Source: Nitrosopumilus sp.
GTDB taxonomy: Bacteria > Pseudomonadota > Gammaproteobacteria > Xanthomonadales > SZUA-36
NCBI GenBank assembly: GCA_964225175.1
Contig: CAXQNK010000105.1
Span: forward strand, 15,120 to 79,119
Length of the DNA stretch: 64,000 bases
Direction: 5' to 3'
Part shown: positions 1-64,000 of the stretch, one piece after another
Position numbering within the stretch: the first letter of the stretch is position 1
Layout: each line of letters opens with the position of its first letter
Position numbers and translations under genes: made by a program
The notes under the pieces: generated by a model
The model's input: only the letters and a program-made list of their open reading frames with translations
What the model was told of the DNA's origin: nothing
Databases searched by the model: none

Positions 1-771
1 GCCCGGGCCATCGTGTCGCGTAACCGCCTCGAGGACGCCAAGGAAGGTCTGCGGGAGTTGACGGGGCAGTATTTTGACGAAGTAGATCCGCTGCAGGAGG
101 TTTTACCCCTTTTAGAGCCGGATCCAGCCAGTGCGGATGAGTGGGTCGACTTGGCCATGAGCAACAACCCCAGCGTCATTGCCGCGCAGCGAGCGGTAGA
201 GATTGCGGACTCCAACGCCAAGCTGCAACGGTCAGGACACTACCCTACCGTTGACCTTACCGCTTCGGTGGGTGAATTCACCAACGAAAACTATCTGTTG
301 CTCGATGACTTGCAGAATCCAATCGGCAACGCCGACCTGACACAGGACTCAACCAACTACAGCCTGCGCCTGAATGTGCCGATCTACCAAGGGGGCTTCG
401 TTTCCTCGCGTACACGACAGGCGCGTCACCTCCTCAACGCAACACAGCAGGACCTCGACGTGCAGCAACGCGCGACTTTGAGGGCGACGGAAAACGCCTA
501 TCGCGCTGTCATGGCCGGCATCAAGCAGGTCGAAGCGTTCGGGCAAGCGTTGATATCGGCGAAAAGTGCGCTGGATGCAACGCAGGCGGGTTTCGAGGTG
601 GGTACACGAACTATCGTTGATGTGCTGATCGCGGAGCAGCGCTATTTCCAGGCGCAACGTGACAATTCAAACGCACGCCATACCTACATCGTCGATCATT
701 TACGCTTGAAAGCTGCCGCCGGTTTGTTATCAGATGCCGACCTTCGGGCAGTGAATCAGATTCTCGAGTAA
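1..771 (+). CDS. tolC: outer membrane efflux channel TolC, C-terminal portion (5' end outside window)
   Basis: Frame 1 is open from base 1 to the stop at 769-771. The translation carries TolC second-repeat signatures (NVPIYQGGFVSSRTRQA, AGFEVGTRTIVDVLIAEQRYFQAQRD, HLRLKAAAG). Confidence 0.85.
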   Translation, partial: ARAIVSRNRLEDAKEGLRELTGQYFDEVDPLQEVLPLLEPDPASADEWVDLAMSNNPSVIAAQRAVEIADSNAKLQRSGHYPTVDLTASVGEFTNENYLLLDDLQNPIGNADLTQDSTNYSLRLNVPIYQGGFVSSRTRQARHLLNATQQDLDVQQRATLRATENAYRAVMAGIKQVEAFGQALISAKSALDATQAGFEVGTRTIVDVLIAEQRYFQAQRDNSNARHTYIVDHLRLKAAAGLLSDADLRAVNQILE

Positions 772-791
772 AGCGCCTCCAAGTGGCGCTT
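771..791. terminator. hairpin between convergent tolC and waaA (weak, no U-tract)
   Basis: AAGCGCC-tccaagt-GGCGCTT inverted repeat immediately after the tolC stop. No T-run follows it. Confidence 0.3.
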
Positions 792-832
792 AGGCGGCGC
801 ACTGATCGGGACCGCCCGCTCCTGCCCCGGGT

Positions 833-2101
833 TCAGATCCGGGCCATCACAGCGCGAATCTTCTGGACGGTGTGTTTCAGCGCGCCCCGTCCATTTTCCG
901 CGAGACTTTGCGCCGCCTCGCCCGCGGCAAGACGTTGCGCATCCTGCAAAAACCACTGCGCAACGGTATCCGCAAGATCCGGGGCGGATTCGACCTGCTG
1001 TCCGCCACCGCAATCCAGCAATTGCTGCGTAAGCTCTGCAATGTGAGTCGTGTTTGGGCCAAACACCACGGGCTTGCCCAGGGCCATGGGTTCCAGAGGG
1101 TTATGTCCGCCAACGGCGGCCAGTGTGCCGCCGACAAAGGCCACGTCACAGCAGGCCAGGTAGCGCAATAATTCGCCCATGGTATCGACCACGAGCACTT
1201 GCGTACTGTCGTCACAGCGGTCACCGCGACTGCGTACCGCATGACGAAAACCTGTAGTTTCCACTTGCGTGATGGCTGCCTTGAACCGATCCGGGTGTCG
1301 TGGGGCCATGATCAGAAGCGCATCGGGGCACTGTCGCAATATGGACTCAAACGAAGAGAGCAAAATGGCCTCATCTTCAGCATGGGTGCTGCCCGCGGTC
1401 AGCACCGGTCGTGTGCTGCCCCAACTTGCCCTCAAGGCGCGAGCTTCCTCTGTTAATGTTGGTGAGATGTCGTGATCAAACTTAATGTTTCCGGCCACTT
1501 CGACGGCCTGATGCCTGGCGCCGCAGGCGATCAGGCGATCAGCGTCTGCTGATGTCTGCGCACCGAACCAGGTCACTGATGCAAGCGTATCCCTGGCCAG
1601 CCGGGGAAAGCGCTTGAACGCCCGCATCGAGCGCTCTGACAGCCGCGCATTGGATACGATCAGGGGTATGCCCATTTCACTTGCGTAGCGATACAGGTTG
1701 GGCCAAACCTCTGTTTCCATGATGACGATCAGGCGAGGTTTGCACCACGCCAGAAATTTTTGAACGGCACCGGGGGCGTCCAGCGGTGCATAGACATGTG
1801 TCACGCGGTTACCAAAAACACTTTTTACGCGATCGGAGCCGGTGGGTGTAAATGTTGTGATCGTCAGATGATATTCGGGAAAATCACGCAGAATTGCCAG
1901 GCACAGCGGGATGGCAGCGTTGACCTCTCCGAGGGAGGCGGTGTGAATGACCAAACCGCCACCGGGAATGGAGCCGGGATAGCGGCCGAGGCGCTCCGAC
2001 CAGCGCTTGAGGTATCCCGACTCCCTCAGCCCGCGCCAAGTGAAATACATCAGGAACAGCGGGAGTGCCAAGTACATCAGCAGGGAATACAGTCGGCGCA
2101 T
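833..2101 (-). CDS. waaA: 3-deoxy-D-manno-octulosonic acid (Kdo) transferase
   Basis: ORF 833..2179, trimmed to the internal Met (MRRLYSLLMYLALPLFLMYFTWRG...KRWSERLGRYPG), which matches the WaaA N-terminus. It has the METEVWPNL motif and a length of about 422 aa. Confidence 0.9.
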   Translation of the reverse strand: MRRLYSLLMYLALPLFLMYFTWRGLRESGYLKRWSERLGRYPGSIPGGGLVIHTASLGEVNAAIPLCLAILRDFPEYHLTITTFTPTGSDRVKSVFGNRVTHVYAPLDAPGAVQKFLAWCKPRLIVIMETEVWPNLYRYASEMGIPLIVSNARLSERSMRAFKRFPRLARDTLASVTWFGAQTSADADRLIACGARHQAVEVAGNIKFDHDISPTLTEEARALRASWGSTRPVLTAGSTHAEDEAILLSSFESILRQCPDALLIMAPRHPDRFKAAITQVETTGFRHAVRSRGDRCDDSTQVLVVDTMGELLRYLACCDVAFVGGTLAAVGGHNPLEPMALGKPVVFGPNTTHIAELTQQLLDCGGGQQVESAPDLADTVAQWFLQDAQRLAAGEAAQSLAENGRGALKHTVQKIRAVMARI

Positions 2102-2206
2102 GTCTCTGGGTCCGGAACACGCTTTGAGCGCTAGACGCCCGCAGTATAGCACCGTGAACCTGTTCAACAGCTTGGACAATCTCCCATTTATCCGGACAAT
2201 GAGCCC

Positions 2207-3124
2207 ATGAATGGCGCCGCCGCGAAAAGACCCTCCTTTGCACCTCGGAACTGGCCGGGCTGGTTTTCAGTGGCGGCCATATGGTTACTGGGGCGTTTGC
2301 CGCACCGACCGACCGCGGCGACCGCGGAGGCAATTGGCGTGCTTTTATACCGGTTTGCAAACCGCAGGCGTCTTGTCGCCGAGCGCAACATTGAGCGCTG
2401 TTTTTCCTCACTGAGTGAGATCGAGCGTAAAGAGATCATAAAAGCGAATTTCAGGTTCGTGGGCCGCATGCTGGTCGAAATGGCCTGGAGTTGGTCGACT
2501 CGTGACCGCCTGATCGATGCCCTCGGCGAGGTGCATGGGCTGGAGCATTTGCGATCGGCAGAGGAAAAACACAGAGGTGTCCTGGTGGTGACCTTGCACG
2601 CCACGTGCTTGGAGATGGGTGCGCGGATCGCGGCTCTTCAGGTTCGGGCGAGCGGCATTTATCGACCGCTAAAGAATGAAGTGATGGAGTGGTATCAGAA
2701 TCGGTGCCGTGCAAGATTCTGCAAATCAATGCTGAGCAAACGCAATCTTCGCGCAGGCCTTCGCGCCCTCAAAGCCGGTGAGGTGTTGTGGTATGCCCCC
2801 GATCAGGATTTTGGAAAAAAACAAAGCGTGTTCGTGGATTTTTTTGGCATTCCTGCAGCCACGTTGCTTGCCACTCACAGGCTGCCGAGTCTCACTGGTT
2901 GCGAAGTGGTCATGATGTTTCCCCATTTCGATCGGACCACAGGGAAATATCACGTCGAATTTTCCCCGGCGCCGGAAAATTTTCCCGGGCAAGACCCCGT
3001 GGTTGGCCTGGGTATGATCAACGCACTCATCGAAGACTGGGTCAGGGCCCATCCGGAGCAGTACTGGTGGGTTCACCGGCGATTCAAAACGCGCCCCGAC
3101 GGCCAACCCCCATTCTATGATTGA
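2207..3124 (+). CDS. lpxL: lipid A biosynthesis lauroyl/myristoyl acyltransferase (LpxL/HtrB family)
   Basis: 305 aa, divergent from waaA. Family motifs present: WYAPDQDFG and HPEQYWWVHRRFKTRP at the C-terminus. Confidence 0.85.
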   Translation: MNGAAAKRPSFAPRNWPGWFSVAAIWLLGRLPHRPTAATAEAIGVLLYRFANRRRLVAERNIERCFSSLSEIERKEIIKANFRFVGRMLVEMAWSWSTRDRLIDALGEVHGLEHLRSAEEKHRGVLVVTLHATCLEMGARIAALQVRASGIYRPLKNEVMEWYQNRCRARFCKSMLSKRNLRAGLRALKAGEVLWYAPDQDFGKKQSVFVDFFGIPAATLLATHRLPSLTGCEVVMMFPHFDRTTGKYHVEFSPAPENFPGQDPVVGLGMINALIEDWVRAHPEQYWWVHRRFKTRPDGQPPFYD

Positions 3125-3130
3125 CCGAAC

Positions 3131-4375
3131 TTACTCGGTGCGGGGTTGCGATGCCAGCCACAGACCGATGAGCACCCAGATCAAAGACGATAAATAGGTC
3201 CCGTAGACCGCGAAATGCGAATTGATGGGAAAGAAGATGAGCCCGACTGACACGGCATAGGGGAACGCTTCCTGTCTCTGCGTGGGCGTGAGCTTTCTCC
3301 AGGCTTCGAAAAACAGGTATGCCCCCATCAACAGTGCCAGCAGGCCGATCGTCCCGGTGTCCGCCATGACTTCCAGGACGACGTTGTGCGCGTGCAGGGC
3401 GCCCCTGCGGCCTTCGGACCGGCGGATGTGTACATCGTCCGCCTCGGCGTAATCGAGATAGGCGACGGAGAATGCCCGAACCCCTACTCCATTGATGGGA
3501 TGCTCCTCGTACATTGTCATTGCAGTCCTGAAAATTGGCAGCCTCATGGTAGAGGCGAAATCAATGGATGCCTCTTCACCGTCGAGAACCGCCAAGGTCT
3601 GCTGGATCCGGTCCTGGAGCAATGGGGAGGCGTAAGAGCCACCAAGTAGCACCAAGCTGGCCAGACGCGGCACGGTCATCGATGCCAGTCGAAGATCCCT
3701 GTTTTCTCTGTTCAGGAACAACAACACTGCGTATGTCATCAGGACCACGGCCATCACCAACCAACCTGAGCGCATTCCCGCAATCATGACCGCCCCAAGC
3801 ACAAGGGCGAATGAAACCACCCATGCCCACGGAGACCATCGCCGTCTCGCATATTCCAGCAGTATGGGAGACAGGATGGCCAGGGTTGGCCCATAAAACT
3901 GGTACTGGCGCAAAAACAGGGCATTAAGGCGGTCTGGGTGCATGCTGATACCCAGCAGGTCAGTGCCGAAGAACAATTGTACGAAACCATCAACCGCCCA
4001 AAAGACCAAAACAAGCGATGTCCATTTCAGTACCCTCCAGCGCGCTGTGGGCGGGCTCAGCAGCACGCCGATACTGATGGCCGCGGCAAGGTACCTCAGA
4101 GCCGCCAGGCTTTTCATTGAGCTCTTTTCCGGCGTAAAGGAATCGAACGACGACAGCACCATCGGCAACCAGAAGCACAGGAACAGCGGAATCACGATCA
4201 GCGCGATTTCACGCGCTCGCCGGCGTTGATCGGGAGAACGGAGCACAAAGGGCAGGGCCAGCGCAAAAATGCTGAGAGGAATCTCCGGTGCGCGCCCGAA
4301 GGGCAGCAGTGCAAAGAAGGATACGACCAGCCAGCTGGGCCATTCAGTTTGAATTCGTTTCAGGATGAGCGGCAT
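3131..4375 (-). CDS. O-antigen ligase-like (Wzy_C/WaaL family) polytopic membrane protein
   Basis: 414 aa with many hydrophobic segments. It has a periplasmic loop carrying RGALHAHNVVLEVMADTGTIGL (H-x-HN motif) and sits in an LPS-core context. Confidence 0.7.
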   Translation of the reverse strand: MPLILKRIQTEWPSWLVVSFFALLPFGRAPEIPLSIFALALPFVLRSPDQRRRAREIALIVIPLFLCFWLPMVLSSFDSFTPEKSSMKSLAALRYLAAAISIGVLLSPPTARWRVLKWTSLVLVFWAVDGFVQLFFGTDLLGISMHPDRLNALFLRQYQFYGPTLAILSPILLEYARRRWSPWAWVVSFALVLGAVMIAGMRSGWLVMAVVLMTYAVLLFLNRENRDLRLASMTVPRLASLVLLGGSYASPLLQDRIQQTLAVLDGEEASIDFASTMRLPIFRTAMTMYEEHPINGVGVRAFSVAYLDYAEADDVHIRRSEGRRGALHAHNVVLEVMADTGTIGLLALLMGAYLFFEAWRKLTPTQRQEAFPYAVSVGLIFFPINSHFAVYGTYLSSLIWVLIGLWLASQPRTE

Positions 4376-5481
4376 GCCATGTCCTCCAGTCCGCTACGAT
4401 ACAGGTCCAGGGTGCGCGACAGCGATTCCTCCAGCTCAAAAGCTTCGCTGGGTGCCACCGTTGGCGGCTCGTGCAGAAACTGCCTTGTCTTTTCCCTCAG
4501 CGCCAGAGGATGGTCGCCGGGTACGGCGCCGGCGGGAAACAGACTTGCCAGCGTTTCGTGGACACCGCCCTGGTCCCATGCAATCACGGGGACCCCTAGC
4601 TTGAGGGCCTCCGCAACGGTTCGGCCAAAGGCCTCGGGTGGATCGCTGCATAAATTGAATACGATGCTCGAAGCCGCCATCCAGTCACGCATGTCCAACT
4701 GCAAGCCCGTAAAGCTGATTCGATCGAGGATGCCGCCACGCTCAGCAAGCCCTTCGAGCTCTGCCTGGTAGCGTGAGCCTGGTCTGCCCGGCCCGACGAT
4801 CACGCCGTGGACATCCTCAAACTCGGGCCTCAGGCGGGTCATGAGCTCTATGAAGCTTGAATGGCCCTTGTAGCGCGACAGGCGCGCGGGCAACAAGAGC
4901 AGTCGTTTACCTTCCAGCTCCGGAAAAGCCTGGTAGCAGCGGTCGTACCAGGCCGTAGAGGGTTTGTGGCCGTAAGGAAACCGCTTGGTGTTCACTCCCC
5001 CGCAGATGACATGGAGGCACTTTGGATCGACAAATTGATAATTCTCGAGAATGTAGCCCTCGATGAAGCGGGACACGGCAATGACTCGGTGACCACGCGC
5101 CATGATGGCGCTGTATGGGCTGACGGTGTACTGCCCGTGAACGCTGGTCACGAGCAAAGGGCGGTGTTTGGGCTCAAGCCGCCTGATCGCCAGAAAACAC
5201 ACCCAGGCCGGCAGCCTTGAATGGGCATGAACCACGTCTGGCCGTTTCTGTTCAAGCCATTGGGCAAACCGCCCCACCAGCTTCCAGGTTGAAAAGCGCT
5301 TTTTGCCTACGGGCCAGTCCAGCCAGTTAATGCGGTCGTCCTTGAGTGAGGCGGCCAGCGGCCCGCCGCTGGAGAGCAGCGTTACGCGATGGCCCTCGCG
5401 AACCAGGTGTTGGGTGAGTTCAGCGGCGACCAGTTCGGAGCCGCCTACGGTCAAGGACGCCAGGGCCTGAACTACATGCAT
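4360..5481 (-). CDS. glycosyltransferase family 4 (LPS core-type)
   Basis: 373 aa. The N-terminus is MHVVQALASLTVGGSELV, and there is a GT-B EX7E region (PPEAFGRTVAEALKLGVPVIAWDQGG). It overlaps the downstream ligase-like gene by 16 nt. Confidence 0.85.
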   Translation of the reverse strand: MHVVQALASLTVGGSELVAAELTQHLVREGHRVTLLSSGGPLAASLKDDRINWLDWPVGKKRFSTWKLVGRFAQWLEQKRPDVVHAHSRLPAWVCFLAIRRLEPKHRPLLVTSVHGQYTVSPYSAIMARGHRVIAVSRFIEGYILENYQFVDPKCLHVICGGVNTKRFPYGHKPSTAWYDRCYQAFPELEGKRLLLLPARLSRYKGHSSFIELMTRLRPEFEDVHGVIVGPGRPGSRYQAELEGLAERGGILDRISFTGLQLDMRDWMAASSIVFNLCSDPPEAFGRTVAEALKLGVPVIAWDQGGVHETLASLFPAGAVPGDHPLALREKTRQFLHEPPTVAPSEAFELEESLSRTLDLYRSGLEDMACRSS

Positions 5482-5532
5482 GTGAAAATGATCCCTGCCC
5501 TGTCCGCTTCGAGTAACTCCGGGTCCGGAAAA

Positions 5533-5775
5533 CTACTCGACCAGGCGGTAATGCGTGCTGCAATAAGGGCAGGTTGCCTCGCCGGATTCCTCGATGGGCA
5601 GGTACACGCGCGGGTGCGCATTCCAGAGCTTTTGCTCCGGTGTTGGACAGGACAAGGGAAGGTCAGCGCGGCGCACGTCATAACTTTCGGCCGCACTGGC
5701 GGTTTCGAGCTTGGGGTCGTTGGCGTCTGTGGCGTGGGTCACTGGAGCGTCTCCAAGGTCTTGGCTGCACGGCAT
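5533..5775 (-). CDS. small zinc-finger (zf-CHCC type) protein
   Basis: ORF 5533..5910, trimmed to Met at 5775, which abuts the glnE stop at 5777. The C-terminus reads CPTPEQKLWNAHPRVYLPIEESGEATCPYCSTHYRL (C..HPRV..CPYC pattern). Confidence 0.65.
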   Translation of the reverse strand: MPCSQDLGDAPVTHATDANDPKLETASAAESYDVRRADLPLSCPTPEQKLWNAHPRVYLPIEESGEATCPYCSTHYRLVE

Positions 5776-5776
5776 T

Positions 5777-8551
5777 TTAACCTGAATCATCCCCTTCGGG
5801 TGGGTGAACAGCATCATGCCTTGTGTCTGAACCGGTGCTGAACCACGCTTGCGCATGCGCGCCCAGTAATGCTCTGCATACGCGCTCACTCTGTGCCCTG
5901 TCATCGCCAACTAACTGGCTTTCTCGGCATATGACCGCCAGGTGTCGGGCCCGGCTCAGGCGTTCATGCGTGGCGATGAGTTCCGCTGACGCGGTTTCGC
6001 TGAGCCATCCGGCTTCGACGAGTCGCGCCAACTGCTGGGGCGTGCCGGTCACGACGATGACGTCGGGGGCATCTGCTGCGGTTTCAAGCACTCCGAGTTG
6101 GGCGAGGAATCCGATGTCGACCAAGCCACCCGGACCGTGCTTGAGTGGGTCGCTTCCCGAGAACTGGCGTCTCAGGCGCTGCCTCATGCTTGTCACCTCA
6201 CCTCTCAGCGTTGAGACATCTCTGCGGGTGCACAAGACTTCTTTTCGGATGGCATCAAATTGGCGACCCACCTGCTCGTCCCCACACAGGAAGCGTGCCC
6301 TGGTCAGCGCCTGGAGCTCCCATGTCCAGGCTTTCTCCTTTTGATATTTTTCAAAAGCGAATGTGGAGGAAACCAGTAAACCGGCGCGCCCATTCGGCCT
6401 GAGGCGGGTATCGGTCTCATAGAGTTTTCCTGAGACGGTGGGGACCGTCATCAGGCTAATAAGCCGACGCGCCATCTTGGTGAAGGCTTTTTCATGATGA
6501 TTTTCGTCGTTCTCATGCGCGGCGAGGTCATAAAGAAAAATGAGGTCGAGGTCAGAATTAAACGACAGTTCGCGCGCCCCCAGGCTCCCATAGCCGATAA
6601 TGCCCAGGCCTGTCGGAGCGCCCCGGTTCTCTTGGATGGCGTCGAGCGATTCTGTTTCGAGTTGCGCAAGCCGCAGGCAGGCACCCAGAAGCACTTCGGC
6701 CAGGTCGGTCAAGGTGGCAGCGACCTCTCCCGGCGACAACTTCGTCTCCAGTTCAGCCACCGCAACCCGCAAACTTGTGGCCAGCTTCATATGGTTTAGT
6801 GCGGGCAGCAGGGTTTCCAGGTCGTCCTGCGCACGAAAAATGCGACTCACCGATTGTTCCATTTCCTCTCGCGTGGGAAGCAGTTGGCCCAGGGTCGGGT
6901 CAATCAGTTCGTCCAGAAGCGCCGGGTGGCGGGTGACTGTCTCAGCCACCCAGTCACTTTTTTCGAACAGGTCGAGCATCCGTTCGGTTGCCCTGGGGTT
7001 CTGAACGAGCAGGGCAAGGTAGGCGCTTCGCCGGCAAATCGCAAAAACCAGGTCAAGAACAGCTGTCAGCGAAGCCCCCGAGATGTTTCGCTCATCCAGA
7101 TGCTTGAGCAGTTGGGGCATGAAACGGTCCAGGCGCTGTCGAGCACGCTGGCTCAGCGATTGTCTGCCAAGGCGTCTTGAAAACTGGGAGATGGGGCTGT
7201 CCTCATCGGTCTTTGGCTCCTGGCTCCCAGCCCAGAGCGCCTGCCATTGCCTGGACCACGCATCGTCACATGGAAGCGTATTTTCATCCTGGCGGCCGAG
7301 GTACTGGGCAAAAAGCACACCGATTGAATTGCGCACAGCGCTTACTTGCTGCGCGAGTGCCGTGGTGTCGTCACAGCGCATGGCGATGGCAACCCGCCGG
7401 AGGTCTTCGCCGTCGGGCAACTCGTGGGTTTGCTGGTCATGCAGCGCCTGGATCGCGTTTTCGAGTTGACGCAGGAAGACGTACGCGTCATGCAGGGTGT
7501 TGGCGACTTCCGGGTCTATCAGTTCGAGTCCGACAAGGGCGTCAATGGCATGCATCAATGACGGGGTTTGCAAGGCGGGTTCAGTGCCGCCACGCAGCAG
7601 TTGATGAGCCTGAACCATGAATTCAATCTCCCTGATCCCACCCGCTCCGCGCTTGATGTCCCGCTGCCTGTGATGCGAAGAGGCGTCCCTGCGGATGGTT
7701 TCGCGCATTTCCTGAAGCGCCTCGACCGCGCCGAAATCGATATAACGCCGATAGACGAAGGGCCGCAGTATGTTCAGCAGTGCCTTACCGTGCGCGGGAT
7801 CTCCGGTCACGGGGCGAGCTTTCACGAGGGCGTAGCGTTCCCAATCCCTGCCCTCGCGCTGGTAGTACTGCTCCATGGCGCCAAAACTGCAGACCAGGGG
7901 GCCGGAACTCCCAAACGGCCTCAGGCGCGCGTCCACACGAAAACAGAACCCATCTTCCGTGACCTCCGAAAGGCTGCGAATGACTGCGCGCACCAATCGG
8001 GTGAAGAATGTCTCGTTGGCGATTGATTTTCGGCCGTCGCATTGGCCGGCTTCCGGGAAACAGAAAACAAGATCGATGTCAGAAGACAGGTTGAGCTCAC
8101 GACCTCCAAGCTTGCCCATGGCCAGGACGATCAACTCATGCGCGGCGCCATCTGCGTTTCTGGGCGTGCCAAAACGCTCCTGCAGTCGCTTAAAGTGTTC
8201 CTCGACAGCGGCACGCAGACATAATTCTGCCAGGATGCTCAAGTCTCCCAGCGTCTCATCAAGACCTGCAAGACGATTCAGATCTCGCCAGATAATGCGC
8301 ATCATTTCGTGGTTACGGAAACGGCGCAATCCCCGGTCCAGCTTGTCCGATTTGAGGTGCGTGGCGAGGTCTTCAGCGAGGGGGGGCGAGTCATCTAATA
8401 ACCGTCCGCTGGACTGGAGTGTCTGCCACCAGGCTGGTTCGCGCTGAACCAGGCTGTCCAGAAAAGGGCTGCAGTCGCGAGCGATATCAGTGAGGTGTTC
8501 CGGCATTCCGCAAGTATACCGGCCCCCGTCCGGGCAAGGCTCCCGATTCAT
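5777..8551 (-). CDS. glnE: bifunctional glutamine synthetase adenylyltransferase/adenylyl-removing enzyme
   Basis: 924 aa with two nucleotidyltransferase modules (GKLGGRELNLSSDIDLVFCF and GSLGARELSFNSDLDLIFLY). The true start may instead be the Met at 8506. Confidence 0.93.
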   Translation of the reverse strand: MNREPCPDGGRYTCGMPEHLTDIARDCSPFLDSLVQREPAWWQTLQSSGRLLDDSPPLAEDLATHLKSDKLDRGLRRFRNHEMMRIIWRDLNRLAGLDETLGDLSILAELCLRAAVEEHFKRLQERFGTPRNADGAAHELIVLAMGKLGGRELNLSSDIDLVFCFPEAGQCDGRKSIANETFFTRLVRAVIRSLSEVTEDGFCFRVDARLRPFGSSGPLVCSFGAMEQYYQREGRDWERYALVKARPVTGDPAHGKALLNILRPFVYRRYIDFGAVEALQEMRETIRRDASSHHRQRDIKRGAGGIREIEFMVQAHQLLRGGTEPALQTPSLMHAIDALVGLELIDPEVANTLHDAYVFLRQLENAIQALHDQQTHELPDGEDLRRVAIAMRCDDTTALAQQVSAVRNSIGVLFAQYLGRQDENTLPCDDAWSRQWQALWAGSQEPKTDEDSPISQFSRRLGRQSLSQRARQRLDRFMPQLLKHLDERNISGASLTAVLDLVFAICRRSAYLALLVQNPRATERMLDLFEKSDWVAETVTRHPALLDELIDPTLGQLLPTREEMEQSVSRIFRAQDDLETLLPALNHMKLATSLRVAVAELETKLSPGEVAATLTDLAEVLLGACLRLAQLETESLDAIQENRGAPTGLGIIGYGSLGARELSFNSDLDLIFLYDLAAHENDENHHEKAFTKMARRLISLMTVPTVSGKLYETDTRLRPNGRAGLLVSSTFAFEKYQKEKAWTWELQALTRARFLCGDEQVGRQFDAIRKEVLCTRRDVSTLRGEVTSMRQRLRRQFSGSDPLKHGPGGLVDIGFLAQLGVLETAADAPDVIVVTGTPQQLARLVEAGWLSETASAELIATHERLSRARHLAVICRESQLVGDDRAQSERVCRALLGAHAQAWFSTGSDTRHDAVHPPEGDDSG

Positions 8552-9200
8552 TTCAGTGGCAGTCGCCCCAGTCGCGAGGCATTGCCGATGACTTTAACGA
8601 AAATCGAGCTCATTGCAGCGGTGGCGATCATCGGGTGAAGCAAAAACCCAAAGGCCGAGTAGAGGACCCCGGCTGCAACCGGCACGCCGCGCAAGTTGCA
8701 GCCGAAGGCGAACATGAGATTCTTACGGACGTTGTTTACGATCAGGGCGCTCAACCCTAGAGCGAGAACCCTTTGTTTGAGTTGACCATTGACGAGAGTC
8801 AATTCGACATTTTCCATCGCGGCATTGGTGCCGGTGCCCATGTAGACGCCAATACCCGCTTAAGCGAGAGCCGGTGTCGTTAACCGTCTCCCTCCTGGGC
8901 AATGCGGCGACTGGATTCTTTCGCGGCCCGCACCCTTGTCAGTGAGTCCAGCGGAGAGCGGTGGGCTTCGAATTTAAATAAACCCAGCGCGCTGGCCACG
9001 TGGCTACGGTCGGCTCATGGCTTCCGAGTGCAGGACACATTGGGCAGATGCAAGCCGTCTTTTGGGTGTCGCTCGTACGATTCGCGTGTTGCGCCATCTC
9101 GGTAACAGGTTGGGTGCTCTTCTCACCAGGCTGCCTGCGAACTGATCTGGGTGTGTATCAGAGAATTATCCTCTTTGGGCTGTGCGCACCTCCAGTGGTG
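8548..9200 (-). pseudogene. decayed C-terminal remnant of a P1B-type heavy-metal translocating ATPase
   Basis: ORF 8548..8841 encodes MGTGTNAAMEN...NLMFAFGCNLRGVPVAAGVLY...PMIATAAMSSIFVKVIGNASRL (TM5-6 of a CopA/ZntA-type pump). Upstream, the same reading continues only across an in-frame TAA (TTPALA*AGIGVYMGTGT, compare DAPALAxADVGIAMGTGT) and frameshifts (GDG/VND; LGL..EAHRSPLD..; SDTQKTA). The N-terminal roughly two thirds is absent. Confidence 0.65.
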
Positions 9201-9224
9201 CGCACTATTACCTGGAAGCCGGCC

Positions 9225-9866
9225 CTAGAAGGCCCTGCTGATCGTGAATACCAGATTGGTATCCGACTCACCCCCGAGCAGCGTGCTGTCGCTGTGTATC
9301 AGGGCAATGGCGTAGTCAAGCAGGTAAGTTTCTTCAAGCTCAAGCGCCGCGCCGTAGCCCGCTTCGTAGTAGTTGCCATCGAAATCTCCCGCGAATGTAC
9401 CGAATTTGCCATACCATCCTTCGTGAGTGACGGTTGCCGAATAGAATTGATAGTCCAGGGTGGGGCCAGAAAAATTGTCATATTCACCTATGGCGGCATC
9501 GAAGGAAAACCACCGCCAACCCAAACCCAGGTTCAGCTCCAGATAGTCATCATCGAAATCGCCCGTGTAGGTGTACCAAGTACCTCCGACGCTGAGAGAG
9601 AACTCCCCGACAGAGAAACCATAGCCTCCGTAAAAGTCGACTTCGAGACCATCGCCTACATCAGCGGCCCAGCTTCCAAGATAAAGCCCCCCCATTGAAA
9701 AATCCGCGCCCGCGAATGCCGATGAGGATTTTTGGCGAATGCCGCGAAAGACATATTCCGAGTTGTAGCCCAGGTTTGCCGACAACGCCTGCGCCCGGAG
9801 TTCGGGGCTGAAAACGAGGGCCAAGAGGCACAACCGTCCCCAGCTTGAGAAATTTCGTCTGAACAT
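9225..9866 (-). CDS. TorF-family putative outer-membrane porin (Gcw_chp)
   Basis: ORF trimmed to MFRRNFSSWGRLCLLALVFSPELRAQA (signal peptide). The body is Y/G/D/F-rich alternating beta-strand sequence (NSEYVFRGIRQKSSSAFAGADFSMGGLYLGSWAADV...) ending in F. Confidence 0.7.
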   Translation of the reverse strand: MFRRNFSSWGRLCLLALVFSPELRAQALSANLGYNSEYVFRGIRQKSSSAFAGADFSMGGLYLGSWAADVGDGLEVDFYGGYGFSVGEFSLSVGGTWYTYTGDFDDDYLELNLGLGWRWFSFDAAIGEYDNFSGPTLDYQFYSATVTHEGWYGKFGTFAGDFDGNYYEAGYGAALELEETYLLDYAIALIHSDSTLLGGESDTNLVFTISRAF

Positions 9867-10063
9867 AACACTCTCCCTAATGTGTTGAATTGAATGCGGG
9901 TGCTGTTTGGCGAAGCCGCGCCTAGGGAAAAGCAATAATCAGACCAATAAAAAAAGTTTCATTAAAACAGTGGTTTACATAATTTTTGAGAAAAAGACCC
10001 ATCGGAGTGCCCAACTAGGGAGCATGCCTGCCTTGTTCTAATGCACACGAAGCGCCAGGAAGT

Positions 10064-10855
10064 TCAGAGATACCAGCGGAGCTGCCAGTAGTTTGGAATT
10101 CTCTTAAGGGTGGTTTTATCTGTTTGTTTGCGGTCTTTGCGACCAAGGAAGTTGGAAATTGCCTCAGCGCTCAGTATAGACCCATCAATGGGAACAAATT
10201 GGCACAGCTGGCTTACCGCGGCGCGCTGCGCTTTAGGTGACCCATAAAGATCCTCGTAGTAGAGGGATAAATGAGGCTTGTGCTCCAGGTGAGCACGAAG
10301 CGTCTGATCGAGCTCCCGGATTTGATCACGCTCGCGAACAAATTCCTCGCGGTCGATTTTCTCAAACGTCGCTTTCCGCCAGCGCGCACGGTGTTCCATG
10401 CTTGCGCCCAGTTGAAAAATTTGGGCCTGCGCGGCAAGACGTCTTGAAATTACCGCGCGGGCAAGGTTGCGACGAGAAAGATAGATGAGTTTGACCTCGC
10501 GCTCCAGGCATTCATCGAGAATGTTGAGGTTGCCTTCAAGCGAAACAGTAGTCCAGACATGTTTAATGCCCGTGAAATGTGCCAGCATCTGGTCGAGGAA
10601 TAGCCTGCATTCCCGTTTGTCTTCAGCGACGCGGTTCAACGGGTTCCAGGCGAAATCAGACTCTTTTGTGGCGGTGTTTTCGAGCCCAAGATAGCCGCGT
10701 TCCTCAAGCATTAGGCGAAATCCCGGGTTTTCTTCGACGTCACCCGACTTGATGTTAAAAGGCTCCTGGACAAGCGGAATGGTAGAACCAAGCGCTGAGG
10801 AAAGGCTGGTGCTTCCCGAACGGGCTAACGCGAAAATGAGGAAACTTTGATTCAC
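10064..10855 (-). CDS. sulfotransferase family protein (Stf0-like, PAPS-dependent)
   Basis: 263 aa with no signal peptide. It has an N-terminal 5'-PSB loop (FLIFALARSGSTSL) and a second PAPS-binding region (YLSRRNLARAVISRRLA). Its start overlaps the upstream gene's stop by 4 nt. Confidence 0.7.
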   Translation of the reverse strand: MNQSFLIFALARSGSTSLSSALGSTIPLVQEPFNIKSGDVEENPGFRLMLEERGYLGLENTATKESDFAWNPLNRVAEDKRECRLFLDQMLAHFTGIKHVWTTVSLEGNLNILDECLEREVKLIYLSRRNLARAVISRRLAAQAQIFQLGASMEHRARWRKATFEKIDREEFVRERDQIRELDQTLRAHLEHKPHLSLYYEDLYGSPKAQRAAVSQLCQFVPIDGSILSAEAISNFLGRKDRKQTDKTTLKRIPNYWQLRWYL

Positions 10856-12885
10856 CGGTAGACCGACACATAGCCGTACATGTTGAAGCTTCTCTGGCGC
10901 GAATCGTGATATCGCTTCATGCGCTCAATGTCATAGGGGTTTTGCTTATAAGCCTGGCGTTGCTGTGGCGCAGTCACCTGCCCCGAAGCGCCATATGAAC
11001 TCGTGCCATATTGCCGTTCCAGCTCCGCCATGGTGCTCCAGCCATCGCCGGTATGCTGTGACCATTGCCCCTGTTCCTGTCGGTAGACATTCCCCTGATT
11101 GTCGGTGTAGTAGTCATCTCCCGCGTTGAGCGGCCGCCCGAACTCGGCGTTGCGGTGTTGTTGTATGGTGGAGTAATCATAGCCTCGCCGGGCGAGACGG
11201 GGGTCCTGAAAAGCCGGATCATAGGAGTTGCTGCCCATTCCCATGGGCTCGGATTCCAGGGTGATGCGCTGAGAACCCCAGTAGCCACCGTAGTGGTAGA
11301 AACGGTTATAGGGACCATAGCCGTAGCGTGGCCAACCATAAGTGTGTGGGTAACTCCAATAGACCGGCAGGCCCATGGGGTCATACCATACCCAGGGCGG
11401 ATAATACCAGCCCGTTCCCTGGACGACGGTCACCCCGGTGGAATATTCCCCTACGTAGCCCGCATTGTGTTCGAACCACATTTCAGAAGACTGTTCCGGT
11501 TGTACGGCAGCCGGCTTGACGAAGGTGACGAAGTAGGCCGGGTCAGTCGGCGGAATGGCATAAATGCCTTGGGGTATGGTGCGCGCTGCGGACCATGGTC
11601 CCGCAGGGTCGGATGAATGAAACCACGCGGCCTCGTAACACAGGTAATAGAAATTATTGTGCAGGAAAATGTAGTTCGGCGAATTCACGGCGCGGGATAC
11701 ATCCGTGCCCTCGATGAGTTCGAACTGAGGGGTGCCCACGTAACCGACCTGCAGACTGGCAGCCTCGGAATGAGTGACGCTTCTCCGGCGCGGCAGGCTG
11801 GCCTCCATCATTGAGGCCACTGCTTCCATGGTGCCGGGAACAGAGGCGCGTACGCCGGCCCTGGGGTGGTCGTGCGGAATGGTTTTGAACTCCGCGGGCA
11901 GCGCATTGACCGGCTGCCATGGTCCCTTCAGTGTGGCGGTTTCAAACCATCGCCCGGCAGTCAGGAAATACCACCGAGCATTCAGCTCGAACAGATTCCT
12001 GTTCGTATTGGCGACATGGCGTAGCCCCTCCTCCCCGACAGCCTCGAGTCGGGCCGGGCCGTCGATGGAGATCAGCTCGGTAGGCTCTAGGCTGATGACA
12101 AACGGGCTCGGTTCATGATCCGGGCGCTGGGCTGGCAGCGCGTCACGCACTGCCGGCCCCTCATCAGAGAGCGCCAGCTGTCGGAAATCTGGGGGTAACT
12201 CCGTCGTGGAGGTCCAGCCACCGGTTGCCAGCATGGAGTGTGTCTGCCAGGTGCCTTCATTGAGAACGTACCAACTGTTGCTGGGTACATGACGGAACAG
12301 CGACCAGTCCGTGTTGATGACCGACTCCAATTCGGTGCCTGTAATCTTCGTGGCAACCGGCACCCTGTCGATCAGCAGTAGCTGCGTATCCTGGGTTGTG
12401 ACGATGATCCTCGGTGGTGAGTTATTGAAATTGACCGGCGCAGGGCCCTGGGACGGTAATTTAAAATCTCCAGCGAGCGCGCTGAGCAATGTGTCGAGCA
12501 CGATGACCTGGTCGCGGTGCTGAACGGCCTGATGTGCTAGATCAATGGCTTCCCGGGGCGGATCAGCCTGGCTGAACCTGACGTCAAGCACTTGCTGGTC
12601 ACTCAGCGTCACCAGGCGCCGTGCTAAATCCACCTCCGTTTTAGCGCTGGCACGAACCGCGCCGACCCATTCCCGGGGAGACCCTGCCAGGATCACTTCG
12701 ACCGGGATCCATCCCTCCACCCGCGCAAATTGATCCCACTGATCGATCACAGGATGGTGCACCCGCAAAGCATTGTCCCCGATGTCGATGACACGGGGAT
12801 ATTCCAGCTCATGCGGCGCGGCGGCATATCCGGATTTGAGCACCGTGCTGGCGATCAGTATCAGCGAAGTCAAAATCATTTTCAT
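10852..12885 (-). CDS. secreted hypothetical protein with three internal repeats and a Tyr/Trp/Gly-rich tail
   Basis: 677 aa with a signal peptide (MKMILTSLILIASTVLKSGYAAAP). It has three units of about 48 aa (N..lF....WY.L..G.W.....GPW.....lP..F..IP), then YYPPWVWYDP...YGWPRYGYGPYNRFYHYGGYWG and an acidic Tyr-rich C-terminus. Confidence 0.75.
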   Translation of the reverse strand: MKMILTSLILIASTVLKSGYAAAPHELEYPRVIDIGDNALRVHHPVIDQWDQFARVEGWIPVEVILAGSPREWVGAVRASAKTEVDLARRLVTLSDQQVLDVRFSQADPPREAIDLAHQAVQHRDQVIVLDTLLSALAGDFKLPSQGPAPVNFNNSPPRIIVTTQDTQLLLIDRVPVATKITGTELESVINTDWSLFRHVPSNSWYVLNEGTWQTHSMLATGGWTSTTELPPDFRQLALSDEGPAVRDALPAQRPDHEPSPFVISLEPTELISIDGPARLEAVGEEGLRHVANTNRNLFELNARWYFLTAGRWFETATLKGPWQPVNALPAEFKTIPHDHPRAGVRASVPGTMEAVASMMEASLPRRRSVTHSEAASLQVGYVGTPQFELIEGTDVSRAVNSPNYIFLHNNFYYLCYEAAWFHSSDPAGPWSAARTIPQGIYAIPPTDPAYFVTFVKPAAVQPEQSSEMWFEHNAGYVGEYSTGVTVVQGTGWYYPPWVWYDPMGLPVYWSYPHTYGWPRYGYGPYNRFYHYGGYWGSQRITLESEPMGMGSNSYDPAFQDPRLARRGYDYSTIQQHRNAEFGRPLNAGDDYYTDNQGNVYRQEQGQWSQHTGDGWSTMAELERQYGTSSYGASGQVTAPQQRQAYKQNPYDIERMKRYHDSRQRSFNMYGYVSVYR

Positions 12886-12964
12886 GAGGTCAAGCGGTGT
12901 CCGTGAGAGAGGGCTGAATTATACGCCGGGGCCAGTCCGGGTGCTGCGTGACGACGGCTGGCGA

Positions 12965-14554
12965 CTAATGGCCCGGACCACGTGCGCTGTTGGCCCAGGG
13001 CGATTGTGATGTATAGCTCGCACCAGCCTCTCGCGACTTCATCTCTTCAGGCCATCGCCAGCGGTCACTGTGCATCAAATCAAGAATCTCCTGCCCGCCG
13101 AAAGCGTCCTCCGCGATTTGCTGGCAGCGGATGTTGATGGCACGCACCAGGGCGGTTTCGTCGCTCGAGGGGCGCCAACCCCCATAATTGCTCTTGATGC
13201 CCATGCCGATAAACATATGGTAGTAGCCATCAAGCCCGAAAATCGAAGTTTGAGGAAACTCGTCATCATTCTGGAACAGGCTGGATGGCCCGTTTGCCAC
13301 GAAGTAATCCTTGAGCCGTTCGACCCGTTCACATTTGAAATCATGCCGGGCAGCTTTCCAGAACTCCGTGTCCAGTAATCCGTTGTACATGTAATGCGCT
13401 GCCAGGAAATCGACCACTTGTTCCACGCCGCCCGTACAAATGCGGTTATACCGGCTGATGCTGGCCGCATCGGGTTCGCCGCTGGTCTCATTCCAGATCA
13501 GCGTCGCGCGTTCGAGGAAGGACAGGTGAACTCCGATCGCATTTGCTTCCAGCGGTTCCGCGAAGAATGCCGCATTGCCCACCGCGAGGACATTCTCGTT
13601 CCAGAACGCATCCCGGCGCCCTGACATGAATGGCACCACCCGCGTGTCCGTCACCTTCGGGTTGACCTCGCGGAAGATCCGTTCTGCTTCATCATCGGAT
13701 GTGAACGAGGACCCATAGACATAACCCCGATTGATCAATTTTTCATGATCAATGCGCCACGACCAGCCCTCAGGCATGGTCTGGACGGTCGTATAGGTGT
13801 TGAAGTGATCGTCCGTGCTCCGCTCCCAGCCACCAACAACAGCACGATCACAAGGGATGCGGTCAAGGAAAGTCCGCCAATTCACGCCCAGAGCCGAGGT
13901 GAGCATCGCACGAAACCCGGAGGCGTCGATGAACAGGTCGGCGTTGATGTTTTGGCCATCTTCCAGTTCGACCGCGAGAACCTTGCCCGATTCTTCACGC
14001 TTGATACCCACCACGTCACCAGTTACAAATTCGATGTTCCGCTCCGCGCATACCCGCCGGAAACAATGCACGAGCGCCCTGTTCTCAAGGTGGTAGGAGT
14101 AGTGCGTGCTTTCCTTTGGAACCCCCTGTGGTGACCGTTCGAACGCAGTACGTTGGTCCATCATGGCGTGAAAAACGGTCAGGTCCTTCAGGGCGTTGTC
14201 CATGTAATAGCCCAGTGGCCTGGACAAGCCGTCTATCCTGTTGGCGGTAAGAAATCCGAACGGATAGTTGAAACCTTGCGGGGTGCCCCATTCGAAGCGC
14301 GCTCCGAGTTTCCAGGTGGGACGTACCTCGTCAAAAAACTGTTTACGGTCAATGCCAAGCTTTTCATGAATGAAGGGGACAACGCCCGGCGTGGTTCCCT
14401 CGCCGACGTTGATGGTGGGGGTTTTTTCCGAGTACAGGATTCTGACACGGGACGCCGGAAACCTGCGTTGGAATAACAAGGCTGAAGTCAGCCCTGCCAT
14501 GCCAGCGCCAACGACCAAGATCTCTTTGTTGATGTAGGGATTGACCGGGTACAT
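12965..14554 (-). CDS. flavin-dependent (tryptophan) halogenase family protein
   Basis: 529 aa with the FAD fold ILVVGAGMAGLTSAL, a GEGTTPG motif and a variant of the WxWxIP motif (GWSWRID). Confidence 0.8.
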   Translation of the reverse strand: MYPVNPYINKEILVVGAGMAGLTSALLFQRRFPASRVRILYSEKTPTINVGEGTTPGVVPFIHEKLGIDRKQFFDEVRPTWKLGARFEWGTPQGFNYPFGFLTANRIDGLSRPLGYYMDNALKDLTVFHAMMDQRTAFERSPQGVPKESTHYSYHLENRALVHCFRRVCAERNIEFVTGDVVGIKREESGKVLAVELEDGQNINADLFIDASGFRAMLTSALGVNWRTFLDRIPCDRAVVGGWERSTDDHFNTYTTVQTMPEGWSWRIDHEKLINRGYVYGSSFTSDDEAERIFREVNPKVTDTRVVPFMSGRRDAFWNENVLAVGNAAFFAEPLEANAIGVHLSFLERATLIWNETSGEPDAASISRYNRICTGGVEQVVDFLAAHYMYNGLLDTEFWKAARHDFKCERVERLKDYFVANGPSSLFQNDDEFPQTSIFGLDGYYHMFIGMGIKSNYGGWRPSSDETALVRAINIRCQQIAEDAFGGQEILDLMHSDRWRWPEEMKSREAGASYTSQSPWANSARGPGH

Positions 14555-14653
14555 GTCTCTGGGTGCTGGAAAGCTGCTTGCTGGGGTCCCGATTATAAAT
14601 CAATTTCGATGGTGGGCCCCTGAAATACGGCTTCCAGCGTTCGAATCCGGCGG

Positions 14654-15052
14654 ATGTCCAGACGGGCCGAAGGGAGTGGCCAGGCGATGGCTGGAGACCC
14701 AACATTTGGTAAGATTCTCGATCGAAAAACAGATGGCATTTGGGAGGCGTCGCCCGTGGGTGAGCATGGATATCAAAAAGACCTTGCGGACAAGGCCGTG
14801 GAGTTTGCCAATTCATTGGCACGGGAGAATCCTGACATGGACACATGGCAGATCGCCGACGCTTTGTTGTCCGGTATCGTGCATTGGTGGTTGTATGCCA
14901 ATAGCCCCTGTAGTGATCTGACCTGCGTGGATTGTGAGAACATCCGCACGGCAGAACTCCGCATGGCGGAGCTGCATCAACTGGTGAATGACATGGCCGA
15001 GACGAGTGACTACTACCACTCGCCCAACGATACCGATGTGGCACATGCCTGA
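14654..15052 (+). CDS. hypothetical protein
   Basis: 132-aa ORF with protein-like acidic composition. The start may be Met at 14687. The 252-aa ORF on the opposite strand is R/P/H-rich and looks like a shadow. No family recognised. Confidence 0.4.
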   Translation: MSRRAEGSGQAMAGDPTFGKILDRKTDGIWEASPVGEHGYQKDLADKAVEFANSLARENPDMDTWQIADALLSGIVHWWLYANSPCSDLTCVDCENIRTAELRMAELHQLVNDMAETSDYYHSPNDTDVAHA

Positions 15053-15198
15053 GCGCGCAGATCGCGCAGGTTTGGCCATGTGTACAGATATCACGATGGG
15101 GCGGTCTGCCCCTGAATACCATGCTTTACCCTCTGATTGTCACTTTTCCGATCAAAACCACGGATAGAATCGACACCTCGATATGCAAGGGAAACGCA

Positions 15199-15840
15199 AT
15201 GAAAAAACATGTCCTGACATGGCTGCTTATCAATGTTCTGTATGTGCTTCCGGCATCTGCCGACTCGGTGGAAGCTCGCTGCGATATTTATCCCAAGGGT
15301 GAAGACCATGCCAGCGATGTTCTGCCTTGTACCTTCGGCATGCGTCAGGGGTATGTCACCATTACTCGGGCCGATGGGGTCAAGTATGCGTTCAGGCCGC
15401 TAGGTGACACTCCGGGCAACTTCATCGATCAAAATGATTTTGCAGTTTACCGACAAAGCGGGTTAGGTATGGATGGCGTCATTTTCAGAACGCGAGATGA
15501 AAGCATCTTTGTTTACTGGCATGAAAGTTCCCTGTCGTCGCTGGAGAACGAGGGCCCTTTCCATTCTGGGGACCATGATGCGGTCACGCGCTTACGTTGC
15601 GGGATTCGCGGACGGGTAGAAACCTGGTGCGCTGCCGGCATTTCCCGTTCCGGGCCTTCAAATGCGAGGATCGAGATCGATGGGCTGAGGGGCGAAAGGC
15701 TGGTTCTCTATTTCGAGGGTGAAGCCGTACAAGCTGATGACCGGGGTGTGGTCGCAGAGCTGAACGGCGATATCTGGCAACTGGTCGTTGAAAAGGGAAA
15801 TGTCTTCGAGGTGCCGCTGGCCGCAATCGACGGGGGCTAA
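15199..15840 (+). CDS. secreted hypothetical protein
   Basis: ORF 15121..15840, trimmed to MKKHVLTWLLINVLYVLPASADS (signal peptide). No family recognised. Confidence 0.5.
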   Translation: MKKHVLTWLLINVLYVLPASADSVEARCDIYPKGEDHASDVLPCTFGMRQGYVTITRADGVKYAFRPLGDTPGNFIDQNDFAVYRQSGLGMDGVIFRTRDESIFVYWHESSLSSLENEGPFHSGDHDAVTRLRCGIRGRVETWCAAGISRSGPSNARIEIDGLRGERLVLYFEGEAVQADDRGVVAELNGDIWQLVVEKGNVFEVPLAAIDGG

Positions 15841-17159
15841 TGCGCGATTGAACCGGTGTCCGGAAACCCGTGATTCTCGAAAATGCGAGCAACATCACCT
15901 GATTCAATCGCACCCTGCAGCCATTGATCCACCCGGGCTTTCCACGGCGCCTGATCCGGTGGCAGCAAGAAGGCTTTTTCGTGCCGGGTCAGCGTGTTTT
16001 CCATCGTCGCGCACAATTGCGGGTGAATATGAGTCTGTAGCCGAACCTCTATGCGGTCGGTGATCATGACATCTGCCCGGCCTTCAGCCAATTCTTCGAA
16101 GATTTTTCGGTTGTCCGGGTAAACCAGGATCTGAGCCTTGTGAATATGACCACGAACGAAAGCCTCGTTCGTGCCCCCGGGATTCACGATCACCCGGTTG
16201 CCCGGAAGATCAATCTGCTCGAGACGTGCAAAGTTTTTCGCTTCCGAGCATCGGGCAATGGCCGTTTTGCCGCCGCTCAACACGGGCATGGTGAACGCCG
16301 CGAGCGCAGTGCGCTCAGGGGTGACGGTGATACCACCCATGGCGATATCGAAATGGGCCGCTTTTAAATCCGCCATCAACCTCGGCCAGGTGGTTTGAAC
16401 GATTTCGAGATCGGCACCCAGGAATTGTGCGAGATCCTGCGCCAGGTCAACGTCAATGCCCTGCCAGTGATCCCTGTCATCCTTGAGCGTGAAAGGCGCG
16501 TAATCACCCGTCATGCCGACGCGCAGCCGGCCTGAATCGATCACCTGCTCCAGACGCTCTGAATATCGGCGCATATTGCCTAACGCGGACATGAGCTCAC
16601 TCTGGATATCAACCGGGAGCCCCTCGACATCGAAGGGAGCCGTGAGCTCTTCGCCGACAGTTACCCTTGGTCTGTGCGCCAGAGAAGAAATAATGTCCGA
16701 GCCCAGCGCGAGCAGGCGGGGTCTCAGTACGGTATTCAGGTCTACGGGGTCCGGCGCTTTCTGCCCCTCGCGCCAACGTGAAAACCAATGGTGCTGGATG
16801 GCTTTGGCCGCGCGGATCTGTGCAGCGAACAGCTGTTCGGTTGCCTCCACCCTGAAACCGTAGCGCAAGCCTTCATCCACTGCTGAGCTGATGACGGTTT
16901 TTTCCCTCTGCAGGTCGTCGATGGGGCGGTCATGTGCCCACTTCCAGGCCGCAACGTCCTTCATGAGGGCGAGCCTCTGGGCGAGAAAGTGCTCTGTGAA
17001 CGTGGGCGGAGGTGATGCACCGCTGATTCGGGATGCGGACAGCAAAACCATCCCCAAGAGACAGAGCAGAAGAACGTGATGTCCTGACGATTGCGCGGCA
17101 CAACGGCGAGAGGCGTGCGAGCGACCTTTGTCTTCAAACAGGCTGCGACTGCTGGACAT
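15837..17159 (-). CDS. exported bifunctional chorismate mutase (AroQ-gamma type) / cyclohexadienyl dehydratase (PheC, SBP_bac_3 fold) fusion
   Basis: Trimmed to MSSSRS...HHVLLLCLLGMVLLSASRISGA (signal). The N-terminal domain reads FLAQRLALMKDVAAWKWAHDRPIDDLQREKTV...AQIRAAKAIQ (chorismate mutase type II). The C-terminal domain reads LRVGMTGDYAPFTLKD...WQGIDVDLAQDLA...IVNPGGTNE (PheC / periplasmic-binding fold). Confidence 0.8.
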   Translation of the reverse strand: MSSSRSLFEDKGRSHASRRCAAQSSGHHVLLLCLLGMVLLSASRISGASPPPTFTEHFLAQRLALMKDVAAWKWAHDRPIDDLQREKTVISSAVDEGLRYGFRVEATEQLFAAQIRAAKAIQHHWFSRWREGQKAPDPVDLNTVLRPRLLALGSDIISSLAHRPRVTVGEELTAPFDVEGLPVDIQSELMSALGNMRRYSERLEQVIDSGRLRVGMTGDYAPFTLKDDRDHWQGIDVDLAQDLAQFLGADLEIVQTTWPRLMADLKAAHFDIAMGGITVTPERTALAAFTMPVLSGGKTAIARCSEAKNFARLEQIDLPGNRVIVNPGGTNEAFVRGHIHKAQILVYPDNRKIFEELAEGRADVMITDRIEVRLQTHIHPQLCATMENTLTRHEKAFLLPPDQAPWKARVDQWLQGAIESGDVARIFENHGFPDTGSIAH

Positions 17160-17289
17160 AGTGGTGATTTTACACACTCGCATCGCTCCGGGGCCATGTG
17201 CGCGCTGTCCGCCGGAAGCCGAAAATATCGGTAAAGCGCCCGGGCAATCCAGCTTGAAAATAGTTGAATATCCTCTCATGCTGGGTTGT

Positions 17290-17715
17290 ATGAAACGCAT
17301 CAGTGGAATCAATGCGGTGCTGGTGGCCATCGTGCTCTCATTAGTGGTTATGACGTGGCGATCTCTGCAGCCACCGCGCAGTGATGACGACCCCAAAAAG
17401 CGAGAGCAGACCGAGAAAACAGCGGACGGTTCGCCTTACATTGATACGCAGAGCACTGCGAAGACAAATCCTCGGCCTGAGAAGCGATCGCCGGGCGGTA
17501 GAAGCCTTTCCAACAGGTTCAGTCCATCGCCGGAAAGTGGACCATCTCGGAACAGCGATGCGGCTCGCAGCAGTGGGCTCCTTTTTGACCGGCCAATCTC
17601 GGAGAACGGGACGGCTCGAATTCCCATCCCAGGCGATGGTGCCGAAGCCAATGGGGATTCCGAGCGATTGGTCGAGGAATTTCGCACGGCACGCTCGCGA
17701 TTGCGCTCAGGCTGA
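17290..17715 (+). CDS. hypothetical membrane-anchored low-complexity protein
   Basis: ORF 17128..17715, trimmed to MKRISGINAVLVAIVLSLVVMTW (one TM). The remainder is P/S/R/E-rich. Weak evidence. Confidence 0.3.
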   Translation: MKRISGINAVLVAIVLSLVVMTWRSLQPPRSDDDPKKREQTEKTADGSPYIDTQSTAKTNPRPEKRSPGGRSLSNRFSPSPESGPSRNSDAARSSGLLFDRPISENGTARIPIPGDGAEANGDSERLVEEFRTARSRLRSG

Positions 17716-17726
17716 GCCGCATTGGA

Positions 17727-19292
17727 TCATCCGTGTTCACCGCCGGATAAGAGTGACTCCCGAAGCTTGAACTTCAGCACCTTCCCCGTGGCGTTACGGG
17801 GCAATTCATCCCTGATGATGAGCCGCTGCGGGTGCTTGAAGGTGGCGAGGTGTTGCGCACAGTGCTTCTGCAGGGTTGCAAGCTCCAGTGTCTCACCCGG
17901 GCCAAGCACCACAACGGCGTAGCCCGTTTCCCCCCACACGGGGTCGGGCAGGCCGACGACCGCAACTTCGCTGATTTCCGCAAGTTGATGCAGAACGCTT
18001 TCCACTTCCGCGGGGTAGACATTTTCCCCGCCAGAAATGTACATATCCTTGATGCGATCCTCGATGTAAATATAGCCCTGTGCATCCATACGACCGATAT
18101 CACCTGAGCGCAGCCAGCCATCTACAAAGGCCTCCTGGTTGGCTTCTGGCCGTTGCCAATAGCCCGGAGAGACATTGGCTCCGCGCATCCAGACCTCGCC
18201 CTGTTCTCCCGGCTCCGCAGGTTCCTCCGGGGATTTCATGATCTTGATATCGGTCAGCAGGGTGGCCTTGCCGGCGGAGCCGATTTTCTCTGGGATGTCC
18301 TCTTTCATCAGGCTGCAGCCCAATCCGCAGACCTCCGTCATGCCGTAGACTTCCACGATTGAGATGCCCCGCTCATACCATGTCAGCAGCAGTGGCTCCG
18401 GCATGGGTTCGGCGCCGCCCGCTGCAATGATGATGCGGGAGAAATCAGCATCCGCAGACTGCGGATGCTGGGCGATTGCGTTGTAAATGGCAGGGACACC
18501 CAGAAAATGGGTAACGCCAAGGTCGGCATCCGAGAGGGTTTTCAGCATCGTGCCGGGATCAAATACCCGCTCTATGACTGCTGTCGCACCGAAAAATATG
18601 GCAGGTAGCGAGAAGCCCATCAGGGCGCCGATGTGAAACAGCGGCATGACCGCGTAGCTGACCATGTTTCGATCGAGTTGAAGATTTATCGCCTCGTTGA
18701 TGACGGCCGCAAGGACATTCCCGTGGGTCAGGATGACGCCTTTTGGCGACCCGGTGGTGCCGGAGGAATACATCAGCATGGCTTGGTCGTCTGGCAAACG
18801 CGTTGCTTCGACAACCACCGGGTCACTCTGGTCTATCAGTTGTTCCAGATCGCTCGGGCCGCCAAGCCCATCGGTGCCAATCCACCGGGTCTCGGGCAGG
18901 TCTGCACTCAAAGCGCTCACCAGCTCAGAAAACGCCGAATCAGCGATCATGAGACTGGGTTGCGCATCCGCGAGAATGAATCCCAACTCTTCTGCAGTTA
19001 AGCGAAAATTAAGGGCCAGGTGGACAGCACCAATGCGCCAGCTCGCAAAAATGATATCCAGAACATCGCTGCTGTTCAGGCCGATCAGGCCGATCCGGTC
19101 TCCGGGCCGGACACCCAGCTTGAGTAGGGCACCGGCAACACGGCCGACCCGGTCGTCCATCCTGGCATAGGTGTGCCGTCGCCCGCTGGCGAGGTCGATC
19201 GTGGCGATTTTTTCCGGATGCGTTCGGGCGTGGTGCGCGACCCAGTCAGTGATAAATTGTTCCATGTTCCGGCTCTTGATGGCTAAGCTCAT
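17727..19292 (-). CDS. AMP-dependent acyl-CoA synthetase/ligase (FadD-like)
   Basis: 521 aa with the AMP-binding motif MLMYSSGTTGSPKGV, plus GDIGRMDAQGYIYIEDRIKD and a C-terminal ...NATGKVLKFKLRE. The start could be Met at 19265. Confidence 0.9.
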   Translation of the reverse strand: MSLAIKSRNMEQFITDWVAHHARTHPEKIATIDLASGRRHTYARMDDRVGRVAGALLKLGVRPGDRIGLIGLNSSDVLDIIFASWRIGAVHLALNFRLTAEELGFILADAQPSLMIADSAFSELVSALSADLPETRWIGTDGLGGPSDLEQLIDQSDPVVVEATRLPDDQAMLMYSSGTTGSPKGVILTHGNVLAAVINEAINLQLDRNMVSYAVMPLFHIGALMGFSLPAIFFGATAVIERVFDPGTMLKTLSDADLGVTHFLGVPAIYNAIAQHPQSADADFSRIIIAAGGAEPMPEPLLLTWYERGISIVEVYGMTEVCGLGCSLMKEDIPEKIGSAGKATLLTDIKIMKSPEEPAEPGEQGEVWMRGANVSPGYWQRPEANQEAFVDGWLRSGDIGRMDAQGYIYIEDRIKDMYISGGENVYPAEVESVLHQLAEISEVAVVGLPDPVWGETGYAVVVLGPGETLELATLQKHCAQHLATFKHPQRLIIRDELPRNATGKVLKFKLRESLLSGGEHG

Positions 19293-19401
19293 TGAAAACC
19301 CTAGCCAAGCTAAAGGCCTTACTCAAGGGGAAGGGATCGTTTTTTGGGATTTTCCCGCCCTGGCGTCGGTCGGTCCGGGGGCCAGCGGATCGCGAGCAAA
19401 T

Positions 19402-19423
19402 AAGCGCCCTTCGGGTGCTTTTT
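19402..19423 (-). terminator. GC hairpin with flanking A/T runs downstream of the 92-aa ORF
   Basis: AAGCGCCC-ttcg-GGTGCTT followed by TTTT on the plus strand, and preceded by an A-rich run. It could act in either direction. Confidence 0.4.
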
Positions 19424-19474
19424 GATGCTTCGGTTTGAATCGCTCGATTTTACTCGTAGCCAACCCAATTGGGG

Positions 19475-19753
19475 TCAGCCCAGTCGTGTCATCCGGTAGC
19501 TCTGAATCCGGGTTTCCTCACCTTCAAGGAAGGCGATGGTTTCTGCAGACCACATCGCGCCGCTGCCGCTGACCTCGACACGCACTGATGAGCGCGCAAC
19601 ACCGGCTGGGTTTTCCCCACTTGAGCATGGCAGGTAGCAATTGTAGACCTCCGTTTCAGGCAGGTACTCCGCAACCATTTCCAAGACTTCGTCGGTAAAT
19701 GAGAAATTGCTCTCAAGAAAAAATCCCTGGCCGGGCGTGTGCTGCATCACCAC
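19475..19753 (-). CDS. hypothetical protein
   Basis: 92-aa ORF with acidic, protein-like composition. No family recognised. Confidence 0.35.
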   Translation of the reverse strand: MVMQHTPGQGFFLESNFSFTDEVLEMVAEYLPETEVYNCYLPCSSGENPAGVARSSVRVEVSGSGAMWSAETIAFLEGEETRIQSYRMTRLG

Positions 19754-19994
19754 CTGCCCGCCTGCGATCCGCCAATGATCCGGCTCATGTCAACGCCTCG
19801 CGCAGCACATCGGACGCTCGCATGGCGTTCCGGATCTGATCGGGGCCCTAACGCTCGGGGTTCTGATTCAGAGATCATGTTTGCGCGGAAAGAGCGGGGG
19901 GTCGGCGACTGTTTCAAAGCAAGCAGGGGCATTAATTCTGCAAGCTGGTATGCTGACTCCATTTTCGTGGCCGAGATAAACGGAACCCTCCCAC

Positions 19995-20453
19995 ATGACT
20001 GAAGTGTTGCGACTTTGCGTTGTGCTCGTGATATTCAACCTGGGCATTGGCGGCTGTGCCAGCCTGGGCCCGAACTACGAGTCCCCCACGGTGACCCTGA
20101 GTTCTTTCAGGGTCCTTCCCGCGGAAGGCATGGTGCCTGAATTTGAAATCGGACTTCGCATCCTCAATCCAAACGCGGCGGCATTGGAGCTGCAGGGCAT
20201 TGTTTACACCATATCGGTGCAGGGCTTTGAACTGGTCAAGGGCGTGGGGCGAGACTTTCCCCTGATCGATGGGTACAGCGAAGAGGAGATTACGCTCTCC
20301 GCCAGTGCCAACCTTCTCACGGGTATCCGTTTTTTTGGCGACATGATGAAAAACCAGCAGCAGTCGCTGACCTATGATTTTGAGGCACGCCTTGATGTCG
20401 GAGGTCTGTTCTCAATTGTAGAGGTGAGGGAAAGCGGCAGCATCGATCTCTGA
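19995..20453 (+). CDS. LEA type-2 (LEA14/WHy-like) lipoprotein
   Basis: 152 aa with a lipobox (NLGIGGC), then PTVTLSSFRVLPAEGMVPEFEIGLRILNPNAAALELQGIVYTISVQG, typical of the LEA_2 fold. Confidence 0.75.
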   Translation: MTEVLRLCVVLVIFNLGIGGCASLGPNYESPTVTLSSFRVLPAEGMVPEFEIGLRILNPNAAALELQGIVYTISVQGFELVKGVGRDFPLIDGYSEEEITLSASANLLTGIRFFGDMMKNQQQSLTYDFEARLDVGGLFSIVEVRESGSIDL

Positions 20454-20487
20454 ACGTGCGCCCGGAAGTTGCGGGATTGGAGAAATA

Positions 20488-22632
20488 ATGACCAAAGACA
20501 ACCAGCCCGGCTCTGTGCACTATCGAGCCTGCCATCTTTGCGAGGCCATCTGCGGCGTAGCCATCACAGTCGAGGAGGGTCGGGTCACATCTGTCAAAGG
20601 GGACGCCGATGACCCATTCAGTCGCGGCCATGTCTGCCCCAAGGCGGTCACGCTGAAAGATGTCCACGAGGACCCGGATCGACTGCGCCAACCTATGATC
20701 AGATCGGGGAAGCAATGGCGGGAGTGCGGCTGGGAAGAGGCTTATGCGGCTGTCGCAGAGGGCCTCGCTGAAGTCATCGAAAAGCAAGGCCCCGATGCGG
20801 TAGCCATCTACCTGGGCAACCCAACCGTTCATAACTGGGGCATGATGACCCACAGCGTCAATTTTCACGGCCTCATCAGAACGCGCAACCGGTATTCCGC
20901 GACATCGGTTGATCAGTTGCCGCATCAGCTGATTTGCCACTGGATGTACGGTCATCAACTCATGGTCCCGGTTCCTGACGTGGACCGCAGCCAGTTTTTT
21001 CTGATCATTGGCGGCAACCCGATGGCGTCCAATGGTAGCCTGATGACGGTGCCGGATTTCAGGGGGCGGATGAAAGCGCTGCGGGCTCGAGGAGGGCGCC
21101 TGGTAGTCGTGGACCCGCGCCGTACCGAGACAGCCGAGATTGCTGATGATCATGTTTTTATCCGGCCCGGCACAGACGCCTGGTTTCTGCTGGCCCTGCT
21201 GAATGTCATCATTACCGAGCATCTTGATGACCTCTCAGCCTATGAAGATTTTCTCGGGAACTGGCACCAGGTGGGACCAGCGATAGCGGGTTTTACTCCG
21301 GAGCGTGCTGAAGAAATATGCCGGGTCCCGTCCCAGACCATTCGTGAGATCGCCCGCGCTCTGGCTGACGCGGACGGGGCGGTGTGCTACGGACGAATGG
21401 GTGTGTCCGTGCAGCGTTTTGGCACTTTGTGTCAATGGGCCATCCAGTTGATCAATATCGCCACCGGCAACCTTGATCGCCCTGGTGGCAGCATGTTCAC
21501 CTTGCCGGCTGTTGACACCGTGGGCGGACCCAACAGCCGTCCGGGGCATTTCAATCGGTGGCAAAGCCGCGTTCGGGGGCTTCCTGAGTTCTCCGGCGAG
21601 TTACCGGTTGCGGCGCTGGCCGAAGAAATTCTCACCCCGGGAGATGGCCAGGTACGTGCGCTGATCACCGGCGCGGGTAATCCGGTGTTGTCTACACCCA
21701 ATGGCCAGCAGCTTGATGAAGCGCTGGAACAGCTGGACTTCATGGTGTCCGTGGATTTTTATCTCAACGAGACCACGCGGCATGCGCGGGTCATCCTGCC
21801 GCCGAGCTCTCCCCTGGAGCGCGACCATTTCGATCTGGTGTTTAACGTCTTCGCGGTTCGAAACGTGGCACGCTACAGCCCCGCGACCTTGCCCAAAGCC
21901 CAGGGTGCACGTCACGACTGGGAAATTCTGACGGCGCTTGGCGAGCGCCTTGCCCAGAGATTGGGGGTGGCACCCAAGCCCAGTATTCCGCCCACAGCGC
22001 TGCTGCAGATGGGGCTGCGCGCTGGCCCCTACGGACGATCTGAAGAGCGGCCGGATGGGCTCGATTTCGAATCTCTGGCGCAACAGGTTCATGGTGTTGA
22101 CCTCGGGCCGCTGCAGCCCTGCCTGCCAGGCCGCTTGCAGCGCGAGGACAGGATGATTGACTGCGCGCCCGAGCGGGTTCTGGCAGACCTAGAGCGTCTT
22201 GCTGCCGAGCCGGAGCCCTCATCGATTTCCGATGAGCAGTTGCTGATGATTGGCAGAAGGCATGTGCGAAGCAACAATTCCTGGGGACATAACTATCGCA
22301 GGCTCGTCAAGGGCAAGCCGCGCCACCAGTTGCAAATGCATCCGACCGATGCGCAGGCCCGTCAATTGACGGACGGTCAGCTCGTTCGGCTGCGTTCGCG
22401 TGTGGGTGAAGTGACGGTCGATCTGCAGCTGACAGACGCCATGATGCCGGGCGTGGTGAGCTTGCCCCACGGTTGGGGCCATGACCGCAAAGGCGTGCGG
22501 TTGCGCGTGGCGTCAGAGCGTCCCGGCGTAAGCATGAATGATCTGACCGATGAGTCGGCTCTCGACGTGGTGTCTGGGAACGCCGTGTTAAATGGCGTTC
22601 CAGTGACCGTGTATGCCGCCGAATCCAGTTAG
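20488..22632 (+). CDS. molybdopterin-dependent oxidoreductase family protein
   Basis: 714 aa with an N-terminal FeS motif (HYRACHLCEAICGV...CPKA), molybdopterin-binding regions and a C-terminal beta-barrel (VRLRSRVGEV...MMPGVVSLPHGWGH). Confidence 0.85.
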   Translation: MTKDNQPGSVHYRACHLCEAICGVAITVEEGRVTSVKGDADDPFSRGHVCPKAVTLKDVHEDPDRLRQPMIRSGKQWRECGWEEAYAAVAEGLAEVIEKQGPDAVAIYLGNPTVHNWGMMTHSVNFHGLIRTRNRYSATSVDQLPHQLICHWMYGHQLMVPVPDVDRSQFFLIIGGNPMASNGSLMTVPDFRGRMKALRARGGRLVVVDPRRTETAEIADDHVFIRPGTDAWFLLALLNVIITEHLDDLSAYEDFLGNWHQVGPAIAGFTPERAEEICRVPSQTIREIARALADADGAVCYGRMGVSVQRFGTLCQWAIQLINIATGNLDRPGGSMFTLPAVDTVGGPNSRPGHFNRWQSRVRGLPEFSGELPVAALAEEILTPGDGQVRALITGAGNPVLSTPNGQQLDEALEQLDFMVSVDFYLNETTRHARVILPPSSPLERDHFDLVFNVFAVRNVARYSPATLPKAQGARHDWEILTALGERLAQRLGVAPKPSIPPTALLQMGLRAGPYGRSEERPDGLDFESLAQQVHGVDLGPLQPCLPGRLQREDRMIDCAPERVLADLERLAAEPEPSSISDEQLLMIGRRHVRSNNSWGHNYRRLVKGKPRHQLQMHPTDAQARQLTDGQLVRLRSRVGEVTVDLQLTDAMMPGVVSLPHGWGHDRKGVRLRVASERPGVSMNDLTDESALDVVSGNAVLNGVPVTVYAAESS

Positions 22633-22634
22633 GA

Positions 22635-23198
22635 TCAAGTCGCTTGGTTCGTGCCGGGAAAACGCCGGCATTGCGGGTGGGGGTCGACCTGAAGCACATT
22701 GCACATTGAGGCTACCGTCCGGTACCACCCGACCAGGATGATGAATTCTACGAGCTGCTCATCACTGTAACGGGCCCTCAGCTGTGCCCATGAGTCATCA
22801 GACAGTTGCGCGGATTCTGATAGCTCGTCAATCATGTCGATCAGCTGCGCATCCGATTCTGACCAGGCTTCCCGGATGCATCCCTGCATGATGGTGGCGT
22901 CCACCTGATCTTGCGTGAGCCCGGCGGCTTCGGCGAACACGGTTGCGTGAAGTCCCCACTCATGTTCGGCACCCAACATGCCCGTGACGCGGTGAACAAC
23001 AATTTCCCTGTCGCGTAGGGGGAGCAGACCATGCCCCAATAGTCCGGCGCCGAGGATACCCGCGCGCGTAGCCAGGTCGGGGTGGATGTGAAAAGCCTCG
23101 AAAATCTCCGGGGTCTCGATGTCGGTTTGGCCTTTCCATCGGGCAATGTTTTTCGCCACGTCCGGCGAATAAGGTGGTTTCGGGGGCTTTAGTCGCAT
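22635..23198 (-). CDS. carboxymuconolactone decarboxylase (AhpD-like) family protein
   Basis: Trimmed to Met at 23198, which is preceded by AAGGAG. About 187 aa and all-helical. The central region reads LRDREIVVHRVTGMLGAEHEWGLH. The family call rests on overall resemblance only. Confidence 0.6.
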   Translation of the reverse strand: MRLKPPKPPYSPDVAKNIARWKGQTDIETPEIFEAFHIHPDLATRAGILGAGLLGHGLLPLRDREIVVHRVTGMLGAEHEWGLHATVFAEAAGLTQDQVDATIMQGCIREAWSESDAQLIDMIDELSESAQLSDDSWAQLRARYSDEQLVEFIILVGWYRTVASMCNVLQVDPHPQCRRFPGTNQAT

Positions 23199-23630
23199 TG
23201 CGGCGGACTCCTTGCGGATGTGTGTGGTCACAGGTGTTCAGGCATGAAAAAAATTATAAACCAGCCCGAATGATTCCGAGCAGGCAAGAGCAGGTGGCTA
23301 AAAAGTCAGGTAAAAGCCAGTCGCTCCCGGCTGGCTTTTCTGGTGGGCTGGTCAGCCTTTGAGGGATTCTGTCTTGTGGGTGGCGATGTATTGAACATCT
23401 GCCGAACAGTCCATGCGAGCCCCGCACTCGTCCTGGAATTGCTGTCTTCAGAACCGGCTCTGGACTCGCTGCGAAAGCGATTGACAAACACCTGGCGTTG
23501 CCTTTTGGGGAGGGAGATGAATGGGTGTCAGTGCCGAATTGATTCCGCAGCGCGTCCCATCGTGAGCGAGGGTGCTTACAGAAGTCTCCGAGGCCGGAAG
23601 TCCGGCTCGATCTCATTCAACGCCTCAGCA

Positions 23631-24707
23631 CTACATACCTTTGCGGGTTTGAATGATTTCTGTAGAGTTGGCGGGCAGGCTGAACGACACCCCGTCGTAG
23701 CCCACCGTGTACTCGGGGAAAATGTCGCCCGCACCATTCAGCCACAGTGCTTCTTGCCCCGGCACCATGATTGGCGGTACCACGTGGTAATACAGCAGGT
23801 GACCGACTCTGGCGTCGCGCGCTGTTTCTGCGGCCTCCCGTGGGCTGGCGTGATAGTCGGGGACGTCAAACATGACCTTGGCCAAAAGCTCGTTACCCAG
23901 GTTTTTGGCCGTGTCTTCCATCATGCCGATGAGTTCAGGCGAAAGCGCCTCATGGACCAACAGGTCAATACCTTCTGCGAAGCGCCTGATGTTGTCGGAT
24001 TGAGAGGTGTCGCCGCTAATCAGCATGGTTCGCCCCCCATAAGTGAAGCGATAGCCCACCGCGGGCGAGACGGGTGCGTGATCGACTCTCAACGCCTCGA
24101 CTGTTAAGCCATTCTTGCTGAAGACGGTCGTGAGCGCGCCATCTGGCGGTGTCGTGAAAGGCAAGGCGGTTAAGCCGGCAGCCGAGAGTGGAGCGACAAA
24201 GTCTCCGTGATGATTGTGCCGATAGGTGAAGTCGGCGGTATAAGCGGCGTTAAAGCCGGCGATGACGTCTTCCACGCCCTCGGGGCCATACACAGTCAGG
24301 GGCGTGAGCTTATCTCCTGTGGTCCAACGTAAGGTAGCCAACTCACCAAGCCCGTCGATGTGATCAGAGTGAAAGTGTGTGAGAAACACGGCTTCTACAC
24401 CACCGAGAGGGTAGCCCAGCCGCGCGAAATTACGGGGGCCATTGGCGCCGGCATCGACAAGGAATAATTGGTCTCCTGCTACCACCACCACGCAAGGGCC
24501 CGAGGCGCGGGGTGAGGGCATCGGGCCGCCCGCGCCGCAGAGTGCGACGTGCAGGCCATCTTCCAGAAGCTCTACTTGATTCGTACCCATTTGCTTGGGG
24601 AGGGCTGCCGCCATCAAGCGTTCGGCAATTGAAGCTCGCTGGGTGTAACCAACACCCAGCGCAATGGATATCGCCAGCGCAAGAACAACCATGTTGCGTG
24701 TTTTCAT
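23631..24707 (-). CDS. secreted MBL-fold metallo-hydrolase (RNase Z/beta-lactamase superfamily)
   Basis: 358 aa with a signal peptide (MKTRNMVVLALAISIALGVG) and the metal motif LTHFHSDHIDG. Confidence 0.8.
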   Translation of the reverse strand: MKTRNMVVLALAISIALGVGYTQRASIAERLMAAALPKQMGTNQVELLEDGLHVALCGAGGPMPSPRASGPCVVVVAGDQLFLVDAGANGPRNFARLGYPLGGVEAVFLTHFHSDHIDGLGELATLRWTTGDKLTPLTVYGPEGVEDVIAGFNAAYTADFTYRHNHHGDFVAPLSAAGLTALPFTTPPDGALTTVFSKNGLTVEALRVDHAPVSPAVGYRFTYGGRTMLISGDTSQSDNIRRFAEGIDLLVHEALSPELIGMMEDTAKNLGNELLAKVMFDVPDYHASPREAAETARDARVGHLLYYHVVPPIMVPGQEALWLNGAGDIFPEYTVGYDGVSFSLPANSTEIIQTRKGM

Positions 24708-24782
24708 AATGAACGTCCTCGGCGCTTTTCAAGACGGTGCACAAGAGTCCAGGTATTGGCACCATCGATGCCGGAATTTAAT

Positions 24783-24858
24783 GGATAGGAAGCATAAACC
24801 ACCTGCTTCGCAATTCAGCCCGACATCAGTGGCCCCGGAGCTATCTCCCTGCCACCAG
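24783..24858 (-). repeat. conserved upstream element, copy C (short form)
   Basis: Minus strand: CTGGTGGCAG..CCGGGGCCACTGATGTCGGGCTGAATTgcgaagcAGGTGGTTTATGCTTCCTATCC. It overlaps the 2OG-oxygenase stop and ends 76 nt before the MBL hydrolase ATG. Confidence 0.8.
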
Positions 24859-25929
24859 ACGCTTGAGGCTGCGCATGGGCCGGGTGACCTTCCAGGACGT
24901 GGAGTTTTCGAGTTCTTCGATTCGCGCCGCCAAACGCCTGACCTCCGCCTCCCGGCGCCCCAACATTTCCTGCAGGCCTTCCAGGTCGTCCGATTCGCTG
25001 TCTTCTTCCGGCACCGGGGGGGGCTTGCGCCCCTGTTGCTCCCTGGCGTGGTTCAGCTCGGTATTGAGCTGCATGATGTTACCGTACAGCCGCCGCAGAT
25101 GCTGGTCACGCCGGGTCACCAGGTTGCGGATATGTTGCAGCCGCTCAGCACTCAGCACCATGCCGGCATGCATGTCCTCGGGGAGGTGCTCTTCGACGTA
25201 AATGGTGGAATGCGCCGGACCCAGCTCATCCTCGGGCCGCGTGTCAGTGTAGAAGTACAGCGCAAAGCTCTTGCGCGAGAGATGACGCTTGTCCTCCGGC
25301 AGTGCAATCACCGGAAAACCGTGCCAGGAGTATTCGTTGGTCTCGAAGATCACGGCGCGGTTGAAGGCCGGGGTGACGGTGATGATCTCGTCCTGCGAGG
25401 GCGGCAGGTAGGGGTCACGATGCAGCTGGATGGAGCCACCCCACTCGTCACGCCACTCCGGGGTGAGATACACGATGAGGTTGAGTCGACGGTGTTGGCG
25501 GGTGATCGGATGCAGGTTGAAGTCCACGTGGGCGTCCAGGCTCTGGCCATGTCGGTTCTCGTGCGTTCCGCCACCGAAGTAATTCGGGTCGTATTCGAGG
25601 TCCGGCACGCCGGTGATGCGGGAAATCAGCATGCGGAAATCGTCGCTCTGCACCAGATCGTCCAACTCCCGCCAGTCGGGTCCGAGTTCGCGCACTTTCT
25701 CGTGCACGCATTTGCCGCCCACCTCGCCGTTTTCGTTGATGGACAACTGCTCGTCGAACTCAGGGAAGGACTCGGCGAGCCGCGCCGCGAGATCGGTGCT
25801 GAAGAAGCCGTCGATACACACGTGTCGAAACGGCTGCGCAGCTGCGAAGCGCCTTGCAATCTCATCCGCCTGTTCCATGACTTGCTGGTTGATGTCCCTG
25901 TCCAGTGTTGCCTTCATCGCTGCGTTCAC
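24841..25929 (-). CDS. 2OG-Fe(II) oxygenase (prolyl 4-hydroxylase-like) with C-terminal coiled-coil tail
   Basis: 362 aa (GTG start at 25929, or ATG at 25917). The N-terminus reads PFRHVCIDGFFSTDLAARLAESFPEF. It has the HxD motif (LDAHVDFN) and a tail with ...EVRRLAARIEELENSTSWKVTRPMRSLKR. Confidence 0.7.
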   Translation of the reverse strand: MNAAMKATLDRDINQQVMEQADEIARRFAAAQPFRHVCIDGFFSTDLAARLAESFPEFDEQLSINENGEVGGKCVHEKVRELGPDWRELDDLVQSDDFRMLISRITGVPDLEYDPNYFGGGTHENRHGQSLDAHVDFNLHPITRQHRRLNLIVYLTPEWRDEWGGSIQLHRDPYLPPSQDEIITVTPAFNRAVIFETNEYSWHGFPVIALPEDKRHLSRKSFALYFYTDTRPEDELGPAHSTIYVEEHLPEDMHAGMVLSAERLQHIRNLVTRRDQHLRRLYGNIMQLNTELNHAREQQGRKPPPVPEEDSESDDLEGLQEMLGRREAEVRRLAARIEELENSTSWKVTRPMRSLKRLVAGR

Positions 25930-25958
25930 CTGGGTGCTCTATTTCCACTCGATGGTAC

Positions 25959-26067
25959 GGATAGGAAGTATAAACCACCTAGTTGGGACTGCAGCCCGCT
26001 GTCCGCGGCCCCGGGAAATCGCATAAGGTAACAAGGGCTGATCCGCCGGGCTGCTGGTCACCAGTTC
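25959..26067 (-). repeat. conserved upstream element, copy B (long form)
   Basis: Minus strand: GAACTGGTGACCAGCAGCCCGGCGGATCAGCCCTTGTTACCTTATGCGATTTCCCGGGGCCGCGGACAGCGGGCTGCAGTcccaactAGGTGGTTTATACTTCCTATCC. It ends 30 nt before the oxygenase GTG. Confidence 0.8.
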
Positions 26068-26317
26068 GTCTCAGTATGCCTCCTCCGGGCCAAATTGGCC
26101 CCATGGCCGTGACGCAGCCGAATCCGGCCCAGGACTCGACGCCCCATTAGCTGGCCCCAAACAGACTCTTGCCGTGCTCAGCTTTCCGGTAGCGATTCGG
26201 TCAGCGCTCGATCTGCCGGAAGGAACGACGACCGGCGATGGCAGTTTCTGGTTCGGAGTGTTCGGAGATCGAACCGGACGGACTCGCAGATGTTTTGGGG
26301 GGCACGAAATTTTTCTA

Positions 26318-28510
26318 TTACCGTGCCTCGAACTGCAGTTCGTAGAATGCGAGCCCCAACATTCGACGATCAGGGCTGACGTTCAGTTGGGATGGTGATA
26401 TTGCGTCGGGTAATTCAACGCTAATGCGCGTCGAACCATCCGCCATGAGCAGACCGGCGGGTATCTCCACTTCAATCATCTGGAATTCACCTTTCTCCAG
26501 TGAGAAACGGGAAATTTCTGAACCGCCAACGCGCACGGTTACTCTTTGGCTGTCAATTAGCCCCGGCGCCAAGAAGGGTTTGACCCTCGCGCTCAGCAAG
26601 ATATCGGTCTGCGTCTTCTCAAAGGGAATCAACAGGCTGGCTGCTTTACCATTGGTCCAAGTGATTGCCTTGTCCGTGCTCATGGCCCATCCGCTCTCAA
26701 TGAATGCCCTGAAGGTTCCCTCGGTACCAAAGCTCAACCTGGTCCCGAAGATATACTTTTCTCGGTCATTCAGAGGGTTGACCTCGTGTTCCGAACGAAT
26801 GTCCCAGGCCGTAAGATCATAAACGCTGCCCCTGATTTCATACTCCGTAAACTGATCAAACCTGTCTTTTGCCGCGGCGTCATTTCGATGGATCAGGCTG
26901 TTATAAAAATAACGCGATCTGTTTTTACTGCTGCCCTCAGCAAATAAGCGAGTGCCCGGAAAGTTCGGTTCCAATCCGAGTAGATCAAGAATCGTCGCCG
27001 GAATATCGCTTAACTCGGCCCAGGTATCCGAAATGTGGAGTCTCCCTTGAGCATACGGTGGCTTTATCAGTAGCAGGGGTAAGGGATTACCCCAAAGTCG
27101 GTCGAGGGCCTTACTGCTGTCGACTGTATTTCCGTCGGATGTTTTCAGGTCAAAACCCACACCGCCGCCATGATCGCTGTGGATCAGGATCAAGGACTCG
27201 TCGTAAACTCCGAGTTCCATCAATCTGCGCACAAAATTCAGCGAGTTTTCAAGCGTGCAGAGAGACTGAGCGGCTGTATTTTCGAAGGTATATTCCACTT
27301 CATGACCAATAAACGAGCAATCCTCTCTGGTGACAAGCGGCGCATGAGGCGTCACCAGGTGAATGAATTTGTAGCGTGGGCTTCCGTCAATGACAGTAAG
27401 CTGATCTGTCAGGTCCAGCAGGAACGAGTTGTGCGCAAAGTGTTCAAACTGGGTTCCCGCTCCATTTAACAGAGAAGATAACCACCAGTTACCTGATCTG
27501 TAGACCAGAGGCTTCAGGAAATGGGGGGTTTGGCGGAACAAAGATACATCCAGCAATTTCGCGACGCTCGTCCGGGTGGCCTCAGATCCGAAACTGTAGG
27601 GAGCCGGCACACGAAAGTAACTGGAGTAAAAACTGCGCGGGGGATTCCACCACACGGGTGTCGCTATATCAATGGAGTATCCTTTCTCGGCCAGTTCGGA
27701 GTAAATGTTCTGTCCGTTTAGTGCTTGCTCGTGGTAGTGCGATATGGTCGTGTCGAACCGGTAAGGAACTCCCGTCAGACTGGCCGGAATGCTCAGGTAC
27801 GTGACTGGGGAGGACGTTGTTGAGTCTCGGAAAAAGGTGAAACCGGGCAAATCAGCGCCGAGACGGTTTTCCCGCTCTAAAAGACTTTCAAATATGCTGG
27901 CCTGAAAGCCGTCGAGAACCAGATGAAAAACGTTTCCCTGGCTCGAGACGATTGGTAGCTCTGGCGGAAGCGTGTCGCTACCATCAATCCTGCTGGCGGG
28001 TTTGTTCCATTGCAATTGAATGGCACCGGCTGCCTGCAACACGAGCAACAATATCGCGACTTGCCAGCCTTGGCGAAGCAGGACTTGCCGCCATTTTAAA
28101 AAAATCGCTGCTGCTACCAGCCAGATGGCAAGATCGACCAGGTTGCGCCCACTTTTCGTGAAATCCAGAGGTGTCCCGTCGAGCACACCCACATCCCAAA
28201 CAAGCAAGTTTCCATGTGTGTAGGTCACGACACCCAGAAACAGGAAAGTGAGTCTGAGAGTCTGGCCCCAAGGGTTCTTCAGCAGCAGCACAGGAACAAG
28301 GAGAATCAGGGTCAGGATGAGCCACAGAGACACCAGCCCGCTAACCAGCATTTCCTGAAAGCTCGCAACAAATTCGCCAGAGTTGGAAGCATAAATGTGG
28401 AACGTGCCCAGCAAGCACAGGTTCGTGCTGAGCAGCAGAACCGGCAAGACGGAGCTTAAAAGGTCAAGACGGAGTGCCCCCTTCTCTTTTTTGAGCGAAG
28501 AAAAATTCAC
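26318..28510 (-). CDS. membrane-anchored sulfatase-like (LTA synthase / phosphoglycerol- or phosphoethanolamine-transferase family) protein
   Basis: ORF 26318..28582. The N-terminal 24 codons are the repeat element, so GTG at 28510 is the preferred start (uncertain). It has several N-terminal TM segments, then an alkaline-phosphatase-superfamily core (FHLVLDGFQASIFE, FIHLVTPHAPL, LILIHSDHGGG) and a C-terminal beta-rich domain. Confidence 0.75.
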   Translation of the reverse strand: MNFSSLKKEKGALRLDLLSSVLPVLLLSTNLCLLGTFHIYASNSGEFVASFQEMLVSGLVSLWLILTLILLVPVLLLKNPWGQTLRLTFLFLGVVTYTHGNLLVWDVGVLDGTPLDFTKSGRNLVDLAIWLVAAAIFLKWRQVLLRQGWQVAILLLVLQAAGAIQLQWNKPASRIDGSDTLPPELPIVSSQGNVFHLVLDGFQASIFESLLERENRLGADLPGFTFFRDSTTSSPVTYLSIPASLTGVPYRFDTTISHYHEQALNGQNIYSELAEKGYSIDIATPVWWNPPRSFYSSYFRVPAPYSFGSEATRTSVAKLLDVSLFRQTPHFLKPLVYRSGNWWLSSLLNGAGTQFEHFAHNSFLLDLTDQLTVIDGSPRYKFIHLVTPHAPLVTREDCSFIGHEVEYTFENTAAQSLCTLENSLNFVRRLMELGVYDESLILIHSDHGGGVGFDLKTSDGNTVDSSKALDRLWGNPLPLLLIKPPYAQGRLHISDTWAELSDIPATILDLLGLEPNFPGTRLFAEGSSKNRSRYFYNSLIHRNDAAAKDRFDQFTEYEIRGSVYDLTAWDIRSEHEVNPLNDREKYIFGTRLSFGTEGTFRAFIESGWAMSTDKAITWTNGKAASLLIPFEKTQTDILLSARVKPFLAPGLIDSQRVTVRVGGSEISRFSLEKGEFQMIEVEIPAGLLMADGSTRISVELPDAISPSQLNVSPDRRMLGLAFYELQFEAR

Positions 28511-28625
28511 GGATAGGAAGTATAAACCACCTTTTTTGGAATTCAGCCCGATATCAGTGGCCTCGGACCTGCGATATTGCATAACCTAACAAGAGCTGAT
28601 CCGCCGGGCTCGCTGGCGCCAGTTC
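28511..28625 (-). repeat. conserved upstream element, copy A (long form)
   Basis: Minus strand: GAACTGGCGCCAGCGAGCCCGGCGGATCAGCTCTTGTTAGGTTATGCAATATCGCAGGTCCGAGGCCACTGATATCGGGCTGAATTccaaaaaAGGTGGTTTATACTTCCTATCC. It lies between the groEL terminator and the sulfatase-like gene. Confidence 0.8.
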
Positions 28626-28704
28626 ATCACGTTCATGCTTCGGCAGTTGCACGGGTTTGTCTGCAGCATACTGGCGCGGTTGCCTGTCGGTAATGCGCAG
28701 GGGC

Positions 28705-28740
28705 AAAAAGAAAACCCCGCCGAAGCGGGGTTTCTTTTCT
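28705..28740 (-). terminator. rho-independent terminator of groESL
   Basis: Minus strand: CCCCGC-ttcg-GCGGGG followed by TTTTCTTTTT, about 120 nt after the groEL stop. Confidence 0.8.
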
Positions 28741-28858
28741 CTCACCGGGTGGAATCTGGTGAGAACAAATGGTTCGTGGGAAGGCGCTGGAGCCCTGGGT
28801 AATGACCGTCGAAGCAGGTGAACGGCAACGCCCCCACGGGGCATTTGGGCCAGCAGAT

Positions 28859-30523
<1,665 letters not shown>

Positions 30524-30538
30524 TCAGCGGGAGCCTGA

Positions 30539-30829
30539 TCAGGATTCGATCACGGCCATGATGTCTTCTTCACGCATGACGAGCAGTTCCTCGCCATCCA
30601 CTTTGACTTCGGTGCCGGAATATTTTCCGAAAAGCACCGTGTCGCCGACCTGGACATCAAGGGCACGTTTGTCCCCGTTTTCCAGGATCTTGCCGTTCCC
30701 TGCAGCGAGCACCTCGCCGCGGACGGGTTTCTCAGTGGCCGAGTCGGGAATAACGATCCCGCCGGCGGACATGCGCTCTTCTTCCATGCGCTTAACAATC
30801 ACACGGTCGTGTAAAGGACGAAGTTTCAT
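30539..30829 (-). CDS. groS: co-chaperonin GroES
   Basis: Trimmed to [18 protein letters not shown]... (96 aa), directly upstream of groEL. Confidence 0.97.
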
Positions 30830-30954
30830 TGGAAGTTCTCCCAAAATCTGTTCCAAACTAAAATAAATTAAATGTCACCGACACAATTCTTGGACTGTGT
30901 CGTGTGCATGCCTTCCTCAGGCCCAACTCTCGTTGAATCTGAGGCCTGCGCACG

Positions 30955-30983
30955 ATATGGAGCCCTGCCTGGGTCATTTCAAG
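30955..30983 (-). promoter_or_regulatory. sigma-32 (heat-shock) promoter of groESL
   Basis: Minus strand: CTTGAAA-14 nt-CTCCATAT (consensus CTTGAAA / CCCCATNT), about 125 nt upstream of the groES ATG. Confidence 0.7.
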
Positions 30984-31056
30984 TGCCTGGAGCCGGAATT
31001 TCGCAGCGTTCCGGAGCATGAGCTTTTGCTTTGCAACCCGGCCGGGACACAAGTTT

Positions 31057-31410
31057 CTAGCCCGAGCCTTCCGCCTCGCTTGCACAGCCGATACACAGCA
31101 AGGCTACCGGATCCGCCTCGAGGCGCAACGGATTGATGGGATTTCCGCAGGCATCGCACTCGCCGTAGCGGCCGTGTTCGATGCGCTCGAGCGCGAAGGC
31201 CACCCCTTTCAGCAAGCTGCGCCGGCGCTCACCCGTGGCCCTTGATAATGCCTGACCCTGTAGTGCATCCATGCGCGAGAGCCGCCCGACTCGGGCCTGG
31301 TCAAGCTCAACAGGTCGTTCTGTTTCCCGGCCGGTTTCGTCCGCAATACGCAGCGCCGCCTGGAGTTCCAGCAGCTGTGTTTTCAATTGTTGCAAGGTTT
31401 CTGAATCCAT
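31057..31410 (-). CDS. TraR/DksA family C4 zinc-finger protein
   Basis: 117 aa with a coiled-coil N-terminus, then YGECDACGNPINPLRLEADPVALLCIGC. Confidence 0.8.
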   Translation of the reverse strand: MDSETLQQLKTQLLELQAALRIADETGRETERPVELDQARVGRLSRMDALQGQALSRATGERRRSLLKGVAFALERIEHGRYGECDACGNPINPLRLEADPVALLCIGCASEAEGSG

Positions 31411-31440
31411 GAGGCTCGCGTGACCCTTAATGCGCTTCAG

Positions 31441-31932
31441 CTAGGCACCCAGTATGAACTGGAAAAGGAAGATTCCGACCATGAAAAACGCTATGCCCAG
31501 TTTCGCCGCAGTCCCGACGATGACTCCGAGCCAGGCGCCATAGCCTGCACGTCCCGCATCATCCAGTGTTCTTCCGGTGCTCAGCTCAGCAATGACAGCG
31601 CCAAGAAACGGGCCCAGAATGATCCCTGGTAGCCCGAAAAACATTCCAACGATGGCGCCCACCGTCGCGCCCCAAAACGCCTTCTGGCTTGCGCCGAGGC
31701 GCTTTGCGCCGAGGGCGGCGGCAAGAAAATCGACTAACCAGGCCAGGGCGGTTAAGCCGCCAAGAATTGCAATGGTTGCGCCGCCTACCAGCTGAAAACC
31801 TTCCGCCCAGGCAGCGAGCAGCAATCCGCCAAAAATCAGCGGGATTCCGGGCAGCGCGGGAATAACCGTCCCTACAAGCCCACCGAGCACAATCAGTGCA
31901 GACAGTATCCACCAGAGTATTTGCCAGTCCAT
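31441..31932 (-). CDS. DUF456 family membrane protein
   Basis: Trimmed to MDWQILWWILSALIVLGGLVGTVIPALPG. It is glycine-rich with four TM segments, typical of DUF456. Confidence 0.7.
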   Translation of the reverse strand: MDWQILWWILSALIVLGGLVGTVIPALPGIPLIFGGLLLAAWAEGFQLVGGATIAILGGLTALAWLVDFLAAALGAKRLGASQKAFWGATVGAIVGMFFGLPGIILGPFLGAVIAELSTGRTLDDAGRAGYGAWLGVIVGTAAKLGIAFFMVGIFLFQFILGA

Positions 31933-32123
31933 ATTCAGATGGAATGGGGCCCACCCCGGAGCGAAACAAGTCTGCCACTGGTTCGGGATCGGTATTGCAT
32001 GTTCTTCCAGGCGGGCGGGGCGGGCTTGAGCCAAACAGTGGTTTTACGGGCCTGGCTCAGGTTTTCGGAGACGGTGTCTTCCTGGTGCGGTATGCTGACC
32101 CAATCAGAAAACGGAGGAGAGCG

Positions 32124-32522
32124 TTGGAATTAAAAGGCCTTACGATCGTCCAGGACAATCGCCCGGGTCTGCTGGCGGAAGTGACCACCCTGCTGGAGTC
32201 AAAGGGCATCAATATAAGCTCAATCGGGGGAGAAACTGTCGAGGCGGTCGCAGCTCTGCATCTCATTGCCACGCCCTATCAGGATTGCCTTAAGGTGCTC
32301 TCTGATGCCGGCTTCAAAGTGTTTACCAACGAACAAATCATTATTCGGCTGAGAGATGAGCCGGGCGCTCTCGCCTCCGTTTCCCGGCAGTTGGCCAACG
32401 ACCAGGTTGACATCAGGAGCATTCATTTTGTGGATCGGGCTGAAGATGTCTGCGTCTTTGCCCTGGTGACGGGAAACGATTTTCGGGCCCGACAGCTTCT
32501 GCGGGAAGTGTTGGTCTCCTGA
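32124..32522 (+). CDS. ACT domain-containing protein (two ACT repeats)
   Basis: TTG start at 32124, preceded by GGAGGAG. Two ACT-like units are present (LTIVQDNRPGLLAEVTTLLESKGINISS and IRLRDEPGALASVSRQLANDQVDIRS). Confidence 0.6.
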   Translation: MELKGLTIVQDNRPGLLAEVTTLLESKGINISSIGGETVEAVAALHLIATPYQDCLKVLSDAGFKVFTNEQIIIRLRDEPGALASVSRQLANDQVDIRSIHFVDRAEDVCVFALVTGNDFRARQLLREVLVS

Positions 32523-32717
32523 GGCGGCAATGCAGTGGCGCTCGAGCGGGCAGTGTTTCGATGCCGGTTACTACTGCCGGGCTGGAATGACGCTCTCGCC
32601 ATACCATCAATGTATATCTGCACTTAATGGGTGAGGAGTATCAGGTGGCGAGGGTGGTTGCACTATTCTAACCCGCGGACCGCTTCAGGAAATCTGCTCA
32701 CTTGAACAGCTCTGAAT

Positions 32718-33140
32718 TCAGCTGTCTCTCCTCCAGTCCCGGCGGCGGTCAGCCTTGACCCGCCCGCGTCTGGTTTTCAGATCGACCCTGCGCATCCTGG
32801 TAGCGCGGCTAGGCTGAGTCTTTCTGCGTTGCGGTCTCCGGACTAGGCCCCTTCGAAGCAATTGCGACAGGCGTTCGAGCGCATCTTCACGATTGCGCTC
32901 CTGGGTTCTAAATCGCCGGGCTTTGATGTGGATGATGCCATCACGAGCAATTCTTGAATCGGCCAGGCGGAGCAGGCGGGCCTTGCAATATTCCGGAAGA
33001 GAGGACCGAGTGATGTCAAACCTTAGGTAAATCGCTGAGGACACCTTGTTCACGTTTTGTCCGCCGGGCCCGCTTGAGCGAACGGCGCGCATTTCGATTT
33101 CGGCCATTGGAACACAGATCTTTGGGCTGATTTGAAGCAA
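32718..33140 (-). CDS. arfB: alternative ribosome-rescue factor ArfB (peptidyl-tRNA hydrolase, YaeJ)
   Basis: GGQ motif (RSSGPGGQNVNKVSSAIYLRFDI) and a basic C-terminal tail. The TTG start at 33140 gives 140 aa with N-terminus (M)LQISPKICVPMAEIEM, as in YaeJ. The longer ORF to 33224 adds an implausible leader. Confidence 0.85.
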   Translation of the reverse strand: MLQISPKICVPMAEIEMRAVRSSGPGGQNVNKVSSAIYLRFDITRSSLPEYCKARLLRLADSRIARDGIIHIKARRFRTQERNREDALERLSQLLRRGLVRRPQRRKTQPSRATRMRRVDLKTRRGRVKADRRRDWRRDS

Positions 33141-33211
33141 CGGGAGCAACAGGCAATGGACCGATAGGCAGTGTACCAGTTGAGGTCCGAAAAGGCGGGG
33201 TAAAAAATATG

Positions 33212-33240
33212 TTGACATGTACAATAGTTGTATAGATAAT
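33212..33240 (+). promoter_or_regulatory. near-consensus sigma-70 promoter (TTGACA-17-GATAAT) with TGTACA/TGTATA in the spacer
   Basis: TTGACA at 33212-17, a 17-nt spacer (TGTACAatagtTGTATA) and GATAAT at 33235-40. It points away from arfB, toward 33241 and onward. Confidence 0.55.
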
Positions 33241-33246
33241 AAGGCA

Positions 33247-33358
33247 CGTTGAGTTCATTTGTGTATATGTTTCTGTTCTAGACACATCCCCCGGGACTCT
33301 GCCTATCTCCCTCAGGCAGACCCATGCTTAACCCCGGCCCCCTGCCGGGGTTTTTTTT
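33247..33358 (+). ncRNA. candidate small RNA or terminated leader transcript (about 110 nt)
   Basis: Bounded by the promoter above and an intrinsic terminator. An internal hairpin CTGCCT-9 nt-AGGCAG lies at 33299-33319. No plausible ORF. No known family recognised. Confidence 0.35.
33331..33358 (+). terminator. rho-independent terminator (plus strand)
   Basis: CCCCGGC-cccct-GCCGGGG followed by eight T. No plus-strand gene ends nearby. Confidence 0.75.
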
Positions 33359-33374
33359 GGAGGCCAAAAAAAGT

Positions 33375-33398
33375 TGTACAAAAAGTTTACTTTGTACA
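33375..33398. promoter_or_regulatory. TGTACA-N12-TGTACA candidate LitR operator overlapping the litR promoter
   Basis: TGTACA at 33375-80 and 33393-98, each extended to TTGTACA. A third TGTACA lies at 33416-21. A candidate promoter TTTACT (33386-91)-17-TATGCT (33409-14) encloses the second site. Confidence 0.5.
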
Positions 33399-33459
33399 GT
33401 TTACCGTTTATGCTATGTACACATTATGAATCGAAAATATGTGAAACAACGTACATTTT

Positions 33460-34383
33460 ATGGCGACCAACCCTGACAGTGAGGCGGGTACTTTCTTCCC
33501 CATCAGGACAGTCTCGGACCTGACGGGCGTTAACCCGATTACACTGCGTGCCTGGGAGCGGCGGTACGGCCTGCTGAGGCCGATCCGAAAAGAAAGTGGG
33601 CACCGTCTCTACACGCAGGAACACATCGATCTTGTCAACCAGGTCGTGGGCCTGCTTGACCGGGGCATGCGCATCGGCCAGGTCAAGGCGCACCTTGACG
33701 CCCGGGATGAGGCCAACGCAAGTCAGGGCGAAGGTGACATTTGGCGCCGCTACCGAGACAAAATGGTGGCGGCAGTCATCTGTTTCGATGAGGGCAGCCT
33801 CGAAGAAACGTACGGTGAGGCCTTATCGCTCTATCCGGTTTCCACGGTCACAGAGCGATTGGTTACCCCCCTGCTGAAGGAACTGGGTCGGCGGTGGGTC
33901 GAAGGCGAGGGGAGTGTCGCCGAAGAGCACTTCTTCGCCTTTTATTTGCGTAACAAGCTGGGCGCGCGTTTCCATCACCGGTTCAGGACTACCCGTGGCA
34001 CACGCCTGCTGATGGCTTGCCTTCCGGGGGACCGGCATGAGACGGGCCTGCTGCTCTTTGCCCTGGCCGCCAACGATGCGGGATTTGATACCACCTTGTT
34101 GGGTGCGGACATGCCGCTGGAAGAGTTGCCGGCCGCCGTCAAAAAAACAGCGAGTCGGGCCGTGATTCTCTCAGGAACGCTGCAGCCGACCGCTGAAGTG
34201 CTCGAGCGAGAGCTGCCTGCCTTGGTGCGCAACCTGGCTGTGCCGCTATACATCGGCGGGCAGGCTTCCACCCGGGCTGCCGATGCAATTCGCCGGGCCG
34301 GCGCCGAGGTGTTGGGTATCGATATTCAACAGGGCATCAGCCGGTTGATCGATAAGACCGCTCCGCTCGGGGCCGTTGTCTAA
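33460..34383 (+). CDS. litR: MerR-family, adenosylcobalamin-binding light-responsive regulator (LitR/CarH type)
   Basis: N-terminal MerR HTH (FPIRTVSDLTGVNPITLRAWERRYGLLRP). The C-terminal B12-binding domain has W-x9-EH (RRWVEGEGSVAEEHF) and the D-x-H-x-x-G loop (PGDRHETG), then ...VILSG... and ...YIGGQ. Confidence 0.85.
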   Translation: MATNPDSEAGTFFPIRTVSDLTGVNPITLRAWERRYGLLRPIRKESGHRLYTQEHIDLVNQVVGLLDRGMRIGQVKAHLDARDEANASQGEGDIWRRYRDKMVAAVICFDEGSLEETYGEALSLYPVSTVTERLVTPLLKELGRRWVEGEGSVAEEHFFAFYLRNKLGARFHHRFRTTRGTRLLMACLPGDRHETGLLLFALAANDAGFDTTLLGADMPLEELPAAVKKTASRAVILSGTLQPTAEVLERELPALVRNLAVPLYIGGQASTRAADAIRRAGAEVLGIDIQQGISRLIDKTAPLGAVV

Positions 34384-34394
34384 GGACCTCCAAG

Positions 34395-35495
34395 ATGGCG
34401 CGAGTATTTCCCTCTGCAGATTCCCTGACTCCGCGCAACTCGGGCCCGATCGGCTGGGCCGAACTTGGCCTCGTGCCAGACTCGGTCATCAGGGCTGCCA
34501 TTCGCCGCCTCAACAGGCAGCGACTGGTGGAAATAAGCGCTGCAAACGTCGAGGCCAGTTCATCGCAACTCAACGCGTTTGTGGACCACATGCGCGCAGC
34601 GCCGGTCGCTCTCGTACCCGACTTGGCCAACGAACAACACTACGAAGTGCCGGCATCGTTTTTCGGTCATGTCATGGGCTTGCATCGAAAATACAGCTGT
34701 TGTTTCTGGCCTGACAAGGACAGTTCGCTTGATGGCGCTGAGTCAGCCGCCCTGGCCATCACCAGCGAACGGGCCGGTCTGGAGGATGGACAAAACATTC
34801 TCGAGCTTGGCTGTGGGTGGGGCTCGCTCACATTGTGGGTTGCAGAGCATTATCCGAACAGTCGAATTCTTGGGGTTTCCAATTCGAGCAGCCAGCGGGA
34901 GTACATCACGGAACAGGCACGCCAACGCGGGCTGAACAACGTTGAGATTATGACCTGCGATATGAACCAGTTCGATGCCGGGCGTCAATTCGACAGGGTT
35001 GTATCCATCGAAATGTTTGAACATATGAGGAACTACGAGGAGATGTTCAAACGAGTGGCCGGCTGGCTCAATGACCGCGGGCGTTTTTTTATGCACGTAT
35101 TCTGCCATCGAAGTACGGCCTATCCGTTCGAGGACAATGGTCCATCTGACTGGATGAGCCGTCACTTTTTCTCCGGCGGAATGATGCCCTCCGCTGACCT
35201 GCCGCTGAGATTCCAGCGTCATCTGAAGCTGGAACGCCAATGGCTTTGGAACGGCTGTCATTACGAGAAAACGGCAAATGCCTGGCTGCGAAACATGGAT
35301 CAGCACCGCGGTGACATCATGCCCATTCTGGAAAACACTTACGGTTCGTCAGACGCTGCCATGTGGTTTCAGCGCTGGCGTATTTTTTTCATGGCGTGCG
35401 CGGAGCTTTTTGGGCATGACGAGGGCCGCGAGTGGTTCGTGAGCCATTACCGGTTTAAGCCCCACACCGGCACTTCGGGGAGCGACAAGCGATGA
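34395..35495 (+). CDS. cyclopropane-fatty-acyl-phospholipid synthase-like SAM-dependent methyltransferase (paralogue 1)
   Basis: 366 aa. Contains HYEVPASFFGHVMG, the SAM motif ILELGCGWGSLTLWVA, and SIEMFEHM. Confidence 0.85.
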   Translation: MARVFPSADSLTPRNSGPIGWAELGLVPDSVIRAAIRRLNRQRLVEISAANVEASSSQLNAFVDHMRAAPVALVPDLANEQHYEVPASFFGHVMGLHRKYSCCFWPDKDSSLDGAESAALAITSERAGLEDGQNILELGCGWGSLTLWVAEHYPNSRILGVSNSSSQREYITEQARQRGLNNVEIMTCDMNQFDAGRQFDRVVSIEMFEHMRNYEEMFKRVAGWLNDRGRFFMHVFCHRSTAYPFEDNGPSDWMSRHFFSGGMMPSADLPLRFQRHLKLERQWLWNGCHYEKTANAWLRNMDQHRGDIMPILENTYGSSDAAMWFQRWRIFFMACAELFGHDEGREWFVSHYRFKPHTGTSGSDKR

Positions 35496-36055
35496 CTCGA
35501 GTATTAATCAATTTTATTTGTTTCCAGCTCGGCTGGTTTGCATGCGTCATCAGCGCGGCCGAGGGCGTTCCAGTTGTCGGGTTGGCCATGGCTGCCGCCG
35601 CCGTTGGTTTGCACCTGTTTCTTGCCCGCGACGCCCAGGCGGAGGGGTTGCTGGTTGTGTTTGCCGTGATCATAGGCCTGGGCTACGACAGTCTGCTGGT
35701 GGCTTCCGGCTGGATTCGTTACCCGAGCGGTATGGTCATTCCCGGCCTGGCACCCTACTGGATTCTTGCCATCTGGGCGCTTTTCGCAACCACGCTAAAC
35801 CTGTCCATGGCCTGGCTGCGCGATCGTTTGTGGCTTGCAGCGGCCTTGGGGGCCTTGTTTGGACCCCTGAGTTATCTCGGCGGCGGGCGTCTTGGAGGGC
35901 TGGAATTTCTGCAGTCCACGGCCGCATTGACAGCGCTCTCTGCGGGTTGGGCTGTACTGATGCCCCTGATGCTGATGCTTTCGGTGCGCTTTGACGGAAC
36001 TGCGAGAGTTGCGGAAATGGAATTGGTGTCTTCCGCCCAGAGGCAGGAGTCGTGA
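35492..36055 (+). CDS. DUF2878 family membrane protein
   Basis: 187 aa and polytopic. It overlaps both neighbours by 4 nt and has the usual genomic association with cfa/DUF1365 clusters. Confidence 0.6.
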   Translation: MTRVLINFICFQLGWFACVISAAEGVPVVGLAMAAAAVGLHLFLARDAQAEGLLVVFAVIIGLGYDSLLVASGWIRYPSGMVIPGLAPYWILAIWALFATTLNLSMAWLRDRLWLAAALGALFGPLSYLGGGRLGGLEFLQSTAALTALSAGWAVLMPLMLMLSVRFDGTARVAEMELVSSAQRQES

Positions 36056-36843
36056 TTGACTGGTCCTCAGCCTTGGGGGCAGGGGGAGCGCTTCTCCTGT
36101 TTGCCTTCCTGTTTTGGGGTGTGAGCCTGGTACGCAATGACGTCAGTATAGTGGACTCATTGTGGTCCCTCATGTTCCTGCTGTCTGCTGGCGCGTATGC
36201 GCTACTTATTGAGCAACCGGGCCCGCGAACAGGCTGGTTGATTATCCTGGTGGCGGTGTGGGCGTTTCGATTGTCGATCTACATTACGTGGCGTAATCAC
36301 GGCGAACCCGAAGATTATCGCTACCAGGCCATCAGGCGCCGAAACCAGCCTGGTTTCAGATTCAAAAGCCTGTACCTCGTCTTTGTGCTGCAGGCGGCAC
36401 TGGCCTGGTTGATCAGCCTGCCCCTGATGGCTGCCATCAGCGGTCAATCCACGCCCGGGTTGCTCGATTACATCGGTATCGCATTGTGGACGGTCGGCGT
36501 TCTTTTCGAGGCCATTGGCGACTGGCAACTGTCCCGTTTCCGGCGCAACCCGGACAACCGCGGCAAGGTGATGGACACGGGGTTGTGGCGATACACGCGG
36601 CATCCGAACTATTTTGGGAACTTTACCCTGTGGTGGGGGTTTTACTTCATCGCCTGCTCCGCAGGCGGAGTCTTGACCGTCCTCTCGCCCATCTTGATGT
36701 CCGTCCTGCTCCTGCGCGTGTCGGGTGTCGCGCTGCTTGAAAAGAGCATCGGCGAGCGGCGTCCGGCATACGCTGACTACATCAGGTCTACAAATGCGTT
36801 TTTTCCCGGGCCGCGCAAGCGCTATGAGGTATCGGGGTCATGA
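36052..36843 (+). CDS. DUF1295 (steroid 5-alpha-reductase/ICMT-like) membrane protein
   Basis: 263 aa with the motif GLWRYTRHPNYFGNFTLWWGFY. Confidence 0.7.
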   Translation: MIDWSSALGAGGALLLFAFLFWGVSLVRNDVSIVDSLWSLMFLLSAGAYALLIEQPGPRTGWLIILVAVWAFRLSIYITWRNHGEPEDYRYQAIRRRNQPGFRFKSLYLVFVLQAALAWLISLPLMAAISGQSTPGLLDYIGIALWTVGVLFEAIGDWQLSRFRRNPDNRGKVMDTGLWRYTRHPNYFGNFTLWWGFYFIACSAGGVLTVLSPILMSVLLLRVSGVALLEKSIGERRPAYADYIRSTNAFFPGPRKRYEVSGS

Positions 36844-37370
36844 ACGTTAGGGTCCATCGCTCGCTCATGGCACTGGTCGCCTGGTCGCTGGGCGCCATCG
36901 GCTGCAGTTCAGTGCAGCCGCTTGAGCCGGTCTCAAGCGTCGATCTCGAACGATTCATGGGTGACTGGTATGTCATTGCAAACATTCCCACGTTGTTGGA
37001 GAAAGGCGCGCACAACGCCATCGAGTCCTACCAGCTCAATGCCGACGGCTCAATCGCCACTACATTTACTTATCGGGCCGGTGGTTTTGATGGCCCTGAA
37101 AAAACGTACCATCCGCGTGGTTTCGTGAGCAGCGAATCCAATGCGGTTTGGGGCATGCGCTTTGTTTGGCCCATCAAGGCGGATTATCGTATTGTGTATC
37201 TCGATGCGGACTACAGCGTCACAATTATCGGTCGAAACAAAAGAGACTTTGTGTGGTTAATGGCCCGGACTCCAAGCATTCCTGATGCCGAATACCAGCG
37301 CTTGGTGGCCTTGATTGTAGATATGGGATACGACGGCCAAAAGCTTAACAAGGTGCCCCAGGAATGGTAA
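36840..37370 (+). CDS. blc: bacterial lipocalin (Blc-like outer-membrane lipoprotein)
   Basis: Lipobox LGAIGC followed by the lipocalin signature VDLERFMGDWYVIANIP. Confidence 0.8.
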   Translation: MNVRVHRSLMALVAWSLGAIGCSSVQPLEPVSSVDLERFMGDWYVIANIPTLLEKGAHNAIESYQLNADGSIATTFTYRAGGFDGPEKTYHPRGFVSSESNAVWGMRFVWPIKADYRIVYLDADYSVTIIGRNKRDFVWLMARTPSIPDAEYQRLVALIVDMGYDGQKLNKVPQEW

Positions 37371-38344
37371 AAGGCCAGCGGGCCGGCGTCTGGCGCCGCA
37401 GGTTCAACGCCATGCGGCTCTGGTTCGACGCGGGCATGGTTGAGTTCGACCCTGAAGCAAGTGAGGTCAAGCGCGTCGACTGGCTGAGGACACTTCCTTT
37501 CGTGCTGGTGCACGTGGCGTGTTTGCTGGTGTTCGTCGTGGGCTGGAGTCCGATAGCGGTTGCAGTCGCTGTGCTGCTGTACGCGGTGCGCATGTTTGCA
37601 ATCACCGGGTTTTATCACCGCTATTTCTCACACCGAAGCTTTAAGACCTCACGCTTCGCGCAATTCCTGTTTGCCGTGCTCGGTGCCGCCTCGGTCCAAC
37701 GCGGTCCCATCTGGTGGGCTGCGCACCATCGGCATCACCATGCTGAAAGTGAGCAGGCCGATGATCCGCACTCACCGGTGCAACATGGGTTCCTCTGGTC
37801 GCACACGGGTTGGTTTTTGTCCCGTTCCCATTTTGGAATCCGGCCCGAACGCGTGGCAGACCTCATGCGTTTCCCTGAACTGAAGCTCCTTGATCGCTTC
37901 GATATCCTCGTGCCGGTTCTGCTCGCCGTGGGCCTGTTGTGGTTGGGGAATTACCTCGAATCAGCGGCGCCGCACCTGGGAACCAGCGGCGGGCAGATGC
38001 TGATCTGGGGGTTTTTCGTATCTACCGTGGTGCTGTACCACGCCACCTTCACCATTAACTCGCTGGCGCATCGCTGGGGCAGACGGCGATATGCGACCTC
38101 CGATGAGAGTCGCAATAACTTCTGGCTCGCACTGCTGACCCTGGGCGAGGGATGGCACAACAACCATCATCATTATCCTGCGTCTGCCCGGCAGGGGTTC
38201 TACTGGTGGGAGATCGACCTGACGTGGTATGGGTTGCGCCTGCTGGCTTTGTTCGGAGTTGTCTGGGACCTGAAACCCGTCCCCAGTTCACGGCGTGACA
38301 GCGGCAAAATTGTCACCGCGGACGCAGAGCGTGCATCCGCATGA
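37364..38344 (+). CDS. membrane acyl-CoA/acyl-lipid (delta-9 type) fatty acid desaturase
   Basis: Three His boxes: HRYFSH, HHRHHH and HNNHHH. Confidence 0.85.
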   Translation: MVKGQRAGVWRRRFNAMRLWFDAGMVEFDPEASEVKRVDWLRTLPFVLVHVACLLVFVVGWSPIAVAVAVLLYAVRMFAITGFYHRYFSHRSFKTSRFAQFLFAVLGAASVQRGPIWWAAHHRHHHAESEQADDPHSPVQHGFLWSHTGWFLSRSHFGIRPERVADLMRFPELKLLDRFDILVPVLLAVGLLWLGNYLESAAPHLGTSGGQMLIWGFFVSTVVLYHATFTINSLAHRWGRRRYATSDESRNNFWLALLTLGEGWHNNHHHYPASARQGFYWWEIDLTWYGLRLLALFGVVWDLKPVPSSRRDSGKIVTADAERASA

Positions 38345-39636
38345 AAATTGCGGTGGTGGGCACAGGCATTGCGGGCAACACGGTCGCTCATCACCTGTCG
38401 AAAAAGCATGAGGTCACGGTCTTCGAGGCCGCGAGCCGAATCGGCGGACATACCAACACGGTTACTGTCGAGCACGCGGGCCGCGATTACGCAGTGGACA
38501 CCGGGTTTATCGTCTACAACGAAAGGACCTACCCACATTTCATTCGCCTGCTGGACAAGCTGGGGGTGGAATGGCAAGACAGCGACATGAGTTTCAGCGT
38601 GCAGGACGCGCGCTCTGGGCTGGAGTACAACGGGACCAGCCTGAACGCCTTGTTTGCCCAGAGAAGAAACCTGCTGCGTCCCAGTTTTCATCGAATGATT
38701 CGCGACATTCTACGTTTTAACAGGGAAGCTTCCACCCTGCTGGCGCCAGGGGCGGCGGAGCCGACCCTGCAGGAATTTCTGGATGAGCGCGCGTATTCAA
38801 GAGCCTTTGTTGATCACTACATCATCCCAATGGGGGCGGCGATCTGGTCAGCAAAGCCCGCAATCATGCGGCATATGCCCGCACGGTTTTTTGCTCGTTT
38901 TTTCCATAACCATGGCATGCTGAGTGTCAATGATCGGCCTGTCTGGCGTGTTATTAAAGGAGGGTCGAAGCAGTACGTCGACCGGTTGGTCCGTGACCAT
39001 CTGGACCGCATTCGAACTCGGGCGCCCGTGCAATCTGTTCAACGCATGCAAGAACACGTCACAGTTCGGGTGGCGGGCGCAGAGCCCGAGCACTTCGATC
39101 ATGTCTTTCTGGCTTGCCACAGTGACCAGGCGCTGGCAATGCTGGCGGACCCCAGCGAACAGGAGACATCGGTGCTGGGTGCAATGACTTACCAGAAAAA
39201 CGAGGCCGTGTTACACACCGATGCCAGCATCATGCCGCGTCGCAGAAGGGCCTGGGCCGCATGGAACTATCACCTGCTGGAGGATTCCCAGGAACGCGTG
39301 GCGGTCACATACAACATGAACATCCTCCAGGGGCTGGATGCGCCTGTGCAGTTCTGCGTAAGCCTCAATAACACCGCGGCGATCAATCCGGAGCGGATCA
39401 TTCAAAGCTTTGATTATGAACACCCGGTGTTCACAGCGCAGGCCGTCGCCGCACAGCAGCGTCATGCCGATATCAATGGCGAGCGAGTCAATGGCTTCAA
39501 GGGCCGCACCTGGTATTGCGGTGCTTATTGGCGTTATGGTTTCCATGAAGACGGGGTGGTGAGCGCCCTGACAGCGCTCGAGAATTTCAACCAGGGGCAG
39601 GCGGATGCAGAGCGCAATCTACGAAGGGCGAGTTAG
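38341..39636 (+). CDS. FAD-dependent amine-oxidase/phytoene-desaturase-like oxidoreductase (UfaD-like candidate)
   Basis: 431 aa with the dinucleotide fold MKIAVVGTGIAGNTVAHHL. It lies immediately upstream of DUF1365 and a CFA-synthase-like gene. Confidence 0.8.
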   Translation: MKIAVVGTGIAGNTVAHHLSKKHEVTVFEAASRIGGHTNTVTVEHAGRDYAVDTGFIVYNERTYPHFIRLLDKLGVEWQDSDMSFSVQDARSGLEYNGTSLNALFAQRRNLLRPSFHRMIRDILRFNREASTLLAPGAAEPTLQEFLDERAYSRAFVDHYIIPMGAAIWSAKPAIMRHMPARFFARFFHNHGMLSVNDRPVWRVIKGGSKQYVDRLVRDHLDRIRTRAPVQSVQRMQEHVTVRVAGAEPEHFDHVFLACHSDQALAMLADPSEQETSVLGAMTYQKNEAVLHTDASIMPRRRRAWAAWNYHLLEDSQERVAVTYNMNILQGLDAPVQFCVSLNNTAAINPERIIQSFDYEHPVFTAQAVAAQQRHADINGERVNGFKGRTWYCGAYWRYGFHEDGVVSALTALENFNQGQADAERNLRRAS

Positions 39637-40378
39637 ACACAGGCGCTCGGTACCCTCGAAGCACGCTTTCGAGTACCGCCTGTTCATGGTTTACCTGGAT
39701 CTCGACGAGCTGGACGAAGTGTTTCAAGGTCGCTGGCTGTGGTCTACCCGTCAATGCACGGTCGCTCGCTTCAAGCGTGAAAACCACCTGGGTGACCCGC
39801 GCCAGCCGCTGAAAGAGGCGGTGCGTGAGCTCGTCGAACAAAGAGAAGGGCAACGTCCCGCCGGCCCCATCCGTTTGCTGACCCACCTCAGCTACTTTGG
39901 ATACTGTTTCAACCCTGTGAGCTTCTATTACTGCTTTTCAAATGACGAGCGACTGGAGTGGATTGTCGCTGAGGTTAATAACACTCCATGGGGTGAGCGG
40001 CATTGTTACGTGATGGATGCGCGCCAGGACCAGCGCGAGGAAGGTCGCATGAGGCATCAGCCGGTCAAAGCCATGCACGTCTCACCGTTCATGCCGATGG
40101 ACGTCGCCTATGACTGGCGATTTTCAACACCCGGAACCTCCCTGAGTGTTCACATGGAAAACCACCAGCCTGGCGGCAAGATTTTTGATGTCACCCTGGC
40201 ATTGGATCGAACGCCTGTCACCGGGCGAACGCTGGCCCGCGTGTTGATGGTTTACCCACTGATGACTTTGCGGGTCATCTGGGGCATCCACTGGCAGGCA
40301 TTCAAGCTTTGGCTTAAACGCGTGCCGGTCTATGATCACCCAGCGAAAGCTGTGACCACGCGAGGAGAGAAACTGTGA
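39605..40378 (+). CDS. DUF1365 family protein (UfaO-like candidate)
   Basis: 257 aa with the typical N-terminus MQSAIYEGRVRHRRSVPSKHAFEYRLFMVYLDLDEL. It overlaps the upstream gene by 32 nt. Confidence 0.75.
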   Translation: MQSAIYEGRVRHRRSVPSKHAFEYRLFMVYLDLDELDEVFQGRWLWSTRQCTVARFKRENHLGDPRQPLKEAVRELVEQREGQRPAGPIRLLTHLSYFGYCFNPVSFYYCFSNDERLEWIVAEVNNTPWGERHCYVMDARQDQREEGRMRHQPVKAMHVSPFMPMDVAYDWRFSTPGTSLSVHMENHQPGGKIFDVTLALDRTPVTGRTLARVLMVYPLMTLRVIWGIHWQAFKLWLKRVPVYDHPAKAVTTRGEKL

Positions 40379-41625
40379 AATCCGTTAGCCTGGCTTCACA
40401 AGAGCATCTTTCAGTGACACCCAAACCCGGCATGCTGGAGTCCCTGGCATGTCGCCTGGTTCTCAGGCAACTTGTTCAGCTGGAACATGGTCGCCTCACC
40501 TTGGTGGACCGTGGCGAGGAGCTTCACTTTGGCCAGGCGGACGAACACGCTGAGCTCAAGGTTCAGCTTACGGTTAAAGATCCTTCGTTTTATGCGGACA
40601 TCGCCTTTGGCGGATCGATCGGCGCAGGAGAGGCTTACATGGCAGGGGCCTGGACCTGCGATGATCTGGTTAGCCTGGTGCGAATGTTGGTTAGAAACCG
40701 CTCCGTCCTCGATGGCATGGAGGGGGGCTCGGCGCGTCTGACCCGCCCACTTCAGAAATTGTTCCACTGGATCAACAGGAACACGCGAGAAGGTGCCCGG
40801 CGAAATATTTCTGCGCACTACGACCTGGGCAATGCGTTTTTTGCCCTTTGGCTGGACGAGTCGATGATGTATTCCTCGGCCATGTTTCCGGAGCCGCAAA
40901 CCAGCCTCGCCCAAGGGCAACTCCACCGGCTTGAAGCCGTGTGCAAGAAGCTCGACCTCAAACCTGATGATCACGTTCTCGAGATTGGAACCGGGTGGGG
41001 CGGGTTCGCGATCCACGCCGCTGCCCGATACGGTTGCCGGATCACAACGACGACCATTTCCCGGGAACAACATGATCTGGCCCGCCAACGCATCAGGGCG
41101 GCAGGGCTCGAGGACCGCATCACCCTGCTGCTGGAGGACTACCGGGATCTCGAGGGTCAATTCGATAAACTGGTCTCCCTCGAGATGATCGAGGCCATTG
41201 GGGCGGATCAGTTCGACACCTATTTTGCTCGCTGCGGCGAGTTGTTGAAGCCTGGCGGTCGCATGCTCATCCAGGCCATTACCATCGCCGATGAACTGTT
41301 TGACGACTATCGCCGCAATGTTGATTTCATTCAGCGATATATTTTCCCCGGAAGTTGTTTGCCCGCACTGTCGGCCATGCTGGATTCGATCAAGCGACGT
41401 TCAAGATTGTTGGTGACCGGTGTCGAGGATATCGGGATTGATTACGCCAGGACCCTGAACATGTGGAGGTCAAATTTCTTCGCTGCCATCGAAGAAGTTC
41501 GCGACCAGGGGTTTTCTGAGGAATTCATTCGCATGTGGGACTTCTATCTCTGTTACTGCGAGGGGGGCTTCCTCGAACGATCCATCAGTGACGTCCACCT
41601 GGTCGCTGAAAAACCGACCTTCTGA
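40375..41625 (+). CDS. cyclopropane-fatty-acyl-phospholipid synthase family methyltransferase (paralogue 2; UfaM-like candidate)
   Basis: 416 aa. Contains HYDLGNAFFALWLDESMMYSSA, the SAM motif VLEIGTGWGGFA, and SLEMIEAIG. Confidence 0.9.
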   Translation: MKSVSLASQEHLSVTPKPGMLESLACRLVLRQLVQLEHGRLTLVDRGEELHFGQADEHAELKVQLTVKDPSFYADIAFGGSIGAGEAYMAGAWTCDDLVSLVRMLVRNRSVLDGMEGGSARLTRPLQKLFHWINRNTREGARRNISAHYDLGNAFFALWLDESMMYSSAMFPEPQTSLAQGQLHRLEAVCKKLDLKPDDHVLEIGTGWGGFAIHAAARYGCRITTTTISREQHDLARQRIRAAGLEDRITLLLEDYRDLEGQFDKLVSLEMIEAIGADQFDTYFARCGELLKPGGRMLIQAITIADELFDDYRRNVDFIQRYIFPGSCLPALSAMLDSIKRRSRLLVTGVEDIGIDYARTLNMWRSNFFAAIEEVRDQGFSEEFIRMWDFYLCYCEGGFLERSISDVHLVAEKPTF

Positions 41626-41628
41626 ACC

Positions 41629-41781
41629 ATGCGCCGGGAAAGTCATCGCAGGGTGCTGCCCTCGAAGGACTGCCCAGTGTGTGGTCTGTCCTTTAATTGG
41701 CGGCGCAAATGGGCGGCCCACTGGGAGTCCGTCCGCTATTGTTCAGAGCGCTGTCGCAGGAATCGCAGGGTTTCGAAATGA
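41629..41781 (+). CDS. DUF2256 zinc-ribbon protein (50 aa; below the ORF-track cutoff)
   Basis: Hand translation gives [50 protein letters not shown]. The C-x2-C ... WRRKW ... YCS-x2-C pattern is typical of DUF2256. Its TGA overlaps the ATG of the next gene (ATGA). Confidence 0.7.
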
Positions 41782-43325
41782 ATGCACAAGCGTGTCGCTG
41801 CATGCGCTTGGTGCTGGGTGACCAATTGAACCGGGAGCACTCCTGGTTCAGCCATGTGCACAATGACGTGGTTTACGTATTCGCGGAACTGCGCCAGGAG
41901 ACCGATTACGTCCGCCATCATGCACAGAAAGTGGTCGCTTTTTTTGCAGCCATGAAGGCGTTTTCCGATGAGCTTGAATCGGCAGGACACCGCACGCTGT
42001 ATCTCGATCTGGATCACACGCAGGACGATGTCGATCTGCCGGCACTCCTGCAGCGCCTCTTCACCGAGTGGGGTGTCTCCCGCTTTGAGTACCTGCTTCC
42101 CGACGAGTATCGACTTCGGCGTCAATTGGCCGAATTTTCAGAAAAACTGGATATGGACACAGCCGCCCTTGACACTGAGCACTTCCTGCTTCCGTTCGAT
42201 GTTCTCGGTGAGTGGTTCGATGCGGGTAAAAAGACCCGCATGGAGCATTTTTATCGCCGGATGCGCAGACACCTGGACATCCTGATTGATGATCAGGGTC
42301 AACCGGTTGGTGAGCGTTGGAATTTTGATACTGAAAACCGCAAGAAGCTCCCGTCATCACAGTCGATCCCGCCTGTGCTGCGGCTGAACAACCCAACAGA
42401 GCCGATCAGGGCCCGAATTGAGCGGCATGGCATTCAGACCATTGGCAATTTCCAGGATGATCTGCAATGGCCGGTGAATGCCAGCCAGGCGCGTAGGGTG
42501 ATGAACCACTTTATCGAGCACTGCCTCCCCGATTTTGGTCGTTTTCAGGACGCGCTTTCCACGCGAGACCCCTGGCTGTTTCACAGCCGCTTGTCCTTTG
42601 CCCTGAACGCCAAGATTCTCTCTCCGCGTGAGCTCGTGGACAGCGTCATGGCGGCTTGGCAAAGGGACAGGCAACGTTATCCGCTGGCTTCGATCGAGGG
42701 GTTTATTCGCCAGGTCATCGGCTGGCGAGAATTCATGCGTGGTATCTACTGGACCTACATGCCGGGGTACGCCACCCGAAATCACTTGGGGAGCAAGCGC
42801 AAGCTGCCGCGATTCTTCTGGGATGGAAAAACCGATATGGCCTGCATGGCACATGCCATCGGACAATCCCTTGATCATGCCTACGCGCACCACATCCAAC
42901 GTCTCATGGTCACGGGCAATTTCGCCTTGCTTGCGGGGATCGACCCCGACGAGGTGGATGCCTGGTACCTGGGCATTTATATCGATGCGGTGGAGTGGGT
43001 TGAAATGCCTAATACCAGGGGCATGAGCCAGTTCGCCGATGGTGGCGTCATTGCGAGCAAGCCCTATTGCTCCTCGGGGAACTACATCAACAAGATGAGC
43101 GACTATTGCGCACAGTGCAGTTACCGGGTGAAAGATAAAACGGGTCAACAGGCCTGTCCCTTCAACAGCCTATATTGGCACTTCATGATCCGGCACCGGG
43201 ACGAGCTCTCTCGTAACCCGCGTATCGGTATGATCTACCGAAGCTGGGACCGAATGAACGAGGAACACCGGGACGGCGTTCTGAAGACAGCGGAGGCAAT
43301 ACTGGACCAACTCGACGATCTCTGA
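41778..43325 (+). CDS. cryptochrome/photolyase family protein, FeS-BCP / (6-4) photolyase-like (COG3046)
   Basis: Trimmed to [18 protein letters not shown]. It shows family-wide similarity ([23 protein letters not shown]; [10 protein letters not shown]) and a C-terminal Cys cluster ([40 protein letters not shown]) consistent with a [4Fe-4S] site. Confidence 0.85.
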
Positions 43326-43423
43326 GATCGGGATATCGATGAACACTGTCTCCGCCGTCGGCGCATGGCGGCTCGACTGGCCTTCCATTACACTGGCGCG
43401 AACTCCGAACCCCTGGACCTCCA

Positions 43424-45787
43424 ATGCCGAAACCGTTTCCAAAGCCACTTGCCTGGGTCGTCTGCCTGTTGGCTCTTGCCGCCTGTGAGCCGCAACGGGC
43501 GCCCGCACCGAAATATGCAGAACCAGCGAAGTCCGGCGCATTGCAATGGCCGGTTTGGGTGGCGTCTTATATCGAGGAGCACCTCGCCGCACATCCACAG
43601 TTTGCGGTCATGCAAGGCCGCCATGAGTTTGACGGGCAATTGCCGGACTGGAGCCGAGAGGGCATCGCCCGCGAGATCAGCCGGCTGCACGAGGCGCGGG
43701 CTGCAGCCCTGGCTTTCGAAGACGCTAGCATGACGGCTGAGCAGAGATTTCAGAAACGATACCTGGTCGCATGGATTGATCATGACCTGTTCTGGGCCGA
43801 GAAAGCGCGCTGGCCTTTTCGCAATCCTCAGTTTTACCTTGGTTGGCTCAACGATTCGCTGGACCCAAGCCCCTTCATTACGCTGGATTACGCTCCGAAA
43901 GCGTTGCGATTGCAGGCTTTTACGCGCTATCTGAACAATATCCCACGCGCAGCGGAACAGATTCAGGACAATCTCGAGATGCCCATGCCGCTGACGTGGT
44001 TACAGCTGGGTATCGACGCATTCCAGGGCTATGCCGACTACTTCGAGGCTGATGTGCCCGCGATCTGGAACGACGTAGAGGATCCAAAACTCCAGTCCGA
44101 ATTTGTCCGAGCAAACACTACAGCGGTCGCGGCCATGAGGCAGCTCGCGAGCTGGCTCGAGAGCCATCGATCCACCGCTACCTCGGACTTTGCTCTCGGT
44201 TCGGAGCTTTTCAAACAGATGCTGTGGGACACTGAGCGGGTTGATATCAGCCTGGCCGACCTCGAGGCGATTGGGCGTGCGGACATGCAGCGGAATCTGG
44301 ACGCCTTGCGGGATGCTTGTGGCGCATTTGCCCCCGGGGCCAGCGTGCAAGACTGTTTCCAGCGCATGAGCAGTCGGAAGTCCGATGATGGTCCGGTCAT
44401 GAGCGCTCGACGGCAGCTGGGAGAAATCAGGGAATTCATGGTGAGCGAGGACCTCGTGACCATACCCGGCATCGAGGAGGCGCTTGTCGAGGAGGCTCCG
44501 CCCTATGCCCGCTCAAATTCCGCCTACATTACGATTCCCGGTCCCTGGGAAAAAGATCAGCCCTCGGTGTACTACATCTCGCCCCCCAACCCGGAGTGGC
44601 CTGAAGACGTCCAGGCGGACTACATCCCTGGCGAGGCGGATTTGCTGTTCACTTCCGTTCACGAAGTCTGGCCAGGCCATTTTCTCAATTTTCTGCATGC
44701 CAAACGGTCCCCATGGATTTTCGGGCGCGCGTTCGTGGGTTATGCCTTCGGGGAGGGCTGGGCCCATTACACCGAAGAAATGATGCTCGAGGCCGGCCTC
44801 AGGGGTGCAGATCCGGAAACACGGATAGGGCAGCTGTCCAATGCCCTGCTGCGAAATGCCCGTTTTCTCTCGTCAATAGGCTTGCATACCCAGGGCTGGT
44901 CCGTGGAGGCATCCCAGCGGTTCTTCGTCGAGGAGGCTTACCAGTCAGAAGGCACCGCGATTCAGCAGGCGGCTCGGGGCACTTACGATCCAGGTTATCT
45001 GAATTACACACTTGGCAAGCTGCTGATTCTCCAGTTGCGTGAAGACTGGACGGCCACACGGGGTGGGCGAGATGCATGGAAAGCATTCCATGATCGCTTT
45101 CTTTCGTTTGGCGGGCCGCCGATACCCCTCGTCAGGCAAGCCATGCTGGATGAGCCGGAGCCTGTGGCTCGATTCCCCGGGGCGGTTCGCGACGATCGAC
45201 ATTCCGGTCACCGGCTCAGTTCATGGAGCTGGGATTGTGAAGATGGTCAACGGTTGGTGCTGACCCGTGTCGGCGTCGAGGGCGAGGGCGACCCGCGGGT
45301 GCTGTTCGATTCGCAGGGCGCGCATCAACTCGAACGTGAACCCGTCGCTTCCGGCGTGAAGCACGCCGGTGCCGGACGAGTCTTCTGGAGCAAGGGCAAA
45401 GAGGCCAGCTTTGAAAACCAGGGGCTGAGAACGAGTTGCCGGCTCAATGACTTTGATAGTGAATTCGAAGACGCCAAGCTGCGCGGCGCCGATTTCCGCG
45501 CCCTGGGTGTCGGGTCGGACTGGTCCCTGGAACTGTTCAGTGCGCGGCCCAGCAGGTTGCTCACATCATCTGATGCGCACTGGATTGAGTTTGATGCCGG
45601 CGAGGCTGCGCCCTTGCCGGATGGTTCCGGCAGCGTCTTCAGCGCAAAGCGTGTCGCTCAGACTCTTGTCGTGGAAGTCCGGGCCGGTCCCTGCGAGCAC
45701 GTCTCAAGCGGTCATGAGTTCGAGACAAAGGTGCGCGTGTTGCATGCCGGCAGAGTTTTCGTTGGTTGCGGCAAGGCACTGCATTAA
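43424..45787 (+). CDS. DUF885 family lipoprotein fused to a C-terminal MliC-like domain and a further Cys-containing domain
   Basis: Lipobox (LLALAAC). The DUF885 body carries HEVWPGHFLNF. From about 45180 the sequence reads WDCEDGQRLVL...ASGVKH...VFWSKGKEASF...CR (MliC pattern), then ALGVGSDWSLEL...GPCEHVSSGHEFETKVRVLHAGRVFVGCGKAL. Confidence 0.75.
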   Translation: MPKPFPKPLAWVVCLLALAACEPQRAPAPKYAEPAKSGALQWPVWVASYIEEHLAAHPQFAVMQGRHEFDGQLPDWSREGIAREISRLHEARAAALAFEDASMTAEQRFQKRYLVAWIDHDLFWAEKARWPFRNPQFYLGWLNDSLDPSPFITLDYAPKALRLQAFTRYLNNIPRAAEQIQDNLEMPMPLTWLQLGIDAFQGYADYFEADVPAIWNDVEDPKLQSEFVRANTTAVAAMRQLASWLESHRSTATSDFALGSELFKQMLWDTERVDISLADLEAIGRADMQRNLDALRDACGAFAPGASVQDCFQRMSSRKSDDGPVMSARRQLGEIREFMVSEDLVTIPGIEEALVEEAPPYARSNSAYITIPGPWEKDQPSVYYISPPNPEWPEDVQADYIPGEADLLFTSVHEVWPGHFLNFLHAKRSPWIFGRAFVGYAFGEGWAHYTEEMMLEAGLRGADPETRIGQLSNALLRNARFLSSIGLHTQGWSVEASQRFFVEEAYQSEGTAIQQAARGTYDPGYLNYTLGKLLILQLREDWTATRGGRDAWKAFHDRFLSFGGPPIPLVRQAMLDEPEPVARFPGAVRDDRHSGHRLSSWSWDCEDGQRLVLTRVGVEGEGDPRVLFDSQGAHQLEREPVASGVKHAGAGRVFWSKGKEASFENQGLRTSCRLNDFDSEFEDAKLRGADFRALGVGSDWSLELFSARPSRLLTSSDAHWIEFDAGEAAPLPDGSGSVFSAKRVAQTLVVEVRAGPCEHVSSGHEFETKVRVLHAGRVFVGCGKALH

Positions 45788-45800
45788 AGAGCCCTGAAAG

Positions 45801-47219
45801 ATGAAACTGGAATTTTTTGGAGCCGCTGGCGAAGTCACGGGTTCCTGTCATGTTCTGCGAGTAGGCGAGCGCTCCGTTCTGCTCGATTGTGGCCTGATAC
45901 AGGGCGGTCGCTCGGCTGAGGCCCGAAATCACGACCCTTTCCCCTTCGATGTTGACACCATTGATGCGGTTATTCTTTCGCATGCCCATCTTGATCACAG
46001 CGGTCGTTTGCCCCTGCTGGTTCGTCGGGGTTATCGCGGCCCGATTTATGCGCAGGAGGCGACCTGCGAGCTGCTCGCCATCCTGCTGGCAGATGCAGCG
46101 AAGCTGGAGCAGAGAGATGCCGAATATCTGAGTCAAAAATTTGGGCGGCGCATCAAGCCTTTATTTACGGTTGAACAGGGTGCGCAAGTCATTCGGCAAC
46201 TTGAGCCGCTGAAATACGGCACCAGAACCCCCGTCGCGAACGGCGTGACGATCAGGTATCGAGATGCCGGCCACATCCTGGGTTCCTGCACACTGGAGGC
46301 CTGGCTTACGGAACAACAGATAGAGCGAAAGCTGGTTTTTTCAGGCGACCTTGGTCAGTATGACACGCCGATCCTGAGAGACCCCGAGCCGATTGACAGT
46401 GCCGATGTGGTGATCATGGAATCGACCTATGGGGATCGGCGGCATCGCAACCGGGAAAGCACGATCGAGGAAATTGGCAGCATCATCGCCCAGGCCGGTG
46501 CGGATCGAGGCAATATCCTGATCCCAGCATTCGCAGTCGGTAGAAGCCAGGAACTGCTCTACTTGCTCGGTAAGCACTACGAAGAATGGGGCCTGAACCG
46601 ATTTCGAATCTACCTCGACAGCCCGATGGCGATCGAAACCTCTGAAGTTTACTGGAATTATGCCCAGTTGCATGATGCTGAAGCGGCCAGGCTGGCCCGG
46701 AAAAACGGCGGAATGCCTTTGCTGCCCAACCTGCAGCTGAGTCGTTCGACCGAGGAATCGATCGCCATCAACCGCTTCAAATCAGGCGCTATCATTATCG
46801 CGGGAAGCGGGATGTGCAATGGCGGGCGCATCGTTCATCACCTCAAGAACCATTTGGAACGTGAGGCCCATCATGTTGTCATCGTGGGTTACCAGGCGCG
46901 GGGTTCGCTGGGCAGGCGGCTCGTGGAGGGCGAAGACACCGTTCGCATCCATGGCAAGGACCTGAGGGTTAGAGCGCGGATCCACACCGTTGGCGGCCTG
47001 TCCGCACATGGCGACCAGGACGACCTTGCCAGCTGGTATGAGTGCATGGCTGGGGATCCGCCCGTTTTCCTTGTGCATGGCGAGGAACGGGCACGAGAAA
47101 ATTTTGCCGAGTACCTCCGCCGGCGAAACGAAGCCACGGTCGGTTTGCCATCACCCGGAGACGTACTGGACCTTGAAAGCATGAGTCTCAAGGTGTCCGG
47201 ATCGCCGGGTGAGCCCTGA
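45801..47219 (+). CDS. MBL-fold beta-CASP family RNA-metabolising hydrolase
   Basis: 472 aa. Starts MKLEFFGAAGEVTGSCHVL and carries HAHLDHSGRLP. The beta-CASP and C-terminal regions include GLSAHGDQDDL. Confidence 0.85.
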   Translation: MKLEFFGAAGEVTGSCHVLRVGERSVLLDCGLIQGGRSAEARNHDPFPFDVDTIDAVILSHAHLDHSGRLPLLVRRGYRGPIYAQEATCELLAILLADAAKLEQRDAEYLSQKFGRRIKPLFTVEQGAQVIRQLEPLKYGTRTPVANGVTIRYRDAGHILGSCTLEAWLTEQQIERKLVFSGDLGQYDTPILRDPEPIDSADVVIMESTYGDRRHRNRESTIEEIGSIIAQAGADRGNILIPAFAVGRSQELLYLLGKHYEEWGLNRFRIYLDSPMAIETSEVYWNYAQLHDAEAARLARKNGGMPLLPNLQLSRSTEESIAINRFKSGAIIIAGSGMCNGGRIVHHLKNHLEREAHHVVIVGYQARGSLGRRLVEGEDTVRIHGKDLRVRARIHTVGGLSAHGDQDDLASWYECMAGDPPVFLVHGEERARENFAEYLRRRNEATVGLPSPGDVLDLESMSLKVSGSPGEP

Positions 47220-47332
47220 CGGTCGGGTGGATCATGGCGTTACCCGGGTGAGGAGTTAGCGGTGCCCGGCAGACTTCAGCCAAGTCATATTGCTATGCTT
47301 CAACTATTCGTGCTTGCCTGGAGGGGCTGTCA

Positions 47333-47863
47333 TTGAACAGTGGAAAGTTTAAATCCGGCGATCTTTTTCCCACCCTGGATGTCCGATCATCCGCCGACGA
47401 GCCCGTGGCCATCGCACGACCCGCGGACGGACGGTCTTGGTTGCTCTTGCTGGTTTACCGGGGTCGACACTGTCCACTGTGCACGCAATATCTCGAAACC
47501 CTAACGACCTTTACCGCCCGCCTTGCTGCAGCAGGAATTGAAGTGATCGCGCTTTCCGCAGACAGTCCGAATCAATTGACGGCTCACCTGGAGAATCTGA
47601 ATCTGGATTTTCCGGTGCATTGCGGCCTGACCGAATCGCAAATGGCCATGCTGGGTTTATATCGCTCGGAGCCACGATCCGCGGAAGAGACAGACCATGT
47701 GTTTCCTGAGCCTGGCCTGTTCGTGGTGAATGCCAATGGGCAGACGCAGATCGTTGATATTGCCAACAACCCGTTTACGCGTCCGGACCTTGAAATGCTG
47801 GTTTCCGGATTGGAGTGGCTACGCGAGGGCGGTGACCGATACCCAATTCGGGGAACGTATTAA
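47333..47863 (+). CDS. AhpC/TSA-type peroxiredoxin-like redoxin
   Basis: 176 aa with a TTG start. Contains LLLVYRGRHCPLCTQYL (thioredoxin-fold C-x2-C). Confidence 0.65.
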   Translation: MNSGKFKSGDLFPTLDVRSSADEPVAIARPADGRSWLLLLVYRGRHCPLCTQYLETLTTFTARLAAAGIEVIALSADSPNQLTAHLENLNLDFPVHCGLTESQMAMLGLYRSEPRSAEETDHVFPEPGLFVVNANGQTQIVDIANNPFTRPDLEMLVSGLEWLREGGDRYPIRGTY

Positions 47864-48597
47864 TAGGGGATCGTATTTCCATCCCAGTTCACAAAGCGCC
47901 CGCTCGATTCCGGCACACCATTGAGCACCACGTTTACGATTCGCTCTGCGCTCTTCTCAGCCGTGTAGAGTTTCTCCGGTTTGACATTCCCCTGGAATGG
48001 CCGTGAAAGCTCAGTGTCGGTCGTGCCGGGATGGATGGCCGTCACGCACAACCGGGGGTGTGTTCGGCGTGCCTCGATTGCCAGTGTTTTCAGGAACTGG
48101 TTAAGTGCCGCTTTCGATGACCGGTAACCGTACCAGCCGCCTATTCGGTTGTCCTCGATACTGCCGACCATGGCGGAGAGCACCGCAAAGTGACCCGGTT
48201 CACGCTTTGGGAATAGTGGAAGCAAGGCCTGCGCAACCAGCAAGGGACCGATGCTGTTGACGGCGAACAGGCGAGCAAGGGCATCTTGATGGCACTGCGC
48301 GAGAGACTTTTCAGGCTTAAGATCAGCTTCATGGAGTATGCCCGCGCAGTGGATCACCAAATCCACGGGTGGATTGATCCGGGAAGCGAACGCCCTCACG
48401 GACTCGGGTTGCGTGACATCAAGGCTGAGGCAGGACAGACGCGGATCATCGATCTCTTTCAGGGCCACGGCGGTCTGCGGGTCGCGCGCCGTGGCGCATA
48501 TGGCGCTTAAACCCTCCATGTCCAGGAGTTTTTTGGTGATGGCGAGCCCGATTCCCCGGTTTGCCCCCACGATGATGGCTGAGCTCGGCGTTTTCAT
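47860..48597 (-). CDS. short-chain dehydrogenase/reductase (SDR)
   Basis: 245 aa with cofactor motif IVGANRGIGLA and catalytic motif YRSSKAAL. Confidence 0.85.
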   Translation of the reverse strand: MKTPSSAIIVGANRGIGLAITKKLLDMEGLSAICATARDPQTAVALKEIDDPRLSCLSLDVTQPESVRAFASRINPPVDLVIHCAGILHEADLKPEKSLAQCHQDALARLFAVNSIGPLLVAQALLPLFPKREPGHFAVLSAMVGSIEDNRIGGWYGYRSSKAALNQFLKTLAIEARRTHPRLCVTAIHPGTTDTELSRPFQGNVKPEKLYTAEKSAERIVNVVLNGVPESSGRFVNWDGNTIPY

Positions 48598-49121
48598 TCC
48601 GAAAGTCGCCGAGGGGCGTGGATAAACTCCACGAGTCCGATGGACAAGCTGAACGGCCCTGCAGTGGCATCCGCGAGCAAAAAACCCACCTGGCTGATCT
48701 GGCTCGCATCGATAGGACCTGCCTCGGGCGTTTCGCGACCACGAAAAACGGGTTTGAATTCATCCAGCAAGAGTTCTGTTTCCTGCCAGTCGCGACTGGC
48801 AGGGAGCATTGCCTGCCAGGCGATCCCATTGGGTGAATTCTCCGGGCGGATCCTGAACTGGTAAAACCGCCCGTCCCCCTTGATCCGAATGCGGACCGCA
48901 TTGGTGTCGGCGGGAAGAGGCCCGATTGAGCATCTCGCAGAGGCGAAGCCCCCGTTGTTTTCCAGCGACAGCTCACCCCGGAACAGGAGGTGGTCCTGTT
49001 CCGTATCCAGTTGGCTTGCGGAAACGCCACCCATCACATCGTCGTTGACGACACTCCACTGGTTCTTAGACAAGTCGATCGACACTGAGCTCACGCGCGG
49101 ACCCCCGGACGCCCAGTGCAC
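48594..49121 (-). CDS. CIA30 (complex I intermediate-associated protein 30-like) family protein
   Basis: 175 aa with the motif WSVVNDDVMGGVSAS...GELSLENNGGFAS. It overlaps the SDR gene by 4 nt. Confidence 0.75.
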   Translation of the reverse strand: MHWASGGPRVSSVSIDLSKNQWSVVNDDVMGGVSASQLDTEQDHLLFRGELSLENNGGFASARCSIGPLPADTNAVRIRIKGDGRFYQFRIRPENSPNGIAWQAMLPASRDWQETELLLDEFKPVFRGRETPEAGPIDASQISQVGFLLADATAGPFSLSIGLVEFIHAPRRLSE

Positions 49122-49160
49122 GCGACCTCCACATGGCTCGGCAGTTTTCCTGATGCCGTT

Positions 49161-50597
49161 TCAGTCATGTCGCGATTTATTTGTTTGCAGCGCCGCAAGG
49201 GCACGGTCCCGGCCCACTTTGTGGTCTATGATTCTTTCCGGATATTCTCTGCCCAGCGTGACGCCCGCCTTGCTCAGCGTGCTCCCTGGCGCCTCCCAGG
49301 GTTGGTGAATGTAACGATTGGGCAGTGCCGAGAGTTCAGGGATATAGCGCCGAACATATTGGCCCTCGGGGTCGAATTTATCGCCCTGGAGCATGGGGTT
49401 GAAAATCCGGAAATAAGGCGCCGCATCCGCACCACAACCCGCCGTCCACTGCCACCCCATGGTGTTGCTTGCGAGATCAGCATCGACCAGCGTGTCCCAG
49501 AACCAGCGCGCGCCTTCTTGCCAGGGCTGGAGCAAGTGCTTGACAAGAAATGAGGCGGTAATCATCCGCACCCGGTTGTGCATCCAGCCGGTTTGCCATA
49601 ATTCTCGCATGCCCGCATCGACGATCGGATAGCCTGTCATGCCGGTTTGCCAGGCGTGGAGCTGTTGGGCATCCGGCACCCAGGGAAAATTTTTGTAGGC
49701 GCTGTTGAGAGCGTCCGCGGGCGTGTGTGGAAAGTGATAAAGCAGGTGATACCCGAATTCTCGCCAGGCAACCTCGCTGAGAAAGGTAAACCCGCCCGGT
49801 GAGGAGTCGAGTTCCGCCCGGACGGTCGCGTCCCAGACCTGTCTTGGGCCCAATTGACCGAAATGAAGGTAGGGTGACAACCTTGAAGTGCCATTCACGC
49901 CTGGCAGATTTCGCTCCGCCTTGTATCGTTCCGCATGTTCATTAACAAAAGACTCGAGCGCTTTGATCCCGCCCGCGATGCTGGGGTCCCAAGCCGCTTG
50001 CAGGCCGGCATCCCAATGAATTTTAGGCAGCAAATCGAGCGCGGCGAGATCCAGGCTTCCCAAATCAAGCGTCGCAGGGCTGAGTGTGCGGGTATCGACG
50101 TGGGTCGGGCCGCGCTGAGGCAGGCTGCGCAGGTGTTTCCAGAAAGGCGTAAAGACCCGGAAAGGTTGACCCGATTTATTGCTGATTTCATGGGGTTCAT
50201 AAAGTAACGCAGAATTGAAGGTCTCTACCGTCAGCCCTTCCTCACGGAGCCGTTTTTTCAGCCTGGTGTCGCGCGCGATGATGTCCGGTTCATAACGGCG
50301 GTTCCAGTACACCGTCGAAATAGGGAATTGGTCCGTGATAGTGGACAATACGTTTTCAGCGCCACCCCGCAGAAGCACCAGTTTCAGCCCGAGCCCCGAT
50401 AATTCTTCGGTCAAGCTGGTCAGGGCATGGTGCAGCCACCACCTTGACGCGCCCCCAGGCGCCCAGTCAGCCTCGTCTTCCGGCGAGTGGATGTACAACG
50501 GGATCACGGGTTGGCCGGCGACGGCGGCGGCTTGAAGTGCTGGGTTGTCTTTAACGCGGAGGTCCTGGCGGAACCACACGATCACGTGATCTTTCAT
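49161..50597 (-). CDS. phrB: class I CPD deoxyribodipyrimidine photolyase
   Basis: 478 aa. Starts VIVWFRQDLRVKDNPAL. Also has WREFGYHLLYHFP and TGYPIVDAGMRELWQTGWMHNRVRMITASFLVKHL. Confidence 0.92.
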   Translation of the reverse strand: MKDHVIVWFRQDLRVKDNPALQAAAVAGQPVIPLYIHSPEDEADWAPGGASRWWLHHALTSLTEELSGLGLKLVLLRGGAENVLSTITDQFPISTVYWNRRYEPDIIARDTRLKKRLREEGLTVETFNSALLYEPHEISNKSGQPFRVFTPFWKHLRSLPQRGPTHVDTRTLSPATLDLGSLDLAALDLLPKIHWDAGLQAAWDPSIAGGIKALESFVNEHAERYKAERNLPGVNGTSRLSPYLHFGQLGPRQVWDATVRAELDSSPGGFTFLSEVAWREFGYHLLYHFPHTPADALNSAYKNFPWVPDAQQLHAWQTGMTGYPIVDAGMRELWQTGWMHNRVRMITASFLVKHLLQPWQEGARWFWDTLVDADLASNTMGWQWTAGCGADAAPYFRIFNPMLQGDKFDPEGQYVRRYIPELSALPNRYIHQPWEAPGSTLSKAGVTLGREYPERIIDHKVGRDRALAALQTNKSRHD

Positions 50598-50691
50598 TGG
50601 GAGTGCGCGTCAGTGGAAAACTGGAGTGGGAATTTTACCGCAGCGGCTGCGAGCGTGCCCCCTTTTTAAGAAATGGGTGCAGTCGTCCCTG

Positions 50692-50868
50692 GTTATGATT
50701 CGTGGAAGTCGTTGACTCTCGCTCCAGGTTCACACTTGTTTTCGCGGTATAGCTGAGCCCACATTGCGCGCAGTGGGAGGGGGTCGATATCCACGTGAGG
50801 GCTCAGGCCCAACTGCAGCTTGAGCCGCTCAGTTTCGATGGCCTGGCTGACACTCTGCAGTCTGTTCA
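50692..50868 (-). CDS. small hypothetical protein (58 aa; below the ORF-track cutoff)
   Basis: Hand translation gives MNRLQSVSQAIETERLKLQLGLSPHVDIDPLPLRAMWAQLYRENKCEPGARVNDFHES. The ATG is preceded by GGAGAGGAAATTGTC (a good SD). It is co-oriented with the photolyase and lies 94 nt upstream of it. Confidence 0.4.
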
Positions 50869-51001
50869 TGACAATTTCCTCTCCGATTCAACAGGGTTAT
50901 TTTTTGTCGTTCTTAATTGTAAGACGCCGTTGATGACCAAAAAGTGACAGTGGCGGTCAGCAGGACCGAGTTTGACCGGCAAATCAGGTAAAATCGCACG
51001 G

Positions 51002-51352
51002 ATGTCCGATGCTATTGTCATTCTATGCACCTGCCCGGATGAAAGGGCCGCTGAGGCCCTCGGGAGAGGGTTGCTGTCAGCGCGGCTAGTGGCCTGTGTG
51101 AACGTATTACCCTCTGTTCGGTCTATGTATCGCTGGCACAACGAAATCATGGACGAGCAGGAAGTCCTGCTTTTGATCAAGACGATGAACTCAAGGTTTG
51201 AAAAAGTATCGGCGTGGCTAACAGCGCACCACCCCTATGATGTACCGGAAGTGGTTGCACTGCCCACACAGGCGGTCTCAGCGCCATATCTTGAATGGCT
51301 CGACGCCAGCGTTTCAGGTCCCCAAGTCACAGAAGATCGCCGAGATGACTGA
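51002..51352 (+). CDS. cutA: divalent-cation tolerance protein CutA
   Basis: Trimmed to MSDAIVILCTCPDERAAEAL...LVACVNVLPSVRSMYRW. Confidence 0.85.
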   Translation: MSDAIVILCTCPDERAAEALGRGLLSARLVACVNVLPSVRSMYRWHNEIMDEQEVLLLIKTMNSRFEKVSAWLTAHHPYDVPEVVALPTQAVSAPYLEWLDASVSGPQVTEDRRDD

Positions 51353-53624
51353 CGTGCACAAAATGTTGAATGTGCTGCGGCGTGCACCACTGATTTTGGG
51401 ACTGATGTTTTCTGCCGCCATCAACGCCCAGCCGGTCTCCTTCGATGAAATCCGGGATTATGACGAGGTATTCAGGATTTCTGGTCGGGCGACCGGCCCG
51501 GCCGAGGTAGAAGTCCGCTGGGATATTGCCCCGGATTATTACCTTTATCACAATAAATTCCTGCGTTTTGAATCCAGTACGCCGGGCGTAACGCTCGGGC
51601 AGCCGCAGGTTCCGGACGGCCAGCCGAAGTATGATCCCCTGCTGGGGCAGGAGGTTGTGAAATTCCATGACCAGATGCGGGTTAAGCTGCCGCTGCTGTC
51701 CATCGCGCAGGGCACCACCCAGCTGTCATTGCAGGTCCGCTCCCAGGGGTGCCTGGAGGACGTGCTGTGTTACCCGCCGTCCATGCAGCGTCTCGAAATT
51801 GACCTGCCCGGCGGGTTCGAGGCAGCGCCAGCAGGACTCAGCGGGCTTTTGGGCGAGGTCGCAACGCCCCAGGACACCGTGTTCCAAAGTCTGAATTCCG
51901 CCGTTGCCGTGGATGTCTCGGAAATATTTAAGTTCGAGGCCATTGGGATGGATGCCGCCACCGTCCTGGTCAGGTTTACGCCATTAAGCGGATATTACCT
52001 TTACCGCGATAAATTCGTCTTTGAGATCGAGGCACCGCCGGGCTACCGAATCGAGCAAATCCAGCTTCCGCCTGGCGTGATCAAGGATGATCCGGAGTTT
52101 GGTCCCGTGCCGGTGTATTTCGATGCCATCGAAATACCATTGACCCTGTCAAGGCCCGCAGGCCCCGAGCGGCAGATCACTTTGCGCGCGGAATTCCAGG
52201 GCTGCAAGGATGGAGAAATCTGCCTTCCGCCTCAGTCTGAGCGTATCGAGTTCACCCTGGATGGATCGACCACGGCCGTGCCCGGTGCCGATCGCGCGGG
52301 GCGAACTGAAGTTCCGCAGAGTGAGCAGGATCGACTGGCAGGGCTTCTGACACAGAATCCACCCATGGCGTTGCTGGCCTTTTTTGTCGCTGGGCTGTTG
52401 CTGGCCTTTACTCCCTGTGTGTTTCCCATGGTGCCCATTCTCTCGGGGCTGATTGCGGGCCAGGGGCAGCAACTGACTACGTTGCGCGCGTTCAACCTGT
52501 CGCTGGTTTACGTGCTTGCCATGTCGCTGACTTACACCCTCGCGGGCGTGTTGGCCGGCCTGTTTGGGCAGAATCTTCAGGCCGCGTTCCAGAGTCCCTG
52601 GATCATATCGAGTTTCGTCGCGGTTTTTGTGGTGCTTGCCTTGTCCATGTTTGGATTGTTCGAACTGCAACTGCCGGGACGCTGGCAGACGGCGCTGACC
52701 GAGCGCAGCAACCGGCAGAAAGGCGGTCGTTATGTTGGCGTTGCCGTGATGGGATTGCTGTCTGCGCTCATTGTGGGTCCGTGTGTCGCGCCACCGCTGG
52801 CGGCAGCCCTGATTGTCATTGGCGCCTCCGGGGATGCGATGCTGGGTGGCAGTGCCCTGTTTGCCCTGTCTATGGGCATGGGTGTGCCGCTGATTGCTTT
52901 CGGCGTGTCCGCCGGAAAGTTGATTCCAACGGCCGGGGCCTGGATGGATAAGATAAAAAAGCTGTTTGGGGTCGGGTTGCTCGCCCTGGGGATCTGGATG
53001 CTGGAGCGCATTCTGGCCGGGCCGATCATTCTTCTGTTATGGGGCATCCTGGCCATAGGCTGCGGGATATACCTGGGTGCATTGCAACGACTGTCCGCTG
53101 GCGCATCAGGGCGGGACCGGCTCATTCAGGCGCTTGGCGTGGTCCTGCTGGTGATTGGCATACTGGAATTGGTCGGTGCAGCCTCGGGTGGTGACCGTTG
53201 GACTGAACCGCTGCGTCAGCTGCGGTTGGGACAATCAGACCATGCCGAGCAGGCGCCGGATTTTCTGCGCATCAAATCGGTGCAGGATCTTGAGCAGGCC
53301 CTGAGTGCGTCCGTCGCAGCAGGCCAGGTGTCTTTGTTCGATTTCTATGCGGACTGGTGTGTTGAGTGTATTCGAATGGAGCGGACCACATTTCCAGAGG
53401 AATCAGTGGCGGCTCTAATGAGAGAATTCACTTTAATTCAGGCTGATGTCACTCCAAATGACGAGATCGACCAGGCTTTGATGAGCCGCTTTGGCATTAT
53501 TGGCCCTCCGGCCATCCTGTTTTTTGACCGTCGGGGAGAAGAAATGAGGGCATTTCGCCTGATTGGCTACTTCACGCCAGACGATTTTGCCAAGCACCTG
53601 GAACGGGTCCTGGAAAACGGATGA
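51345..53624 (+). CDS. dsbD: thiol:disulfide interchange protein DsbD with a duplicated N-terminal (alpha) domain
   Basis: Start at MTDVHKMLNVLRRAPLILGLMF (overlaps the cutA end). Two alpha-type modules each carry QGC-x5-C-xPP (SQGCLEDVLCYPP and FQGCKDGEICLPP). There is a TM core (FTPCVFPMVPILS ... VGPCVAPPL) and a C-terminal thioredoxin domain (FYADWCVEC). Confidence 0.9.
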   Translation: MTDVHKMLNVLRRAPLILGLMFSAAINAQPVSFDEIRDYDEVFRISGRATGPAEVEVRWDIAPDYYLYHNKFLRFESSTPGVTLGQPQVPDGQPKYDPLLGQEVVKFHDQMRVKLPLLSIAQGTTQLSLQVRSQGCLEDVLCYPPSMQRLEIDLPGGFEAAPAGLSGLLGEVATPQDTVFQSLNSAVAVDVSEIFKFEAIGMDAATVLVRFTPLSGYYLYRDKFVFEIEAPPGYRIEQIQLPPGVIKDDPEFGPVPVYFDAIEIPLTLSRPAGPERQITLRAEFQGCKDGEICLPPQSERIEFTLDGSTTAVPGADRAGRTEVPQSEQDRLAGLLTQNPPMALLAFFVAGLLLAFTPCVFPMVPILSGLIAGQGQQLTTLRAFNLSLVYVLAMSLTYTLAGVLAGLFGQNLQAAFQSPWIISSFVAVFVVLALSMFGLFELQLPGRWQTALTERSNRQKGGRYVGVAVMGLLSALIVGPCVAPPLAAALIVIGASGDAMLGGSALFALSMGMGVPLIAFGVSAGKLIPTAGAWMDKIKKLFGVGLLALGIWMLERILAGPIILLLWGILAIGCGIYLGALQRLSAGASGRDRLIQALGVVLLVIGILELVGAASGGDRWTEPLRQLRLGQSDHAEQAPDFLRIKSVQDLEQALSASVAAGQVSLFDFYADWCVECIRMERTTFPEESVAALMREFTLIQADVTPNDEIDQALMSRFGIIGPPAILFFDRRGEEMRAFRLIGYFTPDDFAKHLERVLENG

Positions 53625-54172
53625 GACACCGGCTAAGCGCAATGGTCCTTGTGGTGGGCCTGACCGCCCTGTTGGGTGGCTGGTGGTTTAGTGCCTCCAT
53701 GATGGAGCCACAACAGACTCAAGAACAAATACTCAGTTCGCCCGCTGAACTGCTCGGTCAGCGCAGACCCGCGTTTAGCCTGGGCGGGCTGGATGGCCAG
53801 TGGCTGTCCGCGTCCGACCTCGAGGGTACCGTTACGCTCATCAATTTCTGGGCCACCTGGTGTGCGCCCTGCCTGCGTGAAATGCCGATGCTGGCCGAAG
53901 TCCACGAATCTTACAGGGATCAGGGTTTTCAAGTGGTCGGCATTGCCATGGACAACATGGATGAGGCCCGGGAATTCGCGACTGAACTTGAAATTTCTTA
54001 CCCGGTGCTCGTCGGTATGGCAGATGTCATGGCGACAGGTCTTGATTATGGCAATCGCGATGGATTGCTGCCTTATTCGGTGCTCATTGACCGCGAGGGC
54101 GTGGTGCGTTGGACACGTCTTGGCGAAGTGAAGCGCGATGATCTACTGAGTCAAATGCGCCCCCTGCTGTAA
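53621..54172 (+). CDS. TlpA/ResA-family periplasmic thiol-disulfide oxidoreductase
   Basis: 183 aa with an N-terminal anchor and the motif LINFWATWCAPCLREMP. It overlaps the dsbD stop by 4 nt. Confidence 0.8.
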   Translation: MRHRLSAMVLVVGLTALLGGWWFSASMMEPQQTQEQILSSPAELLGQRRPAFSLGGLDGQWLSASDLEGTVTLINFWATWCAPCLREMPMLAEVHESYRDQGFQVVGIAMDNMDEAREFATELEISYPVLVGMADVMATGLDYGNRDGLLPYSVLIDREGVVRWTRLGEVKRDDLLSQMRPLL

Positions 54173-54334
54173 TCTGTCCCCTTGGCGTTTAACACTTTTG
54201 TAACCGAACTGTTGCTATCTTCGTCAATACTGTGGCGAACTGTGGACAAAACTGCTCGCCTCAGGCAGACTCTTGCGTCCTCGCCCTGCAGGCAACAGCC
54301 CGTGGGACAATGAAAGTGAAAAAACGGAGATACC

Positions 54335-54784
54335 GTGACACGCATTCTCGTACTCAACGGACCCAACCTGAACCTGCTTGGGGAGCGTGAACCTGGGCAA
54401 TACGGGTCACGCACGCTGGAAGAGATTCTGCAAGACATGCGTGCATTCGCGTCTGCCTGCGGCTTAACGCTGGATCACGTGCAGAGTAATTCCGAGGGGG
54501 CTCTGGTTGATGCAGTGCAAAAGGCGGCCCGTGACGGTGTGGACTACATCATTCTGAATCCGGCCGGCTATACGCATACCAGCGTGGCTCTGCGGGATGC
54601 CTTGCTGGCCGTCGAGATTCCTTTCATCGAGGTTCATCTCTCTGCCGTCAGTGCGCGCGAACCTTTCAGGCAGCGCAGTTATTTTGCGGACATTGCCCTG
54701 GGGGTGATCAGCGGGTTCAGGGGAGAGGGTTACCTGCTCGCGTTGCAGGCCATCATAAATTGGACCGAACCGGGACGGGAGTAA
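54335..54784 (+). CDS. aroQ: type II 3-dehydroquinate dehydratase
   Basis: 149 aa (GTG start). Contains [21 protein letters not shown] and [18 protein letters not shown]. Confidence 0.92.
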
Positions 54785-54791
54785 GCGGGCC

Positions 54792-55253
54792 ATGGACATA
54801 AGAAAAATCAAGAAACTGATCGAGCTGCTGGAAGAGTCGAATCTCACTGAAATAGAGATCGTGGAGGGTGAGGAATCTGTGCGCCTGACCCGTGGAGGCG
54901 CGCCAACAACGCCGCAGGCACAAGCGGTGGTCGCCGCGCCTGTCACATTGGATGCTGCTCCACCGAGTGCGCCGGTGACTCCCGTTGTCAATCCCGTGGA
55001 GGAAGAGTCCGTTCCCGATGGCCAGCTGGTCAGGGCCCCGATGGTTGGCACGTTCTACGCCTCATCAAGCCCGGAATCTGAGCCTTTTGTCGGCATGGGG
55101 GACAAGGTGGCAGCCGGAGACACCCTGTGCATCATCGAGGCCATGAAGATGTTCAACCAGATCGAGTCCGACTTTTCGGGAACTGTGGTCGCTATCCTGG
55201 TTGAGAACGGCCAGCCGGTTGAATTCGACCAGCCGTTGTTCGTCATTCGCTAG
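54792..55253 (+). CDS. accB: acetyl-CoA carboxylase biotin carboxyl carrier protein
   Basis: 153 aa with an Ala/Pro linker and the biotinylation motif [13 protein letters not shown]. Confidence 0.93.
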
Positions 55254-55274
55254 TTCAGACAGGTACCCATCAAA

Positions 55275-56639
55275 GTGGCCATTTTCGAGAAGGTCGTTAT
55301 TGCCAATCGGGGTGAAATCGCCCTGCGAATTCTGCGCGCCTGTCATGCCATGGGAATCAGGACGGTGGCGCTTCACAGCACGGTGGATCGTAACCTGAAA
55401 CATGTGGCAATGGCCGATGAGTCTGTGTGTATCGGTCCGGCGCCCGGCATCGAGAGTTACCTGAATATTCCGGCGATCATCGCTGCCACCGAGGTGACCG
55501 ATGCCGCCGCCGTCCATCCGGGATACGGGTTTCTTGCTGAGAATGCGGATTTTGCCGAACGGGTTGAACAGAGTGGTTTCGTGTTCATAGGCCCGAAACC
55601 GGAAACGATCCGGCTGATGGGTGACAAGGTATCAGCCATCAAGGCCATGAAGGAGGCCGGTGTGCCCTGCGTTCCCGGTTCCGACGGGCCACTGCCCAAA
55701 GAGTTGCCCCCCTGCATGGAGATCGCAACGTCCATCGGTTACCCCGTGATCATCAAAGCCGCTGCCGGTGGTGGAGGCCGGGGGATGCGGGTTGTAGAGG
55801 CCGAGGCCCATCTTGCAAACGCCCTGCAACTGACACGACAGGAGGCGCTCACGGCCTTTGGGGACAGCACGGTGTACATGGAAAAGTATCTTCAGAACCC
55901 GCGTCATATCGAGATACAGGTGATGGCCGATCAGCACGGTAACGCGGTTTATCTCGGTGAGCGGGATTGTTCCACCCAAAGACGTCATCAGAAAGTGATC
56001 GAGGAGGCCCCCGCACCGGGCATCACGGACGAACAACGAGAGCAGATTGGCCTTGTCTGTGTGTCCGCCTGCCATCGAATCGGTTACCGGGGCGCGGGAA
56101 CTTTCGAATTCCTGTACGACGACGGACAATTCTATTTCATCGAAATGAACACGAGGATTCAGGTAGAGCACCCGGTTACCGAGTGCGTTACGGGCATTGA
56201 CCTCGTCCGGGAGCAGATTCGCGTGGCGGCGGGTGCTCCGCTCTCGCTGCAGCAGGAGGACATTCGCATTCATGGCCACTCGATTGAGTGCAGGATCAAC
56301 GCCGAAGATCCCGACACCTTCATGCCGTCACCGGGCATGATCGAGGCATTCCATGCACCGGGTGGGCCGGGCGTGCGCGTAGATTCACATGTCTATGACA
56401 CCTACCGGGTCCCGCCTAACTACGATTCCATGATCGCAAAGGTCATCACGCATGCCGAGAGTCGGGAGGCCGCCATCGCCCGCATGAAGGTGGCGCTGGA
56501 GGAAATGGTTTTGAGTGGCATCAAGACCAACGTCCCCCTTCACAAGTGGCTGCTGTCAGATCCGGGCTTTGTCGAGGGTGGATTCAACATCCACTACCTG
56601 GAGAAGCGCCTGGCGGATCGTGAGGGCAGCGCATCCTGA
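55275..56639 (+). CDS. accC: acetyl-CoA carboxylase biotin carboxylase subunit
   Basis: 454 aa (GTG start). Contains [19 protein letters not shown] and an ATP-grasp core. Confidence 0.96.
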
Positions 56640-56655
56640 TTCCGGCTGCCCGCCA

Positions 56656-57555
56656 TTGAGCCCAGCTGCCTACATCACAGCTCGCGTCTGCGTGCAGCGC
56701 CGTTACGTCGAGTGGGTTGAAAGCCTGCTCTGGGAGCATGGTGCCTTGGCGGTGTCGCTCACCGACGAAGCCGATCGGCCTGTTCTGGAGCCGGGTGTCG
56801 GGCAAACCCCATTGTGGCCGGAAGTCGAGGTGTGCGGCCTGTTCGCGAAAGAGGCTGAATTGAACGGGCTCAGCGCTCTTTTTGCGCTTGTGCCGGGGGT
56901 CGAATCGCCAGATCATACGAGCTTTGATCGCTTGGCTGATTGTGACTGGAGCCTGGCCTGGCAGCGCGGACTGGCAGCTATGCCTTTCGGCGACAGGCTT
57001 TGGATCGTCCCCCAGCACCTGCCGCCACCCCCGGGGGCGGAGTGCATCGTCCAGCTCGATCCGGGGCTGGCTTTCGGGTCCGGGACGCACCCGAGCACAC
57101 GCCTGTGTCTCGAGTGGTTAGCCGGACAGGACCTGAGCGGGTTGTCAGTGCTCGATTTTGGTTGTGGATCAGGAATCCTGGGCATCGCTGCGGCGCGAAT
57201 GGGTGCCCGTCAAGTGCTGTGCGTGGACAATGATCCGCAAGCCTTGATTGCCACCCGCGAGAATGCACAAGCCAACGAGGTTGAGGATTGCATCGAGGTT
57301 CGTTCATCCCTGGGGTCCGGAAACCTCAAGGTGGATGTCGTGCTGGCAAACATTCTGTCCGGTACACTCATCGCTCTGGCGCCTCAGTTGTTGGCGTCCA
57401 TGAAAGACAATGCTGTGCTGGTTATGGCGGGTATTCTTGAAGATCAGGGGGCCGCGGTCATGGCGGCGTACGCGCATGACATTCCTGAATTCCGGACGAG
57501 CCGGGAGAATGAATGGCTGTGTCTGATCGGAGCAAAGGCAGTTCGGGCGAAATAA
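56656..57555 (+). CDS. prmA: ribosomal protein L11 methyltransferase
   Basis: ORF 56515..57555 overlaps accC. The TTG at 56656, just after the accC stop, gives about 299 aa. Contains LDPGLAFGSGTHPSTRLCLEWL and VLDFGCGSGILGIAAA. The exact start is uncertain. Confidence 0.85.
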   Translation: MSPAAYITARVCVQRRYVEWVESLLWEHGALAVSLTDEADRPVLEPGVGQTPLWPEVEVCGLFAKEAELNGLSALFALVPGVESPDHTSFDRLADCDWSLAWQRGLAAMPFGDRLWIVPQHLPPPPGAECIVQLDPGLAFGSGTHPSTRLCLEWLAGQDLSGLSVLDFGCGSGILGIAAARMGARQVLCVDNDPQALIATRENAQANEVEDCIEVRSSLGSGNLKVDVVLANILSGTLIALAPQLLASMKDNAVLVMAGILEDQGAAVMAAYAHDIPEFRTSRENEWLCLIGAKAVRAK

Positions 57556-58116
57556 ATGGAAATCGTTAAGATCAACCTGGGTTCCGGGCACTGGAAATTT
57601 GAAGGCTGGGTCAACGTGGACCTGGACAGGAAGAGTCGTCCCGATGTTTGCGCCAACCTCGCAGCACCCCTGCCTTTTCGCAACGCTGTTGCGGATTTCT
57701 TGCACGCTGAGGATTTCATCGACCAGCTGGAACTTGACCAGGCGCGTAGCTTTCTCAGCGAGTGCCGCAGAGTGCTGAAACCCGGCGGCGTGGCGCGGAT
57801 GTTGATGCCTGATCTCGAGAAAATGGCACGAATGTACCTGAAAGATCCCGAGGGCCTGAAGCGACTCTGGCTGGAGCATGTGGGCGTGCCTTTGGCCATC
57901 GGAACGAGCGGAGAGGTTTTCAACCTGGGCATGCGCTTTGCCGGTCACCGCTTCATGTACGACCCCGAAACGTTTAAGCAGCTCTGCCGGGAGTGTGGTT
58001 TCGAAGCCCGCAGAGCCTCGTACAATCAGAGCGATGTTCCCGAGTTGCGCGCGCTCGACCTGCGCGGACCGCATAACTCCATCAGTATGCACTTCGATTG
58101 CTACGCGACCCCCTGA
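57556..58116 (+). CDS. class I SAM-dependent methyltransferase (Methyltransf_11-like)
   Basis: 186 aa. Contains KINLGSGHWKFEGWVNVD and RVLKPGGVARMLMPD. Confidence 0.65.
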   Translation: MEIVKINLGSGHWKFEGWVNVDLDRKSRPDVCANLAAPLPFRNAVADFLHAEDFIDQLELDQARSFLSECRRVLKPGGVARMLMPDLEKMARMYLKDPEGLKRLWLEHVGVPLAIGTSGEVFNLGMRFAGHRFMYDPETFKQLCRECGFEARRASYNQSDVPELRALDLRGPHNSISMHFDCYATP

Positions 58117-58125
58117 GCTGAAAGT

Positions 58126-58929
58126 TCAGACCGTTGCCAATAAATCCAGCAATTGCTCCGGCGAGCGCCAGTCCCGACCACAGACGTAACGCGGAAGATT
58201 CCATCGATCGCTGTCCCTCGTGACAGATCCGGCTCGCGTACCGAAGGCCGCGCGCGTGAGATGCTGCTCTGCATGGCCCGGGAAAAACTCCTCCCGGATA
58301 TATCGGCTGGATTCACCAAACGGGTAGGCGAAAAACCCGGGCCAGGTTCCGCTGCGCCCCCGAATGTACTCGGCGGCATCGATCACCTGTTGACGGCATT
58401 GCTCGTGGGTATCAATCGTCCCGAACCCCCGGGCGCTGCCCTCATGCTCGAGCAGGTCGGGATGATTGTGGTCCCAGCCGTGATTCGCCACGGCAAGCAA
58501 CCCGCCAGGGTTTGCCCACCACGCTTCGCTCATCCAGCCCTGACCAAACAGGGATTTACGGTCGATGATCTTGCGTGCTTGCGGTGACGCAATGACGAAA
58601 CTGGTGGCATGCAGGCCGGGCAGGGCATCGCGACCGTGCCGTTGTTGAAAATCCTGCATGATGCCTACCATGCTGCGTTGCAGGCCGAATCCAGGCCACT
58701 CAATGTCCTTGATGTCAAAGTCGCAGCCGTCATCAAAGGTCAGGCAAACACAGGGTTCGTGCAGTGAATCATTTTTGTCGTCCAGCCAGTCGGCCAGCTG
58801 CGACAGGGAGACGATGTGTGTTCCGCTTGTGTACAGCGCCTTGAGGTCTCCTGCAAAGGCGACATGATCATTATTGGCGGTCGAGTGACCGGCGATATTC
58901 TGCGAGTGATAGGTCAGTACAGCGGGCAC
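58126..58929 (-). CDS. polysaccharide deacetylase (NodB-homology) family protein
   Basis: 267 aa. Contains VCLTFDDGCDFD and VANHGWDHNHP. Confidence 0.7.
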   Translation of the reverse strand: MPAVLTYHSQNIAGHSTANNDHVAFAGDLKALYTSGTHIVSLSQLADWLDDKNDSLHEPCVCLTFDDGCDFDIKDIEWPGFGLQRSMVGIMQDFQQRHGRDALPGLHATSFVIASPQARKIIDRKSLFGQGWMSEAWWANPGGLLAVANHGWDHNHPDLLEHEGSARGFGTIDTHEQCRQQVIDAAEYIRGRSGTWPGFFAYPFGESSRYIREEFFPGHAEQHLTRAAFGTRAGSVTRDSDRWNLPRYVCGRDWRSPEQLLDLLATV

Positions 58930-58932
58930 GGT

Positions 58933-59856
58933 CTACTCGGGTGAGTTTCCCCAAAGGGCGGCATTTTTACGCCACAGTGACAACAGGTACGGACGATACA
59001 GAGCCACTTCCGCGGTGTCGGCACGCTGGTCCATGTAAGACAGCATGTCCTGCGCACTGAGTGTGCCGAAGATGACATCGACGAACTGGCCGAAGAGCTC
59101 CGCATACAGCGGCGAGTAGGCAACCTGGTCCCGATTCTCGTCGAGTCGACGCGTTTGCGCCTCGAGGGCAACCGTGCCAAGGCTCTTCCCCGCGATGATT
59201 TGCACGGACTGAGATTCATGATAGTTGGCCAGCGGGGTGAATCCGGCTTGACTGACGTACAACTCAAATTCCTCGGGTGTACAGAATTGATTGCGACCCA
59301 CATCCTTGCGTTGCGTTTGGTCAGCATCGGCCCAGACCAGCGGTTCATAGGCCCAGCGGCGCCAGCCGACCGGATGCACCAGGTTCCAGGTCTCTACAAA
59401 AATCAGACCACCCGTTTTGAGCACCCGATGCAGGTCCTGGAGGTAAAGAAACAGATCTTCCTTGTCCATGTGGCAGAACACGGCAATGGAGTATGCCTTA
59501 TCGACAGACTGGCCCGGCAAGGCGTCGAGAGCGCTTCTGGTCAGCACGTGAAAATCGACATTGGCATGGCAATCCAGGCGTCGGCTCGCGTGTTCAATCA
59601 TGTTTGCCGAAATATCCACGCCGGTCCAGCGCCCGCAGCGCGGTGCGAGCTCCCTGCCGATTCGCCCTACGCCACAACCCAACTCAAGGACATGATCGGT
59701 CGTTTTCACGTCTAGTGCGGTAGCGACCTGCTCCGCAGACCAGGCTCCGGTGTGTCTCAAAATGTCTTCGCTGCTGCTGCCGTCAACTGCGGCCATGGCT
59801 GCTTCGGGAGTCAAAGCCCGTTGATCCCACAGGGCGCCGTATGAGGTCTGATTCAT
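58933..59856 (-). CDS. class I SAM-dependent methyltransferase
   Basis: 307 aa with the SAM motif VLELGCGVGRIGRELA. Confidence 0.75.
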   Translation of the reverse strand: MNQTSYGALWDQRALTPEAAMAAVDGSSSEDILRHTGAWSAEQVATALDVKTTDHVLELGCGVGRIGRELAPRCGRWTGVDISANMIEHASRRLDCHANVDFHVLTRSALDALPGQSVDKAYSIAVFCHMDKEDLFLYLQDLHRVLKTGGLIFVETWNLVHPVGWRRWAYEPLVWADADQTQRKDVGRNQFCTPEEFELYVSQAGFTPLANYHESQSVQIIAGKSLGTVALEAQTRRLDENRDQVAYSPLYAELFGQFVDVIFGTLSAQDMLSYMDQRADTAEVALYRPYLLSLWRKNAALWGNSPE

Positions 59857-60131
59857 GTCCTCGCTCCGAGGCGGGCGCTTCGAATTGCCGCTTTCCCCAT
59901 GGCGTCCATGCGAGACGCGAGGGCGACAAATTCAGAAGCCATCTCCGGCCTTCTCGCTTCTTGTTTTTGGGTCGCGAAGTATAGCTTTTCTAATGAGGCA
60001 AGTCTGCATATCTCTCGAGGTGCAGTGCCGTGGGGACTGTCAATGCGCGCCCAATTCGGACAGAATTCCTCCAGATGACTCTTGTTCGCCGCGTGAAATG
60101 AAACGTGGCAGGAAAACCTGGTTTTTGACTC

Positions 60132-60788
60132 ATGGCAAAACTTTACTTTTATTACTCTGCAATGAATGCGGGTAAAACAACCGTTCTACTGCAGTCCGCT
60201 CATAATTACCGGGAGCGCGGCATGACGCCCCTTCTTTTCACTCCGCGCCTCGATGATCGCTATGGTGTTGGCCTGATTCAGTCGCGCATCGGCCTGAAAT
60301 CAAATGCGCTGATTTTTGAGGAGGATCATGATCTGTTTGACACAACACGGGCTGAGCTGGAGAAAAGAAATATTCACTGTGTGCTTGTGGATGAAGCCCA
60401 GTTTCTTGTTCGGGATCAGGTGTATCAACTGTCCGAGGTGGTCGATGAGCTGAATATTCCCGTCCTGTGTTTCGGTTTGCGAACCGACTTTCAGGGCGAG
60501 TTGTTCACGGGCAGCAAATATCTTCTGGCCTGGGCCGACGAGTTACAGGAACTGAAGACCATCTGTCACACGGGCCGTAAGGCTACCATGGTCGTTCGGG
60601 TGGACGAGAATGGCTATGCCGTTCAGCAAGGTTCCCAGATCGAAATTGGCGGTAACGATCGATATGTCTCGGTCAGTCGCAAGGAATTCAAGAGCGTGTT
60701 CACCGGGGCCAAGCGCATCAAGTTTATTGATGTCGTGCCCGGTGCGGCGGGTGATGACGGCGAGGAAATTCCGCCGGGTCTGCTATGA
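60132..60788 (+). CDS. tdk: thymidine kinase
   Basis: Starts [30 protein letters not shown] (P-loop). Also has VDEAQFL and C-terminal Zn-site residues. Confidence 0.92.
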
Positions 60789-60824
60789 TTCTGTTATCGC
60801 CCAGTCTCAGGATGAGGTCTTAGC

Positions 60825-61037
60825 ATGCGGTTCTTGATTGTCATCATCGTGTTGCTCCTTGCAGTTTACAAATTTATGCCTGAACCGGAGCCCGTTCCCC
60901 TTGAGGAGGGCATCATTGGGGAGCAGGTGAAGGTTTTGCGGAAAGCCGAGAATTACGAGGACCAGTACATCAAGTCCACCGACGCTCGAAAAGAGCAGAT
61001 GGAGGAGCAGTTGGAAAAAGCGGCTGGAGGCGGCTGA
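60825..61037 (+). CDS. small membrane-anchored hypothetical protein
   Basis: 70 aa. Starts MRFLIVIIVLLLAVYKF (TM), followed by a charged helix. No family recognised. Confidence 0.4.
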   Translation: MRFLIVIIVLLLAVYKFMPEPEPVPLEEGIIGEQVKVLRKAENYEDQYIKSTDARKEQMEEQLEKAAGGG

Positions 61038-61045
61038 TTCCAGAT

Positions 61046-62191
61046 CTATTTCTGAGAGTTTCGGCTGCTTTCTAAAGCCTGGCGCAATTCCGAAACGATG
61101 TCGGCGGCATCCTCGATGCCCACTGAAACCCTGATCAACTGGTCTCTGATTCCAAGGCGTTCTCGTTCATCTTTCGGCACTTTCTCGTGCGACGTGGCGA
61201 CCGGCTGCGAGACAATGGTCTCAATGCCACCAAGACTCACCGCGCACGGAATCCACTTCAGCTGACTCAGAAAACCAATGGGTTGAATGTCCTCGGCGAG
61301 TTCGAAACTCAGCATGCCGCCAAATTCACTCATTTGTCGGACCGCGATATCGTGACCAGGATGGCTTTCCAGGCCCGGATAATATACCCGTTGCACCGCC
61401 TCGTTTTGGTCCAGCGCCTCCGCGACAGCCATTGCGTTAACGCTTTGCTGGCGGACCCGCAAGGCCAGTGTTTTCAAACTGCGCTCGAGGAGCGCGCAGT
61501 CCTGTGCATTCAGGTTGCCGCCATACATCAGGGCATGAGCGCGAATTGTGCCGATTAATTCCGCAGAGCCAAGAATGGCTCCGCAGGACAGATCGCTGTG
61601 GCCGCCAAGGTACTTGGTGCCGCTGTGCACGACCAGGTCGAAGCCAAAGCGCAGAGGGTTCTGCAAAATAGGAGTTGCGAAGGTGTTGTCAATGACGCTG
61701 ATGAGTTCGAATTCGCGAGCAAATTCCGCGACTACGGTGAGATCCACAACCGATAGCAGTGGGTTGGTGGGAGACTCCACAAACAGCAATTTCGTATTGG
61801 GCCTGAGTCCGGCGCTCAGATCTGGAATCGTTCCCGCGCAAAAGCTGTAGTCGATCCCCAGTCGATCGAATTCCCTCGTCACCAGCCCATAGGTTCCGCC
61901 GTAAACCCCCTCGAGCACAATGGCGTGATCGCCGGGGGCGAGCAGCCCGATGGTTGCCGCAGATATGGCGGCCATGCCCGAACTTGTCACCATGCCGTCT
62001 TCGGCCGACTCCAGAGCGCACAGCTTGTCCGCGACCACCTGCTGGTTGAAGGTATTGAAATAACGGGGATAGCGAATGTGGGGCGTGCCCAGGTATTCGA
62101 TGGCACTGGAGGTAAATATCGGAGAATTGATGCCCCCTTGATTCGACTCCGACCTGCTTCCTGCGTGCACAGACATGGTTGATTTTTTCAC
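61046..62191 (-). CDS. Cys/Met-metabolism PLP-dependent enzyme (cystathionine gamma-synthase/beta-lyase family)
   Basis: 381 aa with the PLP-lysine region VVHSGTKYLGGHSD. Confidence 0.85.
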   Translation of the reverse strand: MKKSTMSVHAGSRSESNQGGINSPIFTSSAIEYLGTPHIRYPRYFNTFNQQVVADKLCALESAEDGMVTSSGMAAISAATIGLLAPGDHAIVLEGVYGGTYGLVTREFDRLGIDYSFCAGTIPDLSAGLRPNTKLLFVESPTNPLLSVVDLTVVAEFAREFELISVIDNTFATPILQNPLRFGFDLVVHSGTKYLGGHSDLSCGAILGSAELIGTIRAHALMYGGNLNAQDCALLERSLKTLALRVRQQSVNAMAVAEALDQNEAVQRVYYPGLESHPGHDIAVRQMSEFGGMLSFELAEDIQPIGFLSQLKWIPCAVSLGGIETIVSQPVATSHEKVPKDERERLGIRDQLIRVSVGIEDAADIVSELRQALESSRNSQK

Positions 62192-62272
62192 TCTTTAGCT
62201 CCTGCTGCCGGGTTTTTCATCCCGTGTGGGTTCATGGCGAGCGCCCCATTTCGGGGTGATTCACGCCATGAT

Positions 62273-63082
62273 TTAGCGCTGACATGATGAACAATAATAG
62301 GACGATCTTTGCCCGATCACTTTTCGCCTGATCGTGCCACTGCATTGCATGCAAGTGAGTCCATTCCGCTCGTAGACCAAAAGATCCTGCGCGAAATATC
62401 CTGGGGTGCCGCCGGTACCACTGAAGTCTCTCAAAGTGGTACCTCCCTGTTGAATCGCGCGGCGAAGCACATCACGAATTGCCTCAGCAAGGACCGTGTA
62501 GCGCGCCAGCGAAATCCTACCTGCCGCGCGATTTGGATGAATTCCCGCCATGAACAAGGCTTCGGAGGCATAAATGTTTCCGACACCGACGACGACCCGG
62601 CCATCCATGATGAAACTCTTCACCGGCAGTCTACGGTTGTGAGCCAGTCGGTGCAGATACTGCCCATCAAAATCATTCCCCAGCGGTTCGGGACCCAGCG
62701 AAGCGAGCAGCGCGTGGCGCTCTGCCGGGCCCTCACTCCAGTGCAGTGACCCAAAGCGTCTCGGATCGCAGTAGCGCAAGGTGACTCGGTCGGTATTGAT
62801 GTCGAAGTGTTCATGTTTGCGCAGAGCTTCATTCTCGCGACTGGCGCGGATGGAGCCAGACATCCCCAGGTGCAACAGCAATGCGCCCCACGAACCTTCG
62901 ATGATGATGTACTTGGCTCGCCTTCTCACCCGCTCAACGCGTTGACCGCATGCGGCAAGAACCTGGTCGCTCACAGGCCATCGCAACCGAGGCTCGCGAA
63001 TATCGATGGAGATGATGGTTTGACCCTCAAGCCAGGGCCGTATGCCTCGACAGGTGGTCTCAACTTCGGGTAATTCCGGCAC
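62273..63082 (-). CDS. mutM: formamidopyrimidine-DNA glycosylase
   Basis: GTG start at 63082 gives (M)PELPEVETT. It has a C-terminal zinc finger (CMQCSGTIRRKVIGQRSSYYCSSCQ) and is 269 aa. Confidence 0.92.
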   Translation of the reverse strand: MPELPEVETTCRGIRPWLEGQTIISIDIREPRLRWPVSDQVLAACGQRVERVRRRAKYIIIEGSWGALLLHLGMSGSIRASRENEALRKHEHFDINTDRVTLRYCDPRRFGSLHWSEGPAERHALLASLGPEPLGNDFDGQYLHRLAHNRRLPVKSFIMDGRVVVGVGNIYASEALFMAGIHPNRAAGRISLARYTVLAEAIRDVLRRAIQQGGTTLRDFSGTGGTPGYFAQDLLVYERNGLTCMQCSGTIRRKVIGQRSSYYCSSCQR

Positions 63083-63142
63083 CCCTATGCCTCGCTTGTG
63101 AATCCGCAATACAATACTGCAAACAGTGGGGTCAAATCACTC

Positions 63143-64000
63143 GTGCTTCCAGAGGCTGTCATCCTGGCTGGTGTGGATACCGGCGGTACATTCACAGATG
63201 TTGTCGTCGCCCTCGATGGCACGCTCAGGCACTGCAAGGTGTTATCCACCCCGGATGATCCCTCTGAAGCGATTCATGAAGGCCTGGAGCGCCTGGGCGT
63301 TGCGCAGACGGTCACTCGGTTAATCCATGGAACGACGGTAGGTACGAATGCGGTGCTGGAAGGCAAGGGCGCTAAGGTCGTTTATGTGACGAGCGAGGGA
63401 TTCGGCGATGTTCTCACGCTGGGGCGCCAGCAACGTTCGGAAGTTTATTCACTGTGCCAAGCCAAATTGAGCCCCCCGGTCCCGGCCGCGTTGTGTCTGG
63501 AGGTGCCCATACGTATTACCGCTGATGGCGAGCTTCTGCATCGTGCGGATGAGGAAGCGCTCACCCAACTTGAGGAGACTGTTCGCGAACTGGATCCGGA
63601 CGCAGTGGCAGTCAACCTTTTGTTTTCCTTCCTGCGCCCGGACGAAGAGCGGCGTGTTGCGTCGGCTCTTGGTGAAGCCTGGTTTGTTTCCCTGTCCAGC
63701 GAGGTTTTGCCTGAATCACGGGAATACGAGCGGGGTATGGCCACATGGCTGAACGCATCGGTGGGTCCTGTCATATCCCGCTATCTGAAAAAGTTGCAGC
63801 GGCGACTGCCTCAGGCCGAGATTTCCGTGATGCAGTCCTCGGGCACAACCATTTCAGCGGGCCAGGCGGCGCAGCAGGCTGTGCGGCTGCTTTTGTCTGG
63901 ACCCGCGGGCGGTTTGGCCGCTGCACGTTTGTTGGCACAAGAGTGCGAAATAGACCGCCTCTTGAGCTTTGACATGGGCGGCACATCGACCGACGTATCT
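63143..64000 (+). CDS. hydantoinase/oxoprolinase family protein, N-terminal part (runs off the window; absent from the ORF track)
   Basis: Open frame from GTG at 63143 to base 64000. Translation: (M)LPEAVILAGVDTGGTFTDVV...IHGTTVGTNAVLEGKGAKV...SFDMGGTSTDVS. Confidence 0.8.
   Translation, partial: MLPEAVILAGVDTGGTFTDVVVALDGTLRHCKVLSTPDDPSEAIHEGLERLGVAQTVTRLIHGTTVGTNAVLEGKGAKVVYVTSEGFGDVLTLGRQQRSEVYSLCQAKLSPPVPAALCLEVPIRITADGELLHRADEEALTQLEETVRELDPDAVAVNLLFSFLRPDEERRVASALGEAWFVSLSSEVLPESREYERGMATWLNASVGPVISRYLKKLQRRLPQAEISVMQSSGTTISAGQAAQQAVRLLLSGPAGGLAAARLLAQECEIDRLLSFDMGGTSTDVS

What the first reader, a model, noticed from the sequence alone, without database searches (positions are those of the whole stretch)
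24783..28625. A conserved 75-115 nt element sits just 5' of each of three consecutive minus-strand genes
Three copies are present: A at 28511-28625, B at 25959-26067 and C at 24783-24858.
- **Shared block.** Read on the gene strand, all three end with AGGTGGTTTAT(A/G)CTTCCTATCC. This 22-nt block is identical in A and B and has one substitution in C. It is preceded by CGGGCTG(A/C)A(T/G)T and a variable 7-nt spacer.
- **Extra arm in A and B.** These two also share a 5' arm: GAACTGG(C/T)G(C/A)CCAGC(G/A)AGCCCGGCGGATCAGC(T/C)CTTGTTA..TTATGC.
- **Possible structure.** The left arm AGCCCG-GCGG-ATCAG can pair with CTGAT-at-CGGGCT in copy A. In copy B it can pair with CCGC-ggacag-CGGGCT. The long-range stem is therefore kept through different partners, as expected for a structured RNA or DNA.
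- **Position.** Orientation relative to the downstream gene is always the same. The block ends 0 nt (A), 30 nt (B) and 76 nt (C) before the candidate start codon. Copy A lies immediately after the strong groEL terminator, where a new promoter is needed.
- **Promoter-like feature.** TATACT/TATGCT inside the block could be a -10 element.
- **Possible fourth copy.** A shortened relative (GGGCTGGTTTATAAT, 23255-23269) sits upstream of the next minus-strand gene, the AhpD-like one.

I do not recognise the element as any known riboswitch, REP, attC or operator.
Basis: seen in the sequence. Interest (0 to 1): 0.78.

Follow-up and report, generated by a model that had tools for sequence, protein, structure and literature searches.

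The report
Leftover ends of a jumping gene
The three repeats are leftover "origin" ends (oriIS) of a rolling-circle insertion sequence of the IS91/ISCR family, the kind known for capturing antibiotic-resistance genes, and here they mark the seams of a patchwork of imported genes next to groEL in a marine bacterium.

Summary
In detail: three co-oriented minus-strand copies share AGGTGGTTTAT(A/G)CTTCCTATCC, with 0 expected by chance.

They are not a new regulatory RNA. The block is the conserved right-end (oriIS) sequence of IS91-family/ISCR rolling-circle elements.
- It matches the ISCR1 terminus, GTGGTTTATACTTCCTATACCC, which lies about 230 nt after the ISCR1 transposase gene on resistance plasmids.
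- In other genomes the same block ends a multicopy repeat. That repeat follows IS91-type transposase genes and breaks assemblies.
- Copies share the 3' end and are cut off at varying points on the 5' side.

The window copies are such remnants: B is 246 nt, A 121 nt and C 59 nt. The 64-kb window has no transposase.

Each remnant is a seam:
- B is followed by the last six codons of a foreign guaA, then a 2OG oxygenase gene.
- C is followed by an MBL gene carrying a stub of its native neighbour gene.
- A abuts the start of a low-GC sulfatase-family gene.

The long-range stem and the fourth copy are not supported. An outward promoter, as shown for ISCR1, is plausible but untested.

This is a new member of a known kind, of modest interest.

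The parts
28510..28630 (-). Copy A: a 121-nt 5'-truncated oriIS-containing 3' end of an IS91-family/ISCR-like element. Its true end is probably 28509.
   Evidence: nhmmer with the full-length ori profile aligns it to positions 131-250, E=7e-23. The terminal block is at 28511-28532. The last 24 nt are identical to the ISCR1 end.
25958..26203 (-). Copy B: a 246-nt remnant covering essentially the whole non-coding oriIS region, plus degenerate last codons and the stop region of the transposase gene. Its true end is probably 25957.
   Evidence: nhmmer aligns it to positions 5-250, E=1e-48; the profile includes the sister-strain B. Independently, blastn of the arm against metagenome locus L051 gives 76% over 87 nt, E=2e-11. 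Alignment A2 shows the same. In L013 the same region directly follows the transposase C-terminus.
24782..24840 (-). Copy C: a 59-nt remnant with one substitution in the block (TATGCT). It starts immediately after the stop codon of the 2OG oxygenase gene. Its true end is probably 24781.
   Evidence: nhmmer aligns it to positions 187-250, E=5e-11. Block located; sequence read.
28519..28546 (-). Candidate outward sigma-70-like promoter in copy A: CTGAAT-N16-TATACT (3/6 and 5/6 matches). The equivalent is CTGCAG-N16-TATACT in the window's B and CTGAAT-N16-TATGCT in C.
   Evidence: Read from the sequence. It falls below the strict consensus scan, which found no sites. In ISCR1 the experimentally active PCR1-2 promoter has its -10 (TTTATA) in the same block (PMC6218425).
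26318..28510 (-). Segment 1: a sulfatase-family membrane protein gene abutting the end of copy A. The gene caller's 754-aa version starts at the ATG at 28582, inside copy A.
   Evidence: Pfam Sulfatase. Homologues are at most 46% identical and their N-termini align right at the junction. GC is 50-53%, against 56-62% in the flanks.
25939..25956 (-). Remnant of the last six codons of a guaA (GMP synthase) gene, ACC ATC GAG TGG AAA TAG = TIEWK*, directly after the end of copy B.
   Evidence: In the closest homologous locus, L070, guaA ends ...ACGATCGAGTGGGAATGA 28 nt before the 2OG oxygenase gene.
24841..25929 (-). Segment 2: a 2OG-Fe(II) oxygenase gene with alternative start at the ATG at 25917. 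Its native context elsewhere is guaA-2OG-deaminase.
   Evidence: Pfam 2OG-FeII_Oxy_3. The closest non-self homologue is 74% identical, and the named hits are Xanthomonadales or Lysobacterales. Context shown.
23631..24707 (-). Segment 3: an MBL-fold hydrolase gene, a conserved Halieaceae gene displaced from its usual neighbourhood.
   Evidence: Homologues of 65-91% identity, named Halieaceae, Luminiphilus and Seongchinamella. Relatives have the order TonB-dependent receptor | MBL | arylsulfatase(-) | DSBA | TetR | MFS. DNA homology with them runs only from 24660 to 23477.
23464..23553 (+). Stub of the 3' end (about 30 codons) of the convergent arylsulfatase gene that neighbours MBL in relatives. 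It was carried along with the MBL segment.
   Evidence: tblastx gives 80% over 30 aa to the end of the L064 sulfatase gene, and blastn gives 79% over 67 nt to L068.
28711..28734 (-). Intrinsic terminator of groEL, about 80 nt upstream of copy A.
   Evidence: Terminator scan: 10-bp stem followed by a T run.
25981..26004 (-). Strain-specific cluster of 7 substitutions in the core of copy B.
   Evidence: The three sister contigs compared base by base (L041-L043) share the same 7 differences at these positions, out of 37-59 over 13-21 kb. In the 11 sister-MAG loci examined, B's core reads GCTGACATCGGGCTGAATTCCAAAAAA, like A.

Best explanation
**What it is.** A, B and C are 5'-truncated remnants of the right (oriIS) end of an IS91-family, ISCR-like insertion sequence. 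Such elements encode a Y2 HUH transposase and move by rolling-circle replication. Replication starts at oriIS, just downstream of the transposase gene, and runs back through the element towards terIS. When termination fails, adjacent DNA is carried along.

**What is left here.** No transposase remains in the window, only the origin-proximal 246, 121 and 59 nt.

**What follows each remnant.** Each remnant sits at a seam, and the DNA after each one comes from somewhere else:
- a low-GC sulfatase-family gene after A;
- a guaA tail plus a 2OG oxygenase gene after B;
- an MBL gene plus a stub of its native neighbour after C.

The region downstream of groEL is therefore a mosaic assembled by repeated ISCR-type insertion or capture events followed by deletions. 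The oriIS remnants are the scars.

**Inferred, not shown.**
- As in ISCR1, the remnants may provide outward promoters for the co-oriented downstream genes, which have lost their own upstream regions. Candidates are CTGAAT-N16-TATACT, or the TTTATA -10 of ISCR1's PCR1-2.
- A and B exceed the roughly 82-100 bp reported as sufficient for oriIS function, so a transposase supplied in trans might still act on them. C is probably too short.
For: **The block is the ISCR/IS91 oriIS**
- blastn against plasmids hits 54 records. In the three inspected (L038-L040) the match lies about 210-230 nt downstream of the ISCR1 transposase stop, on the same strand, just before blaPER-1 or blaNDM-1.
- The ISCR1 end reads AAAAAGGTGGTTTATACTTCCTATACCC. 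The literature gives the 22-bp oriIS-like site as GTGGTTTATACTTCCTATACCC (PMC13023784).

**It is the end of a multicopy transposase-linked repeat**
- 37 genome loci carry the exact 21-mer. Twenty-seven of them are in one Lysobacterales MAG, where many copies lie about 118 nt from a contig end.
- Sequences diverge right after CTATCC plus 2 nt.
- ORFs directly upstream in L001 and L014 match Pfam Zn_Tnp_IS91 and Y2_Tnp.
- ISCR1-like transposase fragments occur in 13 of the genome loci (L001, L014 and eleven loci of the Lysobacterales MAG).
- In L013 the transposase C-terminus (...CPDCGG...LKLV*) runs straight into the 250-nt ori region.

**Copies form a 5'-truncation series with a common 3' end**
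- Lengths seen include 36, 40, 44, 63, 164, 220 and more than 249 nt, and about 440 nt in L013.
- The window copies fit this series.

**The junctions are seams between unrelated DNA**
- guaA tail after B.
- The MBL segment's homology ends inside the neighbouring arylsulfatase, and relatives have a different context.
- The sulfatase homologues' N-termini start at the junction with A, and its GC content is atypical.

**Promoter precedent**
- The ISCR1 oriIS region raises downstream expression 13- to 15-fold through PCR1-1 and PCR1-2. PCR1-2 is TTCGGA-N18-TTTATA (PMC6218425).
Against: - There is no transposase gene or terIS anywhere in the 64-kb window, so the parent element of these copies was not seen. 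Scans for the A/B arm found nothing in viral or JGI metagenome contigs.
- The tetranucleotide target (GTTC/CTTG) that flanks oriIS in IS91, IS801 and IS1294 is absent. Flanks are random from position +3.
- The subterminal palindromes described for IS91-family oriIS are not statistically detectable here.
- Promoter activity is untested. The hexamers are weak, 8 of 12, and fall below the scan threshold. The spacing of ISCR1's PCR1-2 -35 element is not preserved.
- The order and mechanism of the events that built the array cannot be reconstructed from these data.
Confidence: 0.9

Rival explanations
1. One reading: a structured cis-regulatory element (an RNA leader or a DNA operator) shared by three genes, with a long-range stem maintained through different partners.
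For: - The copies are co-oriented and lie just 5' of three genes.
- AGCCCG...CGGGCT and ATCAG...CTGAT can pair in copy A (minimum-free-energy structure).
Against: - There is no Rfam match on the copies, even at E<=1.
- Folding energies are not better than shuffles.
- No conserved helix and no compensatory pairs across 12 family members.
- Copy C lacks the 5' arm entirely.
- The same sequence ends IS91-type transposons in four phyla or orders.
- In other genomes the downstream ORF is on either strand.
Confidence: 0.03
2. A generic non-autonomous repeat (REP, BIME or MITE) scattered through intergenic regions and unrelated to a specific transposase.
For: - Copy number is high in one MAG, and several roughly 250-nt copies there have no adjacent transposase (for example L005 and L018).
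- Orientation relative to neighbouring genes is mixed.
Against: - There are no terminal inverted repeats and no palindromic unit.
- Copies share one end only and are truncated from the other.
- The conserved end is the ISCR1 oriIS.
- The 250-nt region is contiguous with the transposase C-terminus in L013.
- Only three copies occur in the 64-kb window, all at seams.
Confidence: 0.04
3. A shared promoter or operator of a regulon, such as a binding site for an alternative sigma factor or a regulator, duplicated in front of three co-regulated genes.
For: - A -10-like TATACT/TTTATA lies in the invariant block.
- The genes are co-oriented.
- The ISCR1 precedent shows the block can act as a promoter (PMC6218425).
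Against: - Conservation extends over 59-246 nt and is collinear with the 3' region of an insertion sequence, including the tail of its transposase gene. That is far more than a binding site.
- The three genes have different phylogenetic origins and truncated former neighbours.
- A 21-nt block identical across Gammaproteobacteria, Rhodothermales and Bryobacterales points to a mobile element rather than a host regulon.
Confidence: 0.03

Closest known systems
ISCR1 (IS91-like 'common region' element of complex class 1 integrons), oriIS end
   Same: - The terminal sequence is almost identical: window AAAAAAGGTGGTTTATACTTCCTATCC, ISCR1 CAAAAAGGTGGTTTATACTTCCTATACCC.
- Both lie about 200-230 nt downstream of an IS91-type transposase gene.
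- In both, the DNA immediately downstream is foreign, co-oriented cargo.
- The ISCR1 promoter PCR1-2 has its -10 inside the same block (PMC6218425).
   Different: - The window copies have no transposase and are 5'-truncated.
- Related transposases seen in other genomes are only about 49-63% identical to ISCR1's.
- Upstream of the last roughly 30 nt the oriIS region is not alignable by blastn.
- The host is an environmental Halieaceae chromosome next to groESL, and the cargo is not resistance genes.
- There is no link to a class 1 integron 3'-CS.
IS91 / IS801 / IS1294 (founding IS91-family members)
   Same: - Rolling-circle family with functionally distinct oriIS and terIS ends, no terminal inverted repeats and no target duplication.
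- One-ended transposition mobilises adjacent DNA.
- About 82 bp of the right end suffices for function (PMC13181058).
- Copies A and B exceed that length.
   Different: - Those elements require a GTTC/CTTG-type tetranucleotide next to oriIS. No such consensus flanks the 38 copies examined.
- The subterminal palindromes are not demonstrable here.
- No terIS was identified.
Truncated ISCR copies flanking resistance modules (for example the ISCR2/CR2-sul2 unit and tandem ISCR1 repeat units)
   Same: Directly repeated, partial ISCR ends separate gene modules. Tandem oriIS duplications occur upstream of blaPER-1 in L038 and L040. Tandem ISCR1 units are described in PMC13023784.
   Different: Here the array lies in a free-living marine bacterium's chromosome. 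Its cargo is housekeeping-like or of unknown function, and all the elements are reduced to 59-246 nt.

Membership tests
IS91 family / ISCR group (oriIS end) | Conserved terminal oriIS sequence (ISCR1: GTGGTTTATACTTCCTATACCC) | tested here: met
   GTGGTTTATACTTCCTAT is identical in A and B and has one substitution in C. It is followed by CC rather than ACCC (PMC13023784).
IS91 family / ISCR group (oriIS end) | In full-length copies it lies at the 3' end, downstream of and co-oriented with a Y2 HUH transposase gene (Zn_Tnp_IS91 plus Y2_Tnp domains) | tested here: met
   - Met in relatives: L001 and L014 by Pfam, L013 with the transposase C-terminus contiguous with the ori region, and ISCR1 plasmids.
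- Not met in the window itself, which has no transposase (best tblastn E=0.56). The window copies are therefore remnants, not elements.
IS91 family / ISCR group (oriIS end) | One common end with variable extent on the other side; no terminal inverted repeats | tested here: met
   Copies form a 5'-truncation series with an identical 3' boundary. No inverted-repeat partner was found in the region.
IS91 family / ISCR group (oriIS end) | Target tetranucleotide (5'-GTTC, CTTG or GTCC) immediately adjacent to oriIS, as in IS91, IS801 and IS1294 | tested here: not met
   After CTATCC plus 2 element-specific bases, flank composition is random in 38 copies. The window flanks read GAAT, ACCA and TAAA. 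This argues against IS91 in the strict sense, but not against the ISCR-like group.
IS91 family / ISCR group (oriIS end) | Imperfect subterminal palindrome(s) in the oriIS region | tested here: inconclusive
   - Short complementary runs exist, such as ATCAG/CTGAT in A and ATCAGT/ACTGAT in L036, but at chance frequency.
- There is no conserved helix.
- Folding energies are unremarkable.
IS91 family / ISCR group (oriIS end) | Rolling-circle transposition initiated at oriIS, with terIS at the other end | not testable with these tools
   This needs transposition assays or detection of circular intermediates. No terIS was identified.
Structured cis-regulatory RNA (riboswitch or leader) | Conserved secondary structure supported by covariation, or a match to a curated family | tested here: not met
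   No Rfam match on the copies. None of the predicted pairs shows a compensatory change.
REP / MITE | Short palindromic unit or terminal inverted repeats, complete short copies, no linkage to one end of a transposase gene | tested here: not met
   No terminal inverted repeats. The copies are contiguous with the transposase 3' end in relatives. Truncation is one-sided.
Integron attC | Inverted core sites R'' (RYYYAAC) and R' (GTTRRRY) flanking an imperfect palindrome at the 3' end of each cassette | not tested
   No attC model was available. By eye, only copy A has a GTTAGGT, with no complementary ACCTAAC partner; B has GTTACCT. The identification as oriIS makes this reading unnecessary.

The most novel reading that the evidence does not exclude
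The orphan oriIS remnants may not be inert scars. They could be the working joints of a cassette-like system with three properties:
- Incoming rolling-circle units would be integrated exactly at an existing oriIS end. This would explain the direct-repeat arrays seen here and in 5 of 6 multi-copy loci elsewhere.
- Each remnant would supply an outward promoter to the gene behind it.
- Remnants of 82-100 nt or more (A and B) would remain mobilisable by a transposase supplied in trans.

Under this reading, an environmental ISCR family would build and shuffle chromosomal gene arrays much as integrons do.
Probability: 0.15. Interest if true: 0.55.

Novelty: new member of a known kind. Interest (0 to 1): 0.25.

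Why it matters
The finding changes an 'unknown conserved element' into a recognisable signature, the oriIS end of an ISCR/IS91-type rolling-circle element.

It also shows that a four-gene stretch beside groESL in a marine Halieaceae genome is a mosaic of imported or relocated DNA.

**Practical consequences**
- The 754-aa sulfatase gene model starts inside an IS remnant and is probably wrong at its N-terminus.
- The three genes should not be read as an operon or regulon of common ancestry.
- The GGTGGTTTATACTTCCTAT motif is a useful marker for finding ISCR-like seams in environmental genomes.

**Wider point**
It adds an example of ISCR-type gene capture outside the clinical resistance context. 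The oriIS core is nearly identical to that of ISCR1, which bears on where such elements reside in nature.

Tried and rejected
- **Coding hypothesis.** The block and core are in frame with an ATG in A and B (peptide ...GGLYFLS). I rejected this because the differences between A and C fall at first and second codon positions, and B's frame stops after 31 codons (read).
- **Parent element.** Exact-pattern scans for the A/B arm (GCCCGGCGGATCAGCNCTTGTTA) found nothing in viral contigs or JGI metagenome contigs. A looser pattern gave 6 loci, of which only L051 was informative.
- **Deletion variant.** Four Logan contigs start with A-type spacer + block + B's flank. At first this looked like a variant lacking the sulfatase module. 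I rejected it because the sister MAG contigs examined carry a B allele whose core equals A's. A and B then share 43 nt, more than k=31, which breaks the graph there.
- **Fourth copy.** Two nhmmer profiles give no hit. A Smith-Waterman alignment is only marginal.
- **Stem.** Fold energies, RNAalifold and a complementary-run test were all negative.
- **Strict promoter scan.** No sites in 23100-28900.
- **Rule that copies precede co-oriented genes.** In other genomes the downstream ORF orientation is mixed.
- **RAYT-like transposase in L028 (3011-3706).** It lies 2.4 kb from the copy and is unrelated to it.
- **Transposase coding remnant upstream of B or A.** tblastn with the L013 C-terminus found nothing significant.

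Full report
**1. The observation**

The 22-nt block AGGTGGTTTATRCTTCCTATCC occurs exactly three times in the 64-kb window, all on the minus strand. The sites are 28511-28532, 25959-25980 and 24783-24804, and none appeared in 100 shuffles. Alignment and repeat finding confirm that all three copies share about 60 nt. They also show that A and B share a further 5' arm. Each copy lies upstream of a co-oriented ORF:
- a sulfatase-family protein after A;
- a 2OG-Fe(II) oxygenase after B;
- an MBL-fold hydrolase after C.

Rfam finds nothing at gathering thresholds and there are no tRNAs. A permissive Rfam scan of 24600-28800 hits only the groEL terminator, below threshold.

**2. What the block is**

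*It ends a multicopy repeat.* A scan of 185,579 species genomes for the exact 21-mer returned 37 loci. Twenty-seven are in a single Lysobacterales MAG, where many copies lie about 118 nt from a contig end. That is how an assembly-breaking repeat looks. The other hosts are other Lysobacterales and Gammaproteobacteria MAGs, a Rhodothermales MAG and a Bryobacterales MAG. Lining the copies up shows that the sequence is shared upstream of the block and diverges right after it. The block is therefore the 3' end of a repeat.

*The true terminus is 2 nt beyond the block.* The two bases after CTATCC are R then C in 35 of 38 copies (R in 36, C in 37) and track the subfamily. From position +3 the flanks are random.

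*The repeat follows an IS91-type transposase gene.* In L001 and L014 the ORF just upstream on the same strand carries the Pfam domains Zn_Tnp_IS91 and Y2_Tnp.

*It matches ISCR1.* blastn of copy A against 72,556 plasmids hit 54 records through its last roughly 30 nt. In the three records inspected the match lies about 210-230 nt downstream of the ISCR1 transposase gene, on the same strand. It sits immediately before blaPER-1 or blaNDM-1. The ISCR1 end reads ...GGAGCAAAAAGGTGGTTTATACTTCCTATACCC. The literature describes GTGGTTTATACTTCCTATACCC as the conserved oriIS-like site at the right end of ISCR1 (PMC13023784).

*The whole 250-nt region belongs to the element.* ISCR1-like transposase fragments are scattered through the Lysobacterales contigs. 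In L013 the transposase C-terminus (...MSWMQRLRRVFAIYIETCPDCGG...LKLV*) runs directly into a full copy of the roughly 250-nt region that ends in the block.

The element is therefore the oriIS-containing 3' end of an IS91-family, ISCR-like rolling-circle insertion sequence.

**3. Anatomy of the window copies**

The window contains no IS91-type transposase; the best tblastn hit has E=0.56. A profile built from full-length oriIS regions places the copies as follows:

| Copy | Coordinates | Length | Profile positions | E-value |
|---|---|---|---|---|
| B | 26203-25958 | 246 nt | 5-250 | 1e-48 |
| A | 28630-28510 | 121 nt | 131-250 | 7e-23 |
| C | 24840-24782 | 59 nt | 187-250 | 5e-11 |

The profile includes the sister-strain B. 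B's arm is independently similar to metagenome locus L051, at 76% over 87 nt with E=2e-11.

In other genomes the copies likewise share the 3' end and are cut off at different 5' points. Lengths include 36, 40, 44, 63, 164, 220 and more than 249 nt, and about 440 nt in L013.

**4. The fourth copy and the stem**

*Fourth copy.* Neither profile detects anything at 23255-23269. A Smith-Waterman alignment of 23480-23200 to copy B is only marginally above shuffles, with 6 of 300 reaching its score. The site is part of a terminator-like hairpin.

*Stem.*
- Single-strand folding energies are no better than shuffles.
- RNAalifold on 12 diverse family members finds only a tiny hairpin inside the invariant block and no compensatory pair.
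- Complementary runs next to the conserved GATAC motif are at chance level.
- The 'alternative partner' in B comes from a strain-specific allele. In the 11 sister-MAG loci examined, B's core reads GCTGACATCGGGCTGAATTCCAAAAAA, like A's. The window differs at 7 clustered positions, 25981-26004.

IS91-family oriIS regions are said to contain imperfect subterminal palindromes (PMC13181058). My data neither confirm nor exclude that.

**5. The copies sit at seams**

*After B.* Two bases past the block, the sequence ACC ATC GAG TGG AAA TAG encodes TIEWK*. In the closest homologous locus, L070, guaA ends ...ACG ATC GAG TGG GAA TGA (TIEWE*) 28 nt before the 2OG oxygenase gene. That gene is followed there by a deaminase gene. 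The best non-self homologue of the 2OG gene is 74% identical, and the named hits are Xanthomonadales or Lysobacterales.

*After C.* The MBL gene is a conserved Halieaceae gene with homologues of 65-91% identity. In relatives it always sits in the order TonB-dependent receptor | MBL | arylsulfatase(-) | DSBA | TetR | MFS. DNA homology with those loci runs only from 24660 to 23477. It includes about 30 codons of the convergent arylsulfatase's 3' end, at 23553-23464. The MBL gene was therefore moved together with a stub of its neighbour.

*After A.* The sulfatase-family gene has only distant homologues, at most 46% identical. Their N-termini align right at the junction. The called 754-aa protein starts 72 nt inside the IS remnant, which is probably an artefact. 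The gene's GC content is 50-53%, against 56-62% around it.

*The arrangement in sister strains.* The same three-copy arrangement is present in all the sister MAG contigs that span it.

**6. How it most likely works**

*Shown.* The copies are oriIS-end remnants, and they sit at the junctions of DNA segments with different origins.

*Established for the family.* IS91-type transposases initiate rolling-circle replication at oriIS and proceed towards terIS. Failed termination mobilises adjacent DNA. About 82 bp of the IS91 right end suffices for function (PMC13181058). The ISCR1 oriIS region carries two outward promoters that raise expression of co-oriented downstream genes 13- to 15-fold. These are PCR1-1 (TAAACG-N17-TAAGAT) and PCR1-2 (TTCGGA-N18-TTTATA), and the latter's -10 lies inside this block (PMC6218425).

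*Inferred.*
- The region was built by repeated ISCR-type insertions or captures and subsequent deletions that spared only the origin-proximal ends.
- The remnants may drive the downstream genes. Two of those genes have demonstrably lost their native upstream regions.
- The candidate promoter is CTGAAT-N16-TATACT in A. It is weak, matches 8 of 12 positions and is missed by the strict scan.
- The PCR1-2 -35 spacing of ISCR1 is not preserved here.
- A and B are long enough to be potentially active origins in trans, while C is probably not.
- The exact sequence of events cannot be recovered.

**7. Comparison with known systems, and novelty**

The element works like, and passes the sequence and position tests for, the ISCR/IS91 oriIS. 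It fails one test that applies to IS91, IS801 and IS1294, the flanking GTTC/CTTG tetranucleotide.

It is best filed as remnants of an ISCR-like member of the IS91 family: a new member of a known kind. Truncated ISCR copies separating captured genes are familiar from resistance regions. What is somewhat unusual here is the setting:
- the host is a free-living marine Halieaceae, and the array is chromosomal, beside groESL;
- the cargo is not resistance genes;
- the oriIS core is nearly identical to ISCR1's, although related transposases are only about 49-63% identical to ISCR1's.

**8. Verdict**

The interpretation as a novel structured regulatory element is not supported. The promoter idea has a good precedent but is untested. 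Interest is modest, at 0.25.

The most novel reading still open is that orphan oriIS ends act as integration joints and promoter donors in a cassette-like array. Direct-orientation tandem copies in 5 of 6 multi-copy loci hint at this without showing it.

Noticed in passing
window 25981-26004 (minus strand, core of copy B): The window strain differs from the three sister contigs compared base by base (L041-L043) at 7 clustered positions. In the 11 sister-MAG loci examined, B's core reads like A's. On the element strand six of the seven changes replace A/T with G/C, and the region is otherwise 99.6-99.7% identical. Possible causes are a gene-conversion tract from another copy, local decay, or an assembly or polishing artefact.
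   Followed up: partly
window 28511-28582: Gene callers start the 754-aa sulfatase-family protein at the ATG at 28582, inside oriIS remnant A. Homologues begin at the junction, so the first 24 or so residues are probably not real. The GTG at 28510 may itself be created by the junction (element ...CCGT joined to flank GAAT...).
   Followed up: partly
L038 2975-3036 and L040 around 2950-3035 (ISCR1 plasmids carrying blaPER-1): The 28-nt ISCR1 terminus AAAAAGGTGGTTTATACTTCCTATACCC is tandemly duplicated, and L040 also has a partial extra copy, just upstream of blaPER-1. This suggests re-initiation or recombination events at oriIS.
   Followed up: no
L008, L010, L013, L023, L006 (Lysobacterales MAG JABAAB01): Five of six loci with two oriIS copies have them in direct orientation, usually 2-3 kb apart and often with one full and one truncated copy. 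This resembles the window's array. L011 is the one inverted case.
   Followed up: partly
L022 15-721 and 809-871: A 63-nt truncated oriIS copy lies next to an ISCR1-like transposase fragment in the opposite orientation, which looks like a nested or rearranged insertion.
   Followed up: no
window 23264-23281: A terminator-like hairpin, GCTCGGAATCATTCGGGC followed by TGGTTTATAA, lies upstream of the CMD/AhpD-like gene.
   Followed up: partly
L044, L045, L062, L063 (Logan contigs from four sequencing runs): All four contigs begin at the same base, 7 nt before block B. This is explained by A and B sharing 43 nt in the common allele, which exceeds k=31. It is a reminder that these remnants fragment short-read assemblies.
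   Followed up: yes
L028 3011-3706: An IS200-like / REP-associated tyrosine transposase (RAYT-type) ORF lies 2.4 kb from an oriIS copy and appears unrelated to it.
   Followed up: no

Follow-up and report, generated by a model that had tools for sequence, protein, structure and literature searches.

Among known systems, the one nearest to the locus analysed here is a polycistron of nine genes, induced by light and repressed by LitR, in Pseudomonas mendocina (PME6650-PME6610) and P. putida KT2440 (PplR1 regulon), whose LitRs have the DNase-footprinted PplR1/PmlR2 consensus TGTACA-N12-TGTACA (Maruyama 2022, PMC9758184). The furan fatty acid pathway is known from Cereibacter (Rhodobacter) sphaeroides and Rhodopseudomonas palustris, and the roles of UfaD, UfaO (a DUF1365 protein) and UfaM, as well as the order ufaD-ufaO-ufaM, have been published (Lemke 2020, PMC7380195).

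We analysed a 64,000-nt stretch (the window) of the 3.2-Mb genome of an uncultured marine gammaproteobacterium, in which an ORF list and script placed eleven co-directional ORFs on the + strand at 33460-43325 (Table 1). To judge from the gene layout, the protein families, the conserved motifs, the synteny and an operator that is unique in the genome, the region is probably a light-derepressed operon, in which an AdoCbl-type LitR would control a litR-phrB mRNA for furan lipids and (6-4) repair; the light response, B12 dependence, single transcript and lipid products are predicted from these features. If the eleven-gene unit is true, light would switch on membrane-protective furan lipids and the repair of UV-damaged DNA together. 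The preliminary description stressed that the whole set is joined here under a B12 photoreceptor; for Pseudomonas, a similar polycistron under LitR, induced by light and with overlapping start and stop codons, has already been published (PMC9758184). Because similar light operons are known there, the locus is a well-formed new example and not a new kind of system.

Table 1. Features of the putative light operon and its upstream region (window coordinates).
Feature	Position	Strand	Basis
P1, sigma-70 promoter, near-consensus TTGACA-17-GATAAT	33212-33240	+	Promoter scan, 11/12 matches
P1 transcript, ~110 nt, candidate small RNA or attenuating leader	33246-33360	+	Hairpin and terminator
P2 and predicted LitR operator	33375-33421	+	TGTACA hexamers around sigma-70 promoter
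litR/carH	33460-34383	+	ORF list and script; Pfam
First CMAS-like methylase (probable FufM-type)	34395-35495	+	ORF list and script; Pfam
DUF2878	35492-36055	+	ORF list and script; Pfam
DUF1295, GTG start	36052-36843	+	ORF list and script; Pfam
Lipocalin, Blc type	36840-37370	+	ORF list and script; Pfam
Desaturase, delta-9 type	37364-38344	+	ORF list and script; Pfam
FAD oxidase, UfaD-like	38341-39636	+	ORF list and script; Pfam
DUF1365, UfaO-like	39605-40378	+	ORF list and script; Pfam
Second CMAS methylase, UfaM-like, GTG start	40375-41625	+	ORF list and script; Pfam
DUF2256	41629-41781	+	ORF list and script; Pfam
FeS photolyase, phrB	41778-43325	+	ORF list and script; Pfam

Organization and extent of the gene unit

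The junctions from litR to phrB are, in order, +11, -4, -4, -4, -7, -4, -32, -4, +3, and -4 nt; the ORF list and script reproduced exactly all overlaps and gaps given in the preliminary description, and Pfam confirmed each of its family names. For most genes, tblastn alignments to ~100 related loci begin at residue 1-5; slightly less secure are the starts of the first methylase (median alignment start at residue 19), DUF1295 (22), and the desaturase (15). Shine-Dalgarno sequences are weak or absent for ufaD, DUF2256, and phrB, and none was found for litR, whose leader from the predicted P2 start is ~39 nt.

Of 91 related loci, 59 have a ufaD/ufaO overlap of exactly 32 nt, and overlaps of 4 nt recur at ufaO/ufaM (45/77) and desaturase/ufaD (23/38). 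Since these lengths are kept in related loci, the close packing is no chance trait of the window. The synteny comparison proposed earlier was run, and gene order and overlaps are kept across ~100 loci. The fusion of the whole set had been regarded as special to this locus; however, the litR-to-ufaM block, with conserved overlaps, recurs in dozens of genomes of Gammaproteobacteria, Betaproteobacteria, and Nitrospirota, the identical 11-gene order is found in a Lysobacterales MAG (L010), and a near-identical one occurs in G015, where DUF2878 was not detected and the desaturase is split. The photolyase tail of the unit is lineage-specific. The conserved order and overlaps favour selection for the unit. 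A single mRNA would begin with litR and reach phrB or beyond, and translation of the downstream genes would be kept in step by stop and start codons that overlap or abut.

The single light operon claimed earlier is supported by its interior, its operator-bearing promoter, and the gene order kept in relatives, but no terminator delimits it on the 3' side. Inside the unit, the sequence matches that might split it are at or below shuffle expectation: terminator-like sites are weak (11 vs 16.2 in shuffles), none of them is credible or near the quality of the upstream terminator, and promoter-like matches number 5 against 6.2 expected. On the + strand, no terminator-like site was found in 42589-48000 and none after phrB, and no hairpin was found in the 98 nt between phrB and the same-strand genes DUF885, beta-CASP hydrolase, and AhpC. 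As no terminator follows phrB, the transcript may continue into these genes; DUF885 and beta-CASP are only 13 nt apart, and the AhpC gene ends 4 nt inside a convergent SDR gene, which together with a CPD photolyase forms a separate convergent operon. It is therefore possible, though rather unlikely, that the eleven genes are not one unit of exactly this extent, and that read-through gives 13-14 genes or that a promoter inside ufaO drives a shorter unit, ufaM-DUF2256-phrB. Within ufaO, immediately ahead of ufaM, there is a sigma-70-like match (TTGGCT-16-TATGAT, 40309-40336); for R. sphaeroides, PMC7380195 mentions a 'potential promoter' of RSP1089 and keeps it inside ufaO; and phrB is unlinked to lipid genes in most relatives. 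However, such matches are at chance level here, and there is no intergenic space around DUF2256, whose junctions measure 3 and 4 nt. In the same-genus relative G002, a convergent photolyase operon directly follows phrB, and in G015 and L010 tblastn found no homologues of DUF885, beta-CASP, or AhpC in the interval from phrB to the SDR gene. Because they are missing between phrB and its neighbours in G002, G015, and L010, these three genes look like a local insertion.

Lipid modification and DNA repair genes

Judged from protein families, the operon cargo would mostly be the known furan fatty acid pathway, namely ufaD-ufaO-ufaM and a probable FufM-type methylase. Thus, several members that had been given generic names or called poorly characterised correspond to the published enzymes UfaD, UfaO, and UfaM (PMC7380195). 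The UfaD-like protein (Pfam Amino_oxidase and NAD_binding_8; 582 relatives in a search of genome contigs) has an amine-oxidase/phytoene-desaturase fold and matches RSP1091/RPA2571, as described in PMC7380195, in family and position, suggesting an FAD-dependent acyl-chain desaturase. The UfaO-like protein (Pfam DUF1365, 2e-87) is predicted to carry out O2-dependent furan ring formation. The second methylase (Pfam CMAS, 1e-82; nearest solved structure CFA synthase 6BQC, 2e-58) appears to be UfaM-like and of the long-form CFA-synthase family, and it follows ufaD-ufaO as RPA2569 (ufaM) does in R. palustris (PMC7380195). In R. sphaeroides, RSP1089, which is CFA-synthase-like and follows ufaO, and the two following genes are dispensable for furan fatty acid synthesis (PMC7380195). 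Because RSP1087-1089 are dispensable, true UfaM identity here and any role of DUF2878 and DUF1295 are insecure.

Both methylases had been described as CFA-synthase-like. They do share the CMAS family (Pfam; 3e-42 for the first), but they are 25% identical, and the nearest solved structures of the first are plant CNMTs (6GKV, E 5e-73, vs 1e-28 for CFA synthases), which places it in the coclaurine-N-methyltransferase-like branch of the family by sequence. The plant protein LIME1 of Arabidopsis belongs to the same branch. FufM is 38% identical to LIME1 (PMC10940516) and 26% identical to UfaM (PMC7380195). The first methylase is thus probably of the FufM type, the link being transitive, through the family branch.

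The remaining lipid-related genes are of several kinds. DUF2878 (Pfam 3e-41) is a polytopic membrane protein; its gene has an ATGA overlap with the first methylase and adjoins the methylase gene in 43 loci. At another place in the genome, a paralogous cluster contains DUF2878 and DUF6134 together with a PEMT-like protein and two SAM methyltransferases. The membrane protein DUF1295 (Pfam 1e-68) has weak Steroid_dh, ICMT, and PEMT matches, pointing to a steroid-reductase/ICMT/PEMT-like fold, and a search for a solved structural relative found none. The lipocalin (Pfam Lipocalin_2, 1e-38) matches the NCBIfam Blc subfamily below cut-off and carries an N-terminal lipoprotein signal, LGAIG|C. The desaturase (Pfam FA_desaturase, 9e-22; His boxes HRYFSH, HHRHHH, and HNNHHH) is by its sequence a membrane fatty-acid enzyme of delta-9 (stearoyl-CoA desaturase) type; it is optional, being present in ~40 of ~100 loci and absent from both same-genus relatives, G001 and G002.

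The lipid genes might instead make another light-protective modification, such as cyclopropane or methyl-branched chains, or the first half (CNMT-like methylase, DUF2878, and PEMT/ICMT-fold DUF1295) might methylate lipid head groups, with no furan fatty acids formed. The CMAS scores of both methylases, the closeness of the first to N-methyltransferases, the weak PEMT and ICMT matches of DUF1295, the paralogous cluster, and the dispensability of RSP1087-1089 agree with this. We consider it improbable, since the ufaD-ufaO-ufaM trio stands in the characterised order with its conserved 32-nt overlap, no other role is known for UfaD and UfaO, and the relative of LIME1 noted above, FufM, is a furan-ring C-methylase. 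For furan fatty acid synthesis, the prediction is that three enzymes, the UfaM-like methylase, the UfaD-like desaturase, and the UfaO-like oxygenase, turn unsaturated acyl chains of phospholipids into methylated furan fatty acids, scavengers of singlet oxygen and radicals. The FufM-like methylase probably adds the second methyl group, and the delta-9 desaturase may provide the unsaturated substrate or adjust it. DUF2878, DUF1295, and the Blc lipocalin are conserved partners that may, as a guess, serve membrane-embedded modification and the handling or trafficking of altered lipids.

DUF2256 (Pfam 3e-19) is a protein of 50 aa with cysteines 15, 18, 38, and 42 (CxxC...CxxxC); it starts 3 nt past the ufaM stop without a Shine-Dalgarno sequence, and is paired with phrB in G001, G002, G015, and L010. 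The photolyase (Pfam DPRP, 7e-72; ATGA overlap with DUF2256) matches the Vibrio cholerae (6-4) photolyase 7YKN at E 4e-201, as well as CryB (3ZXS) and PhrB (4DJA), and has the four cluster cysteines (356, 444, 447, and 460), which identify it by sequence as an FeS-BCP/CryPro (6-4) type. DNA repair would be performed by this FeS-cluster enzyme with DUF2256 as a small partner.

The LitR regulator and the upstream promoters

The preliminary description placed a B12 photoreceptor at the head of the operon, and the complete AdoCbl-photoreceptor signature, with an operator-bearing promoter in front, bears this out. The litR product contains MerR_1, B12-binding_2, and B12-binding (Pfam), i.e., a MerR helix-turn-helix, a four-helix bundle, and a Rossmann B12 domain, aligns full-length to Thermus thermophilus CarH (5C8D/3WHP, E ~1e-27), and keeps W-x9-EH, D-R-H-E-T-G ((D/E)xHxxG), the His ligand loop, and GG. 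Its sequence is that of a full CarH/LitR class I protein of the AdoCbl type. For AdoCbl supply, the genome has one cobalamin riboswitch, a PduO-type adenosyltransferase, and MetH; the anti-sigma factor ChrR, an alternative regulator, was not found in the genome. It is very improbable that LitR is a CarH look-alike no longer sensing light through B12 and relying on a partner photoreceptor or on redox or B12 status: although Pseudomonas LitRs without B12 binding and a short LOV protein control the same operator and similar cargo (PMC9758184), and LitR scores 136 bits with the NCBIfam CarH model, far under the cut-off of 400, it has both B12 domains, of which class II LitRs keep the four-helix bundle only (PMC9758184), and all of the Wx9EH, His ligand loop, and GG motifs, and the adenosyltransferase gene would provide AdoCbl. 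For an AdoCbl-type LitR, homology predicts that the loaded protein sits in the dark on the TGTACA hexamers overlapping P2, and that in light the cofactor would be photolysed and LitR would leave the DNA.

P2 lies ~50 nt upstream of litR, with a predicted transcription start near 33421. Its -35 (TTTACT, 33386-33391) and -10 (TATGCT, 33409-33414) are bracketed by TGTACA hexamers at 33375, 33393, and 33416, with spacings of N12 and N17. TGTACA-N12-TGTACA, identical to the footprinted Pseudomonas consensus, occurs only once in the entire genome, window included, and TGTACA by itself occurs 12 times in the window (5.2 expected), four copies lying within 33218-33421. G001 has an equivalent of P2 with the same geometry and differing bases (GATACA-N12-TGCACA-N17-TGTATA with TTTACA-17-TATAAT). 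TGTAYA hexamer pairs lie upstream of most orthologous litR genes, and the spacing dominant in orthologues (N5) is found here not at P2 but at the upstream P1, which is kept in G001. The P1 spacer contains TGTACA-N5-TGTATA (33218-33234), the form typical of orthologous litR promoters and present upstream of litR in many related loci; only four sites of this N5 type occur in the whole 3.2-Mb genome. Among the few remaining sites of the form TGTAYA-N5-TGTAYA are those in the promoters of genes for a glutathione peroxidase and for a PNPOx-like flavoprotein. These sites would favour regulon coherence.

The P1 transcript forms a hairpin, its loop rich in C and U (CUGCCU-AUCUCCCUC-AGGCAG), and ends in a strong intrinsic terminator (stem 33330-33352 and T8; 9 pairs, 7 GC), which marks the 5' boundary of the operon. 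Its fold z-score is -2.6, and its 3' half is kept in G001 and L010, where two of the pairs are compensatory. Against Rfam, nothing scored above the gathering score, the sub-threshold matches being anti-hemB and a betaproteobacterial toxic sRNA, and a covariance model gave strong matches in G000 and G001 only. The transcript is a candidate light-induced small RNA or attenuating leader.

Comparison with known light-responsive systems

Like the Pseudomonas LitR polycistron, the locus has a MerR/LitR repressor gene within a multi-gene unit containing a photolyase, an FAD oxidoreductase, ufaM, and hypothetical proteins, a TGTACA-N12-TGTACA operator overlapping a sigma-70 promoter, and start and stop codons that overlap or abut along the unit. 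A Pseudomonas light-inducible LitR polycistron is reportedly also the subject of work by Sumi in J Bacteriol in 2020. The regulator differs: here it belongs to class I and has both B12 domains as well as the His ligand, and in Pseudomonas it is of class II with a LOV partner (PMC9758184). The unit's photolyase is of the FeS (6-4) type and accompanied by DUF2256 here and is CPD PhrB in Pseudomonas, and the FufM-like methylase, DUF2878, DUF1295, lipocalin, and delta-9 desaturase are extra here. Light induction has been demonstrated for the Pseudomonas polycistron and is predicted for this operon.

The class I CarH/LitR proteins (T. thermophilus CarH 5C8D, Myxococcus CarH, and Bacillus megaterium LitR) resemble LitR here in domain order and in the W-x9-EH, (D/E)xHxxG, and GG motifs. 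The litR gene also adjoins an operator that it probably autoregulates, and the 11-bp-period hexamer pairs (TGTAYA-N5-TGTAYA) are present at P1 and orthologous promoters. However, identity to TtCarH is modest, the P2 operator has the Pseudomonas-type N12 spacing, and known class I proteins mainly control carotenoid genes, whereas the cargo here is fatty-acid modification and a (6-4) photolyase.

The furan pathway of Cereibacter and Rhodopseudomonas has the same families as this locus (CFA-synthase-family methylase, FAD desaturase, and DUF1365 oxygenase) and the same ufaD-ufaO-methylase order, in RPA2571-2569 and RSP1091-1089 (PMC7380195). Likeness to the characterised UfaM, UfaD, UfaO, and FufM is one of families and gene order, the pathway being predicted here from its genes. 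Both belong to the photo-oxidative stress response, as predicted for the present locus, but control is by sigma-E/ChrR responding to singlet oxygen there (PMC7380195) and would be by LitR, without ChrR, here. Unlike in those organisms (PMC7380195), all four furan enzyme types and a photolyase share one putative operon here. The photolyase itself has full-length homology to the FeS-BCP/CryPro enzymes (A. tumefaciens PhrB, R. sphaeroides CryB, and V. cholerae 7YKN) and keeps their four iron-sulfur cysteines; phrB is translationally coupled to DUF2256 and joined to the lipid operon here, in contrast to most relatives.

Structure and conservation of the proposed light operon

The preliminary description had proposed that eleven coupled genes form one light operon, and the ORF list confirmed the genes and their arrangement. 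Eleven plus-strand ORFs follow each other in the order litR, first methylase, DUF2878, DUF1295, lipocalin, desaturase, ufaD, ufaO, ufaM, DUF2256, and phrB, and every family named for them is supported by Pfam. DUF2256 is a 50-codon ORF below the 60-aa threshold of the list and was read from the sequence, in agreement with Pfam. A script on the stop and start codons returned the tight junctions as claimed (+11, -4, -4, -4, -7, -4, -32, -4, +3, and -4 nt). For phrB, the start is an ATG that overlaps the preceding stop (ATGA), and the TTG that opens the longest ORF was set aside. In tblastn searches against about 100 related loci, the alignments extended to the first few residues for most genes, indicating that the chosen starts are reasonable, with somewhat more doubt about the first methylase, DUF1295, and the desaturase. 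At the sequence level, the genes are co-directional, their stop and start codons overlap or abut, and no intrinsic terminator lies between them.

Internal terminators or promoters had been named as features that would split the unit. The terminator-like sites found are weak, short, and GC-poor (11, compared with 16.2 in shuffled sequence), and the 5 promoter-like sites are at chance level (6.2 expected). Within the unit, the sole promoter-like match on the plus strand falls in ufaO, 40 nt before ufaM. A potential promoter has been mentioned at the corresponding position in Rhodobacter sphaeroides, in ufaO ahead of the next gene (PMC7380195). In addition, ufaD, DUF2256, and phrB have weak or no Shine-Dalgarno sequences and their starts touch the preceding stop, which would fit termination-reinitiation coupling.

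Conservation of the overlaps across loci with UfaD homologues and across relatives of the source genome served as the test of packing against chance. The same neighbours were found in the same order around UfaD homologues in public genomes and in the relatives. A 4-nt overlap joins ufaO and ufaM in 45 of 77 loci and the desaturase and ufaD in 23 of 38, and DUF2878 and DUF1295 overlap to some extent in 32 of 42. The ufaD/ufaO overlap is out-of-frame and measures exactly 32 nt in 59 of 91 of the ufaD-homologue loci (L001-L103), across three phyla; it is unusually stable for a long overlap.

The idea that the whole set is joined only here did not hold. About 60 of 80 loci around UfaD homologues, in Gammaproteobacteria, Burkholderiales, Methylophilaceae, and Nitrospira, carry the block methylase-DUF2878-DUF1295-(DUF6134)-lipocalin-(desaturase)-ufaD-ufaO-ufaM, with litR at the head in about 17 and divergent in about 8. 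All eleven genes recur in identical order in a Lysobacterales MAG locus (L010), with 59-72% identity. An arrangement unique to the source genome was thus rejected by the synteny in relatives, in UfaD loci, and in L010. Among 40 relatives, ufaD is present in 28, a CarH-like litR in 14 (all of the same family, mostly on the ufaD contig), and an FeS photolyase in 14, with clear linkage only in one of them (G015). In two same-genus MAGs, ufaM-DUF2256(-phrB) lies at contig ends.

Accessory genes vary within the genus: of these MAGs, G001 has DUF6134 and no desaturase, and G002 has neither, while the source genome has the desaturase in the operon and DUF6134 elsewhere, in a cluster on contig C33. 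Over about 100 loci, the core members are the FufM-like methylase, DUF2878, DUF1295, lipocalin, ufaD, ufaO, and ufaM, and the optional ones are the desaturase, DUF6134, litR, and DUF2256-phrB. This split is a guide to picking a tractable organism for working out the unassigned steps.

Coordinates of the features discussed; positions are those of the window unless a contig or locus is named
Feature	Position	Strand	Remark
Light operon	33460-43325	+	litR to phrB
Promoter P1	33212-33240	+	upstream of litR
Terminator after P1	33330-33352		followed by T8
Promoter and predicted operator P2	33375-33421		upstream of litR
TGTACA-N12-TGTACA	33375-33398		at P2
-35 TTTACT	33386-33391		at P2
-10 TATGCT	33409-33414		at P2
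Third hexamer	33416		at P2
ufaD/ufaO overlap	39605-39636		32 nt
Promoter-like match	40309	+	within ufaO
DUF2256	41629-41781	+
phrB start	41778	+	ATG
DUF885-MliC lipoprotein, beta-CASP metallo-beta-lactamase-fold hydrolase, AhpC/TSA peroxiredoxin	43424-47863	+	after phrB
Second photolyase unit	47860-50597	-	convergent with light operon
SDR	47860-48597	-
CIA30-domain protein	48594-49121	-
Class I CPD photolyase	49161-50597	-
Lone TGTACA	50492		within coding sequence
Small ORF	approx. 50698-50868	-	about 55 codons
TGTAYA-N5-TGTAYA sites outside the window	C128:3569, C56:4393, C38:24386		one directly upstream of glutathione peroxidase, one upstream of PNPOx-like flavoprotein, the third 245 nt upstream of a secreted protein without Pfam match
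Contig C33 cluster	C33:7025-12632		source genome
ufa cluster region	L007 14330-16531		gammaproteobacterial MAG

LitR and the region upstream of litR

The litR product contains a MerR-type helix-turn-helix (Pfam MerR_1, 1e-15, residues 14-80), a four-helix-bundle domain (B12-binding_2, 6e-11), and a Rossmann B12 domain (B12-binding, 2e-8). It aligns over its whole length with CarH of Thermus thermophilus (TtCarH; 5C8D/3WHP) at an E value of about 1e-27. Its W-x9-E-H motif RRWVEGEGSVAEEHF aligns to EAWHRGEIGVAEEHL of TtCarH, its lower-ligand loop (D/E)xHxxG, PGDRHETG, aligns to PGERHEIG, and the GG motif is present as YIGGQ. In the published scheme, AdoCbl photoreceptors make up class I of the LitRs, while the Pseudomonas proteins of class II keep only the four-helix bundle (PMC9758184). 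The class II architecture, without a Rossmann B12 domain, does not describe LitR here, which has the His ligand, His192; because both B12 domains are present, it is class I as judged by sequence. The source genome (3.2 Mb, 145 contigs, 95% complete) encodes a cobalamin riboswitch, a PduO-type adenosyltransferase, and MetH, so a supply of AdoCbl for the predicted photoreceptor is plausible.

The 235-nt spacer between the divergent arfB-like gene and litR holds 4 of the 12 TGTACA hexamers of the window, in the whole of which 5.2 are expected. The TGTACA-N12-TGTACA pair at P2 is the sole such site in the window and in the whole genome. It brackets the -35 element, with the third hexamer after the -10 element, and has the form of a LitR-type operator, T(G/A)TACA-N12-TGTA(C/T)A, overlapping the promoter of the first gene. 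This predicted operator is identical to the footprinted consensus of Pseudomonas PplR1/PmlR2 (PMC9758184). In G001 the geometry is kept and the bases differ (GATACA-N12-TGCACA-N17-TGTATA with TTTACA-17-TATAAT).

The second promoter, P1, is near-consensus (TTGACA-17-GATAAT), and its spacer contains TGTACA-N5-TGTATA. TGTAYA-N5-TGTAYA pairs of this kind, with an 11-bp period, are the form seen upstream of most orthologous litR genes, often twice. The source genome has four, including P1, and the genes at the other three are candidate members of the LitR regulon. The glutathione peroxidase and PNPOx-like flavoprotein promoters form, with the operon, a coherent predicted photo-oxidative regulon. 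In a gammaproteobacterial MAG (L007), the genes after a ufa cluster are a glutathione peroxidase, a SOUL haem-binding protein, and, on the opposite strand, another copy of litR; this glutathione peroxidase beside the ufa cluster echoes the one with a LitR box in the source genome.

The strongest terminator of the region lies about 110 nt after P1, and no ORF was found between P1 and this terminator (window 33212-33360, plus strand). The predicted fold of the P1 transcript consists of a hairpin with a C/U-rich loop (AUCUCCCUC) and the terminator (z = -2.6). The P1 unit is conserved in G001, where the transcript is about 270 nt long, and the 3' half of the transcript is conserved in G001 and L010. 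A covariance model gave strong copies only in the two genomes used to build it, and a widely conserved RNA family was rejected for this reason. No Rfam family matched at gathering thresholds in the whole window; upstream of litR, the sRNA hits below threshold do not count as memberships. The P1 transcript is a candidate light-induced small RNA, which may carry a C/U-rich, anti-Shine-Dalgarno-like loop, or possibly an attenuating leader. Whether small RNA or leader, we read the P1-terminator unit as one that would insulate the operon from upstream transcription. If the small RNA is real, it would add a post-transcriptional arm to a B12 photoreceptor regulon.

Lipid and photolyase genes

The ufaD, ufaO, and ufaM products match Amino_oxidase (6e-22), DUF1365 (2e-87), and CMAS (1e-82) of Pfam, and their gene order is that of RPA2571-2569 in Rhodopseudomonas palustris (PMC7380195). 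By family and order they match the published furan fatty acid pathway, and the Ufa labels used here denote family and gene order, the characterised proteins (Q3J4I7, Q3IYV7, Q3IYV8, and Q6NBA4) being matched by description. In that pathway, UfaM methylates cis-vaccenate chains on phospholipids, UfaD introduces a further double bond and is, like phytoene desaturases, an FAD protein, and UfaO, a DUF1365 protein, closes the furan ring by inserting oxygen taken from O2 (PMC7380195).

Two CFA-synthase-like methylases had been described, and both are present according to Pfam, but the nearest solved relatives of the first are plant coclaurine N-methyltransferases (6GKV, E 5e-73, compared with 1e-28 for CFA synthases). 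A large protein homologue search with it returned generic "CFA synthase family" names alone. It is 25% identical to the UfaM-like protein. Arabidopsis LIME1 is presumably a coclaurine-N-methyltransferase-like protein too. FufM, the methylase that turns the monomethyl furan acid into the dimethyl one, shares 26% identity with UfaM (PMC7380195) and 38% with LIME1 (PMC10940516). By this transitive evidence, the first methylase is probably of the FufM type.

Among the other members, the desaturase shows all three His boxes typical of delta-9 acyl desaturases, and the lipocalin is a lipoprotein similar to Blc. By its Pfam matches, DUF1295 has a fold like that of steroid reductases, ICMT, and PEMT, and DUF2878 is a small polytopic membrane protein. 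None of ten operon proteins (all but DUF2256) scored above any curated NCBIfam cut-off. In R. sphaeroides, the fatty acid profile did not change when the three genes that follow ufaO (RSP1087-1089) were deleted in frame (PMC7380195); RSP1088 may be a DUF2878 protein, by size and position. The upstream half of the operon (the coclaurine N-methyltransferase-like methylase, DUF2878, DUF1295, usually DUF6134, and the Blc lipocalin) is conserved and linked by stop and start codons to ufaD-ufaO-ufaM in dozens of genomes of three phyla. It may be an undescribed pathway of lipid modification and handling, one that could carry the published furan fatty acid route further, for instance through dimethylation and outer-membrane delivery of the modified lipid. 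That one or both of two proposals hold, an undescribed lipid pathway in the upstream half and a light-induced small RNA from P1, seems to us rather doubtful.

Contig C33 of the source genome carries a response regulator and a histidine kinase (by inspection), followed by a DUF2878 paralogue, DUF6134, two SAM methyltransferases, and a PEMT-like membrane methyltransferase. Judging from this cluster, DUF2878 and DUF6134 seem to accompany lipid methyltransferases repeatedly, as parts of a recurring module.

The phrB product matches Pfam DPRP (7e-72) and is homologous over its full length to 7YKN of Vibrio cholerae (4e-201), 3ZXS (7e-136), and 4DJA (3e-125). Its cluster cysteines Cys356, 444, 447, and 460 are all conserved in the 7YKN alignment, and we take them to be offset by 6 from C350/438/441/454 of PhrB. 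It is a predicted FeS-cluster (6-4) photolyase.

The eleven-gene claim is least secure at the 3' end of the operon, which no terminator defines. A terminator scan found none after phrB, and the three plus-strand genes that follow may be read through from the light promoter. The 3' ends of AhpC, the last of them, and of the convergent SDR gene overlap by 4 nt. In G002, a convergent CPD-photolyase/CIA30/SDR operon lies directly after phrB, and tblastn found no DUF885, beta-CASP, or AhpC homologues in the interval from phrB to the SDR gene in G002, G015, or L010; these three genes thus have the look of a local insertion. A LitR box ahead of the CPD photolyase operon was rejected, as no TGTACA-N5 or -N12 pair was present there and the lone TGTACA falls in coding sequence. 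A small ORF just upstream of the CPD photolyase was read by eye.

Comparison with known light-responsive systems

Known class I CarH/LitR regulators control mainly carotenoid genes. The present locus packs furan fatty acid genes and a (6-4) photolyase into a single compact unit with a predicted photoreceptor of the B12 type, and brings all four published furan fatty acid enzyme types together with three to four conserved uncharacterised proteins (DUF2878, DUF1295, and lipocalin, with DUF6134 in relatives). Our literature search found no paper that joins these DUF families to photolyase or that joins CarH to cyclopropane. The light-operon reading is probably right.

In R. sphaeroides, these lipid genes are under sigma-E/ChrR as part of its singlet-oxygen regulon (PMC7380195). 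Such control was rejected here, since no ChrR anti-sigma factor was found in the 95%-complete source genome. In V. cholerae, the genes induced by blue light include those of a MerR-like regulator, photolyase-family proteins, and a putative CFA synthase (PMC5241685). Of the systems described so far, the closest is a polycistron of nine genes in Pseudomonas mendocina that is induced by light and repressed by LitR, together with the PplR1 regulon of P. putida (PMC9758184). The P. mendocina unit contains a regulator, photolyase, SDR, FAD oxidoreductase, ufaM, and hypothetical proteins, and overlaps between start and stop codons were pointed out in that study (PMC9758184). The operator at our locus is the same. 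However, the regulator here is of the B12 type by its domain content, the photolyase is a predicted (6-4) FeS enzyme accompanied by DUF2256, and the lipid gene set is larger. The locus is thus a tidy further example of a known system and no new kind of system.

Follow-up and report, generated by a model that had tools for sequence, protein, structure and literature searches.

Furan fatty acids are membrane lipids that scavenge singlet oxygen. Do three adjacent genes at 38341-41625 of the 64-kb stretch of DNA analyzed here (the window, in whose coordinates all positions are given) direct their synthesis, and is this synthesis controlled by light? A first-pass annotation had proposed both. The roles and protein families of the enzymes UfaM, UfaD, UfaO and FufM, against which such a proposal can be judged, are given in PMC7380195.

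Operon Structure and Conservation

The trio was confirmed by the ORF listing and Pfam as annotated, that is, as overlapping genes for an amine-oxidase-like flavoprotein, a DUF1365 protein and a CFA-synthase-like methylase. All three are on the + strand, with overlaps of 32 nt between the flavoprotein and DUF1365 genes and of 4 nt between the DUF1365 and methylase genes. The 431-aa protein matches Amino_oxidase (78.9 bits) and NAD_binding_8, the 257-aa protein DUF1365 (293 bits) and the 416-aa protein, hereafter MT416, CMAS (278 bits). From 33460 to 43325, starts and stops abut or overlap throughout 11 genes, the first of which encodes a regulator with MerR and B12-binding domains, and near-identical metatranscriptome contigs cross four of the gene junctions. 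Such packing, together with the junction-spanning contigs, led us to reject a chance juxtaposition: the region is a single operon, transcribed in situ. Its features are:

33375..33421, +, candidate CarH/LitR operator over the operon promoter (TGTACA-N12-TGTACA at 33375-33398, third TGTACA at 33416)
33460..34383, +, CarH/LitR class I-type regulator, MerR HTH and AdoB12-binding domain (Pfam MerR_1, B12-binding_2, B12-binding)
34395..35495, +, CNMT-like SAM methyltransferase (MT366), candidate FufM-type second methylase (CMAS-type, 145 bits)
35492..36055, +, DUF2878 membrane protein (Pfam, 141.8 bits), kept in the operon of relatives
36052..36843, +, DUF1295 membrane protein, steroid-reductase/ICMT-like superfamily (Pfam, 231 bits)
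36840..37370, +, Blc-type lipocalin lipoprotein (Pfam Lipocalin_2, 132.8 bits)
37364..38344, +, membrane fatty acid desaturase of Delta9 (DesC/SCD) type (Pfam FA_desaturase)
38341..39636, +, 431 aa, putative UfaD-like FAD-dependent fatty acyl desaturase (Amino_oxidase, NAD_binding_8, C. sphaeroides UfaD homology)
39605..40378, +, 257 aa, UfaO-like DUF1365 protein, predicted O2-dependent furan ring-forming step (DUF1365, UfaO homology)
40375..41625, +, 416 aa, UfaM-clade SAM-dependent fatty acyl methylase MT416, activity predicted (CMAS, tree, identities, signature)
41629..41781, +, DUF2256 zinc-ribbon mini-gene (Pfam, 69 bits), 4-nt overlap with the next start
41778..43325 (ORF from 41697), +, FeS-BCP/CryB/PhrB-type (DPRP) photolyase-cryptochrome, last gene of the operon (Pfam DPRP, 242 bits)

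Of 89 loci retrieved with the window's own proteins, 69 have the trio in identical order, as do 63 of 80 retrieved with a Paracoccus homologue; altogether this order is kept in 132 related loci, and dozens of gammaproteobacterial MAGs share the entire operon. A photolyase gene lies downstream of the methylase in several relatives, and two photolyases and one peroxiredoxin are encoded near the trio in the window. The DUF1295 protein has additional weak Pfam matches to Steroid_dh, ICMT and PEMT, and genes of this family accompany MT366-like genes in other genomes, those of alphaproteobacteria included (L171, L191). The lipocalin has a signal peptide and a lipobox-like AIGC. The His boxes of the membrane desaturase (HRYFSH, HRHHH, GEGWHNNHHH) are of the Delta9 type, as annotated, and it could supply substrate to the trio. 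Because the R. sphaeroides pathway lacks equivalents of MT366, DUF2878, DUF1295, the lipocalin and the desaturase, the operon may lead to another end product.

Assignment of the Enzymes

The first-pass annotation had assigned UfaD to the flavoprotein and UfaO to DUF1365, in agreement with Lemke et al. (2020, PMC7380195), in which UfaD is the NAD/FAD protein RSP1091 and UfaO the DUF1365 protein RSP1090. In comparisons with Cereibacter sphaeroides 2.4.1, the 431-aa flavoprotein is 41% identical to UfaD (ABA80277.1) over 418 aa (E 2e-102) and the 257-aa protein 31% identical to UfaO (ABA80276.1) over 242 aa (E 5e-30), with N-termini that align in register. The Cereibacter homologues are labeled "cyclopropane/cyclopropene fatty acid synthesis protein" in the database. 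An identity to UfaO of just 31%, and the thinly characterized enzymology of DUF1365, were counted against the furan reading.

MT416 is 49% identical to UfaM of Halomonas, the only tested UfaM compared (one heterologous-expression paper), whose sequence was rebuilt from an OCR-damaged supplement with 9 ambiguous residues. Cyclopropane and 10-methylene synthases share with MT416 the CMAS fold and the SAM motifs, and act on phospholipid-bound cis-olefins, the predicted substrates of MT416 as well, but identities are lower (37% to E. coli Cfa, 32-36% to TmpB and BfaB) and the tree places them in separate clades, outside the one in which MT416 and Halomonas UfaM group with other UfaD/UfaO-linked methylases (support 100/98). 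They also retain the bicarbonate-site Cys139 and His266, whereas the UfaM clade has Ser/Ala and Gln (C139S and H266Q in MT416). The active-site signature is S-E-A-Q-Y in MT416 and Halomonas UfaM, [S/A/C]-E-A-Q-Y in 168 of 170 cluster-linked methylases, and C-E-H-H-Y in all characterized cyclopropane and 10-methylene synthases examined. MT416 scored under every NCBIfam Cfa equivalog cut-off. Tree and pairwise identities support its placement as a UfaM-type methylase, and the orthology comparison that the annotation had called for favors the proposed function of the trio.

The other methylase, MT366, had been suggested to add a second methyl group. Among solved structures it comes closest to coclaurine N-methyltransferase (6GKV; 250 bits, 36.5% identity over 334 aa); CFA synthases score 103 bits, and identity to Halomonas UfaM is only 26%. 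Its gene adjoins DUF2878/DUF1295 in relatives too. FufM has been reported as coclaurine-N-methyltransferase-like, and this common likeness (PMC10940516, PMC3388832), although an indirect link, makes it plausible that MT366 is a FufM-type second methylase.

Regulator and Candidate Operator

The annotation had also proposed control by a B12 photoreceptor. Alignment of the regulator to T. thermophilus CarH (5C8D/3WHP; E 1e-27) shows the W-x9-E-H motif and the His lower-ligand loop D-R-H-E-T-G to be conserved; its score of 136 bits is far below the NCBIfam CarH equivalog cut-off of 400 bits. A search with the LitR consensus T(G/A)TACA-N12-TGTA(C/T)A (PMC9758184) returned the promoter site TGTACA-N12-TGTACA as its sole match in 64 kb, with 0.05 expected by chance; TGTAYA half-sites cluster at just two places in the window. 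The exact N12 operator was not found in close relatives, in which TGTAYA repeats upstream of carH have other spacings. A carH gene adjoins the trio in 27 of 69 related loci, and the regulator neighboring the module differs by lineage, being CarH, ChrR or another MerR-like protein. From the AdoB12 motifs and the operator match, B12 binding and light induction are predicted.

Proposed Pathway and Alternatives

Taken jointly, the data are best explained, with good though not high confidence, by a ufaD-ufaO-ufaM furan module within an 11-gene operon that would be derepressed by light through AdoB12 and a CarH/LitR-type regulator. The chemical steps and lipid products that we infer would start from existing phospholipid acyl chains and end in methylated furan fatty acids. 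MT416, with SAM, would convert cis-vaccenate, or the Delta9 product of the desaturase, into the methyl-branched trans-olefin 11Me-12t-18:1; the flavoprotein would introduce a second, conjugated double bond; and the DUF1365 protein would close the furan ring with one oxygen atom from O2, after which MT366 may attach a second ring methyl in the manner of FufM. In the dark, an AdoB12-bound CarH/LitR tetramer on the promoter TGTACA sites would repress the operon, and photolysis of the cofactor would lift repression in the light, so that membrane antioxidant and photolyase would be produced together.

A module that halts before the furan, or that makes a mid-chain methyl-branched, methylene, conjugated-diene or cyclopropane/cyclopropene acid, with the flavoprotein as reductase or desaturase and DUF1365 in another role, is in our view improbable. 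Actinomycetes and some proteobacteria form 10-methyl or 10-methylene acids by means of a flavoprotein paired with a CMAS methylase (bfaAB, tmpBA), but BfaA and TmpA belong to different flavoprotein families (PMC7791843), whereas the flavoprotein of the window resembles UfaD, and MT416 falls into none of the clades of BfaB, TmpB and Cfa and lacks their C139/H266 pair. The database names of the Cereibacter proteins still point to cyclopropane/cyclopropene. In Binataceae and delta MAGs the desaturase pairs with MT416-like genes without UfaD/UfaO, so that synthesis can end with what the methylase makes, and the methylated intermediate was the sole product detected in the Halomonas study (PMC12089945). 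Against this, no family other than DUF1365 has been shown both to be required for ring closure and to suffice for it (PMC7380195), and its gene is translationally coupled between those of the flavoprotein and the methylase.

Even less probable, we think, is that the furan is made but the regulator is dark-insensitive, responds to another cue (B12 availability, redox) or regulates only itself. The subthreshold CarH score, the missing N12 site of relatives the existence of B12-independent LitR/CarH classes and the sensing of light by a partner LOV protein in Pseudomonas (PMC9758184) would fit such control. Arguing for light and B12 are the conserved cofactor motifs, the overlap of candidate operator and promoter, the photolyase that ends the same transcript and the recurrent adjacency of CarH.

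Comparison with Known Systems

Rhodopseudomonas palustris CGA009, compared by description only, has the same three families in the same order, ufaD-ufaO-ufaM (RPA2571-2570-2569) being consecutive, necessary and sufficient (PMC7380195). Its second methylase FufM (Q6NBA4), distant from UfaM (26% identity), makes a dimethyl furan acid; fufM (RPA0924) is unlinked, whereas the CNMT-like candidate MT366 is encoded inside the operon, which unlike that of R. palustris adds DUF2878, DUF1295, lipocalin, Delta9-type desaturase, DUF2256 and photolyase genes, with CarH at the head. In Cereibacter (Rhodobacter) sphaeroides 2.4.1, ufaD and ufaO are likewise adjacent and overlapping and function in the photo-oxidative stress response, but ufaM (RSP2144; protein Q3J4I7) lies away from the RSP1091-1087 operon, which goes on with an MFS transporter, DUF3833 and an SDR, and control is by the singlet-oxygen-responsive sigmaE/ChrR instead of a photoreceptor-type regulator.

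The gammaproteobacterium Halomonas sp. YLGW01 (Choi et al. 2025) also has consecutive ufaD/ufaO/ufaM genes, with a UfaM of the same subclade and S-E-A-Q-Y signature as MT416; there the methylase alone was tested, yielding 11-methyloctadec-12-enoate in E. coli (PMC12089945). The LitRs of P. putida and P. mendocina (PplR/PmlR) resemble the regulator described here in their MerR/LitR-family repressor type and TGTACA-N12-TGTACA sites, and their light-induced cluster comprises phrB, an SDR, an FAD oxidoreductase, a hypothetical protein and ufaM (PMC9758184). These class II LitRs have no full B12 domain and sense light via a short LOV protein; here the AdoB12 motifs are complete (class I), and none of the genes annotated at 26.3-51.2 kb of the window was recognized as a LOV gene. 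Since LitR-family light control of ufaM clusters had been published, the coupling of this chemistry to another sensory input, as the annotation envisaged it, is not novel in principle. The locus is a well-supported and fairly ordinary new instance of a known pathway, in a marine/estuarine gammaproteobacterium.

Organization and Occurrence of the Operon

The first-pass annotation had proposed that three overlapping genes in the window direct the synthesis of a furan fatty acid. The open reading frames were recovered exactly where it had placed them, and Pfam assigns their products of 431, 257 and 416 amino acids to Amino_oxidase/NAD_binding_8, DUF1365 (293 bits) and CMAS (278 bits), respectively. 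They are part of a longer series of plus-strand genes, spanning 33460-43325, in which each gene overlaps or almost touches the next:

33460-34383, +, CarH/LitR-type regulator (carH of the window)
34395-35495, +, MT366, the second CMAS-type methylase of the operon
next in order, +, DUF2878 protein
next in order, +, DUF1295 protein
next in order, +, Blc-type lipocalin
37364-38344, +, fatty acid desaturase
38341-39636, +, flavoprotein, ufaD candidate
39605-40378, +, DUF1365 protein, ufaO candidate
40375-41625, +, MT416, the CMAS-type methylase, ufaM candidate
41629-41781, +, DUF2256 zinc-ribbon gene of 50 codons (69 bits), placed after the methylase and before the photolyase-like gene
41778 (likely true start), +, DPRP/FeS-BCP photolyase-like gene, overlapped by 4 nt by the DUF2256 gene

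Contigs from four environmental RNA libraries are at least 99% identical to the operon and cross the carH-MT366, DUF1295-lipocalin, ufaD-ufaO and ufaO-methylase junctions. These junction-spanning contigs fit the production in nature of a single polycistronic transcript, bearing in mind that DNA carry-over in RNA libraries is possible.

The sequence of the window was found in more than 20 metagenomes of estuaries, seawater and sediment, which stem from several studies. Dozens of metagenome-assembled genomes (MAGs) of Lysobacterales, Woeseiaceae, Chromatiales and other groups have the complete arrangement of CarH, MT366, DUF2878, DUF1295, lipocalin, UfaD, UfaO and UfaM, in which the desaturase (ahead of UfaD) and the DPRP gene (after UfaM) are optional; the closest one shows 68-75% protein identity. 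Furan fatty acids are potent scavengers of singlet oxygen and radicals and, to our knowledge, their biosynthesis has been proven in two alphaproteobacteria only. The locus studied here and about 60 syntenic loci from uncultured marine and estuarine gammaproteobacteria suggest that sunlit waters commonly harbour this pathway.

The UfaD and UfaO Candidates

UfaD (RSP1091) is an NAD/FAD-binding, phytoene-desaturase-like protein that forms a conjugated diene, and UfaO (RSP1090) is a DUF1365 protein that closes the furan ring using O2 (PMC7380195). Since Lemke et al. 2020 (PMC7380195) define the two proteins in these terms, the first-pass annotation was right in equating UfaD with the amine-oxidase-like protein and UfaO with DUF1365. 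In R. palustris, RPA2571 (ufaD), RPA2570 (ufaO) and RPA2569 (ufaM) are consecutive, necessary and sufficient (PMC7380195), and their order is the same as in the trio of the window.

The 431-aa flavoprotein matches NAD_binding_8, Amino_oxidase and DAO, in line with an amine-oxidase/phytoene-desaturase-like fold, and its N-terminus, KIAVVGTGIAGN, carries the NAD/FAD Rossmann motif. It is 41% identical to UfaD of strain 2.4.1 (ABA80277.1) over 418 of its 431 residues (E 2e-102). In the case of the 257-aa protein, the DUF1365 match (PF07103) takes up profile positions 1-234 of 235 and the whole protein, which is 31% identical to UfaO of strain 2.4.1 (ABA80276.1) over 242 aa (E 5e-30), with both N-termini in register. 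Its gene lies directly downstream of ufaD, with a 32-nt overlap. The reference entries were reached from R. sphaeroides ChrR in a PDB alignment through the rpoE-chrR locus of Cereibacter johrii and 90% clusters to strain 2.4.1. Upstream of rpoE-chrR in C. johrii, ufaD and ufaO are in divergent orientation, and genes for an MFS transporter, a DUF3833 protein and a short-chain dehydrogenase/reductase (SDR) come after them. The data support the two window proteins as UfaD- and UfaO-like; the reactions predicted for them are from 11Me-12t-18:1 to 11Me-10t,12t-18:2 and, with O2, from this methyl-diene to 9M5-FuFA.

MT416 as a Putative UfaM-Type Methylase

[quoted passage not shown] In Halomonas sp. 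YLGW01 ufaD, ufaO and ufaM are consecutive, and ufaM alone in E. coli yields 11-methyloctadec-12-enoate, while the Halomonas cfa raises cyclopropane acids (PMC12089945). MT416 was compared with characterised methylases, namely E. coli Cfa, BfaB and TmpB (supplement of PMC7791843) and Halomonas UfaM and Cfa (supplement of PMC12089945). The Halomonas sequences were rebuilt from an OCR-damaged supplement by frameshift-tolerant alignment, and MT416 is 49% identical to the resulting UfaM, in which 9 residues are unresolved, 37% to E. coli Cfa and 32-36% to TmpB and BfaB.

In the maximum-likelihood tree, MT416 and Halomonas UfaM belong to a clade of 21 rows (support 100/98) and have in common a subclade of 11 rows (100/98), with Cfa, BfaB and TmpB outside. 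Leaving Halomonas UfaM aside, nearly every member of the larger clade comes from a locus that also has ufaD and ufaO. At the positions of C139, E239, H240, H266 and Y317 of E. coli Cfa, the residues are C-E-H-H-Y in all the characterised cyclopropane and 10-methylene synthases examined and S-E-A-Q-Y in both MT416 and Halomonas UfaM, and 168 of the 170 cluster-type methylases of the fetched loci follow the pattern [S/A/C]-E-A-Q-Y. In the E. coli enzyme, a cyclopropane synthase, C139 and H266 bind bicarbonate, and in our interpretation their loss in the UfaM type would agree with another outcome for the carbocation intermediate. An E. coli-type Cfa was rejected for MT416, which has Ser and Gln in place of C139 and H266 and falls below all the NCBIfam Cfa equivalog cut-offs (272 vs 400 bits for PRK11705, 274 vs 600 and 234 vs 650).

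MT416 is thereby supported as a UfaM-type methylase, with 11-methyl-12-trans-octadecenoate as its predicted product. The orthology analysis that had been proposed as a check on the furan interpretation came out in its favour both for UfaD and UfaO (41% and 31% identity) and in the methylase tree, and the interpretation of the trio is supported, with the chemistry itself predicted from sequence. A practical rule also emerges at Cfa positions 139/240/266, where S/A/C, A and Q mark the UfaM type, and C, H and H mark cyclopropane synthases. Annotation pipelines do not tell the two types apart at present, public annotation naming both 'cyclopropane-fatty-acyl-phospholipid synthase family protein'.

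MT416-like methylases were also found in loci without UfaD and UfaO (L062, L066, L069, L071, L074, L077, L079, L080, L082, L084, L085 and L089), hosted by Binataceae, deltaproteobacterial and Acidiferrales MAGs. In about half of them a Delta9-type desaturase is directly adjacent, and many of the enzymes have Cys at the 139 equivalent yet Gln at 266. Their end products may be methyl-branched olefinic acids.

A non-furan end product of the module in the window is rather improbable. The product of the methylase can serve as an end point elsewhere, but the bfaAB and tmpBA pairs, which make 10-methyl and 10-methylene acids, use other flavoprotein families, BfaA being of the FAD oxidase type and TmpA geranylgeranyl-reductase-like (PMC7791843). 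In addition, BfaB and TmpB have a different place in the methylase tree and retain the C/H pair of the active site. A BfaAB/TmpBA (tuberculostearic/10-methyl) reading was discarded for the window, where the flavoprotein is of the amine-oxidase type and UfaD-like, MT416 lies outside both clades and the active-site residues differ.

The Second Methylase, the Desaturase and a Possible Wider Pathway

The best solved relative of MT366 is the plant coclaurine N-methyltransferase (CNMT) 6GKV, with 250 bits and 36.5% identity over 334 residues versus about 103 bits for CFA synthases, and on these scores a typical CFA synthase was rejected. MT366 is 26% identical to Halomonas UfaM. FufM (RPA0924), which adds the second methyl group, is reported as 26% identical to UfaM (PMC7380195); its reported identity to AT4G33110 of Arabidopsis, a gene that carries the annotation of a putative coclaurine N-methyltransferase, is 38%. 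The first-pass suggestion that MT366 could act in the manner of FufM is therefore plausible, and MT366 may be a FufM-type methylase by a chain of resemblances in which FufM enters through its published identities. Among the matches listed for an MT366-like query from alphaproteobacteria, no Rhodopseudomonas entry appeared.

MT366-like genes accompany DUF1295, and usually DUF2878 too, in gammaproteobacteria, alphaproteobacteria and other phyla. That they travel together across phyla suggests a functional sub-module. The boxes of the desaturase, HRxxSH, HRxHH and GEGWHNNHH, are those typically seen in Delta9 desaturases of the acyl-lipid and acyl-CoA kinds. Where UfaD and UfaO are absent, in MAGs of Binataceae and deltaproteobacteria, a desaturase is paired with an MT416-like methylase, and this pairing fits a desaturase that supplies the substrate of the methylase.

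It is tentatively conceivable, if somewhat doubtful, that the operon encodes an extended, light-switched lipid-remodelling pathway that goes beyond the plain three-enzyme route of Rhodobacter. The Delta9-type desaturase would make the olefin substrate, from which UfaM, UfaD and UfaO would assemble the furan; the CNMT-like methylase and its constant membrane partners DUF2878 and DUF1295 would tailor it into a dimethyl or other form, and the Blc lipocalin would handle the product or move it towards the outer membrane. The whole pathway would be under the control of an AdoB12 photoreceptor, to which a C-rich small RNA immediately upstream apparently also responds. Should this hold true, the genes for DUF2878, DUF1295 and the lipocalin would count as new participants in the biology of furan lipids. 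Four conserved accessory genes are flagged as candidates for a role in furan lipids.

Regulator, Candidate Operator and a Probable Upstream Small RNA

The regulator has the MerR HTH and both B12-binding domains in Pfam and aligns along its length to T. thermophilus CarH. Relative to the T. thermophilus structure entries, it keeps both the W-x9-E-H motif (WVEGEGSVAEEH) and the DRHETG histidine loop, and the domains and motifs are those of class I CarH/LitR proteins (HTH, four-helix bundle, Rossmann E/D-x-H-x-x-G). Its score against the NCBIfam CarH equivalog is 135.6 bits, below the cut-off of 400. It is a divergent CarH/LitR member, outside the equivalogs of the seed proteins of that model, for which AdoCbl binding and release by light are predicted. 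A regulator that lacks a B12-based light response is conceivable but unlikely. We infer the light response of the operon, as we do every chemical step.

The operator consensus of Pseudomonas LitR is T(G/A)TACA-N12-TGTA(C/T)A (PMC9758184). The 64-kb window contains a single exact match (0.05 expected), which lies at 33375-33398 and 62 bp ahead of the regulator ATG; the consensus is that of the Pseudomonas proteins, and the site is a candidate by sequence. Clusters of TGTAYA half-sites occur in the window at two promoters only, that of the regulator and that at 33212-33240. The exact N12 operator is absent from 3.76 Mb of related loci and was rejected as a conserved operator. Upstream of carH, the TGTAYA repeats of relatives are spaced differently, in many cases by 11 bp as in classic CarH operators.

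The second of these promoters belongs to an orphan unit:

33212-33358, +, orphan transcription unit in the arfB-carH intergenic region (promoter, terminator, fold)

Its near-consensus promoter (TTGACA-TGTACA-ATAGT-TGTATA-GATAAT) has a spacer filled by two TGTAYA half-sites 11 bp apart, and a strong intrinsic terminator lies about 110 nt downstream. The RNA folds with -34.5 kcal/mol (z -3.06); its loop is C-rich (AUCUCCCUC) and it has a CAUCCCCC stretch, both resembling those of anti-Shine-Dalgarno small RNAs. Rfam gave only sub-threshold matches in this region (anti-hemB, Hrs1 and toxic sRNA). The 3' half and terminator are kept in one related locus (L010), and in several relatives a similar CCCCGG...CCGGGG-U terminator precedes carH. 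The unit is probably a small RNA controlled by CarH.

A second light-damage module is located 4 kb downstream of the operon, at 47333-50597:

47333-47863, +, AhpC/TSA peroxiredoxin
47860-48597, -, SDR, equal in length to RSP1087 of R. sphaeroides
48594-49121, -, CIA30-family protein
49161-50597, -, CPD photolyase

The half-site scan of the window found no TGTAYA cluster before this module. In relatives the SDR gene is directly 3' of the DPRP gene; in the window DUF885 and beta-CASP RNase genes intervene.

Comparison with Known Systems

The related loci compared came from gammaproteobacterial MAGs, the chrR surroundings of Rhodobacterales and Paracoccus-like sequences. In the gammaproteobacterial set of loci, CarH adjoins the trio in 27 of the 69 that hold it. 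In the alpha- and betaproteobacterial set a ChrR-type anti-sigma factor is found in that position in 16/63 and a distant MerR/LitR-like protein in 9/63. These counts show one chemistry module coupled to different photo-oxidative-stress sensors according to lineage: CarH in the window, the sigmaE/ChrR pair in alphaproteobacteria, and LitR proteins of other classes in Pseudomonas and in betaproteobacteria. In eight betaproteobacterial loci (L197, L206, L209, L213, L214, L228, L231 and L232) the MerR/LitR-like gene lies divergently beside ufaD-ufaO-ufaM, its product being 25-32% identical to CarH of the window; this arrangement may be the class III LitR type reported for Burkholderia.

Plasmid pPZ02 of Paracoccus zhejiangensis (L172) carries sigma/anti-sigma, fasciclin, ufaD, ufaO, ufaM-like, MFS, SDR and TspO genes, and corresponds to the RSP1091-1087 operon of R. 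sphaeroides with the methylase still in place. As pPZ02 keeps the methylase within an operon of this type, ufaM seems to have been relocated in Cereibacter. In the Cereibacter locus (C. johrii, L090) RSP1088 corresponds to DUF3833 and RSP1087 to the SDR; RSP1089 was discarded as a CFA-like paralogue, its Cereibacter ortholog being the MFS transporter.

Some features of the window locus are variant, namely the putative B12 photoreceptor, the FufM-like methylase within the operon together with DUF2878 and DUF1295, the desaturase and the lipocalin. In Pseudomonas, a cluster of ufaM, an FAD oxidoreductase gene and phrB is light-induced via LitR-family repressors (PMC9758184). Light is sensed there by a LOV protein, whereas the regulator of the window is a putative B12-type CarH. 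We found no description of a B12-type CarH heading such a cluster in the literature searched, and its position before a furan cluster represents a modest variation on a known theme.
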